DNA of 32,000 nucleotides from an uncultured Chloroflexia bacterium. Its GTDB lineage: Bacteria; Chloroflexota; Anaerolineae; Anaerolineales; Anaerolineaceae. Where the stretch lies: NCBI GenBank assembly GCA_963704755.1, contig OY969938.1, positions 1,710,001 to 1,742,000 on the forward strand, in the 5' to 3' direction. Below the pieces are notes generated by a model, which saw only the letters and a list, made by a program, of their open reading frames with translations, made no database searches and had not been told where the DNA came from. Positions within the stretch are counted from its first letter, which is position 1. Every line of letters begins with the position of its first letter. This document shows positions 1 to 32,000 of this stretch, piece after piece. The translations under genes and the position numbers were made by a program.

Positions 1-408
1 TATCCAGGTCTCGGTAATGAAGATGGGAGCGCCAGGCTCTCATCCGGGATATCCCCGACTTTCATTGTGTTGCCTATTCTAACAGAAAGGATCAGGCTTA
101 AACAAGCTGTTTTCCCTACGCAAGTTTAAAAATTAATGGATCTTTAAGGAATTTAATGTTAAAGAATACTTAATCTTTCAGCCGATTAATTCGTGATATT
201 TTAGTTGGGTACCAACACCATAGTTGCGGCTTTTTCGGCTGCGCGTTCTCCACATATACCGTTAATGGGCTTATTTTTCGATCTACCCCCCACAGGTGGG
301 ATTAACTCAAAAATATTGCGGTTCGTTTACCGAGGTCTATTATGCAAGTGAGATTCATAAAACAACCTCTCCCCGAGAATCAATTCGTTAACATTTTTAA
401 TTGTCGGA

Positions 409-1701
409 TCAGGCCTCGGACAAAATCCGCCGGGCAGCCTCGCGGCCAATCCGCACGGCGAAATTCGTACCGCGGTCCCAGGGATAAACCTGGCTCATGC
501 TGGCAAAATAGATGCCTTTCAAAGGCGTGGCCAGGTCGGGGATGTTTTGCGAATGGTTGACCAATGGGATCGGCTGGGCATATTGGGTGCGGAACAACCA
601 GGATTTACGCACCCAATCCGGCTTGAAATCCGGGTTGAAGCGCGGCAGGACCGGCATAAACTTTTCCAGAATCTCGTCTTTGCTCAAGCGGAAGTTCTCG
701 TGATCGATATCCAGGTAATCGCCAATATAGACGATGTGATCGCCGCCAAAATGTTCGACCGGGACGAAGTTGGTGTGCTCCACCAGCGCCAGGAAGGGGA
801 AACCCGCGCTCTTGGGAATGTTGTACCAGTAATAACCCTCTTTCGAAAGCTGCTGGCGCAGCGCAAGGACCATCACCACCGCGCCCATGCTCTTTAAATT
901 GAGCAGCCCGCCCAGGTAGTCCTTCGGCAGCGAAGGCGCCAGGCGCGCAAACAACCCCGGCCCAAGGGTGACCAGGCAGCGGTCGAAGGTTTCGGCCTCG
1001 CTGCCCGCGAGAGAAATCTTCACCCGGCCGGCGCCATCCGGTTCGATTTGCTCAACCGGGGTCTTCAGGCGGATTTGAACGCCGCGCTTGCGCAGGATAT
1101 CGGCAAACGCGTCCGAAAAGGCCTGGAACCCGCCCTGGAAGGTCCCCAGGCGAGTGGAACGCGCCTTAAGCCGGGCCCAGAACCAGGCCATATTTACGTC
1201 TTGAAAATACCTTCCGAATTTGCCCTGCAAAAGCGGCTCGAATTGCAAGCCATACAGCTTGTCGCCGTAAGCCTTGCGCATCCAGGCGTCGGCGGTGACC
1301 TTTTCTAAGGGCTTCCAGCCGGCCAGGTACCGCAGGTACACCGTCACGAAGCCGAAACGGGCAATATCCACCAGGTTGAAGCCGGGGAAAGTCAGTGCAG
1401 CCAGGGGCGAATCGAACGGGTAGAAGTGATCTTTGTAGAACACCACCGTCTTCGGTCGCGGGAAAAACACTTTATCCTGCAAGCCAAGTTCGTTGATCAG
1501 ACCCAACATGTCATGATCGCTCTGGAACCAGTGGTGGTAAAAATGCTCCACCGACCAATCCCAATTCTCGTCCTTGAAGCCGGCGGCCAATCCGCCCGCC
1601 TGTTCAGACGCCTCGAAAATGACCACTTCGTGGCCGGCGTTGATGAAATCGTAAGCGGCTGCCATGCCGCCGTGGCCCGCGCCAATGATCGCGATACGCA
1701 T
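409..1701 (-). CDS. NAD(P)/FAD-dependent oxidoreductase (amine-oxidase / phytoene-desaturase-like fold), substrate unknown
   Basis: 430-aa ORF. N-terminal Rossmann dinucleotide motif MRIAIIGAGHGGMAAAYDF...VVIFEA. Only 8 nt separate it from the upstream membrane-protein gene, suggesting one operon. Confidence 0.8.
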   Translation of the reverse strand: MRIAIIGAGHGGMAAAYDFINAGHEVVIFEASEQAGGLAAGFKDENWDWSVEHFYHHWFQSDHDMLGLINELGLQDKVFFPRPKTVVFYKDHFYPFDSPLAALTFPGFNLVDIARFGFVTVYLRYLAGWKPLEKVTADAWMRKAYGDKLYGLQFEPLLQGKFGRYFQDVNMAWFWARLKARSTRLGTFQGGFQAFSDAFADILRKRGVQIRLKTPVEQIEPDGAGRVKISLAGSEAETFDRCLVTLGPGLFARLAPSLPKDYLGGLLNLKSMGAVVMVLALRQQLSKEGYYWYNIPKSAGFPFLALVEHTNFVPVEHFGGDHIVYIGDYLDIDHENFRLSKDEILEKFMPVLPRFNPDFKPDWVRKSWLFRTQYAQPIPLVNHSQNIPDLATPLKGIYFASMSQVYPWDRGTNFAVRIGREAARRILSEA

Positions 1702-1708
1702 GCTGGCT

Positions 1709-2746
1709 TTATCCTTTCAATGCGGTGGGTTCAACCTCGGCCACCGTTTGACCTTTGCGAACGTCCTTGCCCCAGCGCAGTGGCTGGCGGAAATAATAGA
1801 AGGCGCCCAATGCCGTGATCGGCAGCCACAAGGCCACGTGCAGCAGCCCTGTATAAGCCGTAGCATCCGCCTGCGCGACCCCATATGCCACCAGGACGGC
1901 AATGCCGGGTCCGTCGAATGTACCGATATAGCCCGGCGCGGATGGAATCGTCGTGGCAATGTTGACGATGCCGTTCATCAGCATCAGGGCAAAAAAGCTG
2001 ACTTGAAAATCGAAGGCGTGCATTACGAACCAGTACTTGCCGGTTTCGAACAGCCAGATCAACACCGTGGTCAGGAAAACCATCAGCGCATCCTTGGGAG
2101 AGCGCAGCGATTCCAACCCGGTCAGAAAGCGCAAGGTCAGGTCGCGAGCCTTCTGGCGGATCGAACCGGGCAGCACCCGATCGATCAACGCGATGGCGAT
2201 GCGCTCGGTCACCTTGGGGAACATGGCCGCCAGCAAAAAGACCACCAGCGCGCCGATGAAAATAATCGAGCTCCACAACGAAATTTGCTGAATGTTGCCC
2301 ACAAAGCCCGAATCCTGGGTCAGCCCTTCCAGCGCGCCCAGGTTGAAGAGCACAAAGCCCAACATGACCACCGCATCGAAGATCCGCTCCACCACGATAG
2401 TGGCTAACGAAGCCGAGATCGGCACCTGTTCGCGATCCTTGAGGATGGCCGCACGCAGTACTTCGCCTGCCCGGGCCGGGTAGATGTTATTGCCCATGTA
2501 TCCGATCGTTACGATCGGGAACATGGTACGGGTGGGAATTTTTTTTAGCGGCCGCAGCAGATAATGCCAGCGCCAGGCTCGCACCCACACGCCCACAAAA
2601 TAAACAGCGATTCCGGGGACCAGCCACCAAAAATGGGCCGTTTTAAGCGCAGTCCAGGCCGCACTGAATTCCAATCCCCGTAAAGAGAAATACAGGAATA
2701 CCGCACTGATGAGTATTCCTGCCCAGAATTGCCAACGTTTAATCAT
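1709..2746 (-). CDS. flippase-like / lysylphosphatidylglycerol-synthase-TM-region-like (UPF0104) integral membrane protein
   Basis: 345-aa ORF with about 8 hydrophobic helices. The motif ...NNIYPARAGEVLRAAIL... resembles the conserved P-x-R-x-GE-x-x-R loop of this family. Recognised by eye only. Confidence 0.65.
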   Translation of the reverse strand: MIKRWQFWAGILISAVFLYFSLRGLEFSAAWTALKTAHFWWLVPGIAVYFVGVWVRAWRWHYLLRPLKKIPTRTMFPIVTIGYMGNNIYPARAGEVLRAAILKDREQVPISASLATIVVERIFDAVVMLGFVLFNLGALEGLTQDSGFVGNIQQISLWSSIIFIGALVVFLLAAMFPKVTERIAIALIDRVLPGSIRQKARDLTLRFLTGLESLRSPKDALMVFLTTVLIWLFETGKYWFVMHAFDFQVSFFALMLMNGIVNIATTIPSAPGYIGTFDGPGIAVLVAYGVAQADATAYTGLLHVALWLPITALGAFYYFRQPLRWGKDVRKGQTVAEVEPTALKG

Positions 2747-2790
2747 GGCGCAATTTTACCATTTGGGACGAGTAAATATAAGGTAAGCCA

Positions 2791-4044
2791 TTATGCCCCG
2801 GCTAACACCGGTTCATCCCCGTTGAAACGCCGCAACTGCGGCCAGCGCCAGGCAATCGCCGCCACCGCCACAATACAACCAATCCCGCCGGTGATGATGG
2901 CCGCCGGGGTACCGAAACCCTGCGCCACCAGGCCGGCTTCGATCTCACCCAACTGCGGCCCACCCATAAAGAAAATCTGGTTGATGCTGACCATCCGGCC
3001 GCGCATCGCGTCGGGCGTCTGCAACTGGCGGATCGTATTCCGCAAGATGGTCGAGACCGTATCCGATCCGCCGATCAAGGCCAGGGCAATAAAAGTGATG
3101 GTTATCGACTGGGATATGCCGAACACAACCGTGGCGATGCCGAAGACCACCACCGACCACAACAACAACCGGCCCTGGCGCCGGATGGCGCTGCGCTGCG
3201 AAATGGCCAGGCCGATCAAGATGCCGCCGGCCGATTGCGCGCCGGCCAGCCAGCCGTACTCCACCGGGCCAACGTGCAGGATATCCTGAGCCACAAAGGG
3301 CAGCAAGGTGTTTGCCGAAGAGAAAAAGGTGGCCATAAAGTCCAGCACCATCGAGGACAGGATGACCGGTGAATGGCCTATGAAATGAATCCCGTCTTTG
3401 ATGGCCTGCAAACTCTCGGCCGGGTTACCAGGCGACTGGACCACGCCGCGCTGGCCGACCTTCCCCATCATCAGCAGGGCCACCAGCACTGCCAGAAAAG
3501 AAACCGCGTTGATCAGGTAAGTGAAGCCCTGGCCGTAATAGGCGATGATCAACCCGCTCAAAGCCGGCCCAATGATCGCACCGGTGGTCTGAGCGATCGA
3601 GTTCAGGCTGAAGGCACTGGCCAGCTCTTCGGTGGGCAGCAAATTCGGGATCAGTGCCTGGCGAGCCGGTGTATCGAATGAAATCGCCACCGCCTGGATC
3701 GCCGTCAGGGCATAGATGTGCCACAATTGAACAGTCCCGGCTAACGTCAGCCAGGCCAGGCCAAGCGCAGTCAGCATCATCACCGTTTGGGTGATAAACA
3801 GTACGTTGCGGCGGTTGAACTGGTCGGCCACCAGGCCGGCAAAAAGGGAGAAGGCCAGAATGGGCAAAAAGCGCGCCAGGCCAATCCCGCTGACGGCTAC
3901 CGGCTGGTCGCTCAGTACCCGGATGTGCCAGTACAGGGCCCACACCTGCATTTGCGAACCCGCGACAGAAATAAGCATTCCCGCCCATAGAAGTGTGAAA
4001 TTTCGGTACTTCAGGGCCGGCGGTAAGGTAATTAACTTTTTCAC
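2791..4044 (-). CDS. MFS transporter (MFS_3 / enterobactin-exporter-like branch)
   Basis: 417-aa ORF with about 12 hydrophobic segments. N-terminal YRNFTLLWAGMLISVAGSQMQ and FAGLVADQFNRR loop are typical of this MFS branch. A 45-nt gap to the next gene suggests the same operon. Confidence 0.8.
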   Translation of the reverse strand: MKKLITLPPALKYRNFTLLWAGMLISVAGSQMQVWALYWHIRVLSDQPVAVSGIGLARFLPILAFSLFAGLVADQFNRRNVLFITQTVMMLTALGLAWLTLAGTVQLWHIYALTAIQAVAISFDTPARQALIPNLLPTEELASAFSLNSIAQTTGAIIGPALSGLIIAYYGQGFTYLINAVSFLAVLVALLMMGKVGQRGVVQSPGNPAESLQAIKDGIHFIGHSPVILSSMVLDFMATFFSSANTLLPFVAQDILHVGPVEYGWLAGAQSAGGILIGLAISQRSAIRRQGRLLLWSVVVFGIATVVFGISQSITITFIALALIGGSDTVSTILRNTIRQLQTPDAMRGRMVSINQIFFMGGPQLGEIEAGLVAQGFGTPAAIITGGIGCIVAVAAIAWRWPQLRRFNGDEPVLAGA

Positions 4045-4105
4045 GAATAGATAAACTCAGATATTAAATTTTATTTCCCGGTATTACTTCTTAGAAATAT
4101 TTCTT

Positions 4106-4137
4106 GTAACGATCCGGCGCATGCGCCAGATCGTTAC
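4106..4137. repeat. perfect-arm hairpin gtaacgatc-cggcgcatgcgcc-a-gatcgttac
   Basis: 9-nt inverted arms flank an internal GC palindrome (ggcgcatgcgcc). Read directly from the sequence in the 4045-4456 intergenic region. Confidence 0.7.
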
Positions 4138-4173
4138 GGTCGCCCAATCATAACATTAATGAAAAAGAAAAGA

Positions 4174-4283
4174 AACTACTCGGTACCTTGTTAAAAGGTC
4201 CCGAATTTGAGGTGTTTGCGGGGGCGATGCCCCCGCAAACACCTCAAATTCGGGGTTCTTCACTGTTAGGCTGAGAAGTTACT
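4174..4283. repeat. nested palindromic intergenic element, copy 1
   Basis: Outer inverted termini aactactcgg ... ctgagaagtt. Inner 26-nt perfect arms cccgaatttgaggtgtttgcgggggc / gcccccgcaaacacctcaaattcggg at 4200-4254. Confidence 0.7.
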
Positions 4284-4291
4284 AAGAAAAT

Positions 4292-4395
4292 GTTACTACT
4301 CAGTCCCGTTCGGAAAGGAGGGGTGTTTTAATTGTTTTTCGCGGGCTTCACCCGCGAAAAACAATTAAAACGCCCCTCTTTTTTATGGTAGTAAC
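4292..4395. repeat. nested palindromic intergenic element, copy 2
   Basis: Outer termini gttactac ... gtagtaac are perfect inverted repeats. Inner arms gaggggtgttttaattgtttttcgcggg / cccgcgaaaaacaattaaaacgcccctc surround the loop cttca. A T6 run follows on the + strand. Confidence 0.75.
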
Positions 4396-4428
4396 CCGGC
4401 TTTGAAAGCCGGGCTTTGTATTTTTATT
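4395..4428 (+). terminator. intrinsic-terminator-like hairpin (cccggc-tttgaaa-gccggg) followed by ctttgtatttttatt
   Basis: GC stem plus T-rich tail, but only in + orientation. No + strand CDS lies upstream, so its role is unclear (see findings). Confidence 0.4.
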
Positions 4429-4456
4429 ACAACTCACATGGTCACCCACGCAGTAT

Positions 4457-5272
4457 CTACCGGGTCAGGATGAAAACAACCACCAAACCGATCAAAACCA
4501 GGCCGGCGACGATCCAGAGCAGGTAAGGCACGCGTTCCTCCTGCATGACCGGCGTGCCCTGGTAATTTTGTCTGGCAAAGGCAGTCTGGACCGGCTCGTC
4601 CGCCTGAGCGACCTCCTCCTCGTCATCCTCTTCGACTTCTTCCTCGACACGCAGGCTGTCCAGATATGGATCCAGGTTTTCGCCGAATTTCGCTTCCAGA
4701 GCCTGGTGGGCGGCGGCCATGACCTCGGCGTCGTCCGACCACAAGGCCAGTCCGGCCAGCGCCTGATAGGCCTGTATATCATCCACTTCACCCATAGCAC
4801 GGATGGCCTTTAGCCGCGTTTTACGGTTGGTGCTCGGGTGGTTCGCCAGGGTGACCAGGCCGTTCAAGGTCTGGCGGTCGGCCAGGCTCAGGCTTTCCCC
4901 GCTTTCATCCTGCAACTCACCCTCTTCCTCATTCGCCCTGGACGCCGGCTGTATCCAGAAGCTATCCTTTACCTGTACGAGGTCAAGCAGCCAGCCTTCT
5001 CCATCAGGAAATTCATCCGCAGAGGCCATTTGCAAAACATAGCGATCTTCATTACCTAAAATGATGTGCAGCGCTTCGCGAGCAGCCTTTTGAACTTGCA
5101 GGTCGGGATCGAGCAGGATGGCCAGGGTCAGCGGTTCAACCGCCTCATAATCATTCAGGTCGCCCATGGCGTGCGCAGCTTTTGCGCGTACTTCAGGCGC
5201 ATCTCGCCGCCGTAAGCCTCTCACCAGGTCATTCAAATCTCGAGAAGTGTAATTCGAATTATCCGGTTCCAT
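4457..5272 (-). CDS. HEAT-repeat (PBS-lyase HEAT-like) protein with acidic linker and C-terminal membrane anchor
   Basis: 271-aa ORF. Repeated ...VRAKAAHAMGDLNDYEAVEPL... / ...RLKAIRAMGEVDDIQAYQAL... units, an E/D-rich stretch, and a C-terminal hydrophobic helix LLWIVAGLVLIGLVVVFIL. Confidence 0.7.
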   Translation of the reverse strand: MEPDNSNYTSRDLNDLVRGLRRRDAPEVRAKAAHAMGDLNDYEAVEPLTLAILLDPDLQVQKAAREALHIILGNEDRYVLQMASADEFPDGEGWLLDLVQVKDSFWIQPASRANEEEGELQDESGESLSLADRQTLNGLVTLANHPSTNRKTRLKAIRAMGEVDDIQAYQALAGLALWSDDAEVMAAAHQALEAKFGENLDPYLDSLRVEEEVEEDDEEEVAQADEPVQTAFARQNYQGTPVMQEERVPYLLWIVAGLVLIGLVVVFILTR

Positions 5273-5298
5273 GGTGGGCCTTCCTTTTAAAAATCAAC

Positions 5299-5410
5299 GT
5301 AACTACTCAGGCCAGGTCGGAAATCAGGCGTGTTTTTATGATTTTTCGCGTGCTTCGCACGCGAAAAATCATAAAAACACGCCGCTCTTTTGCGGTAGCT
5401 GAGCAGTCAC
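5299..5410. repeat. nested palindromic intergenic element, copy 3
   Basis: Outer termini gtaactactcag ... ctgagcagtcac. Inner arms ggcgtgtttttatgatttttcgcgtg / cacgcgaaaaatcataaaaacacgcc surround the loop cttcg. Similar aatcaac..aactact strings lie on both flanks. Confidence 0.75.
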
Positions 5411-5423
5411 GAATCAACAAGAA

Positions 5424-6566
5424 CTACTGCTGCCAGGCGGACACGTTGTCGAAATAGATTTTCAGCCCATTTTCATCCATGTTTTCCCAGCTAAAGCCGT
5501 AGATGGCCATACTGCCATCACTGACCGGGCCGGTCAGGAAAACCTGGTCCTCGAATTTTCCGTTGATAAACAGGCTGATCTGGTTGGTGTCGCAGGTGAC
5601 CGCGTAGTGGTTGCTGGCGGACGGATCGGCGGCGAAGTCGTCGCTGGTCTCCCATTCGTCATTGGTCAAATAGGTATATTGGTCGGCAGTGGATTGCCCA
5701 ATCTGATAAGCGCTGTTTTCCACGTCGATATCGACGTAATAATAATTATCTTCATCCTGGACCAGGCACATCACGCCCACGGTGCCATTGCCGGTGTAAG
5801 GCTGGGGGATCTGAGCGTCGAACTCGATAGCCGTGGGATAAAAATCAACCGGGATGTAGCTCCACACGATCCATTGGCTGTCCATAATCTGGATAAAGTA
5901 TTGTTCGTCTTCATAACCCAGGTTGGTGGTTTCATCCGAGTAAACATCCCAGCCCAAATCCTGGTTAGAAAAGTCGTCGAAGATCTGGTTATCGCCGGAA
6001 TACTGGCCAGAATGAGCCGGTGCGACCGGCACATCCGGCACAGTTGACGAGCCCGAAAGCGGCTCATCCGTCGGAGAGACGGTCATGCCCGGCAGATCGG
6101 TCGCCAGCATGTCGGTGCCCGGCGCTTCAAAGGTCGGTTGGGCAGAGAAGTCGAAGGTCGGCTCAAAGGTCGGTGCGACCGTGTCATTGAAATTAAAATC
6201 CTGGTACGGTTCAATGGCCGTCTCCAGGTTGGTCGAGACAGTTCGCGTGCCTGCCTGTAAGGTGAAGAATGCAATCCCTGCGACCAGCACGCCGCAAATA
6301 CACAGCACCACCAGGCCCAATACAACAATCAGCCAGACCGGAAATTTGCTTTTCCTGCCCGGCGCCGGTGGCGGAGTGAAGGAGGAACCCTGCGGCATTT
6401 CGGCCGGCGGAGGGGTGAAGGATTCAGGTGGCGGGGGCGGCGTATTTTCGAGGTAAGATGCCGGTGTTGTAACAATATCCACGGCCTGTCCGCATGCCTC
6501 ACAATAACGCGCTCCCGGTTTGAGCGGGGCGCCGCAGTTGCGGCAGGTAGCACTTTCGTCTGTCAT
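5424..6566 (-). CDS. zinc-ribbon membrane protein with Pro-rich linker and an extracytoplasmic, possibly concanavalin-like, C-terminal domain
   Basis: 380-aa ORF. N-terminal CRNC-x10-CEAC zinc ribbon, a PPPPPE/TPPP linker, and one TM helix (VWLIVVLGLVVLCICGVLVAGIAFF). The fold of the C-terminal ~200 aa is only a guess. Confidence 0.65.
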   Translation of the reverse strand: MTDESATCRNCGAPLKPGARYCEACGQAVDIVTTPASYLENTPPPPPESFTPPPAEMPQGSSFTPPPAPGRKSKFPVWLIVVLGLVVLCICGVLVAGIAFFTLQAGTRTVSTNLETAIEPYQDFNFNDTVAPTFEPTFDFSAQPTFEAPGTDMLATDLPGMTVSPTDEPLSGSSTVPDVPVAPAHSGQYSGDNQIFDDFSNQDLGWDVYSDETTNLGYEDEQYFIQIMDSQWIVWSYIPVDFYPTAIEFDAQIPQPYTGNGTVGVMCLVQDEDNYYYVDIDVENSAYQIGQSTADQYTYLTNDEWETSDDFAADPSASNHYAVTCDTNQISLFINGKFEDQVFLTGPVSDGSMAIYGFSWENMDENGLKIYFDNVSAWQQ

Positions 6567-7054
6567 GATTGGGTCTCCTTAGGAATGTTCTCGATGAACC
6601 TGTGTGTTGCACTATCCTATTTACGGATTTAGCCGAAAAATCGTTTCACCGGGAAGCGCTGGTCCTTGTACTGGCCGGTTTGGTCCGCCACAAAGAAAAT
6701 GGTTGGGGCATAAAGCGATAAGAGTGAATAGTCTTCATTATACGTAACCACCCAGCCATCGCAGAATAACTTTCTCCTCTTCCGAACCAGCCTGAACAGT
6801 TACCATTATACAAAGAATCGACCCCAGTCCAATAAAATAGGGCTAAAACAATTCCGCCCAATGTATACAAATTATTGGCGTTGTATAAATTTTCCTTCAC
6901 ATTTACCCCTGGGGGCCCTACTCGTTTATAATTGAACCATACGATTAGCGGACATTAAATCGCCGCACTGAACCTTTTTATTATCTACCTCGTTGAGCCA
7001 TCCGGCTCACATACCGCAGTCGTAACAGACCGCCAGGATCAAGGAAGAAAAAAC

Positions 7055-7669
7055 ATGAGATTCGAAACCGAACCGAACCCCGAAGAAGAACCAGAAGAAG
7101 AGCCTCAAGAAGGCCAACCCCAGGGTCCCTCCTTCAACATCCAGGAAAAACTCCTCAAAACCCGCACCATTCTTATTTTTGGTGAGATTAATCAAAAGCT
7201 GGCCGAGCGGGTCACCCAGCAATTGCTGCTATTATCCTCGATGTCTGATGACGATATCAAAATCATCCTCAACTCACAGGGTGGCCACGTTGAATCGGGC
7301 GATACGATTTTCGACATGATCCGCTTCGTGGAACCCAAGGTGAAGATCGTCGGCACCGGGTGGGTCGCCAGCGCAGGCGCGTTGATCTATTCCGCCGCCC
7401 CGGTGGAAGATCGCTACTCTTTGCCGAACACCCGCTACCTGCTGCACCAGCCCCTGGGTGGCATCCGCGGCAGCGCCGTTGACTTGGCGATTGAAGCCCA
7501 GGAAATCCTGCGGATGCGCCGGCGCTTGAACGAAATTTTCGCCAGGCAAACCAACCAGCCGCTGGAGAAAATTGAACACGATACCGATCGCAACTTCTGG
7601 ATGAGCGCCGAAGAGGCCAAAACCTATGGCCTGGTTGGACACATCATCGAAAACATCAAGGAAATCTAA
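7055..7669 (+). CDS. clpP: ATP-dependent Clp protease proteolytic subunit (ClpP family), divergent
   Basis: 204-aa ORF. It aligns without gaps to the E. coli ClpP C-terminal half (EIL...DT(D/E)R..SA.EA..YGLV). Ser in GWVASAG and His in LLHQP are present, but the catalytic Asp position is Asn. The N-terminal extension is acidic and Pro/Glu-rich. Confidence 0.9.
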   Translation: MRFETEPNPEEEPEEEPQEGQPQGPSFNIQEKLLKTRTILIFGEINQKLAERVTQQLLLLSSMSDDDIKIILNSQGGHVESGDTIFDMIRFVEPKVKIVGTGWVASAGALIYSAAPVEDRYSLPNTRYLLHQPLGGIRGSAVDLAIEAQEILRMRRRLNEIFARQTNQPLEKIEHDTDRNFWMSAEEAKTYGLVGHIIENIKEI

Positions 7670-7797
7670 TTCGAATTCGACCTTTCCTGGGGCTGCCTGG
7701 CCGGGCAGCCCCAGGAATAATTAATGCACCTGTCTGAATGGGGAATTTTCACCGGGCAGGGGATGGATTGTTCCAGTGGATTAAAAAGGAGCCCCCC

Positions 7798-8568
7798 GTG
7801 CTGCTTTGTGTCGATATCGGCAATACGAACATAAAGTTGGGTTTGTTCGCCGGTGAGCACTTGCGCTACCACTGGCGGATCGCGACCGACCGCGACCGGC
7901 TGGCCGACGAATACGCCATGTTGTTGTTCGACCTGCTGCACTCGGAGCAGCTCGAAAAGACCGCGATTACCGGCTGTGCGATATCCTCCGTCGTCCCGGC
8001 CTTGAGAATGGAATTTGCCGAACTGGCGCACAGGCACCTGGGACTGGAGCCGCTGACCATCAGCGCCGCGACGCCGACCGGCATGCGCATTTTGACCGAT
8101 TACCCGGCTGAAGTGGGCAGCGACCTGATCTGCGGCGCCTTTGCGGCTCGCAACCTGTACGGCGCCCCCGCCATCGTGATTGGGGTTGGCACCGCCACCA
8201 CCTTTGTGGCCATCTCCGCCTCGGGAGACTTCGAAGGGGTCGCCATTGCGCCGGGGGTCATTACCGGGGCAGAATCACTGTTCCGGGCCGCCTCCGCCCT
8301 CCCGCGAGTCGCCCTGACCCGGCCCCAGACCACCATCGGCAGAAACACCATCCATTCGATGCAAGCCGGGCTGGTTATTGGCTTCAGCGGGCTGGTGGAC
8401 AGGCTGGTGGAACGTATGAAAGCCGAACTGGGCGGGCAAGCCCACGTGATCGCCACCGGCGGCCTGGCCGGCCTGATCGCCGCCGAGGCCAAATCCATCG
8501 ACATCGTCGAGCCCAACCTGCCGCTGATCGGGCTGCGCCTGATCTATGAAATCAGTCACCCGGCATAA
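7798..8568 (+). CDS. coaX: type III pantothenate kinase
   Basis: VLLCVDIGNTNIKLGLF phosphate-1 motif at the N-terminus, then ...IVIGVGTATTF... and ...VIATGG.... The ORF track opens at 7738, but homology begins at the GTG at 7798, which I take as the likelier start. Confidence 0.88.
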   Translation: MLLCVDIGNTNIKLGLFAGEHLRYHWRIATDRDRLADEYAMLLFDLLHSEQLEKTAITGCAISSVVPALRMEFAELAHRHLGLEPLTISAATPTGMRILTDYPAEVGSDLICGAFAARNLYGAPAIVIGVGTATTFVAISASGDFEGVAIAPGVITGAESLFRAASALPRVALTRPQTTIGRNTIHSMQAGLVIGFSGLVDRLVERMKAELGGQAHVIATGGLAGLIAAEAKSIDIVEPNLPLIGLRLIYEISHPA

Positions 8569-8621
8569 ATGGGTTACCGGCCCAATGGGTAAGAAACCCG
8601 TATTTTTGGGGGGGCGCAAGC

Positions 8622-8729
8622 CAATTTGCAGCTTTCCCGGAGAAACAGGGTGTTTTTGATGTTTTTCGCGTGCTTCGCACGCGAAAAACATCAAAAAAAA
8701 CTGTCCCTTGAACTGGCCTGAGCAATTAC
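8622..8729. repeat. nested palindromic intergenic element, copy 4 (partly decayed)
   Basis: The core gggtgtttttgatgtttttcgcgtgc-ttcg-cacgcgaaaaacatcaaaaa has a centre identical to copy 3. The 3' terminus cctgagcaattac is family-like and the 5' terminus is degenerate. It lies between convergent coaX and the hydrolase gene. Confidence 0.65.
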
Positions 8730-8730
8730 G

Positions 8731-9894
8731 TTATTCCTTTACCCAGCGGATGATGCGATCGGCCAAAATCTCACCGATATCCTCCTGAATAAAGTGCCCG
8801 GCTTCGAACCGTTCGTGCGGCTGGCCGGCTGCACCGGGGATGTGCTCGGTTAACCGTTTCTGGTTGGCGCGGGAGCCCATATTGAAATCGTGCTCCCCGC
8901 CAAAGAACAGGAAGGGCCTCTCGAACCGGCCTAAAGCCTTCCAGGCCGGCACGTTTTGCCGTTCAACCGCCGCGATCATGGATGGAAATGCCCGCACCGC
9001 GGCTTTATAGACCAGGCTGGGATACGGGGCATCGTACGCGGCGAGTTCTTGCCGGGACGGCTGGCTGACGGTTTGCGAATTTACCACCTGGCTGGGCGTG
9101 AAATCAGGCGCGGTCAGGGCGTACAGAATCCATTTCTGGAAGCTTGCCGCCCAGGTGGCCGGGCTGTAATTTCCAGGGAGGGTAAAATCGCCCAGCCCGC
9201 AGTTGATCTCAACCGGGTTGGGGACCCGAAATGGGTTAAGACCCCTGGGGATTACCGGCAGTGTCGTGTTCGCGGCAATTATCCTGGCGAACCGCTCGGG
9301 CTGGTCGCCGGCTACACGCAGGCCCATCAGGCCGCCCCAATCCTGGCAAAACAGGGTGATATCGTTCAAACCCACGGCGGCGATAAAGGCATTCAACCGT
9401 TGAACGTGTTTCTCGAAGGTATGGAAACTCAACGCGACCGGTTTATCCGAACGCCCCATGCCAATGTGATCTACGGCGATGGCGCGGAAACCGGCCTGGG
9501 CCAGGGGCGGTATCATCTTGCGATAAAGATACGACCAGCTCGGCTGACCGTGCAGCATCAAGATCACCGGGCCGTCACGCGGGCCTTCATCAACGTAGTG
9601 CATGCGCAGCCCTTCGACCTGGGCGTAATGCGGTTCGAAGGGAAAGCCGGGCAGGTTGGCAAAGCGTTCGTCGGGCGTTCGCACAAAGCGAACACCCGAT
9701 TCAGCGGTCAAGATGGGCGCATCGCGGTCATCTGCGACGCAGGCGGGGCGGTCCGTTGAATCGACCAGAGTCCAGTTTGGGTCGCGGGCCGGCGACTTGC
9801 CGGCCAGGCGATTGGCCCTGATCGCCCGCAGCAAGGTGGGCAGTTGATTGAGGTTCGCTGCGGTCGTATTCTGATGGTTATTTTGTGGGTTCAT
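8731..9894 (-). CDS. haloalkane-dehalogenase-like alpha/beta hydrolase (HLD-I-like) with ~70-aa N-terminal extension
   Basis: 387-aa ORF. RTPDERFANLPGFPFEPHY...MHYVDEGPRDGPVILMLHGQPSWSYLYRKMIP...GMGRSDKP. Nucleophile elbow FCQDWGG carries the Asp nucleophile typical of haloalkane dehalogenases. Confidence 0.8.
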   Translation of the reverse strand: MNPQNNHQNTTAANLNQLPTLLRAIRANRLAGKSPARDPNWTLVDSTDRPACVADDRDAPILTAESGVRFVRTPDERFANLPGFPFEPHYAQVEGLRMHYVDEGPRDGPVILMLHGQPSWSYLYRKMIPPLAQAGFRAIAVDHIGMGRSDKPVALSFHTFEKHVQRLNAFIAAVGLNDITLFCQDWGGLMGLRVAGDQPERFARIIAANTTLPVIPRGLNPFRVPNPVEINCGLGDFTLPGNYSPATWAASFQKWILYALTAPDFTPSQVVNSQTVSQPSRQELAAYDAPYPSLVYKAAVRAFPSMIAAVERQNVPAWKALGRFERPFLFFGGEHDFNMGSRANQKRLTEHIPGAAGQPHERFEAGHFIQEDIGEILADRIIRWVKE

Positions 9895-10176
9895 ATCGGG
9901 GTATCCGGCCGATCAAAAAGTTCAGGCCACCGGCTGTGCGGCTAAAGATATTGAAATCGTCGTCCTGGCCTGGGAAAAAGGCCAATCATTGGACCGCCAA
10001 TTCAAGGAAAGCAAGCCCTGCGCCGGGGAACGGTTCCAGGATCGCCAGGCGATCTTTCCCCTGCCGACCCGCTGCTTGGAGTATATTATACATCGTATAA
10101 ATTATACAATGTATAATATAGAAGTCAAGTCATGGATTGACCGGCGGAGAATCTCGTAGCGACCTGGAGATTCCCT

Positions 10177-13100
10177 GGCTCAATCCACGCTCCCCGTGTG
10201 GGGAGCGACAATCATCTCCAAATAGTCCGGCAACAATAGGGGTGTTTCAATCCACGCTCCCCGTGTGGGGAGCGACGGGCCGAGATGGTAACTATCTCAC
10301 TCGACTACCCAGTTTCAATCCACGCTCCCCGTGTGGGGAGCGACATGAGCAGGTCGGGCCTGTACTCATGCGTTACCTGTTTCAATCCACGCTCCCCGTG
10401 TGGGGAGCGACGTAGACCGGTTTCGGAAAACCTCCTGTTTCCGTGGTTTCAATCCACGCTCCCCGTGTGGGGAGCGACTCGAACGCAATGGCGCACGGGC
10501 TGGCGCTACCAGGTGTTTCAATCCACGCTCCCCGTGTGGGAAGCGACATCGACCGCACTACTAACCGCTCGTCCTTGTAGTTTCAATCCACGCTCCCCGT
10601 GTGGGGAGCGACGAGAGGTTTCCGCGAGTTCCCAACATCGGTGGCGTTTCAATCCACGCTCCCCGTGTGGGGAGCGACGCGATCATGGCATCATGGAGAT
10701 GGTTGTATTTGTTTCAATCCACGCTCCCCGTGTGGGGAGCGACCATCCGTTTCCATTTGGCTGTTTCGGTTTCGGAGGTTTCAATCCACGCTCCCCGTGT
10801 GGGGAGCGACAACAAATTCTGGAGTTTTTACAGCAGGATCACGAGTTTCAATCCACGCTCCCCGTGTGGGGAGCGACGGTAAGCAGGTATTCTCAAGGCA
10901 ATCTTATTGCCGTTTCAATCCACGCTCCCCGTGTGGGGAGCGACGACAAGGGAAGTCAACTTATCATCTTTGATCGCTTCGTTTCAATCCACGCTCCCCG
11001 TGTGGGGAGCGACCAGGTTATTTAATCCATTTGTAATTAGTTGCAATTGTTTCAATCCACGCTCCCCGTGTGGGGAGCGACTTTAATATTATTGCGTCTC
11101 TTGATACCTGTGTGAGCCTGTTTCAATCCACGCTCCCCGTGTGGGGAGCGACTTAATATTATTGCGTCTCTTGATACCTGTGTGAGCCTGTTTCAATCCA
11201 CGCTCCCCGTGTGGGGAGCGACAATCCATCGGGCGCTGATAGGGATGATCCGGGCGCAGTTTCAATCCACGCTCCCCGTGTGGGGAGCGACTCATTTGTC
11301 TACCCTCAAACTATCGTGTTCGCAGTGTTTCAATCCACGCTCCCCGTGTGGGGAGCGACGTTTGGCCATGACACCTCAAATGTAATATCCCAGTTTCAAT
11401 CCACGCTCCCCGTGTGGGGAGCGACTTCAAGGCTCGCAACGCAGGGCGTTGGGTTCTGTTTCAATCCACGCTCCCCGTGTGGGGAGCGACAAGTGCGGCC
11501 GGGGTCAACGTCTGGTTTTGATTCAGTTTCAATCCACGCTCCCCGTGTGGGGAGCGACATCCCGCGCGGTTTACGTACGCCGTCACCGATCAGGTTTCAA
11601 TCCACGCTCCCCGTGTGGGGAGCGACTTCAACCGGCAGTGATAGTGATGCGTGCCATGCCGGTTTCAATCCACGCTCCCCGTGTGGGGAGCGACTTCTGA
11701 TTTTGTGGCCTGGCGCGCGTGGTCATTGTTTCAATCCACGCTCCCCGTGTGGGGAGCGACATCTGCTAGAGAGCAAAAAACCGCGGACGGGTCGTTTCAA
11801 TCCACGCTCCCCGTGTGGGGAGCGACGGTCTTATCCGTGTACAAGGTAGCCATAATCGGGGGTTTCAATCCACGCTCCCCGTGTGGGGAGCGACCTGGTC
11901 AACGCGGCCGGCCAGACAAACCCGCCGTTAGGTTTCAATCCACGCTCCCCGTGTGGGGAGCGACGCCGGCTTCGTAGCGACGGATGAGATCGCCGAGATT
12001 CGGTTTCAATCCACGCTCCCCGTGTGGGGAGCGACTGGACTGGCGTGTGATTTGGGATGTGTTTATCCCTGTTTCAATCCACGCTCCCCGTGTGGGGAGC
12101 GACCATACCAGGTCGTCGCATCCACCAACTCGTTGAGTGTTTCAATCCACGCTCCCCGTGTGGGGAGCGACATGCCGCTCTTCTTCAGGGCGTCTACCTT
12201 TTCTTTGTTTCAATCCACGCTCCCCGTGTGGGGAGCGACTTGGTCGTCGGCCGGGAATACGTCCCGCGTCTTGTTTCAATCCACGCTCCCCGTGTGGGGA
12301 GCGACTTATACGCCAAAACGGTAATAGCACACAATATAGTTTCAATCCACGCTCCCCGTGTGGGGAGCGACCCATAGGATCGACAACATGGATACTAATT
12401 TGCACGTTTCAATCCACGCTCCCCGTGTGGGGAGCGACCATCCGCAGGAGCCGTCACCAGGAAATAGACCAGGTTTCAATCCACGCTCCCCGTGTGGGGA
12501 GCGACGGGATGTGGGAAGGGTAGGGCATGCAGGACATGTTTCAATCCACGCTCCCCGTGTGGGGAGCGACGGGATGTGGGAAGGGTAGGGCATGCAGGAC
12601 ATGTTTCAATCCACGCTCCCCGTGTGGGGAGCGACTATGACTTCGATGATTATGATACCAAAGTAATTGTGTTTCAATCCACGCTCCCCGTGTGGGGAGC
12701 GACTATGACTTCGATGATTATGATACCAAAGTAATTGTGTTTCAATCCACGCTCCCCGTGTGGGGAGCGACTTGGACCTCCACTGCCACTTTCGATTTGT
12801 TCATAGGTTTCAATCCACGCTCCCCGTGTGGGGAGCGACCTTTGATCCCGGATGTCAGCGTATGGGAAGATGAGTTTCAATCCACGCTCCCCGTGTGGGG
12901 AGCGAACTCGAGCAACACAAAGATTTTAAGGCTTTCGAGGCATTGTTTCAATCCACGCTCCCCGTGTGGGGAGCGACGGTCCTGAGTTAAACCAAACGGG
13001 AGCAATAGGTTGTTTCAATCCACGCTCCCCGTGTGGGGAGCGACTTCCAACCTGGCCATGACGCAAACGCTTACCAGCGGGTTTCAATCCACGCTCCCCG

Positions 13101-14254
13101 TGTGGGGAGCGACTCGGATGATTGGAGTGTAAGCCCCGTTTCTACAGGTTTCAATCCACGCTCCCCGTGTGGGGAGCGACGCAAACGCGCGGTCCTTTTT
13201 GCATCTCACGGGAGTTTCAATCCACGCTCCCCGTGTGGGGAGCGACCATTAAAGACAAACGTGGCTATCGGAGATAATTGTTTCAATCCACGCTCCCCGT
13301 GTGGGGAGCGACCACCGACCTGGACCAATAGCAAAATTAGCGCCGTTTCAATCCACGCTCCCCGTGTGGGGAGCGACACGCGGTTTGCCTCCGCAACCTC
13401 GCGTACCGACGGGTTTCAATCCACGCTCCCCGTGTGGGGAGCGACTACAATCCGTGGGCGGTCGGTATTCGCAGAAGCGTTTCAATCCACGCTCCCCGTG
13501 TGGGGAGCGACGCGAGTATTCTGCGCGTCGATGGCGGATGTATTTGAGTTTCAATCCACGCTCCCCGTGTGGGGAGCGACGCCAGTAGGCACACCCTTCC
13601 TGGTTGGGGGCTGGTTTCAATCCACGCTCCCCGTGTGGGGAGCGACTCTGCGCTCAAAACGATTCGGATTACATCCTACTCGTTTCAATCCACGCTCCCC
13701 GTGTGGGGAGCGACCCGAGGATCAGGCCAACGCAGACAAGCGCATTCCAGTTTCAATCCACGCTCCCCGTGTGGGGAGCGACCTGGACGAGCTGGGTAGA
13801 CCAACAAAATGGTGTTTCAATCCACGCTCCCCGTGTGGGGAGCGACTTGGGAATTTCAACACCTATTTCTGGACTGTTGGGTTTCAATCCACGCTCCCCG
13901 TGTGGGGAGCGACGCGATTTCTGTCAGGTTTATCGCGCCGGTCTCTGTGTTTCAATCCACGCTCCCCGTGTGGGGAGCGACGCGGCTATGGCGGCCCTGA
14001 CATCTAACCATAGAGGTTTCAATCCACGCTCCCCGTGTGGGGAGCGACCAATACAACGATATCTTCCTCGCCCGGATACGTGTTTCAATCCACGCTCCCC
14101 GTGTGGGGAGCGACCCGTGGAAACGCTCGGGGACGGGTCGTCCCGAACTTCCAGGTTTCAATCCACGCTCCCCGTGTGGGGAGCGACACGGTATATACCG
14201 CGTGGTATAATTATCTGTATCGTTTCAATCCACGCTCCCCGTGTGGGGAGCGAC
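10177..14254 (-). CRISPR. CRISPR array of 61 repeats (33 bp) and 60 spacers (31-40 bp), type I-C repeat class
   Basis: I located every repeat by hand. The + strand unit is GTTTCAATCCACGCTCCCCGTGTGGGGAGCGAC. Its reverse complement GTCGCTCCCCACACGGGGAGCGTGGATTGAAAC has a 7-bp stem / 4-nt loop and the ATTGAAAC 3' end typical of I-C. This sets transcription on the minus strand, co-directional with cas. The terminal repeat at 10177-10209 is degenerate (GGCT for GTTT), as expected for the leader-distal end. Point variants lie at 10541 and 12906. Confidence 0.97.
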
Positions 14255-14423
14255 CGCAACATCTGGGGTAAAAAAAGATCAATCCCCAAGATATTGGCCT
14301 CGCTTTATCCATTTTACCTTTACTGCCTGCTTTATCGCTCTTTTCTTAGGCAATATTCGGCTTTTAAGGTTCCAATTTTGCGCGAATCCACCTGGAAAGT
14401 CATGGGCGCTTATCGTTCGCAAT
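14255..14423 (-). promoter_or_regulatory. CRISPR leader (169 bp, AT-rich) between the cas2 remnant stop and the first repeat
   Basis: Assigned from its position between the last cas-derived stop codon (14424-14426) and the leader-proximal repeat (14222-14254), and from its A/T-rich composition. No promoter was mapped. Confidence 0.55.
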
Positions 14424-14570
14424 TCAAGTAATCAAGGGACCCTCCAGGTCAGGTGTCTCTTTTGCGCCGATATGTTCGACTCGATTGCGCCAGTGGTCGT
14501 CCAGGTTATAAAACCGCAAGCTATCCTTCTCCTTGTCGATCAATTCTTCCAGGCGGGCCTGTACTTGTAT
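14424..14570 (-). pseudogene. cas2: cas2 3' remnant (last ~45 codons only)
   Basis: My hand translation of the minus strand, one frame off from cas4, gives ...IQVQARLEELIDKEKDSLRFYNLDDHWRNRVEHIGAKETPDLEGPLIT*. This matches the conserved C-terminus of type I-C Cas2 (..DSLRFY....W...VEH.GAK......L(I/L)). There is no N-terminal half and no start codon. Confidence 0.75.
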
Positions 14571-14896
14571 TCTACCGGGGCAGGAAGGTAAAGCCCCTCT
14601 CGCCCCGGCAAGTTGACCCCACAGTCTGCACGGGTGAACTCGATCACATCACATATGCCGGCCAGGCCCAGGCGATATGAGGTAACAGGCGCCGCCCGTG
14701 CGATAACCACGCCGCTGCGCAGTTCGGCGAAAATGGGATCATCCGTACGTTTGTGCAACAGGCGACCCTCGGCCGTGCGGGCATTTTCCTGCCACTGCCG
14801 CTCGACGTGGATCAGCGCCCACTGCCGGCGGCAGAACAGGAAATGCTGGATGCCCGCAAGGGGCAGCAGTTCTTCTGCAGTGTATTCGGATTTCAT
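14540..14896 (-). pseudogene. cas4: cas4, 3'-truncated (118 codons; stops just after the ExK nuclease motif)
   Basis: The N-terminus LLPLAGIQHFLFCRRQWALIHVERQWQENARTAEGRLLH..., then ICDVIEF and PVEYK, are Cas4 (RecB-like) hallmarks. The ORF ends ...PVEYKYRPAWKN*, without the QxxxY motif or the C-terminal Cys cluster. It shares an ATGA overlap with the cas7 stop. Confidence 0.8.
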
Positions 14897-15759
14897 AATG
14901 CTTCGATCAACTCAACCCCTGCGGGCATCCGGTCATCCACGATTAAGGTGTAATCTTCAAACTTGCGAGGAGCAATAACGCCTTCTTTTCTCTCGATTTT
15001 GATCAAATCGAAGAGTTTATGCGAAGGAGCGTTGCCCAAATCGCTTTCATGCTTGAAAATGAACAATTTTCGGGCAGCCATTTTCCCACGCGCAGCGGAA
15101 TGATCGTGCTCGAACATATTAATCAACGCGTCCCATAATAGTTTCAGGTCGTCTTCGGAAAAGCCCGTACCTTTTGTGGGATCATTGGCCAACTTGGCCG
15201 AAACGTATCCTTCAGCCCGATACAAGCCATAGGGAATAACGTGCTTGCGCCCCATGGTCCGTTCTTTCTCGGCTTCTTCTTCGCGGGTTACTGTCTGGCG
15301 TGTGATCGTCACTTCCTGTTGGAAGATAGGGTCCATGCTGCGCGAGAAATTAATTTGTACTGGGCCGCGTACCTGACCACAATTATCACCGGTGGTCATC
15401 ACAGCGCCGAAGGTACGCACGTCAAAGAAATTTTCGCACATCCAGGCGCGGGCCTCACTGACTTTGTCGAGAGCAGCTTTCTTTCCTGGCTCTAACCCTA
15501 TGGTTAAGTAGGCCTCTTTGTGATGGGTATTCAATGGGGTGCCTTCTTTGACGTAAATCCGATAACCAGGTTTGTCACCTTCAACCATTTCAACATAATT
15601 ACGAATTTTCCGTTTCAAGCATACGTCAGTGACGATTCCAAAGCCGGTTTCAGGGTCGATACGAGGCATATTACCTGCGTCGGGATCACCATTGGGGTTG
15701 CCATTTTCCACATCGTAAATCAAAACAAATTCATAGCGGTTGCTGATTGAGTTGGACAT
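14893..15759 (-). CDS. cas7: type I-C Cascade backbone subunit Cas7c (Csd2)
   Basis: 288-aa ORF with the signature YDVENGNPNGDPDAGNMPRIDPETGFGIVTDVCLKRKIRNYV. Confidence 0.95.
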   Translation of the reverse strand: MSNSISNRYEFVLIYDVENGNPNGDPDAGNMPRIDPETGFGIVTDVCLKRKIRNYVEMVEGDKPGYRIYVKEGTPLNTHHKEAYLTIGLEPGKKAALDKVSEARAWMCENFFDVRTFGAVMTTGDNCGQVRGPVQINFSRSMDPIFQQEVTITRQTVTREEEAEKERTMGRKHVIPYGLYRAEGYVSAKLANDPTKGTGFSEDDLKLLWDALINMFEHDHSAARGKMAARKLFIFKHESDLGNAPSHKLFDLIKIERKEGVIAPRKFEDYTLIVDDRMPAGVELIEAL

Positions 15760-15777
15760 GATTTTTCTCCTCTTTGT

Positions 15778-16161
15778 TTATCGAACTACGGATTCTGTGC
15801 CAGACGATTTATCGGTGTTCTTTGTAAAGAAACTGGCGCGCTGGTGGTAGTATCCCAGAATGAAGATACCCTGTTCATCCAATGTCAAACGGGCAGGAAA
15901 AGGCTCGGCAGCCAGCAATTCCATTAAATCCTGGATCTTCCGGTCTGTTGCGCGACCATATTCGGCTTTAGACGTCCAGTGTTGAGACAGTCGCATCAAA
16001 GTTGGAAATACGCTCGCCGGAGTGGCGCAAGCTGAGGTGAAGTAACGGTCTTTGATGCCGGCATTTACATCCCCGATTGCCTCACGTTGTACTTTCTCGA
16101 GAACGGCAAACAAGCGGCCCAATACGTAGGCCGGGTGAGTATAGGATTTATTGAGTGACAT
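15778..16161 (-). CDS. cas11: candidate internally translated small subunit Cas11c (C-terminal 127 aa of cas8c)
   Basis: In-frame ATG (Met500 of Cas8c, minus-strand A at 16161) preceded by GGAGG (16170-16174) with an 8-nt spacer. The product MSLNKSYTHPAYVLGRLFAVLEKVQ... has the size reported for type I-C Cas11 made by internal initiation. Confidence 0.5.
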   Translation of the reverse strand: MSLNKSYTHPAYVLGRLFAVLEKVQREAIGDVNAGIKDRYFTSACATPASVFPTLMRLSQHWTSKAEYGRATDRKIQDLMELLAAEPFPARLTLDEQGIFILGYYHQRASFFTKNTDKSSGTESVVR

Positions 16162-17658
16162 TTGTAGTGCCTCCAAGTAAGGTTTTTGAGCCTGGCGACG
16201 AAACTTACGCAAAAGGTAGGCCTTGATAAACGCTGCTCTCACGTAGTTTATTTTTCGACTTCTATTTTCGTCGTCGTTATCGTGGCGAACGCGGTTAATG
16301 ATGGCCGAATATAATCCTTCCGGATAAGGTGCTCCGGTGAGAATGGAACGCATGAGCGCACCCCCCATGAGCCCCCAGGTGGACTTCAGTTCATCATCCC
16401 GCCGGGTCACCTTGGGCGAAACACATTCTGCCAGGATGCGATACGGGGAAATGGTATCATGCTGGTTTTGGAACTCCTTTTGGATTTGTAAATCCTCATA
16501 ATGGATCATGATCCGTTCGACAAACTTGCCAAAGGCATCCGTGAGGAAAAATCTCACTGAAAGCCGGGCGGCGTTGGGGGCCAGGCCTAACACAAAAAAT
16601 CGGGTTTGGGGATCCAGTCCTTCTTGCAGAGAAAGAAAATCCAGTGCCTGGGCATGGGCAACTTTACCGGCTACGACTGCCAGTTTAGCTTCGGCTTCTT
16701 TTTGATCCCCCTGGCCATCGACAGAACGGTCATCCCAAAAAGCCGGATTGATCAGGGTGGCAAAGGTGCTTGCGTACTTTTTATTAATGCTCTCGGCCCA
16801 ATACACTACAGTGGTATCACCAAGTTGTATTTTTCGATTGGGATTTTGCGCCGAAAGCAGATAATTAAGCGCTACACCGTAGCCGGAAGCAATTCGTTGG
16901 CCGGTAGGGGAATTCAGCCCCTGGCCTTTAACCCGGCCATAAGATTCGTAAGCGCGTTCATTGAATCCAACCAGAGAGGCGCCGGTTGGGTTGGCGTCAC
17001 GCACGCCCTGGATGTTGGGATGCAACCGGGCGATGGGTTCCACCTCTCCGGAAACCAGGCACTGCATCTGCACCGTTTCCTCATTCGATCGGGATTCTTC
17101 CCAAATGCGGCGGATTTCTGCATCCAGAATGGTACTCCTGCCATCCACCAAGAAAATCAGGTTCCCGCCTGCAAGAAGAGCATTCATGTTTTGGGCTATT
17201 GCCGGATGCTGACGAATGGTGTCCGAATCGAGCTTTTCCAGGAATTCAACGACAGAACGAGCTTCTACGCTGTTAGCCTTCGAAAGTAGGCCGATATTGT
17301 ATTTTCGAAAGGCCTCGAAGCGTTTGAAAATATAATCGCTGTCCTCTAGACCCTCTTTGGTTTTCTTTTCAGAAATACCTAATATGAAGGTGCTATTATC
17401 GCAAAGAAAATTCGGTTTCGGATCTATCCCCGCTCGTTTCACCTGCTCCGGGACGATCATCCGTCGATAGTTCACCTCGCGATCTTTCTTGCCATCGAAA
17501 AATTTTGTGGTGAAGGGAAAAAGATCGAGCAATTCTCCATCCTGTGACAAGTTCAAAGCAAAACTTACGTTGGCCGCGCTGTATCCGGGAGGGGCAATCT
17601 CCGCTTCGGGATCTTCGAGCAAGATTTCGTAATATCGGTAGAGGGATTGCAGAATCAT
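15778..17658 (-). CDS. cas8c: type I-C large subunit Cas8c (Csd1)
   Basis: 626-aa ORF with the N-terminus MILQSLYRYYEILLED typical of Csd1. It sits between cas5c and cas7c and overlaps the cas5 stop by 4 nt. Confidence 0.95.
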   Translation of the reverse strand: MILQSLYRYYEILLEDPEAEIAPPGYSAANVSFALNLSQDGELLDLFPFTTKFFDGKKDREVNYRRMIVPEQVKRAGIDPKPNFLCDNSTFILGISEKKTKEGLEDSDYIFKRFEAFRKYNIGLLSKANSVEARSVVEFLEKLDSDTIRQHPAIAQNMNALLAGGNLIFLVDGRSTILDAEIRRIWEESRSNEETVQMQCLVSGEVEPIARLHPNIQGVRDANPTGASLVGFNERAYESYGRVKGQGLNSPTGQRIASGYGVALNYLLSAQNPNRKIQLGDTTVVYWAESINKKYASTFATLINPAFWDDRSVDGQGDQKEAEAKLAVVAGKVAHAQALDFLSLQEGLDPQTRFFVLGLAPNAARLSVRFFLTDAFGKFVERIMIHYEDLQIQKEFQNQHDTISPYRILAECVSPKVTRRDDELKSTWGLMGGALMRSILTGAPYPEGLYSAIINRVRHDNDDENRSRKINYVRAAFIKAYLLRKFRRQAQKPYLEALQMSLNKSYTHPAYVLGRLFAVLEKVQREAIGDVNAGIKDRYFTSACATPASVFPTLMRLSQHWTSKAEYGRATDRKIQDLMELLAAEPFPARLTLDEQGIFILGYYHQRASFFTKNTDKSSGTESVVR

Positions 17659-18320
17659 TGGCGCACCTCAACTTTGGTCAAGTCGAGCACTCCATCCACC
17701 ATACCGGCTTTAAAGAATTTAGGTTGAATATCTCTCGCATTGGAAAAATCCAGATCGTAGAGCATCCAACCGAAATCTCGTTCGCCAGTAAGTTGGCTTT
17801 TAGGGATTTGTTGTTTATCCTCAATGATTTCCACTTTTGCAGGGAATTCTCGCGTTCCGAGGCAAGGTGTATGATGGTATTGCCCCTGGCGCAGGCGGCG
17901 TAAGATGATGTTGTAATGCCCTTCTTTGGTATCGCGTTCGCCCCAGTGAGCAGGCACTTCATCAAAATGGGCCTCAATTACATAATCTACATTAGTGAGA
18001 ATCATGGATGCCCGCTGCTGGCGGTTGTCTACAGCCGACAAAAATAGCGGCTTACTTCCTCCTTTCATTACCTGCAAGGCGTTATCCGTTGATAGCTTTT
18101 CGCTCACCTCATTGCGGCGAATGTTGGTGAACTGGATTTCGTTTAGAACATGGATCTTGTCTATATTCCAACGGATAGCCGGCTTCCAATAGACCGCCTC
18201 GATAATGCCTCTCGCAGCCGATGGGGTGATTACGTCGTAACTGACCCGTTCCACCTTCATTTCCGGACGGGTAAACAAGGCATATGGTCCGCTGACCCTG
18301 ATTATGATGCCATATCCCAT
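17655..18320 (-). CDS. cas5: type I-C pre-crRNA endonuclease Cas5c (Cas5d)
   Basis: 221-aa ORF with the signature IRVSGPYALFTRPEMKVERVSYDVITPSAARGIIEAVYWKPAIRW. Confidence 0.95.
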   Translation of the reverse strand: MGYGIIIRVSGPYALFTRPEMKVERVSYDVITPSAARGIIEAVYWKPAIRWNIDKIHVLNEIQFTNIRRNEVSEKLSTDNALQVMKGGSKPLFLSAVDNRQQRASMILTNVDYVIEAHFDEVPAHWGERDTKEGHYNIILRRLRQGQYHHTPCLGTREFPAKVEIIEDKQQIPKSQLTGERDFGWMLYDLDFSNARDIQPKFFKAGMVDGVLDLTKVEVRQ

Positions 18321-18379
18321 AAGTCGAACCTCCTATCTTCGCCAGCTCTCCCGAGCTTTGAAGAAACTCTCGGGGTAGA

Positions 18380-20650
18380 TTAGGAAAACAACCCTTCCCC
18401 AGCACTGCTGGTAGGCAGGATTAACCCTGTATAAGGATCGTAAAACTTATTCGTGTCGCTCAACAAGGCATACTTCTCGGCGATGATCGTGATGCCACCC
18501 TGGTTGCTGAGTGCTTCTATGTCTTGCTGGTAAATCGAGACCGTATAGGGTTGCAATTTTCGCAAGGTGGCCAGTGGAAATAGCGTTGTTTTAAGTTCTT
18601 CAATAAGCCTTTTTGCCTCCTCACCGAATGGAATGATTACAGGTTGGGTTGCGTCTTCGATAACATGAAAATTCCGGGCCACGGTCGCAAATTTGAAATT
18701 GAGTTGGTTCTGCGGACCTGGTTGAAACGCATCAAGAATATTTTGATAATCGAGGTCGTGGATATCTTTGAGCTCATATAGCTGTTCGAAATAATCTTGA
18801 ATCGCGGGAATTGAAATAAGCTCGTCGCCATATCTGCGCAGAATATTGCGCGTTATCGCCACACCCTGGGCAACATACCCCGGAGTCCGTTTGACGAACT
18901 CGGAATCGGGCTCGAAAACATACATTTCCGCCATAGATTGCTTCATGTTCCGGTTGATTCGGCCGGCCGCCTGATTGATGGAATCCAGGCCGGTCAATGC
19001 CCGGTAGCCGACCGGGAAATCTACATCGATGCCTGCCTCCATTACCGTCGTCGATACAACGCGGCAGGTCTCCCCACAATCCAGCCTCCGGTGAATTTCC
19101 TCTAATTTCTCCTTGCGGTGAGCAGGGCACATCAGCGTCGAAAGGTGAAACTTGCCTTCGCCTTCCAATAATTTGAACAACCCACTGGCATGTTTTCGTG
19201 TATTCAGGATACACAAAACTTGCTTATAGTCTTGTAGTCTTTTGGCCAGATCTTTATCGGTAACTTTTTCGCTTAACGGTTTTACATTAACGCGCTTATA
19301 AAAAGCGAACAGGTCCTGTGGTTCAGGCGCAAGCTCGGTGACCGGGGTTCCTTCAGGCAAGAATCTTTCCAAATTGGGTTGGGTAGCGGTACAAAAAACC
19401 GCACTGGCGCCATAATTGGTCACTAATTCCGAAACAGCGCCTATAGCCGGGAGCAAATATTCTTTTGGAAACATTTGCGCTTCATCAAAGATGATTACGC
19501 TTTTAGCCAGGTTATGCAGCTTACGACAATGAGACGATTTATTGGCGAACAACGACTCGAAAAACTGTACATTCGTCGTAACGACGATAGGAATATTCCA
19601 ATTTTCTGCCGCCAACTTGAGCTTGGTATATACGCTCCTGGTCTGGTCTTCGGCTGCTTCGATAGAATCCCGCTTTTTCTGTTCCCAGTCGAAATTAGAA
19701 TGGTGTTCCAGAACGTTCTCTTCACCCAATATCTTTTTAAATACACCTGCATTTTGTTCGATGATCGTAGTGAATGGAATTACATAAATAATGCGTTTTA
19801 AATCGTTTTCAACGGCGTGATTGAGCGCAAAAGCCATTGACGCTAATGTTTTCCCCCCGCCGGTGGGTACGGTGAGTTTGAAGAAACCCGGTTTACCCGC
19901 GGCTTTCCTGATGCAACTTTTAAGAGTGTCGGTGCGCTTGCGGTTGATGGCTGTTTCGGGATGGTCAAATCCTTGCAAGTGAAGGTTGAATTTATCGCAC
20001 AACACCCGGATACTCTCATGCTCTCCACGTGGCTTTTTCCCCCGAATGAAATTCTCCGATTCCTGGAAATCGGCATCCACCAGGGCAGAAAAGAGCATAC
20101 GTGTCAGAAAGGCTATCGAAAAACCGATCCGGGAGATTGGTGGCTTTTCGGGAGAGCGACGAAGTTGTAATGGATGGATATTCAACCAATTTGGAGGTTT
20201 GAATTTAGCCAGATCGATATCTGTTTTGTAAGCACTATAATCGCAAACCTTCGTCTTGAGTCGTGCTTGCAGGGTTCCATCACCGGGTAAATCGGTCGAA
20301 TCGCCATAGTCTAACAAGCCAGTATGGTGACCACTGATGCAATATGCCAGGATCGTCGCCATAGGTTCTTGTGGTTTACCCTTGAAAAAATCGGTGATTT
20401 CTTTTGCTCCCGCGGTGGCATGGTCCACTTTAATGGAAGCCCCATTGAGTCGCGCTTGAAATTCTTCCGAATATTTCCCTAAATCATGGATGTAACCGGC
20501 CAATCTAGCCAGGTCCTCGATGTTTGCGTCACGGCCGAATTTGGCCGCTAATTCGGCTGTATTAGTGAGATGCTGCTTAATGGTTTGCCACTCTGATTGA
20601 TTTGTGCCTTTGGAGTGCGCATAAAAGTTCATCTTTTCCCCCTCAAACAT
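18380..20650 (-). CDS. cas3: Cas3 HD-nuclease / SF2 helicase
   Basis: 756-aa ORF. HD motifs (YIHDLGKYSEEFQ, DHATAGA), Walker A LTVPTGGGKT, and motif II IIFDEAQ. The start may be the second Met (MNFYAHSKG, at 20632). Confidence 0.95.
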   Translation of the reverse strand: MFEGEKMNFYAHSKGTNQSEWQTIKQHLTNTAELAAKFGRDANIEDLARLAGYIHDLGKYSEEFQARLNGASIKVDHATAGAKEITDFFKGKPQEPMATILAYCISGHHTGLLDYGDSTDLPGDGTLQARLKTKVCDYSAYKTDIDLAKFKPPNWLNIHPLQLRRSPEKPPISRIGFSIAFLTRMLFSALVDADFQESENFIRGKKPRGEHESIRVLCDKFNLHLQGFDHPETAINRKRTDTLKSCIRKAAGKPGFFKLTVPTGGGKTLASMAFALNHAVENDLKRIIYVIPFTTIIEQNAGVFKKILGEENVLEHHSNFDWEQKKRDSIEAAEDQTRSVYTKLKLAAENWNIPIVVTTNVQFFESLFANKSSHCRKLHNLAKSVIIFDEAQMFPKEYLLPAIGAVSELVTNYGASAVFCTATQPNLERFLPEGTPVTELAPEPQDLFAFYKRVNVKPLSEKVTDKDLAKRLQDYKQVLCILNTRKHASGLFKLLEGEGKFHLSTLMCPAHRKEKLEEIHRRLDCGETCRVVSTTVMEAGIDVDFPVGYRALTGLDSINQAAGRINRNMKQSMAEMYVFEPDSEFVKRTPGYVAQGVAITRNILRRYGDELISIPAIQDYFEQLYELKDIHDLDYQNILDAFQPGPQNQLNFKFATVARNFHVIEDATQPVIIPFGEEAKRLIEELKTTLFPLATLRKLQPYTVSIYQQDIEALSNQGGITIIAEKYALLSDTNKFYDPYTGLILPTSSAGEGLFS

Positions 20651-21158
20651 CGTTTTCCAAACCCAAGTTAATTTTGTAAATCGTTTTCACACCACACAAC
20701 ATTGCCAAGGAATGAGCTTCCATCCTCAACCTTTCCCGCAAATCCTCTGGCGTGAGCGCCTTACCATCGCTCCCCCATCCGCGGATCTATGGCAGCCTCT
20801 CCAGCGGTTCGGCGATCCAGGCGCGCCAGAACAGGCTGCCGTCATCCTGGAGGATCACCCGTTCCGAGTGGTGCCAGCGGGTTTCCTCGAACCGGTGGGC
20901 TGCACATGGGCTAAATTTCAAGATCACCTCCACCGGCTCAACTTCAGTATACCAGATGCCCCAGGCGTGCTTGAGCAGTTCGGTCGGGTCGAAGTCTTCC
21001 GAGATGGTGTAGGGCTCGCGCAGCAGCTCGATCCGCACGCTGCGCTCCCACTTGAGCGTACGCCATGTGTCCGGAGGTTCACGCCGGCCAATGGCGTGCA
21101 CCGGCTGGCCCACGGCATAGGGCTCGATGTAGTACGGCGCGAAGAAGAACTCGTTCAC
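20643..21158 (-). pseudogene. WYL-domain transcriptional regulator remnant (WYL + C-terminal extension only; in-frame amber)
   Basis: The translation ...FFFAPYYIEPYAVGQPVHAIGRREPPDTWRTLKWERSVRIELL...DPTELLKHAWGIWY...VILKFSPCAAHRFEETRWHHSERV..DDGSL resembles WYL regulators. A TAG at 20787-20789 interrupts ..ERLP*IRGWGSD.., where such proteins have PWI.GWG. The frame continues to a TGA at 20643-20645 that overlaps the cas3 ATG. An in-frame stop lies just upstream of 21158 and no HTH domain is encoded. Confidence 0.65.
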
Positions 21159-21547
21159 CTGGCCGTTTTCTTTGCGGCGTCACAAATGATTATTGGCAAA
21201 CCATCCTGAAATTTCAAATGTGCTCAGGAATTATCCCCAAAGTGAGCAATGCTAAAGATATGTCCGCGTGGATGGTTACCCTTTCATTTAGAATTAAAGC
21301 AGGATTTACGAGAAGTAGAGGGAGAAGTGATTTGGCTGGGTCTTGATTTGAAATTTCCGGATGAATTTTGGAAAGAGAATTTCGATCAAAATATCCTGAT
21401 CATTACCACCGGAGCACAGTTGACAGGAAGTGAGATTGAGATATAATTTCATCCGCGAGTTGCTACCGATAGGGAAACTGATTCGATAGGAACAAATGAT
21501 AAAGGCAGCCACTGATTGGATTTTTAGCCGGTCAGTGGACCTAAAAT

Positions 21548-21620
<73 letters not shown>

Positions 21621-21756
21621 CCTGGATTTACGGGAATATGAAAGGCGATGCCCCCATATATGCTGCTTTAGGCTGGGTCCGTTTTTCATCGTCTGCCTGC
21701 ATGCGAATATCTGCGGCACGGCTTGACACTCAAATTTAACGTTACATGGCGTTCTG

Positions 21757-23190
21757 CAGCCGGCCCCCTACTCTACAGGGGCCAACCAGACCGCTGTGCC
21801 ATACAAATATCCAAAATCAAAACCCTGGCGCTTTTCAACGTCAACCAGGTATGCAAACTTCCTGGCTTGAGCCAATAAATTGTTGGCCAGGAATTGTTTG
21901 CCGTCCGGTGACCAAACCACCCCACCGGGATTCCCATTGAATTCGTCATGGGTATACTCAACGATCGCGGGGTCCCATACTTCTTCCCGTTTAAAATCAT
22001 AGACCAATAACCGGACATCCGCTTCCTCTTGGACGTAAAAGGAAAGATACTGTCCATCCGGAGACCAGGCAATCCCGCTGGCCCACAGGAACTTTTCTGA
22101 AATCGCCGGATCAAGTAAAGACTTTTCATTCCCTTCCCGATCGACCACGGTCAATTCCAGGGTTTTATGTTCACCGGCATCTGGGACGAAAATGGCAAAG
22201 CGGCTCCCGTCCGGCGACCATGCGGGTTCAGAACTCCACGGCCGGGCTGCCAACGAGATCAGGTTCCGCCGCCAAATTTCTGTATTCGTTTTTAGGTCCC
22301 AAAGTGAAATCGCCCAGTCCGGCTTTTCGAGATTATTTTCATAAAATATCACCATCGAAAGTGAAGGGTCGTATTTCGGGGCGACCGAAGCGCTATACCA
22401 GTTTGGAACTGGCCAAAATCTCCCATCGACCAGGTTAGGAAAAGTCGGCGTGATCAGTTGCGACTGCTGAGTAACCAGGTTATATAAAATGAGCCTGCCC
22501 AAAGGGTATGGGTTTCCAACCGGGTATAGAAAAACCTGGGTATTCGAAGGCCAGTAGGCTATGCCACTTGCTTGCAGCTTATCTAGATCCACCGACTGAT
22601 AGGAATCTCCATCGGTAAGGATCATGGAGGTTTTTACCGCTGTTTTGCTGAGCTCTTCCCGGATAAATGCAGCATGACGTTGATCCGGCGCGATCATCTG
22701 ATTGCTATTATTATCTGCGAAAATGCAACAATCTTGTATCGAAAGGAACACTTCTGGAGATGCCATTTCGTGTTGATATTTATCTACCACTGCATAGGAA
22801 CGTTTCCCCTTCTGAAGCGGATTGAACAAAATCGTGCCATCTGACAGGCTTTCGGTATCCATAGCCGGGGGATTAACCTGAGGGTATTCGGATGCCGTCA
22901 TCATTGAAGTAGGTGTTAAACTGGCAAACGGGGAAGGAGACGGCGTCGATCGCATGGGTATCGTTTCGGTTGCTGCCGGCCCTGGCGGTGTAACCGTCAG
23001 AGTCGAAATGCCAGTTGCCGTCATTTCTGGAGATGGATTGTTACAGCCGGCCAGGCAAAGAACAACCACGAGAACGCCAAATGTTTTTATTGTTTTTGAT
23101 GAGAAGCGCATTTTTTTACCATTGGCTTGCAAAATCACGATAGCTCAGGCAATCGTTCGAAATGATTCGATCGGTTATTTCTTTAATCAA
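21757..23190. repeat. segmental direct duplication, copy 1 (partner at 30567-32000)
   Basis: The offset is exactly 8810 bp at both ends, with no net indel. By eye it is near-identical except for two short divergent patches. The extent is limited by the window end. Confidence 0.9.
21768..23111 (-). CDS. exported PD40/TolB-like beta-propeller lipoprotein (paralog A1)
   Basis: Signal peptide plus lipobox MRFSSKTIKTFGVLVVVLCLAGC. PD40-type blades AWSPDGSRFAIF, AWSPDGQYLSF and VVWSPDGKQFLA. I place the start at the Met that matches the paralog; the ORF track opens at 23138. Confidence 0.8.
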   Translation of the reverse strand: MRFSSKTIKTFGVLVVVLCLAGCNNPSPEMTATGISTLTVTPPGPAATETIPMRSTPSPSPFASLTPTSMMTASEYPQVNPPAMDTESLSDGTILFNPLQKGKRSYAVVDKYQHEMASPEVFLSIQDCCIFADNNSNQMIAPDQRHAAFIREELSKTAVKTSMILTDGDSYQSVDLDKLQASGIAYWPSNTQVFLYPVGNPYPLGRLILYNLVTQQSQLITPTFPNLVDGRFWPVPNWYSASVAPKYDPSLSMVIFYENNLEKPDWAISLWDLKTNTEIWRRNLISLAARPWSSEPAWSPDGSRFAIFVPDAGEHKTLELTVVDREGNEKSLLDPAISEKFLWASGIAWSPDGQYLSFYVQEEADVRLLVYDFKREEVWDPAIVEYTHDEFNGNPGGVVWSPDGKQFLANNLLAQARKFAYLVDVEKRQGFDFGYLYGTAVWLAPVE

Positions 23191-24030
23191 ATAGCCCGGA
23201 TCAGCTTGTGTTTTCCATACAATTTCTCCAAAGGTTTCTTCTTGATCATGAATATCGACAGGATGCTCAGGATCGAATAATTCGAGAACAACATCTTTCT
23301 CTGTAGAATCGCCCAGGCAAATATTGGCCTGGGTGGTCGTTAAACTATCAATAGCAAAAACAAACCCATACTGTTGATAATCCAAAATGAAGCCCATCCA
23401 ATCCGCATAAGGGCCGTGAAGATAAATCGAATTTGGGTATCCTAGCTGTTTGACTTGTTTGTCAACATCGAGGAACGCAGGAAATTCATCGAGCCGAATG
23501 GTTATTAACTCGACAATCCCGTTTTTCCAATTTACATCAATTGAAATTGACTTTCCGGCATTATTCGAAGGACTATTTTGAAAATTTTCCGTGTCCTCGA
23601 TGAGAAATATTGTCGAGCCCCCTTCCGCGAGGTATTGGTCTTCTTGGAAGTTTAATCCTAAATTCGCAGCGAAACTTTTAATATCATAAAATGTAGATGT
23701 TCCAGGAGTTAGCCCCAGCCAACAAGGCAAAATGCAGGCATGTGTTCCGGCTAAAACATCCGTTTTGTTTTGAATTTCCTCATAGGTTAAGGTAGCAATT
23801 GCTTCCGGCGTATAGCTTGTAGGCGTGGGCTGGATGTTTTTAGGTTGAAGGGATGGGAGAGACAAGTCCCATGTAGGCGATGTCGTCTCTAACTGTGTGG
23901 GAATTGATTTAGAAGGTAGCGGAGTGTTTTGAATAGATTCCAGCGTTGCAAAACCAACCTGTCTATCCTGGTGATTACACCCCGGCAATATGAACAACAA
24001 AACTAAAAAGAGGTAACGGATATTCGCCAA
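23116..24030 (-). CDS. hypothetical lipoprotein (304 aa)
   Basis: N-terminus MANIRYLFLVLLFILPGC is lipobox-like, with a TTG start that is uncertain. No recognisable domain. It lies 4 nt upstream of the PD40 lipoprotein gene, and a second copy begins at the window edge. Confidence 0.6.
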   Translation of the reverse strand: MANIRYLFLVLLFILPGCNHQDRQVGFATLESIQNTPLPSKSIPTQLETTSPTWDLSLPSLQPKNIQPTPTSYTPEAIATLTYEEIQNKTDVLAGTHACILPCWLGLTPGTSTFYDIKSFAANLGLNFQEDQYLAEGGSTIFLIEDTENFQNSPSNNAGKSISIDVNWKNGIVELITIRLDEFPAFLDVDKQVKQLGYPNSIYLHGPYADWMGFILDYQQYGFVFAIDSLTTTQANICLGDSTEKDVVLELFDPEHPVDIHDQEETFGEIVWKTQADPGYLIKEITDRIISNDCLSYRDFASQW

Positions 24031-24098
24031 TTTCTACATCTTTTCATATAAAGCTATTGATTATGAAGGCCGGTGCTTAGGCAACAACAACCGTAATA

Positions 24099-24401
24099 TC
24101 ATTTTTTACATATTGAAGACCTTTGTTTTAATTTTTTTCTACTTGCTGGATTCTCTGAAGGGCCATAATATCTGGCCCGCAAATAGACCAGCCCGGTCAG
24201 CGGGTCGTAGCTCGCGTCGGTGAAGGCGTAACCTGTCGATTCAACTCCTTCACTCTCCAGCACCTCTCCATAAGGTGAGTAGCTTTGGGTTAGGGTAATA
24301 GCTCTGCTTGCGTCGGCCAACTGACGCACACTGCCCAGAGCCCCCGGTATGAAGTTCTGAATTGGATTCTTGAAATTCCAAGTATAAATACCTTGAGTAC
24401 T
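24099..24401 (-). pseudogene. RHS/YD core fragment (cassette d), without a toxin tip
   Basis: The frame reads ..FIPGALGSVRQLADASRAITLTQSYSPYGEVLES..GYAFTDASYDPLTGLVYLRARYYGPSENPASRKKLKQRSSICKK*. The RHS core ends inside the RARYY(D/S)P..GRF motif. The NNP...DPxG cleavage motif and any toxin domain are missing, and there is no ATG. Confidence 0.7.
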
Positions 24402-24483
24402 TTAGACGTAAAAAGCTTATGGAATCCAGAATATGGGCATAAGCCTTTTTCATTTTTGTAGAGACCACTTCTATACATATGGG

Positions 24484-24798
24484 CTAACTATTTTTGTCTT
24501 CATCCTCAGACTTGTTACGTCGCCACCACCATTTTCTCCATCTGTCGGAAAACCAAAGCTCTCGACTATAAATAACCGGAAAAAGAATGGTTATATAACA
24601 GGCGATGGCTAGTAATGTGGCCTTTGGAGCTGCGAGCCTTATCCAGGCTAACACGCAAATGCAAAGCAAGGCTATATAAAAAGGGGAGTACAAAGAAATA
24701 TAGCCTTTCTTTCGTAACCAATATCCAACACCTAGAGATGGAAGCGAACATAATACCCCTATTGCTGTTGTCGAAAGTATGAATACAGGGATGTTCAT
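24484..24798 (-). CDS. small 3-TM membrane protein with basic Trp/Arg-rich tail (immunity candidate)
   Basis: 104-aa ORF with three hydrophobic helices and the tail RWRKWWWRRNKSEDEDKNS. A good GGGAGAG Shine-Dalgarno lies 5 nt before the ATG. Confidence 0.6.
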   Translation of the reverse strand: MNIPVFILSTTAIGVLCSLPSLGVGYWLRKKGYISLYSPFYIALLCICVLAWIRLAAPKATLLAIACYITILFPVIYSRELWFSDRWRKWWWRRNKSEDEDKNS

Positions 24799-24813
24799 AA
24801 AAACTCTCCCAAA

Positions 24814-25032
24814 TTAAGGGGTTATGAGAATGGCATTTTCTAAATCATGATAAACACACCCTATTGAAAAGCCACCGCTAATAGCGGAACCAAATCCAGG
24901 TATGAGACCAGATAAGGCACTACCTAAACTTAACCAAGCTCCATTAGGATCACCATTGATAATTAGAATAGGTGTATTGCCCAAATTATAAGCGAAGTTA
25001 ACTTCGTTTATTGTTTTAAGGGTTGCTTTCAT
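24814..25032 (-). CDS. 72-aa Gly/Ser-rich small protein
   Basis: ORF 21 nt downstream of the toxin c stop, with no clear SD. It contains AWLSLGSALSGLIPGFGSAISGG, which resembles the last 24 aa of toxin c. Confidence 0.45.
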   Translation of the reverse strand: MKATLKTINEVNFAYNLGNTPILIINGDPNGAWLSLGSALSGLIPGFGSAISGGFSIGCVYHDLENAILITP

Positions 25033-25053
25033 ATTTGAAGTGTACTTTACACC

Positions 25054-25836
25054 TTAAATCGCGGAACTCGCACCGGGGATAATGCTAGCAAGAGCACTTA
25101 TGGTATCAAGAGAAAAACTCAACCAGTTTACCTTTGAAGGGTTAAAAATTAGATGGTAGTGTTTATCCCATGCCATTGTGTCGAATTTTATAGAACCATC
25201 GCTACGCCTAATTTGATACCAATAAGTATGGGCTAATTTGTAATCCAAATCCACCAGATCGCCATCGTTATATTCATCAGCGACAATGATTCCTTGCCCA
25301 TACTTTCCATTTGGCCTAAGTGTTCCAAATTGACCGCCAGCAAATTTACCAACATAACTAGGACTAAATTTATATCTATCTATCTCTCCGTCAATACCAG
25401 CATAGAACAGATCGCCAGTCTCTGCTCGACGCATAACCTCCAGCCAACCCCATTTTCCGTTAAATCTACCTCCAAATTCAAATTGCTTTATAACATCAGA
25501 CCAAGAATTTTTACCCATGAAAAGCATAATATCTTCTTCAGAAAATTCACCGTATGGGTCAACGAAATTGATCGGATTATTCCTTGCATAATTGTACCGA
25601 TTCCAATCTCCTGGAGAAAAAGGCCCTGGCATAAAAGGGTCAGGCTGCGTGAACTCGTGAAGATAAGGAGAGTAATATCTGGCCCGCAAGTAGACTAACC
25701 CCGTTTGCGGATCATACATCTCGCCGGTGTAGGCGTAATCACTGACGGCATCGCCACTACTATATAATATCTCCCCATAGGGCGTGTAGCTTTGCGTCAG
25801 GGTGACTGCTCCGCTCGCGTCGGTCAACTGATGCAC
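25054..25836 (-). CDS. orphan RHS C-terminal cassette c: RHS core end plus ~160-aa unrecognised toxin tip
   Basis: (V)HQLTDASGAVTLTQSYTPYGEILYS..YAYTGEMYDPQTGLVYLRARYYSP...NRYNYARNNPINFVDPYGEF, followed by a domain I cannot assign. It opens with the GTG of the GSVRQL motif and has stop codons immediately upstream, so it is 5'-truncated. Confidence 0.8.
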   Translation of the reverse strand: MHQLTDASGAVTLTQSYTPYGEILYSSGDAVSDYAYTGEMYDPQTGLVYLRARYYSPYLHEFTQPDPFMPGPFSPGDWNRYNYARNNPINFVDPYGEFSEEDIMLFMGKNSWSDVIKQFEFGGRFNGKWGWLEVMRRAETGDLFYAGIDGEIDRYKFSPSYVGKFAGGQFGTLRPNGKYGQGIIVADEYNDGDLVDLDYKLAHTYWYQIRRSDGSIKFDTMAWDKHYHLIFNPSKVNWLSFSLDTISALASIIPGASSAI

Positions 25837-26078
25837 ACTTCATTGGCTATGGGTGTGTCAAATGGTCGGCCTATATGGCAGGAAGCAACCAACTTCCTAT
25901 AAACGTTTTCTCTTCAGTGATATTTTTCTTACGGTACTTACCGTGCCGAGAAATATTTACTTATAGACAACAAATTTTTCAATACGTATAGCATTAATGT
26001 TTTAGATTGTACATTGTTGTCGATCACACAGAAATTCGCTATAAATCGGCTGATTTTAATTGAGCGAGCGGACAACGA

Positions 26079-27176
26079 TTACTCTGTTAGCTTCGGTGAA
26101 AATCGATACAATCCATTTTCCGTAGCAATCAGGATAGCATCCTGGCCCTCCTCTTTCATGTCAAGAACTTCTCTGAACGGCAATTTGGTTAAACTAACCC
26201 ACTGCCCATTTTCCTCGTATGCCAGGCAAGCGTTTTTCTGATTCCTCAAACAGGCATTGATCCATAACCTCCCGCTTTGGTCCACCAGCAAGCGTAGCCT
26301 ACCCGGATCGAGGGCTAAATCCGATGAATAAAAGGGGATTCTCTCCAGGTTACCATCTCTATCGATTATTACTAACCAATCCTGATGTTCATGTACCGCA
26401 AAAACGTTTCCATATTCGTCTGAGCCGATACGGATTGCCGTGTAGGAGCCAGAAGGCCATAACATTTCTCCAGAATAGATTTCCCAACCGGTACCGTTAT
26501 AGTGACCAATTCCCACGGGCCAGCCAAACGAAGCCCAAAGTGTACCATCAGCGGTAAATAGAATTTGTTCCGCCTCTGCCATCACTTTTTTTGGATTTGG
26601 CAGCAAACTCCAGTCAGCGCCAGCGAAAATTTGAATGCCTTTATAGCAATTACAATTTGGCAACGCCACATACACCTCTCCTAGAGGAGAAATCGCCAAT
26701 CTGGGCACGGCAGTTTCACTGGTATTATTCAAATTGAAGAAATCCCATTTTCTATTGTGGTAATGCGCTAAACCTTCACGCCCAACAGCCCAAAGCGTAC
26801 CATCTGGTGAAACAGCCATATCACTTGGTGTTGAGAGACCGTAATCCTCTCCGGAAAAATGCGTCCAATTTCCCTGATAAAAGTAGCCAATTCCCTTTTG
26901 AGCAAAATACGCCCAAATTCCCTGCTCCGCACCAAGCTCAACCTGAGAAACCATATCTTCGTCATAAATCTGGTCCCATTCGGTGGGAATAAACTCTCTT
27001 TCCACGATGGGGACACCCCCTTGAGTAGAGGTGATTTGCGGCGTTACAAGGGTTGGTGTGGCATGGCCTATTGTTCCATTGGTTCCCGGTGAGGAAAAGA
27101 TGCTCTTTTCATTTTGAGTTGAGCATGAAGCTAAAGATAAAGCCATGAAGAAGAATAAAGTCATCCTTTTTTTCAT
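26079..27176 (-). CDS. exported beta-propeller lipoprotein (two-component-regulator-propeller-like blades), immunity candidate for toxin b
   Basis: MKKRMTLFFFMALSLASC lipobox. Repeated blades GIWAYFAQKGIGYFYQGNWTHF, DGTLWAVGREGLAHYHNRKWDFF, DGTLWASFGWPVGIGHYNGTGWEIY, SGRLWINA. The ATG at 27176 has a GAGGGG SD and lies 8 nt after the toxin b stop. Confidence 0.75.
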   Translation of the reverse strand: MKKRMTLFFFMALSLASCSTQNEKSIFSSPGTNGTIGHATPTLVTPQITSTQGGVPIVEREFIPTEWDQIYDEDMVSQVELGAEQGIWAYFAQKGIGYFYQGNWTHFSGEDYGLSTPSDMAVSPDGTLWAVGREGLAHYHNRKWDFFNLNNTSETAVPRLAISPLGEVYVALPNCNCYKGIQIFAGADWSLLPNPKKVMAEAEQILFTADGTLWASFGWPVGIGHYNGTGWEIYSGEMLWPSGSYTAIRIGSDEYGNVFAVHEHQDWLVIIDRDGNLERIPFYSSDLALDPGRLRLLVDQSGRLWINACLRNQKNACLAYEENGQWVSLTKLPFREVLDMKEEGQDAILIATENGLYRFSPKLTE

Positions 27177-27183
27177 TTTCCCC

Positions 27184-28234
27184 TCAATTGTCATTAACAT
27201 GGACGATACTAATTAAATTATTCCGACTTGTAGTGTTATCCAACGAACGGAAGGCTGTATATGCAATTCCGCCACTCCTTTCTACCACGAGCGGACGTTC
27301 GTTAGTAAATGAGTTGCACAATTGAAGACTTTCTATCCAGTTCAAATATTCAATTCCACCTTCCATACCAGAAGGGCCGCTTCCAGGATTAAGCTTAGGA
27401 CCATATTCTGTTGGCAATCCCCAACCAACAACTATAGCCACATGATTCCATTTATTTTCGCTTTCCCCATAAAACACTAGATCTCCCTTTTGGATTTTTG
27501 ATCGATTGGTCAGAAGAAGGTTTTCCCAATTTTGATCTACCGATGATGAATTGTACCGATGTTGATCAGTGTCCTGAGGCGGGTTGGAGTATTTTATTAC
27601 CACCTCACCAATTACTTTGGTATCAAAACCATAAAAAGCATCTGTGTTATACCAACTACTCTTTCCTGCGTAACCTAAATACTGCCAAGCCCCTTCTTTC
27701 AAAATATTAATGTCCCAATATGGGGGGATCTAAATCAATTCCACCTACTTTTTTATCGGGGTTCGGATCTACGCGTGGATCTCGCACACCGTTTTCGTAT
27801 AAGATACTTGAGGCAAACAATGTGCATTGGCTAGAATAATCAGATCCTGGATCAAGTGTAGTAAAGTCATAATTAGGGTCTAACCCTTGTTGATAATCCC
27901 ATTGCATTGCGTATGAAACGGCCCCTAAGCGATTATATACATAATGGCCACTCGGATCCGTAAAATTGATAGGGTTATCATAGGTGTAAGCATAGAAATT
28001 CCAATCCATTGGATTTCTTGGATTTGGTTTAATAGTATCGGGTTGCATAAACTGATTGAGAGGAGGGCTATAATACCTCGCCCGCAGATACACCAGCCCC
28101 GTTTGCGGATCATACATCTCGCCGGTGTAGGCGTAATCGCTCACGGCAGCGCCATCACTATATAATATCTCTCCATAAGGTGAGTAGCTTTGGGTCAGGG
28201 TAACAGCTCCGCTCGCGTCGGTCAACTGACGCAC
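27184..28234 (-). pseudogene. orphan RHS C-terminal cassette b: papain-fold amidase-like toxin tip, split by a +1 frameshift in a C6 (G6 on + strand) run
   Basis: The RHS end is (V)RQLTDASGAVTLTQSYSPYGE...LVYLRARYYSP...YAYTYDNPINFTDPSGH. The tip carries SSQCTLFASS (Cys), GDLVFY and KWNHVAIVVGWG (His). The two ORFs (27707-28234 and 27184-27702) join if the run at 27722-27727 is one base shorter. Confidence 0.8.
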
Positions 28235-28326
28235 ACTTCATTGGCTATGGGTGTGTCAAATGGTCGGCCTATAGGAGAGGAAGCGGCCAACCTCCAATAA
28301 ACATCTCTTCTTTCATGCATCTTCTC

Positions 28327-29280
28327 CTAAGGCGCCCAACTCGCCCATAAAAAACTATCCATCGAGAAATAGAAGCTCTTTTTCCAGAATGTATCGTACA
28401 TATACAATTTGGGCCGTGTATAGTCATCCACTGTACAGGAATGCACTATGAAGCGCCCAGTAAATGATTGCGCAAGCGGATAACAATTATTCATGAGGAC
28501 TTGGACGTTTTCACCGTGAATATCGCCGGAAAAATAACGATAATCGGAAGAAAAATTCCGGCTAAACGTAAATCGGCCCTCAGATGCCGGCCACCATTTT
28601 GGGTTTTCTCCATCGATAATGTAGGTCAATTTGGTGAAATCAGTATCGATCGAGTAAATTCTGCTTTCTCGTTTTCCATCTATTTGGGTATTTATTCCTA
28701 TGAGCGGAAACGGGCCGGGATTCCAATCCGGTTCTATGCTCGCCGGTTTAACATCGGGGACCGAGATCCCCTCTGGTAAAATTTCCTTGGTTTGCATATC
28801 GAACAGGTGAAACTGTACCCCATTTCCAGAAACGTATTGGTCAAAGAGGATCCGGGTTCCATCCGGCGACCAGGCTATTTTATGATCTATGACTTCAAAA
28901 TAGTCACTATCGTCCCCGCTTTCGAAGGAAAACAATTTCTCCATTTCTCCGCTTTGAACGTCCAATAGACCGATATTCACCATGACGCTGCCCATTCTTG
29001 CGTATGTCCCAAAGGGACCTTCCTCGAAGACAAATGCGATTTTCTTCCCATCCGGCGACCAGGCCAAATCATAGATGCGTATGTCCGGAGAATAATAAAC
29101 GTTCCTAAACTTTCCCCAACGATAAACAACAATTTCATCATAATGCCTGGTGCTCATCGCCAGTGAATTGTTTGCCTGCAAGAACATCTGCAGGTATTCA
29201 CTGCCCAACCAGGCCGGATAGGCCAGCAAAAGCACTGCCAGAATAATTAAGATCCGTTTCTTGCGAGTTTGTTTCACCAC
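28327..29280 (-). CDS. membrane-anchored PD40/TolB-like beta-propeller protein, immunity candidate for toxin a
   Basis: N-terminal anchor KKRILIILAVLLLAYPAWLG, then LAWSPDGKKIAFVF and IAWSPDGTRILF blades. The ORF track opens at 29340 (TTG, overlapping the toxin stop). A GTG at 29280 preceded by AGGAGG (29288-29293, 7-nt spacer) is the likelier start. Confidence 0.75.
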   Translation of the reverse strand: MVKQTRKKRILIILAVLLLAYPAWLGSEYLQMFLQANNSLAMSTRHYDEIVVYRWGKFRNVYYSPDIRIYDLAWSPDGKKIAFVFEEGPFGTYARMGSVMVNIGLLDVQSGEMEKLFSFESGDDSDYFEVIDHKIAWSPDGTRILFDQYVSGNGVQFHLFDMQTKEILPEGISVPDVKPASIEPDWNPGPFPLIGINTQIDGKRESRIYSIDTDFTKLTYIIDGENPKWWPASEGRFTFSRNFSSDYRYFSGDIHGENVQVLMNNCYPLAQSFTGRFIVHSCTVDDYTRPKLYMYDTFWKKSFYFSMDSFLWASWAP

Positions 29281-29336
29281 CCACAACCCTCCTGTTCTTC
29301 GTAGCTGAAGACATCTGGCATATGCACAATTACCAT

Positions 29337-30557
29337 TCAATTCACTTCCGACCAGGTATCGTTGATGGAATGGATATTCGATGTTCCATATTGGGGTAAT
29401 CCGGTTATGTTGTTATCCTCGAACCCGCCTGAATGTTCAGCCACCAATGGAGCCGTTTTTCCATACAAGGATCTAGCGCCAACGGTATCCGTTAATGACT
29501 GGTTGGGGTCAATGATAAATGCGGTATGATTGAACAAGCCATTCGGCTCTTCGACAAAATGGAGAGCGTGGTCCTGCCTGTAGAACACAACGTCCCCAGC
29601 CTGGATAGAGTATCCCGAGAAGCTAAAGTTCCCATAGCTAGATAATTGAATTGGACTTGGAATCACATTCCCATGCGCCTTTGGTGCACTTAGTTCTTTT
29701 CTTCTATCGCTATCAGCAAAATTACTCAAAGCAGGTATTGTCCCATCGATGGTATAAGCTACGCCTCCCATACTGATGAGATGATTATACAAGTTGTCGG
29801 TGATCGCCCAATCTTCACCGCAGAATGAGGCCCAAGTTAAGTAATACACAACAGATTTTGCCGCTTGGGGATCATATCTTAACAATTCTTCGAAGTGAAT
29901 GGGAATACACCTGTTTGCTCCGCCAATTAGTATTCCGCCTGCAGCTGAGAAAAACCAATTTTCATTCTCTGGCATACCGCCGGCCTTAATGGATTGAGAA
30001 ACGAAGTTGGTGCAATCCGAACCACCAAAGCTGCCATAATCGGGATTGATTTGAGAGGCGTAATCTTTGGCATATTTTGCAGCCGCTTGCCGATCATATG
30101 TGACATATTTCGTCTTATAACCCGTTGGATCGACAAAGATGATCGGGTTAGCACTCGCGTATAACCATTGATTGAAAGTGATTGGGGTAAAATCGTCACC
30201 CGCCCACGCATCCTTCCCGACAAACCTGCCCTCCACCGGGCTATAATACCTCGCCCGCAGATACACCAACCCTGTTTGCAGATCATACATCTCGCCGGTG
30301 AAGGCATAATCGCTCACGGCATCGCCATCACTATACAATATCTCACCATAAGGGGTATAGCTTTGCGTCAGGGTAACTGCCCCGGCGTCATCTACTATCT
30401 TTCGTACAGATCCCAAGGCGTCTGGAAGGAAATAACCCGCCTGGGTGTCGGATATCTGGGCAATGCGGCTAACTCCATAAAGGTAGGTATTCGTACTGTT
30501 TTGCATCGAACCAGGATTGGCCCTACACACAAATTCAATAAGAAAGGGTGGTGCCAT
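29337..30557 (-). CDS. orphan RHS C-terminal cassette a: RHS core end plus papain-fold 'putative amidase' (Amidase_6 / NlpC-P60 / CHAP-like) toxin tip
   Basis: ..NTYLYGVSRIAQ..YFLPDALGSVRKIVDDAGAVTLTQSYTPYGE..LVYLRARYYSPVEGRFVGKD..LYASANPIIFVDPTGY. The tip carries GGSDCTNFVSQSIKAGG (Cys), GDVVFY and FNHTAFIID (His). It holds only ~150 aa of RHS core, so it is not a full-length RHS protein. Confidence 0.85.
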   Translation of the reverse strand: MAPPFLIEFVCRANPGSMQNSTNTYLYGVSRIAQISDTQAGYFLPDALGSVRKIVDDAGAVTLTQSYTPYGEILYSDGDAVSDYAFTGEMYDLQTGLVYLRARYYSPVEGRFVGKDAWAGDDFTPITFNQWLYASANPIIFVDPTGYKTKYVTYDRQAAAKYAKDYASQINPDYGSFGGSDCTNFVSQSIKAGGMPENENWFFSAAGGILIGGANRCIPIHFEELLRYDPQAAKSVVYYLTWASFCGEDWAITDNLYNHLISMGGVAYTIDGTIPALSNFADSDRRKELSAPKAHGNVIPSPIQLSSYGNFSFSGYSIQAGDVVFYRQDHALHFVEEPNGLFNHTAFIIDPNQSLTDTVGARSLYGKTAPLVAEHSGGFEDNNITGLPQYGTSNIHSINDTWSEVN

Positions 30558-30577
30558 AGCTCGTTAAAGGCAGCCCC

Positions 30578-31921
30578 CTACTCTACAGGGGCCAACCAAA
30601 CCGCAGTGCCATACAAATATCCAAAATCAAAAACCTGGCGCTTTTCAACGTCAACCAGGTATGCAAACTTCCTGGCCTGAGCCAATAAATTGTTGGCCAG
30701 GAATTGTTTCCCGTCCGGTGACCAAACCACTCCACCGGGATTCCCATTAAATTCGTCATGGGTATACTCAACGATCGCGGGGTCCCATACTTCTTCCCGT
30801 TTAAAATCATAGACCAATAACCGGACATCCGCTTCCTCTTGGACGTAAAAGGAAAGATACTGTCCATCCGGAGACCAGGCAATCCCGCTGGCCCACAGGA
30901 ACTTTTCTGAAATCGCCGGATCAAGTAAAGACTTTTCATTCCCTTCCCGATCGACCACGGTCAATTCCAGGGTTTTATGTTCACCGGCATCTGGGACGAA
31001 AATGGCAAAGCGGCTCCCGTCCGGTGACCATGCGGGTTCAGAACTCCACGGCCGGGCTGTCAACGAAATCAGGTTTCGCCGCCAAATTTCTGCATTCGTT
31101 TTTAGGTCCCAAAGTGAGATTGCACAAGTCGGTTGGACTGGGTCGGCTTCATAATATATCACCATCGAAAGTGAAGGGTCGTATTTCGGGGCGACTGAAG
31201 CGCTATACCAGTTTGGAACAGGCCAAAGTCTCCCATCGATCAGGTTAGGAAAAGTCGGCGTGATCAGTTGCGACTGCTGAGTAACCAGGTTATATAAAAT
31301 GAGCCTGCCCAAAGGGTATGGGTTTCCAACCGGGTATAGAAAAACCTGGGTATTCGAAGGCCAGTAGGCTATACCACTTGCTTGCAGCTTATCTAGATCC
31401 ACCGACTGATAGGAATCTCCATCGGTAAGGATCATGGAGGTTTTTACCGCTGTTTTGCTGAGCTCTTCCCGGATAAATGCAGCATGACGTTGATCCGGCG
31501 CCATCATCTGATTGCTATTATTATCTGCGAAAATGCAACAATCTTGTATCGAAAGGAACACTTCTGGAGATGCCATATCGCGTTGATATTTATCTACCAC
31601 TGCATGGAAACCAACCCCCTTCTGAACCGGATTGAACAAAATCGTGCCATCTGACAGGCTTTCTTTGTCCATAGCCGGGGGATTAACCTGAGGGTATTCG
31701 GATGCCGTCATCATTGAAGTAGGTGTTAAACTGGCAAACGGGGAAGGAGACGGCGTCGATCGCATGGGTATCGTTTCGGCCGTTGCCGGCCCTGGCGGTG
31801 TAACCGTCAGAGTCGAAATGCCAGTTGCCGTCATTTCTGGAGATGGATTGTTACAGCCGGCCAGGCAAAGAACAATCACGAGAACGCCAAATATTTTCAT
31901 TGTTTTTGATGAGAAGTTCAT
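30578..31921 (-). CDS. exported PD40/TolB-like beta-propeller lipoprotein (paralog A2)
   Basis: 447-aa ORF with MNFSSKTMKIFGVLVIVLCLAGC lipobox. It is collinear with 21768-23111. The C-terminal ~170 aa are identical but for one residue. Confidence 0.85.
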   Translation of the reverse strand: MNFSSKTMKIFGVLVIVLCLAGCNNPSPEMTATGISTLTVTPPGPATAETIPMRSTPSPSPFASLTPTSMMTASEYPQVNPPAMDKESLSDGTILFNPVQKGVGFHAVVDKYQRDMASPEVFLSIQDCCIFADNNSNQMMAPDQRHAAFIREELSKTAVKTSMILTDGDSYQSVDLDKLQASGIAYWPSNTQVFLYPVGNPYPLGRLILYNLVTQQSQLITPTFPNLIDGRLWPVPNWYSASVAPKYDPSLSMVIYYEADPVQPTCAISLWDLKTNAEIWRRNLISLTARPWSSEPAWSPDGSRFAIFVPDAGEHKTLELTVVDREGNEKSLLDPAISEKFLWASGIAWSPDGQYLSFYVQEEADVRLLVYDFKREEVWDPAIVEYTHDEFNGNPGGVVWSPDGKQFLANNLLAQARKFAYLVDVEKRQVFDFGYLYGTAVWLAPVE

Positions 31922-31925
31922 TTTT

Positions 31926-32000
31926 CTACCATTGGCTTGCGAAATCCCGATAGCTCAGGCAATCGTTCGAAATGATTCGATCGGTTATTTCTTTAATCGA
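31926..32000 (-). CDS. 3' end of a second copy of the 304-aa lipoprotein gene (partial, runs off the window)
   Basis: Nucleotide homology to 23116-23190, with a TAG stop at 31926-31928 and the same 4-nt spacing to the downstream PD40 gene. Confidence 0.6.
   Translation of the reverse strand, partial: SIKEITDRIISNDCLSYRDFASQW

Follow-up and report, generated by a model that had tools for sequence, protein, structure and literature searches.

Loss of cas1 and cas2 from a CRISPR-Cas locus has been described in the Beijing lineage of Mycobacterium tuberculosis, in which the RD207 deletion took both genes from a type III-A system (PMC5310062). Like the deletion that we report here, RD207 is a lineage-specific chromosomal deletion of cas1 and cas2 that spared the array and some of the effector genes, and the lineage carrying it is a successful one (PMC5310062). 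However, RD207 concerns a type III-A system, is linked to IS6110 and is larger, csm6 and csm5 having also been lost and csm4 truncated. The deletion in our locus, on the other hand, is small, involves no insertion sequence, affects only the adaptation module and has left readable half-genes on both sides.

Several CRISPR-Cas variants lack an adaptation module of their own, namely type IV, the transposon-encoded I-F, I-B and V-K systems, V-U and many type III systems (PMC6452270), and some of the variants without such a module depend on proteins provided in trans (PMC6452270; bioRxiv 10.1101/2023.06.23.546257). Our locus shares with these classes the combination of an effector module and an array without its own cas1-cas2. 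However, those classes are established, conserved architectures in which the effector function is often altered, for instance by the loss of Cas3, whereas our locus has a standard type I-C effector, Cas3 included, and its arrangement is a one-off scar.

Closest to our locus are the canonical type I-C loci of Anaerolineae/Chloroflexota (L004, which is JABLWW010000017.1, L022, L024 and L015). Gene order (cas3-cas5c-cas8c-cas7-cas4), leader and array are alike, and identities to our locus reach 80% for Cas7, 78% for the N-terminal half of Cas4 and 72% for the C-terminal half of Cas2; the repeat family, the leader length and the conserved leader blocks are also alike. The difference is that our locus lacks about 1.53 kb, from codon 112 of cas4 to codon 49 of cas2. 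Our reading, to which we give a probability of roughly 0.85, is that this is a chromosomal type I-C locus of an Anaerolineae-like member of the Chloroflexota in which one deletion of about 1.53 kb took the adaptation genes and left the effector genes, the leader and the array intact. Its features are as follows; coordinates refer to the window, by which we mean the whole 32 kb stretch of DNA that was analysed.

18380 to 20650, minus strand: cas3, 756 aa, an HD nuclease fused to a helicase, apparently intact.
17655 to 18320, minus strand: cas5c, 221 aa, intact, matching TIGR01876.
15778 to 17658, minus strand: cas8c/csd1, 626 aa, the type I-C signature gene (large subunit), intact.
14893 to 15759, minus strand: cas7/csd2, 288 aa, intact, matching TIGR02589.
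14540 to 14896, minus strand: truncated cas4 open reading frame (ORF), 118 aa, of which residues 1-111 (14896-14564) are Cas4.
14564 to 14567, minus strand: deletion junction, CAAG, common to the end of the Cas4 homology and the start of the Cas2 homology.
14424 to 14567, minus strand: cas2 remnant, the last 46-47 codons and the stop codon (14426-14424), in the -1 frame relative to cas4.
14255 to 14423, minus strand: CRISPR leader, 169 bp, intact, with conserved blocks.
10177 to 14254, minus strand: CRISPR array, 61 repeats of GTCGCTCCCCACACGGGGAGCGTGGATTGAAAC and 60 spacers of 31-40 nt.

The effector genes stand in the type I-C order, cas3-cas5c-cas8c-cas7, and are intact, as the earlier note had judged from their appearance: they match their profiles over the full length and carry the catalytic motifs. 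Thus, Cas8c/Csd1 matches TIGR01863 over positions 1-587 of 588 (E 2.7e-124, 415.8 bits against a cut-off of 218.65) and PF09709 over all 559 positions (1-559, E 5.7e-169), Cas7/Csd2 matches TIGR02589 over positions 1-282 of 284 (E 2.5e-107, 358.5 bits, cut-off 182.25), and Cas5c (Cas5d) matches TIGR01876 over positions 1-198 of 203 (E 1e-48, 166.2 bits, cut-off 85). In the case of Cas3, a single ORF of 756 aa contains the HD domain (TIGR01596, residues 25-198) and the helicase core (TIGR01587, residues 259-583), both above their cut-offs, together with the HD, GGGKT, DEAQ, TAT and QAAGRINR (QxxGRxxR) motifs, and it was compared with 85 relatives that gave near-full-length alignments. The DEAQ form of motif II, in place of DExH, was considered as a possible sign of inactivation and rejected; it is the commonest form, being present in 53 of 95 relatives.

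In type I-C systems the pre-crRNA is processed by Cas5c and the operon lacks cas6. No match to the Cas6 family was found among the ORFs of the window that were scanned, and the contiguous genes cas3, cas5c, cas8c, cas7 and cas4 are separated by 59, -4, 18 and -4 nt, respectively (cas8c and cas5c overlapping by 4 nt), so that no space is left for a further gene such as cas6. The locus therefore has the Cas8c signature, the Cas5c and Cas7 backbone, an HD-helicase Cas3, an operon without cas6, and the repeats and leader of type I-C. The adjacent cas4-cas1-cas2 adaptation module alone is deficient, cas1 being absent and cas4 and cas2 partial, and the locus is thus a degraded, incomplete type I-C locus.

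The remains of the adaptation module were analysed with profiles built from the Cas4 (95), Cas1 (91) and Cas2 (103) proteins of relatives. For this and the following comparisons, 80 related loci were taken from GTDB genomes, with Cas7 as the query, and 80 from JGI metagenomes, with the N-terminal half of Cas4 as the query; about 150 loci were compared, mostly from Anaerolineae/Chloroflexota, the best of them from metagenome-assembled genomes. On a six-frame translation of the window, both the Cas4 and the Cas2 profile gave the significant matches that the earlier note had predicted. The Cas4 profile matches over positions 1-111 of 219 (E 8e-61), and residues 1-111 align with the N-terminal half of the relatives' Cas4 at up to 78% identity (tblastn). 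The ORF from 14896 to 14540 indeed stops after 118 codons and ends in ..LPAPVEYKYRPAWKN; its final seven codons, YRPAWKN, are an out-of-frame reading of cas2 DNA. This tail has no match in a collection of 5.8 billion proteins, in which query coverage stops at 94%, that is, at residue 111. The start codon of cas4 overlaps the stop codon of cas7 (ATGA, a gap of -4).

A functional Cas4 has a complete RecB-like fold, a profile score above the cut-off and four Fe-S cysteines, one of them N-terminal and three C-terminal. In the stub, the nuclease motifs D and ExK are still present, and the C-terminal CxxCxxxxxC cysteines, found in all relatives, are absent. The earlier note placed the Fe-S cysteines in the lost 3' half; this holds for three of them, but the N-terminal one, C22 (in FLFCRRQW), is retained, leaving one of four. 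The stub scores 37.7 bits against TIGR00372 (cut-off 65, E 1.8e-9, positions 5-88 of 180) and 21.0 against PF01930 (cut-off 22.7). The cas2 remnant likewise scores 23.0 against PF09827 (cut-off 23.8, E 9e-5, positions 45-73 of 74) and 14 against TIGR01573 (cut-off 24.5). Scores below the curated cut-offs are to be expected here, because both are half-genes.

The Cas2 profile identifies the C-terminus of Cas2 one frame over from cas4, at positions 50-95 of 96 (E 1.7e-17), and tblastn aligns the same stretch with residues 50-95 of the Cas2 of L004 at 70-72% identity (E 5e-18). The adjacent frame of 14663-14424 reads ..GRIQVQARLEELIDKEKDSLRFYNLDDHWRNRVEHIGAKETPDLEGPLIT; this neighbouring frame, ending at 14424, has also been given as ..QVQARLEELIDKEKDSLRFYNLDDHWRNRVEHIGAKETPDLEGPLIT. 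It contains an upstream in-frame stop, no usable start codon and no ORF of at least 40 aa. A functional Cas2, being a started ORF of about 96 aa with a ferredoxin-like fold and an N-terminal strand (..ITYDV..) that bears a conserved Asp, is therefore not encoded here. No trace of cas1, which the earlier note had reported missing, was found anywhere in the 32 kb, the best match of the Cas1 profile to the six-frame translation having an E-value of 1.1 and tblastn giving no match at 1e-5. The resemblance to cas4 and cas2 is real and far beyond chance, and the N-terminal half of Cas4 is fused out of frame to the C-terminal half of Cas2. A programmed frameshift joining the two was dismissed, since a slippery site is absent and both halves are incomplete domains.

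The junction, which had been placed within about 14559-14575, can be narrowed down by the limits of homology to 14564-14567. The Cas4 homology ends with VEYK (RecB motif III, E-x-K), the last codon of which extends to 14564, and the relatives go on with RGK..; the Cas2 homology starts at 14567 with Q-V-Q-A-R-L-E, where the relatives have K-Q-L-Q-A-x-L-E. The DNA at the junction is read as TAC AAG (Y110 K111) in the cas4 frame and as CAA GTA CAG (Q V Q) in the cas2 frame, and the relatives have the codons GAA TAY AAA CGC in cas4 and AAG CAA YTN CAR in cas2. Judged from these relatives, which are at most 78% identical in Cas4, the breakpoint may have had a microhomology of 3-4 nt. The search for mobile-element ends and for long or flanking repeats at the junction found none. 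In 101 relatives, the interval between the homologous points measures 1463-1842 bp, mostly 1521-1558 bp, with a median of about 1.53 kb, in agreement with the excision of about 1.5 kb as one block that had been proposed from typical gene lengths. What is missing is thus a single block of about 1.53 kb, comprising cas4 from codon 112 to its end at about codon 222, the whole of cas1, and codons 1-49 of cas2; the lost part of cas4 bears the CxxCxxxxxC cluster ligands, and the lost part of cas2 the N-terminal ..ITYDV.. strand. The deletion would have arisen by illegitimate, microhomology-mediated recombination or by replication slippage. A 12-nt match between spacer 58 and the junction (14565-14554) was set aside as being at chance level, about five such matches being expected and about eight seen.

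Both the leader of 169 bp and the array that had been claimed to follow it are present and intact. The leader occupies the space between the cas2 stop codon (14426-14424) and the first repeat, at 14254; its length compares with 159-241 bp in the relatives, and it contains their conserved blocks, including CCAGATGTTGCG, which adjoins the first repeat. A scan of the leader for promoters and terminators found nothing on the relevant strand with the sigma-70 consensus, which may not apply to Chloroflexota. Type I-C repeats are about 32-33 nt long, with a palindromic core and ATTGAAAC at the 3' end. Those of our array are 33 nt long, and 58 of the 61 are identical, two having single substitutions and the terminal repeat being degenerate; the repeat family (ending in ATTGAAAC) and the leader blocks are common to the intact type I-C relatives. 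Among the spacers there are three pairs of adjacent duplicates (23 and 24; 25 and 26; and 46 and 47, which are nearly identical, 47 being one A longer). The duplicated pairs hint at repeat-mediated slippage rather than acquisition. No target was found when the complete array was compared with 50,697 phage records or when four spacers were searched as exact patterns in IMG/VR, and consequently no PAM could be derived.

Is the fusion a scar or a conserved arrangement? Full-length cas4 (about 222 aa), cas1 (343 aa) and cas2 (96 aa) are present in all relatives with enough downstream DNA except four (L125, L144, L007 and L073), and a cas4-cas2 fusion like that of our locus occurs in none of the approximately 150 related loci. 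This supports the conclusion that the fusion is a scar and not, as the earlier note had considered, an intact gene conserved among relatives. The comparison with relatives supplied intact modules, but not the undeleted allele of the same species, and microhomology at the junction could not be read directly: neither an undeleted allele nor a second copy of the scar was found by exact-protein look-up, in the 5.8-billion-protein search, in GTDB or in the JGI metagenomes, the nearest relatives being at most 78% (Cas4) and 80% (Cas7) identical. As regards gene arrangement among the related loci, cas1 and cas2 of L002 stand about 7 kb apart, with other genes between them, and cas4 occurs twice in L001.

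Three of the four exceptions (L125, L144 and L007) have cas1 without a detectable cas2. The fourth, L073, from Lawsonibacter sp. MAG046 (JAHHSC010000009.1), is like our locus a type I-C locus with a truncated cas4 and without cas1 and cas2. It matches positions 3-51 only of the Cas4 profile, and repeats follow directly (locus position 11033). In contrast to our locus, cas4 runs into the array at codon ~52, nothing is left of the leader or of cas2, and the host belongs to another phylum; moreover, it lies at a contig end, where an assembly artefact is harder to exclude. In L073, the adaptation module appears to have been lost independently of our locus, and together with L125, L144 and L007, in which no cas2 was detected, this case indicates that such losses recur in type I-C loci.

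The remnants and the effector genes also differ in how far they have diverged at near-invariant columns, defined as those at least 95% conserved among relatives. None of 103 such columns is changed in Cas7 (114 relatives) and none of 90 in Cas5 (49 relatives), whereas 2 of 51 are changed in the Cas4 remnant (S14A and F55I) and 2 of 13 in the Cas2 remnant (L2V and G23D). Pooled, this amounts to 4 of 64 in the remnants against 0 of 193 in Cas5 and Cas7 (hypergeometric one-sided P ~0.004, with numbers of relatives that differ per protein). These four substitutions suggest that the scar is old, and that the remnants may have been free to drift once the deletion had occurred, with purifying selection continuing to act on the effector genes.

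The deletion left the effector operon (cas3-cas5c-cas8c-cas7), the array and the leader, which should bear the promoter, untouched, and hence the production of crRNAs and of Cascade/Cas3, as well as interference, should persist, directed at the targets of the 58 distinct spacers. The state of the ORFs, motifs and leader, all of them intact, makes it probable that the locus can still interfere. The Cas4 stub is probably still translated, its start being coupled to the stop of cas7 (ATGA), but it is expected to be non-functional because a single one of the four Fe-S ligands is left and the fold is missing its C-terminal half; the Cas2 tail would remain untranslated. The locus is probably unable to acquire spacers on its own, and the integration of new spacers would require Cas1-Cas2 from elsewhere.

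One source of these proteins might be a second CRISPR-Cas locus in the genome, supplying Cas1-Cas2, and perhaps Cas4, in trans and recognising the leader and repeat of our locus. The full preservation of the leader, including the conserved motif at the leader-repeat junction, and the long, regular array of 60 spacers are what would be expected if this were the case, and modular rearrangements are seen in related Chloroflexota loci (L002 and L001). In addition, the use of adaptation modules in trans has been documented, for example for type IV-A3 (bioRxiv 10.1101/2023.06.23.546257; reviewed in PMC6452270). On the other hand, neither cas1 nor cas2 is present within the 32 kb, and the three adjacent duplicated spacers, although weak evidence, fit slippage better than acquisition. 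We therefore regard supply in trans as rather unlikely, but deserving of serious consideration.

It could also be argued that the organism has an intact cas4-cas1-cas2 module, and that the gap was introduced by the assembler or represents a minority deletion variant. The relatives are nearly all metagenome-assembled genomes, and the window probably comes from one as well; an identical protein or locus was present in none of the public collections searched, and a homopolymer error could account for the one base by which spacers 46 and 47 differ. However, cas4 and cas2 share no repeat that could be collapsed, the overlap of about 4 nt being far below any assembler k-mer, and Ns and scaffold gaps are absent. 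Furthermore, additional near-invariant sites have been substituted in the remnants, which is what a real pseudogene, and not an artefact, should show. An artefact of assembly or consensus is consequently very unlikely.

A spacer acquired from the organism's own cas1 region might have led to a deletion by Cascade-Cas3, with repair through microhomology removing the target. The possible microhomology of a few bases would be compatible with end-joining repair after damage by Cas3, and a study of Haloferax describes such repair after self-targeting (PMC7521656). When the 60 spacers were compared, position by position, with the corresponding stretch of 101 relatives, spacer 31 came closest to the relatives' cas1 (25 of 35 at nucleotide 808, a position shared by several of them), exceeding all 180 shuffled controls. 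Yet its mismatches fall mostly at codon positions 1 and 2 and not at the wobble position, and no other of the 60 spacers stands out in any of the 101 relatives. The derivation of spacer 31 from cas1 was rejected: the match is a purine-rich chance match which, read in the cas1 frame, would put other residues in place of the invariant F and of the E in the K-E-S-G motif. Deletions caused by Cas3 are, moreover, usually much larger and one-directional, and a self-targeting origin of the deletion is highly improbable.

There is next to no chance that the stub of 118 aa is a new, functional protein under selection, for example a regulator or decoy, since, although its start codon is kept and coupled to the stop of cas7 and 49 of the 51 near-invariant residues of the N-terminal part of Cas4 are conserved, its last seven residues are merely out-of-frame cas2 DNA, this tail occurs in no homologue among the 5.8 billion proteins, the architecture is found in none of the approximately 150 related loci, and, of the four Fe-S ligands on which the Cas4 fold depends, three are missing.

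A single deletion of about 1.53 kb in a type I-C locus thus remains our preferred reading, and what it represents is genuine gene decay of a familiar type, a new instance that would not surprise a specialist. For annotation, it means that the locus is to be described as a type I-C effector module and array with pseudogenised cas4 and cas2, and neither as a complete system nor as one with a novel small Cas4. The locus offers a clean and datable case of adaptation-module loss, consisting of a single short deletion without a link to an insertion sequence, in which the effector genes still appear to be constrained. It bears on the question of whether loci made up of effector genes and an array persist as a fixed-memory defence, although one instance is not decisive. 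It is improbable that the loss of adaptation was selected, for instance against autoimmune or costly spacer uptake, rather than being neutral decay. If it were, a memory frozen at 60 spacers would still be maintained through purifying selection on the effector genes, later change in the array would have been confined to repeat-mediated duplication, as seen in the three adjacent duplicated spacers, and the locus would represent a natural "fixed-memory" form of type I-C immunity.

The organization of the adaptation genes varies among the related loci. The type I-C locus L073, from Lawsonibacter sp. MAG046 (positions 10855-11417 of that locus), retains only about the first 51 codons of cas4. The truncated gene is immediately followed by CRISPR repeats, and cas1, cas2 and the leader are all missing. 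This arrangement may be an artefact, because the locus lies at a contig end. In three further loci (L125, L144 and L007), cas1 is present and neither cas2 nor repeats could be detected downstream of it. In the related locus L002 (8085-17344), large unrelated ORFs inserted between cas1 and cas2 separate the two genes by about 7 kb, and in L001 (2542-5230) cas7 is flanked by two full copies of cas4. In addition, related metagenome-assembled genomes encode, on long contigs of 66-353 kb, five Cas4 homologues (P0002, P0018, P0029, P0039 and P0057) whose reading frame changes within the protein, which reflects either indel errors of long-read sequencing or the presence of more cas4 pseudogenes in the clade.

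Right after the cas2 stop codon, all Anaerolineae-type I-C relatives (L003-L024) have in common an inverted repeat whose arms, GCGAACC and GGTTCGC, are separated by about 24 nt. The window copy, located at the cas2-proximal end of the leader (14375-14420), has a weakened stem, GCGAACG/GATTCGC, as compared to that of the relatives. A terminator, a protein-binding site and a leader element are candidate roles for this repeat.

Four ORFs encoding 165-373 aa adjoin cas3 or are located upstream of it:

20712-21209, plus strand, ORF
23116-24030, minus strand, ORF
25054-25836, minus strand, ORF
26079-27200, minus strand, ORF

Pfam gave no match for any of the four, nor did NCBIfam for the two with which it was searched (20712-21209 and 23116-24030). 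Their neighbours encode beta-propeller (PD40/TolB-like) and amidase-domain proteins.

Three pairs of adjacent spacers in the 60-spacer array (10177-14254) are identical or nearly so, namely 23/24, 25/26 and 46/47; in the last pair, one spacer has an additional A at its repeat-proximal end. Instead of acquisition, this pattern fits duplication by slippage, together with a sequencing error or an indel in a homopolymer. The first pair also resembles a sequence elsewhere in the window:

12738-12704, spacer 23, duplicate of spacer 24
12670-12636, spacer 24, duplicate of spacer 23
27707-28234, RHS-core-like ORF, containing ..YDPQTGLVYLRARYYSPPLNQFMQPD..

Positions 27608-27642, inside the minus-strand ORF 27184-27702, share 26 of 35 bases with spacer 23/24, 17 of them contiguous. 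The mismatches fall at approximately every third base, as if the true target were a diverged homologue of the gene in this ORF. Since the matched ORF is located directly downstream of the RHS-core-like ORF, it is possible that the spacers target a polymorphic-toxin cassette, which may reside on a mobile element or in another strain.

Follow-up and report, generated by a model that had tools for sequence, protein, structure and literature searches.

Background

The immunity proteins of polymorphic toxins are typically small, with dedicated folds of their own. Tsi1 of Pseudomonas aeruginosa is a soluble protein of about 170 aa, and the immunity proteins of Tae3 and TseH are small periplasmic proteins, which are not known to be propellers. 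In the Tse1/Tae1-Tsi1 pair of the P. aeruginosa T6SS, the gene adjacent to that of a papain-fold peptidoglycan amidase of the NlpC/P60 type encodes an all-beta, propeller-like protein that neutralises the toxin outside the cytoplasm. Tsi1 is a partial, three-sheet propeller, crystallised in a form without the periplasmic leader, and its nearest structural relatives are the DPP-IV propellers (PMC3391265). X-Tfi (XAC2610) and PliI-Ah are likewise propeller-like and inhibit peptidoglycan hydrolases through a loop that enters the active site of the enzyme (PMC10933484). For the Amidase_6 family, a link was drawn to TseH by HHpred (PMC4453574) and also to Tae3 (PMC10318531). Among RHS toxins, the Tox-NLPC/P60 class carries a C-terminal NlpC/P60-clan peptidase with a predicted role in degradation of the target wall; the same survey gave no immunity family for NlpC/P60-type RHS toxins, and stated that beta-propellers are absent among immunity proteins (Zhang et al. 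2012, PMC3482391).

Here we describe a 32,000-nucleotide stretch of DNA (the window) in which two RHS cassettes ending in Amidase_6 domains (tips a and b) are each followed by a gene for an exported propeller (P0001 and P0121, respectively). We propose, with a probability of roughly 0.75, that these propellers are the cognate extracytoplasmic immunity proteins of tips a and b, predicted to bind and neutralise them. Such pairs would supply the immunity family missing for the Tox-NLPC/P60 class. Like the Tae3-Tai3 and TseH-TsiH pairs, they would combine a toxin of the same fold family with a neutralising product of the adjacent gene, but those toxins are standalone T6SS cargo of diderm bacteria. 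P0001 also matches the DPP-IV propeller class, as Tsi1 does, while differing from Tsi1 together with the other proteins described here, which are complete propellers of 315-410 aa, membrane-tethered, partnered with RHS toxins and found in Chloroflexota. X-Tfi, an immunity lipoprotein of the Xanthomonas T4SS, and PliI-Ah, a periplasmic lysozyme inhibitor, are similar in being exported or lipid-anchored propeller-like inhibitors; they differ in that they target glycoside hydrolases, have a reduced propeller topology, belong to other delivery routes and come from Proteobacteria. Since Tsi1, X-Tfi and PliI inhibit peptidoglycan hydrolases, they provide a precedent for reading the propellers as immunity proteins. 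A whole propeller is a fold not previously reported in this role. The novelty that the preliminary description had claimed for propeller immunity is in agreement with the survey of Zhang et al. 2012 (PMC3482391); Tsi1 is a partial propeller, however, so that some precedent exists.

Results and discussion

Gene content of the window

All genes of note are encoded on the minus strand, and their coordinates (Table 1) agree with those of the preliminary description.

Table 1. Features of the window, with positions counted from its first nucleotide
Feature	Coordinates	Strand	Remarks
PD40 lipoprotein copy 1, 447 aa	30578..31921	minus	preceded by the 3' end of the gene for a 304-aa lipoprotein paralogue
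Tip a, orphan RHS C-terminal cassette, Amidase_6 family A	29337..30557	minus	RHS-associated core; DPTGY cleavage motif; premature TGA
Severed tail of tip a, MVIVHMPDVFSYEEQEGCGW and stop	29274..29336	minus	in frame beyond the premature TGA
P0001, family A partner, 317 aa, proposed tip a immunity protein	28327..29280	minus	basic N-terminus; one TM helix; TolB/PD40-type propeller ectodomain
Tip b, orphan RHS cassette, Amidase_6 family B	27184..28234	minus	+1 frameshift in C6 run 27722-27727
P0121, family B partner, 365 aa, proposed tip b immunity protein	26079..27176	minus	lipobox LASC; linker; Reg_prop/NHL-type propeller
Tip c, orphan RHS cassette, non-amidase toxin	25054..25836	minus	TIGR03696 E=2e-21; internal control
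Neighbours after tip c	24484..25032	minus	72-aa Gly-rich ORF and 104-aa multi-TM protein
Tip d, remnant of RHS core end, without toxin domain	24099..24329	minus	direct-repeat family D1 shared with other tips
304-aa lipoprotein, lipobox LPGC, first gene of duplicated two-gene unit	23116..24030	minus	no family match
PD40 lipoprotein copy 2, lipobox LAGC	21768..23111	minus	PD40 E=2.7e-8; after the 304-aa lipoprotein

Besides the two Amidase_6 cassettes, the window contains two further PD40 lipoproteins, which the preliminary description had placed in a position equivalent to that of the partner propellers. This does not hold: each of them follows a 304-aa lipoprotein gene and not a toxin (for copy 1, the C-terminus of the paralogue is encoded at 31925-31998). 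The two 447-aa genes are 96% identical in nucleotide sequence and belong to an 8.8-kb duplication, in which 21763-23188 matches 30573-31998 and the repeat reaches the window edge. Separately, in another locus (L010), a homologue of copy 1 (24% identity, E=1e-24) was seen after an RHS tip whose toxin is unclassified.

Predicted papain-fold toxin domains of tips a and b

Tips a and b share the Cys...GD(V/L)VFY...NH(T/V)A layout pointed out in the preliminary description. An alignment of 21 homologues shows no variation at the Cys (C165 in the numbering of P0123) or at the GDxVFY Tyr, while both the His (H327; at least 90%) and an E-x-S-G motif are nearly invariant; C165 and H327 form the putative catalytic pair. 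Tip a matches Amidase_6 (PF12671) at E=3.4e-17 (63.4 bits versus a Pfam gathering cutoff of 23.2) and the RHS-associated core TIGR03696 at E=7e-18, has FVDPTGY as its DPxG-type motif and retains both the invariant Cys and the nearly invariant His. Tip b, once its reading frame is repaired, matches Amidase_6 at E=7.7e-10 (39.5 bits; cutoff 23.2), and its DPxG-type motif is FTDPSGH. Matches to NLPC_P60 and CHAP were weaker and covered the His strand of the toxin, and RHS/Tc plugs were matched by PDB profile at E=2e-9.

In an AF2 model of the toxin, which is of low confidence (mean pLDDT 52.7, poor), C165 opens a helix (165-175) and H327 opens a strand (327-337); the sole significant Foldseek match of this model is the model of the B. 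subtilis Amidase_6 protein YjcM (9a4p_A, E=2.8e-4). Given the quality of this model, the fold is assigned by HMMs and motifs. Judged from these sequence features, the RHS cassettes of tips a and b probably each carry a papain-fold domain (Amidase_6 / NlpC-P60 clan), as had been proposed. Close members of Amidase_6 are without measured activity, and those of B. subtilis are listed as uncharacterized (PMC10653849). Both tips begin inside the last ~130 residues of the RHS core, short of a full-length YD-repeat shell, and are therefore orphan cassettes; any main rhs gene would be beyond position 32000. A homologous toxin forms the end of a full-length 3420-aa RHS protein in L010.

The preliminary description had taken both toxins to be intact, and neither is. 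A premature in-frame TGA (29337-29339) cuts tip a short, while its family A homologues run about 20 aa further, into a conserved tail that tip a has lost. Translation past the TGA yields MVIVHMPDVFSYEEQEGCGW followed by a stop, which corresponds to the conserved C-terminal strand of the homologues (a tail of the form xxVVVHxPD...C(P) in P0124-P0129). The stop codon of the ancestral frame (29274-29276) overlaps the start codon region of P0001. Tip b is split into two ORFs that differ in frame (27707-28234 and 27184-27702). Removing one C from the C6 run gives a 349-aa protein, whose junction DPPYWDINILK is also found in the intact full-length RHS homologue of L010; P0131-P0146 are intact homologues of tip b. 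Since the C6 run is a homopolymer, the frameshift may be an assembly error, in which case the argument from a decaying toxin would be weaker for tip b.

Two families of exported propellers behind the tips

An exported propeller behind each tip, likewise anticipated from the preliminary description, was confirmed: TM-anchored with PD40 repeats (P0001) behind tip a, and a lipoprotein with the lipobox LASC (P0121) behind tip b. P0001 is identical to a 317-aa protein called in the deposited genome, and starts with GTG, with AGGAGGG upstream. It matches PD40 repeats at E=2.6e-8 and aligns over its full length with the partners in the other family A loci (L002, L005, L006 and L007). Its AF2 model (mean pLDDT 71) consists of a helix (3-23) followed by about 20 strands, with TolB as the top Foldseek matches (E=1.5e-9). 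A spacer of 7 nt separates the tip b stop from the ATG of P0121, for which GAGGGG serves as ribosome-binding site; the linker of P0121 is Ser/Thr/Pro-rich and about 45 aa long. P0121 aligns over its full length with the partners in 14 other loci, and the family B profile matches Pizza6, a BT4663-type Reg_prop propeller and the Vgb lyase (E=5e-13 to 1e-9).

The two propeller families are mutually unrelated (hhalign probability 2%). Tsi1, X-Tfi and PliI were absent among the 50 listed Foldseek matches of P0001, and among the PDB profile matches of either family (the best 60 of 120 at E<=10 for family A and all 38 at E<=1 for family B). TolB of the Tol-Pal system and the Reg_prop sensor propellers resemble the two partner families in fold and repeat type. 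Membership of TolB itself was considered and rejected: the scores against the NCBIfam TolB equivalogs are far below the cutoffs (19.4 bits versus 405, and 17 versus 343), a TolB N-terminal domain is absent, and the neighbouring genes are RHS tips and not tol-pal genes. Unlike the Reg_prop sensors, the partners described here are without kinase or regulator modules. Every partner propeller has a TM helix or a lipobox, and these signals would site it in the compartment where the toxin acts.

Conservation and toxin-type specificity of the pairing

Homologous tips are consistently followed by propellers in the other genomes and metagenomes: a family A toxin by a TM-anchored PD40 propeller in 5/5 loci (window, L002, L005, L006 and L007), and a family B toxin by a Reg_prop lipoprotein in 15/15 loci with readable downstream sequence (window, L008, two in L009, three in L010 including the full-length RHS, L012, L013, L015, L017, L018, L019, L021 and L023; the start of one is also present in L022). 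The propeller gene lies directly downstream on the same strand as the toxin, which holds in about 20 other pairs; the two genes overlap by 4-10 nt in family A loci and are up to about 0.3 kb apart in some family B loci. When all loci were swept with HMMs, no toxin of one family was paired with a propeller of the other. Nor did a reverse genome search with the family B propeller return copies away from toxins: each immediately followed an RHS-Amidase_6 tip, and one of them comes from the cultured Leptolinea sp. HRD-7. This propeller family is very small, with 16 representatives among 1.84 billion proteins at E<=1e-30. In the immunity slot of these loci, no genes other than those of the large exported propellers are conserved.

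Where an RHS tip carries another toxin, its neighbours are not propellers. An HExxH toxin tip in L009 is followed by a 222-aa non-propeller protein, a 299-aa RHS tip by a 138-aa protein and a HEAT protein, and a 390-aa RHS tip by a 242-aa protein. Within the window, tip c, whose toxin matched no toxin family by HMM, is followed by small non-propeller ORFs (the Gly-rich ORF at 24814-25032, in frame with tip c, and the multi-TM protein at 24484-24798).

This specificity bears on the possibility that the propellers are accessory factors of the toxin, such as a chaperone for its secretion or maturation, a platform on the surface where the RHS protein docks or a receptor-type cofactor, the last having been raised, with a secretion cofactor, in the preliminary description. 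Protein docking is often scaffolded by propellers, TolB (the closest fold match of P0001 among PDB matches) is bound by colicins during import, and 315-410 aa is an unusual size for an immunity protein. However, such a reading fits poorly, because the propellers track the C-terminal toxin type instead of the N-terminal trafficking region of RHS, and persist beside shell-less orphan tips (L002 and L006) and truncated or disrupted toxins. Moreover, RHS proteins of the same arrays with other toxins are without propellers, and these loci contain no other conserved small ORF as an alternative immunity gene. We therefore regard an accessory role as unlikely.

In family B, the identities of toxins and propellers correlate (Mantel r=0.83, p=4e-4), which could reflect simple co-inheritance of the cassette; in family A, with only 5 loci, no toxin-propeller correlation was found. 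Protection might also be indirect, with the propellers binding or shielding peptidoglycan or sensing wall damage rather than contacting the toxin: Reg_prop propellers occur as glycan-binding sensor domains of hybrid two-component systems (matches 4a2l, 3v9f and 3ott), and the long Ser/Thr/Pro linkers would put the propeller within the wall layer. Yet one-to-one co-variation and the co-divergence in family B are expected of a protein-protein pair and not of a shared substrate, and two unrelated propeller folds would need the same wall target. Indirect protection thus seems less probable still.

Damaged toxins are present in several loci: tip a (nonsense) and tip b (frameshift) of the window, L009b (split), and L002 and L006 (no RHS core). 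The propeller ORFs are intact in every locus, those with damaged toxins included. Such toxin decay beside intact propellers would correspond to an orphan-immunity signature. Alternatively, the adjacency may have no functional link and reflect hitch-hiking within a small set of related mobile cassettes of a single lineage, and the window cassettes may be dead relics. The closest relatives at these loci are Chloroflexota (Anaerolineae/Chloroflexia), and all named sources belong to Chloroflexota; some loci nearly duplicate one another (92% identity between L010m and L013, and a resemblance of L015 to L017); integrases lie near L002, L010 and L013; and both window toxins are disrupted. Against this, even pairs with toxin identities of 27-33% and propeller identities of 21-26% keep their coupling and have intact ORFs, the same arrangement recurs in two unrelated propeller families, and one pair ends the full-length RHS gene of L010. 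Among the three alternatives, we give hitch-hiking the least credence.

Proposed mechanism and significance

Under the favoured reading of the propellers as cognate immunity proteins, the region would be an array of orphan RHS toxin/immunity cassettes, with tips a and b encoding putative Amidase_6 papain-fold peptidoglycan amidases or endopeptidases. In full-length RHS proteins, the toxin domain would reside inside the YD shell and be released after the DPxG motif, and the freed amidase would attack the wall of a neighbouring cell from the extracytoplasmic side. Each tip would have its cognate immunity protein encoded by the gene translationally coupled to it, a complete propeller tethered at the outer face of the cytoplasmic membrane via i) an N-terminal TM helix in family A, or ii) a lipid anchor and a Ser/Thr/Pro linker of 40-90 residues in family B. 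Inhibition would most likely proceed as with Tsi1 and Tse1, the propeller binding the amidase on its arrival and occluding the Cys-His cleft. For this scheme we infer lytic activity of the tips, physical binding, neutralisation and a monoderm envelope context.

A wider proposal is tentative, and on balance we lean slightly against it: complete propellers may have evolved repeatedly and independently into a class of extracytoplasmic immunity proteins that counter papain-fold wall amidases. In Chloroflexota, TolB/PD40-type and Reg_prop/NHL-type propellers, which are unrelated, and possibly a third type (the 413-447-aa PD40 lipoproteins), would have joined this class separately, and the small partial propellers Tsi1 and X-Tfi of Proteobacteria would be reduced forms of one inhibitory solution.

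If the pairing is confirmed as toxin and immunity protein, the immunity repertoire would gain a major interaction fold, and new natural protein inhibitors of papain-fold peptidoglycan hydrolases would become available. Bacteria of the monoderm type would then be seen to shield their exposed wall from secreted amidases by a membrane-tethered inhibitor on a long linker. Moreover, the two propeller families would serve as searchable markers for wall-targeting toxins and orphan immunity genes in the poorly studied Chloroflexota.

An array of orphan RHS cassettes beside a CRISPR-Cas locus

All relevant genes of the window are carried by the minus strand, and the region has the classic layout of an orphan rhs toxin/immunity cassette array, adjoining a type I-C CRISPR-Cas locus. 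A 174-nt repeat encoding the end of the RHS core is common to all four tips (a-d), the orphan C-terminal cassettes of RHS proteins. The G+C content of the array (41-46% at 23000-30000, versus 50-60% in the remaining window) is consistent with horizontally acquired cassettes.

Table. Genes of the cassette array and of the adjoining cas operon (window coordinates)
Feature	Position	Strand
3' end of lipoprotein gene	31925-31998	minus
447-aa PD40 lipoprotein, copy 1	30578-31921	minus
RHS tip a	29337-30557	minus
TM-anchored PD40 propeller P0001	28327-29280	minus
RHS tip b	27184-28234	minus
Lipobox propeller P0121	26079-27176	minus
RHS tip c (the 72-aa and 104-aa ORFs follow it)	25054-25836	minus
Tip d, RHS core remnant	24099-24329	minus
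304-aa lipoprotein	23116-24030	minus
Second PD40 lipoprotein, copy 2	21768-23111	minus
Cas3	18380-20650	minus
Cas5d	17655-18320	minus
Csd1/Cas8c	15778-17658	minus
Cas7	14893-15759	minus
Short 118-aa Cas4-like ORF	14540-14896	minus

Tip d diverges directly after RARYY and is without a toxin domain; the gene of the 304-aa lipoprotein starts less than 70 nt beyond it. Tip c (24814-25836 region) stops at TAA and is followed in the same frame by the 72-aa ORF, which has a glycine-zipper-like stretch (GSALSGLIPGFGSAISGGFSIG) and could be either a membrane-active toxin split by the nonsense codon or a separate small gene; the 104-aa multi-TM protein (24484-24798) comes after it. Between cas3 and the PD40 lipoprotein (20700-21560) there were only overlapping ORFs on both strands, for which no family match was found.

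The cas operon (14540-20650, minus strand) is of type I-C, and neither cas1 nor cas2 is visible between it and the CRISPR array, which consists of 61 copies of a 33-nt repeat, GTTTCAATCCACGCTCCCCGTGTGGGGAGCGAC (10177-14190). Several adjacent spacers are duplicated (11083/11153, 12501/12566 and 12634/12702), and the many overlapping plus-strand “ORFs” of this interval are artefacts of the array.

Tips a and b carry Amidase_6 toxin domains

The preliminary description had read tips a and b as papain-fold amidase RHS toxins, and HMM search supported this: tip a matches Pfam Amidase_6 (PF12671; E=3.4e-17) together with the RHS-associated core TIGR03696 (E=7e-18), and tip b, once its frame is repaired, matches Amidase_6 as well. 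The amidase layout stood, but the intactness of the reading frames did not, tip a having a premature stop and tip b a frameshift.

Tip b consists of two halves in different frames with no single ORF; the N-terminal half gave a weak Amidase_6 match and the C-terminal half weak NLPC_P60 and CHAP matches. Deleting one C from a C6 run (27722-27727) yields a continuous 349-aa tip that matches Amidase_6 at E=7.7e-10. The repaired junction, DPPYWDINILK, is found verbatim in an intact homologue (locus L010), which forms the C-terminus of a full-length RHS protein of 3420 aa, and the database homologues of tip b (P0131-P0146) are uninterrupted. Because the shift sits in a homopolymer, an assembly error is possible. 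Tip a is ended by a premature TGA (29337-29339), after which the same frame reads on as MVIVHMPDVFSYEEQEGCGW up to a stop; this segment is the C-terminal strand conserved in every tip a homologue, and the ancestral stop and the beginning of the propeller gene overlap. A Logan contig from an independent assembly, 100% identical to window 28244-30267, has the premature stop as well. TGA recoding was considered for tip a and rejected for want of support: tip c stops at TAA, and the lesion of tip b is a frameshift.

Across an alignment of 21 toxins, comprising families A (tip a) and B (tip b), the Cys was invariant and the His nearly so (at least 90% of sequences); G, D and Y were invariant in the GD(L/V)VFY motif, the P...E(H/R)SG motif was nearly invariant, and the alignment ended in a terminal IVHI strand. 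The AF2 model of the toxin was too poor (pLDDT 52.7) to support conclusions on the fold; in it the Cys begins a helix and the His belongs to a strand, and the sole significant structural match of this poor model was the Bacillus subtilis Amidase_6 protein YjcM. Amidase_6 has been grouped with the papain-like NlpC/P60-CHAP-amidase enzymes and tied to the T6SS effectors Tae3 and TseH (PMC10318531, PMC4453574). In B. subtilis, the members of the family are listed as uncharacterized (PMC10653849). NlpC/P60-clan toxins on RHS proteins (Tox-NLPC/P60) were already known; the survey that describes them names no immunity family for this toxin class and notes that beta-propellers had not been encountered among immunity proteins (PMC3482391).

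Two unrelated families of anchored propellers

The large exported propellers described behind these tips are real: P0001 (317 aa, behind tip a) is TM-anchored and P0121 (365 aa, behind tip b) has a lipobox. P0001 comprises a basic N-terminus (MVKQTRKKR), one hydrophobic helix (residues 3-23 in the AF2 model) and the propeller body (mean pLDDT 71, with the last third uncertain). Structure comparison matched it best to TolB (E=1.5e-9) and to propellers from S9/DPP-IV peptidases, and its relatives in a search of 5.8 billion proteins were, besides itself, generic PD40 proteins only. The propellers were also considered as TolB orthologues, which was rejected on scores and context (19 bits for P0001 versus a cutoff of 405). 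P0121 comprises a lipobox (LASC), a Ser/Thr/Pro-rich linker and the propeller body; its family profile matched Pizza6/PknD-type propellers, Reg_prop sensor propellers (4a2l) and Vgb lyase (E=5e-13 to 1e-9). At the sequence-profile level the two families are unrelated (hhalign probability 2%).

Toxin and propeller are consistently paired

The toxin domain of tip a had six relatives in all. At every family A locus with downstream sequence (L002, L005, L006 and L007) the next gene encodes a PD40 propeller protein of 314-336 aa, the gene of L005 being cut by the contig end; these partners have a basic N-terminus, a TM helix and PD40 repeats in common and align over the full length with P0001 at 25-34% identity. 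The overlap of the propeller gene with the toxin stop is 4-10 nt at L002, L006 and L007, whereas at L005 the propeller gene begins 4 nt after the toxin gene.

For family B, the next gene behind each of the four tip b homologues looked up encodes a P0121-family lipoprotein of 359-408 aa, and their arrays hold additional pairs, one of them behind a full-length RHS. Seven additional loci came from a metagenome scan with the toxin of family B as query: in five, the gene directly downstream is a family B propeller (E=1.7e-81 to 1.7e-13); one shows the lipobox, the linker and the first motif up to the contig end; and one lacks downstream sequence. In the reverse direction, an alignment of five propellers was scanned against a set of GTDB representatives that does not include the source genome. 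Every family copy found was directly behind an RHS-Amidase_6 tip; the copies came from an uncultured Chloroflexia MAG and from Leptolinea sp. HRD-7 (AP024710.1, L015), which is in culture. One unrelated giant multi-propeller protein was matched too. In the genomes scanned, the concern that such propellers might occur just as often away from toxins was not borne out for family B. The family B propellers had 16 representatives (E<=1e-30) among 1.84 billion proteins, a family size comparable to that of their toxins (19 clusters).

Sweeping all fetched loci with HMMs of the toxin and of both partner propellers (PropA and PropB) gave 5 family A and 15 family B pairs, ~18 of which are independent because some are near-duplicates (L010m with L013; L015 with L017). 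There was no cross-pairing, nor any toxin without its propeller where downstream sequence was available; at these loci the expectation that homologous tips are always followed by propellers held without exception.

The propellers are probable immunity proteins

In the same arrays, the genes that neighbour RHS tips bearing other toxins do not encode propellers: i) the main RHS of L009, with an HExxH toxin, is followed by a 222-aa protein; ii) a 299-aa RHS tip by a 138-aa protein and a HEAT-repeat protein; iii) a 390-aa RHS tip by a 242-aa protein; iv) tip c of the window by small Gly-rich and TM ORFs. Within family B, the pairwise identities of toxins and propellers correlate (Mantel r=0.83, p=4e-4), a correlation that could be due in part to the cassette being inherited as a whole. 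Of the ~20 amidase tips, five are damaged or undeliverable, namely tips a (nonsense codon) and b (frameshift) of the window, L009b (two frames), and L002 and L006 (no RHS core), and no propeller ORF is disrupted within the available sequence; at L009 9784-11246, for example, a family B-type, NLPC_P60-matching RHS tip is split in two frames and the propeller behind it is intact. Damaged toxins beside intact propellers are what one would expect were the downstream gene kept for protection.

The conserved pairing supports the core of the preliminary description, propellers as an immunity class, and we consider it probable (roughly 75%) from the comparative evidence that each toxin has its propeller as cognate immunity protein. 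What the data show of this reading is domain identity, anchoring signals, synteny, specificity and toxin decay. Either a TM helix or the combination of a lipid anchor and a flexible linker of 40-90 residues would hold the propeller at the outside of the cytoplasmic membrane, where it would bind an incoming, presumably lytic amidase and occlude it by blocking the Cys-His cleft. The host envelope is probably of monoderm type, since all named relatives are Chloroflexota and given general knowledge of the phylum. The propellers might also be cofactors of the toxin, which is unlikely, or shield its substrate, which is less likely again; hitch-hiking as the source of the adjacency appears the least likely. 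Each of these is less consistent with the toxin-type specificity and with the persistence of propellers beside orphan tips than is cognate immunity.

The duplicated PD40 lipoproteins

The two 447-aa PD40 lipoproteins had been placed in positions equivalent to those of P0001 and P0121. This proved incorrect: neither copy is directly behind a toxin, and they lie in a duplicated unit with the 304-aa lipoprotein; a toxin preceding copy 1 would be outside the window. They are 96%-identical copies in a direct repeat (21763-23188 matches 30573-31998; spacing 8.8 kb) that also takes in the 3' end of the gene for the 304-aa lipoprotein; the 304-aa and PD40 lipoproteins together therefore form the duplicated unit. 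The repeat copies bracket the whole orphan-cassette array, which suggests that the array was built or expanded through recombination between them.

At L010 a 413-aa PD40 homologue (24% identity, E=1e-24) occupies the immunity slot behind an RHS tip; a related role is therefore possible for the PD40 lipoproteins of the window. At L010 9456-12231 this lipoprotein directly follows a 507-aa tip, whose C-terminal ~290-aa domain had no family match, and the two may constitute a third toxin/propeller pairing. The 304-aa lipoprotein was considered as a detached toxin domain related to the 507-aa tip and rejected, no similarity being found. At L012 (1244-3633), the region upstream of the amidase/propeller pair has two more propeller genes, neither of them next to a toxin. 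They encode a PD40-like lipoprotein of 345 aa and a WD40-like protein of 269 aa, and may be orphan propeller immunity genes.

Relation to known inhibitors

The nearest functional precedents for the propeller partners are Tsi1, X-Tfi(XAC2610) and PliI, which are small, resemble partial propellers and inhibit peptidoglycan hydrolases with a loop inserted into the active site (PMC3391265, PMC10933484). The closest structural relatives of Tsi1 are DPP-IV propellers (PMC3391265), a class also matched by P0001. Similarity to Tsi1 was found neither in the profile matches (the best 60 of 120 for family A, all 38 for family B) nor among the 50 Foldseek matches listed for P0001, and no description of a complete propeller as an immunity protein was found in the open-access literature searched. 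Judged by sequence comparison, the evidence supports toxin-immunity pairs with a probable new immunity fold, recruited twice. The propeller pairing is phylogenetically narrow and directly testable, and would be of note to specialists in interbacterial toxins.
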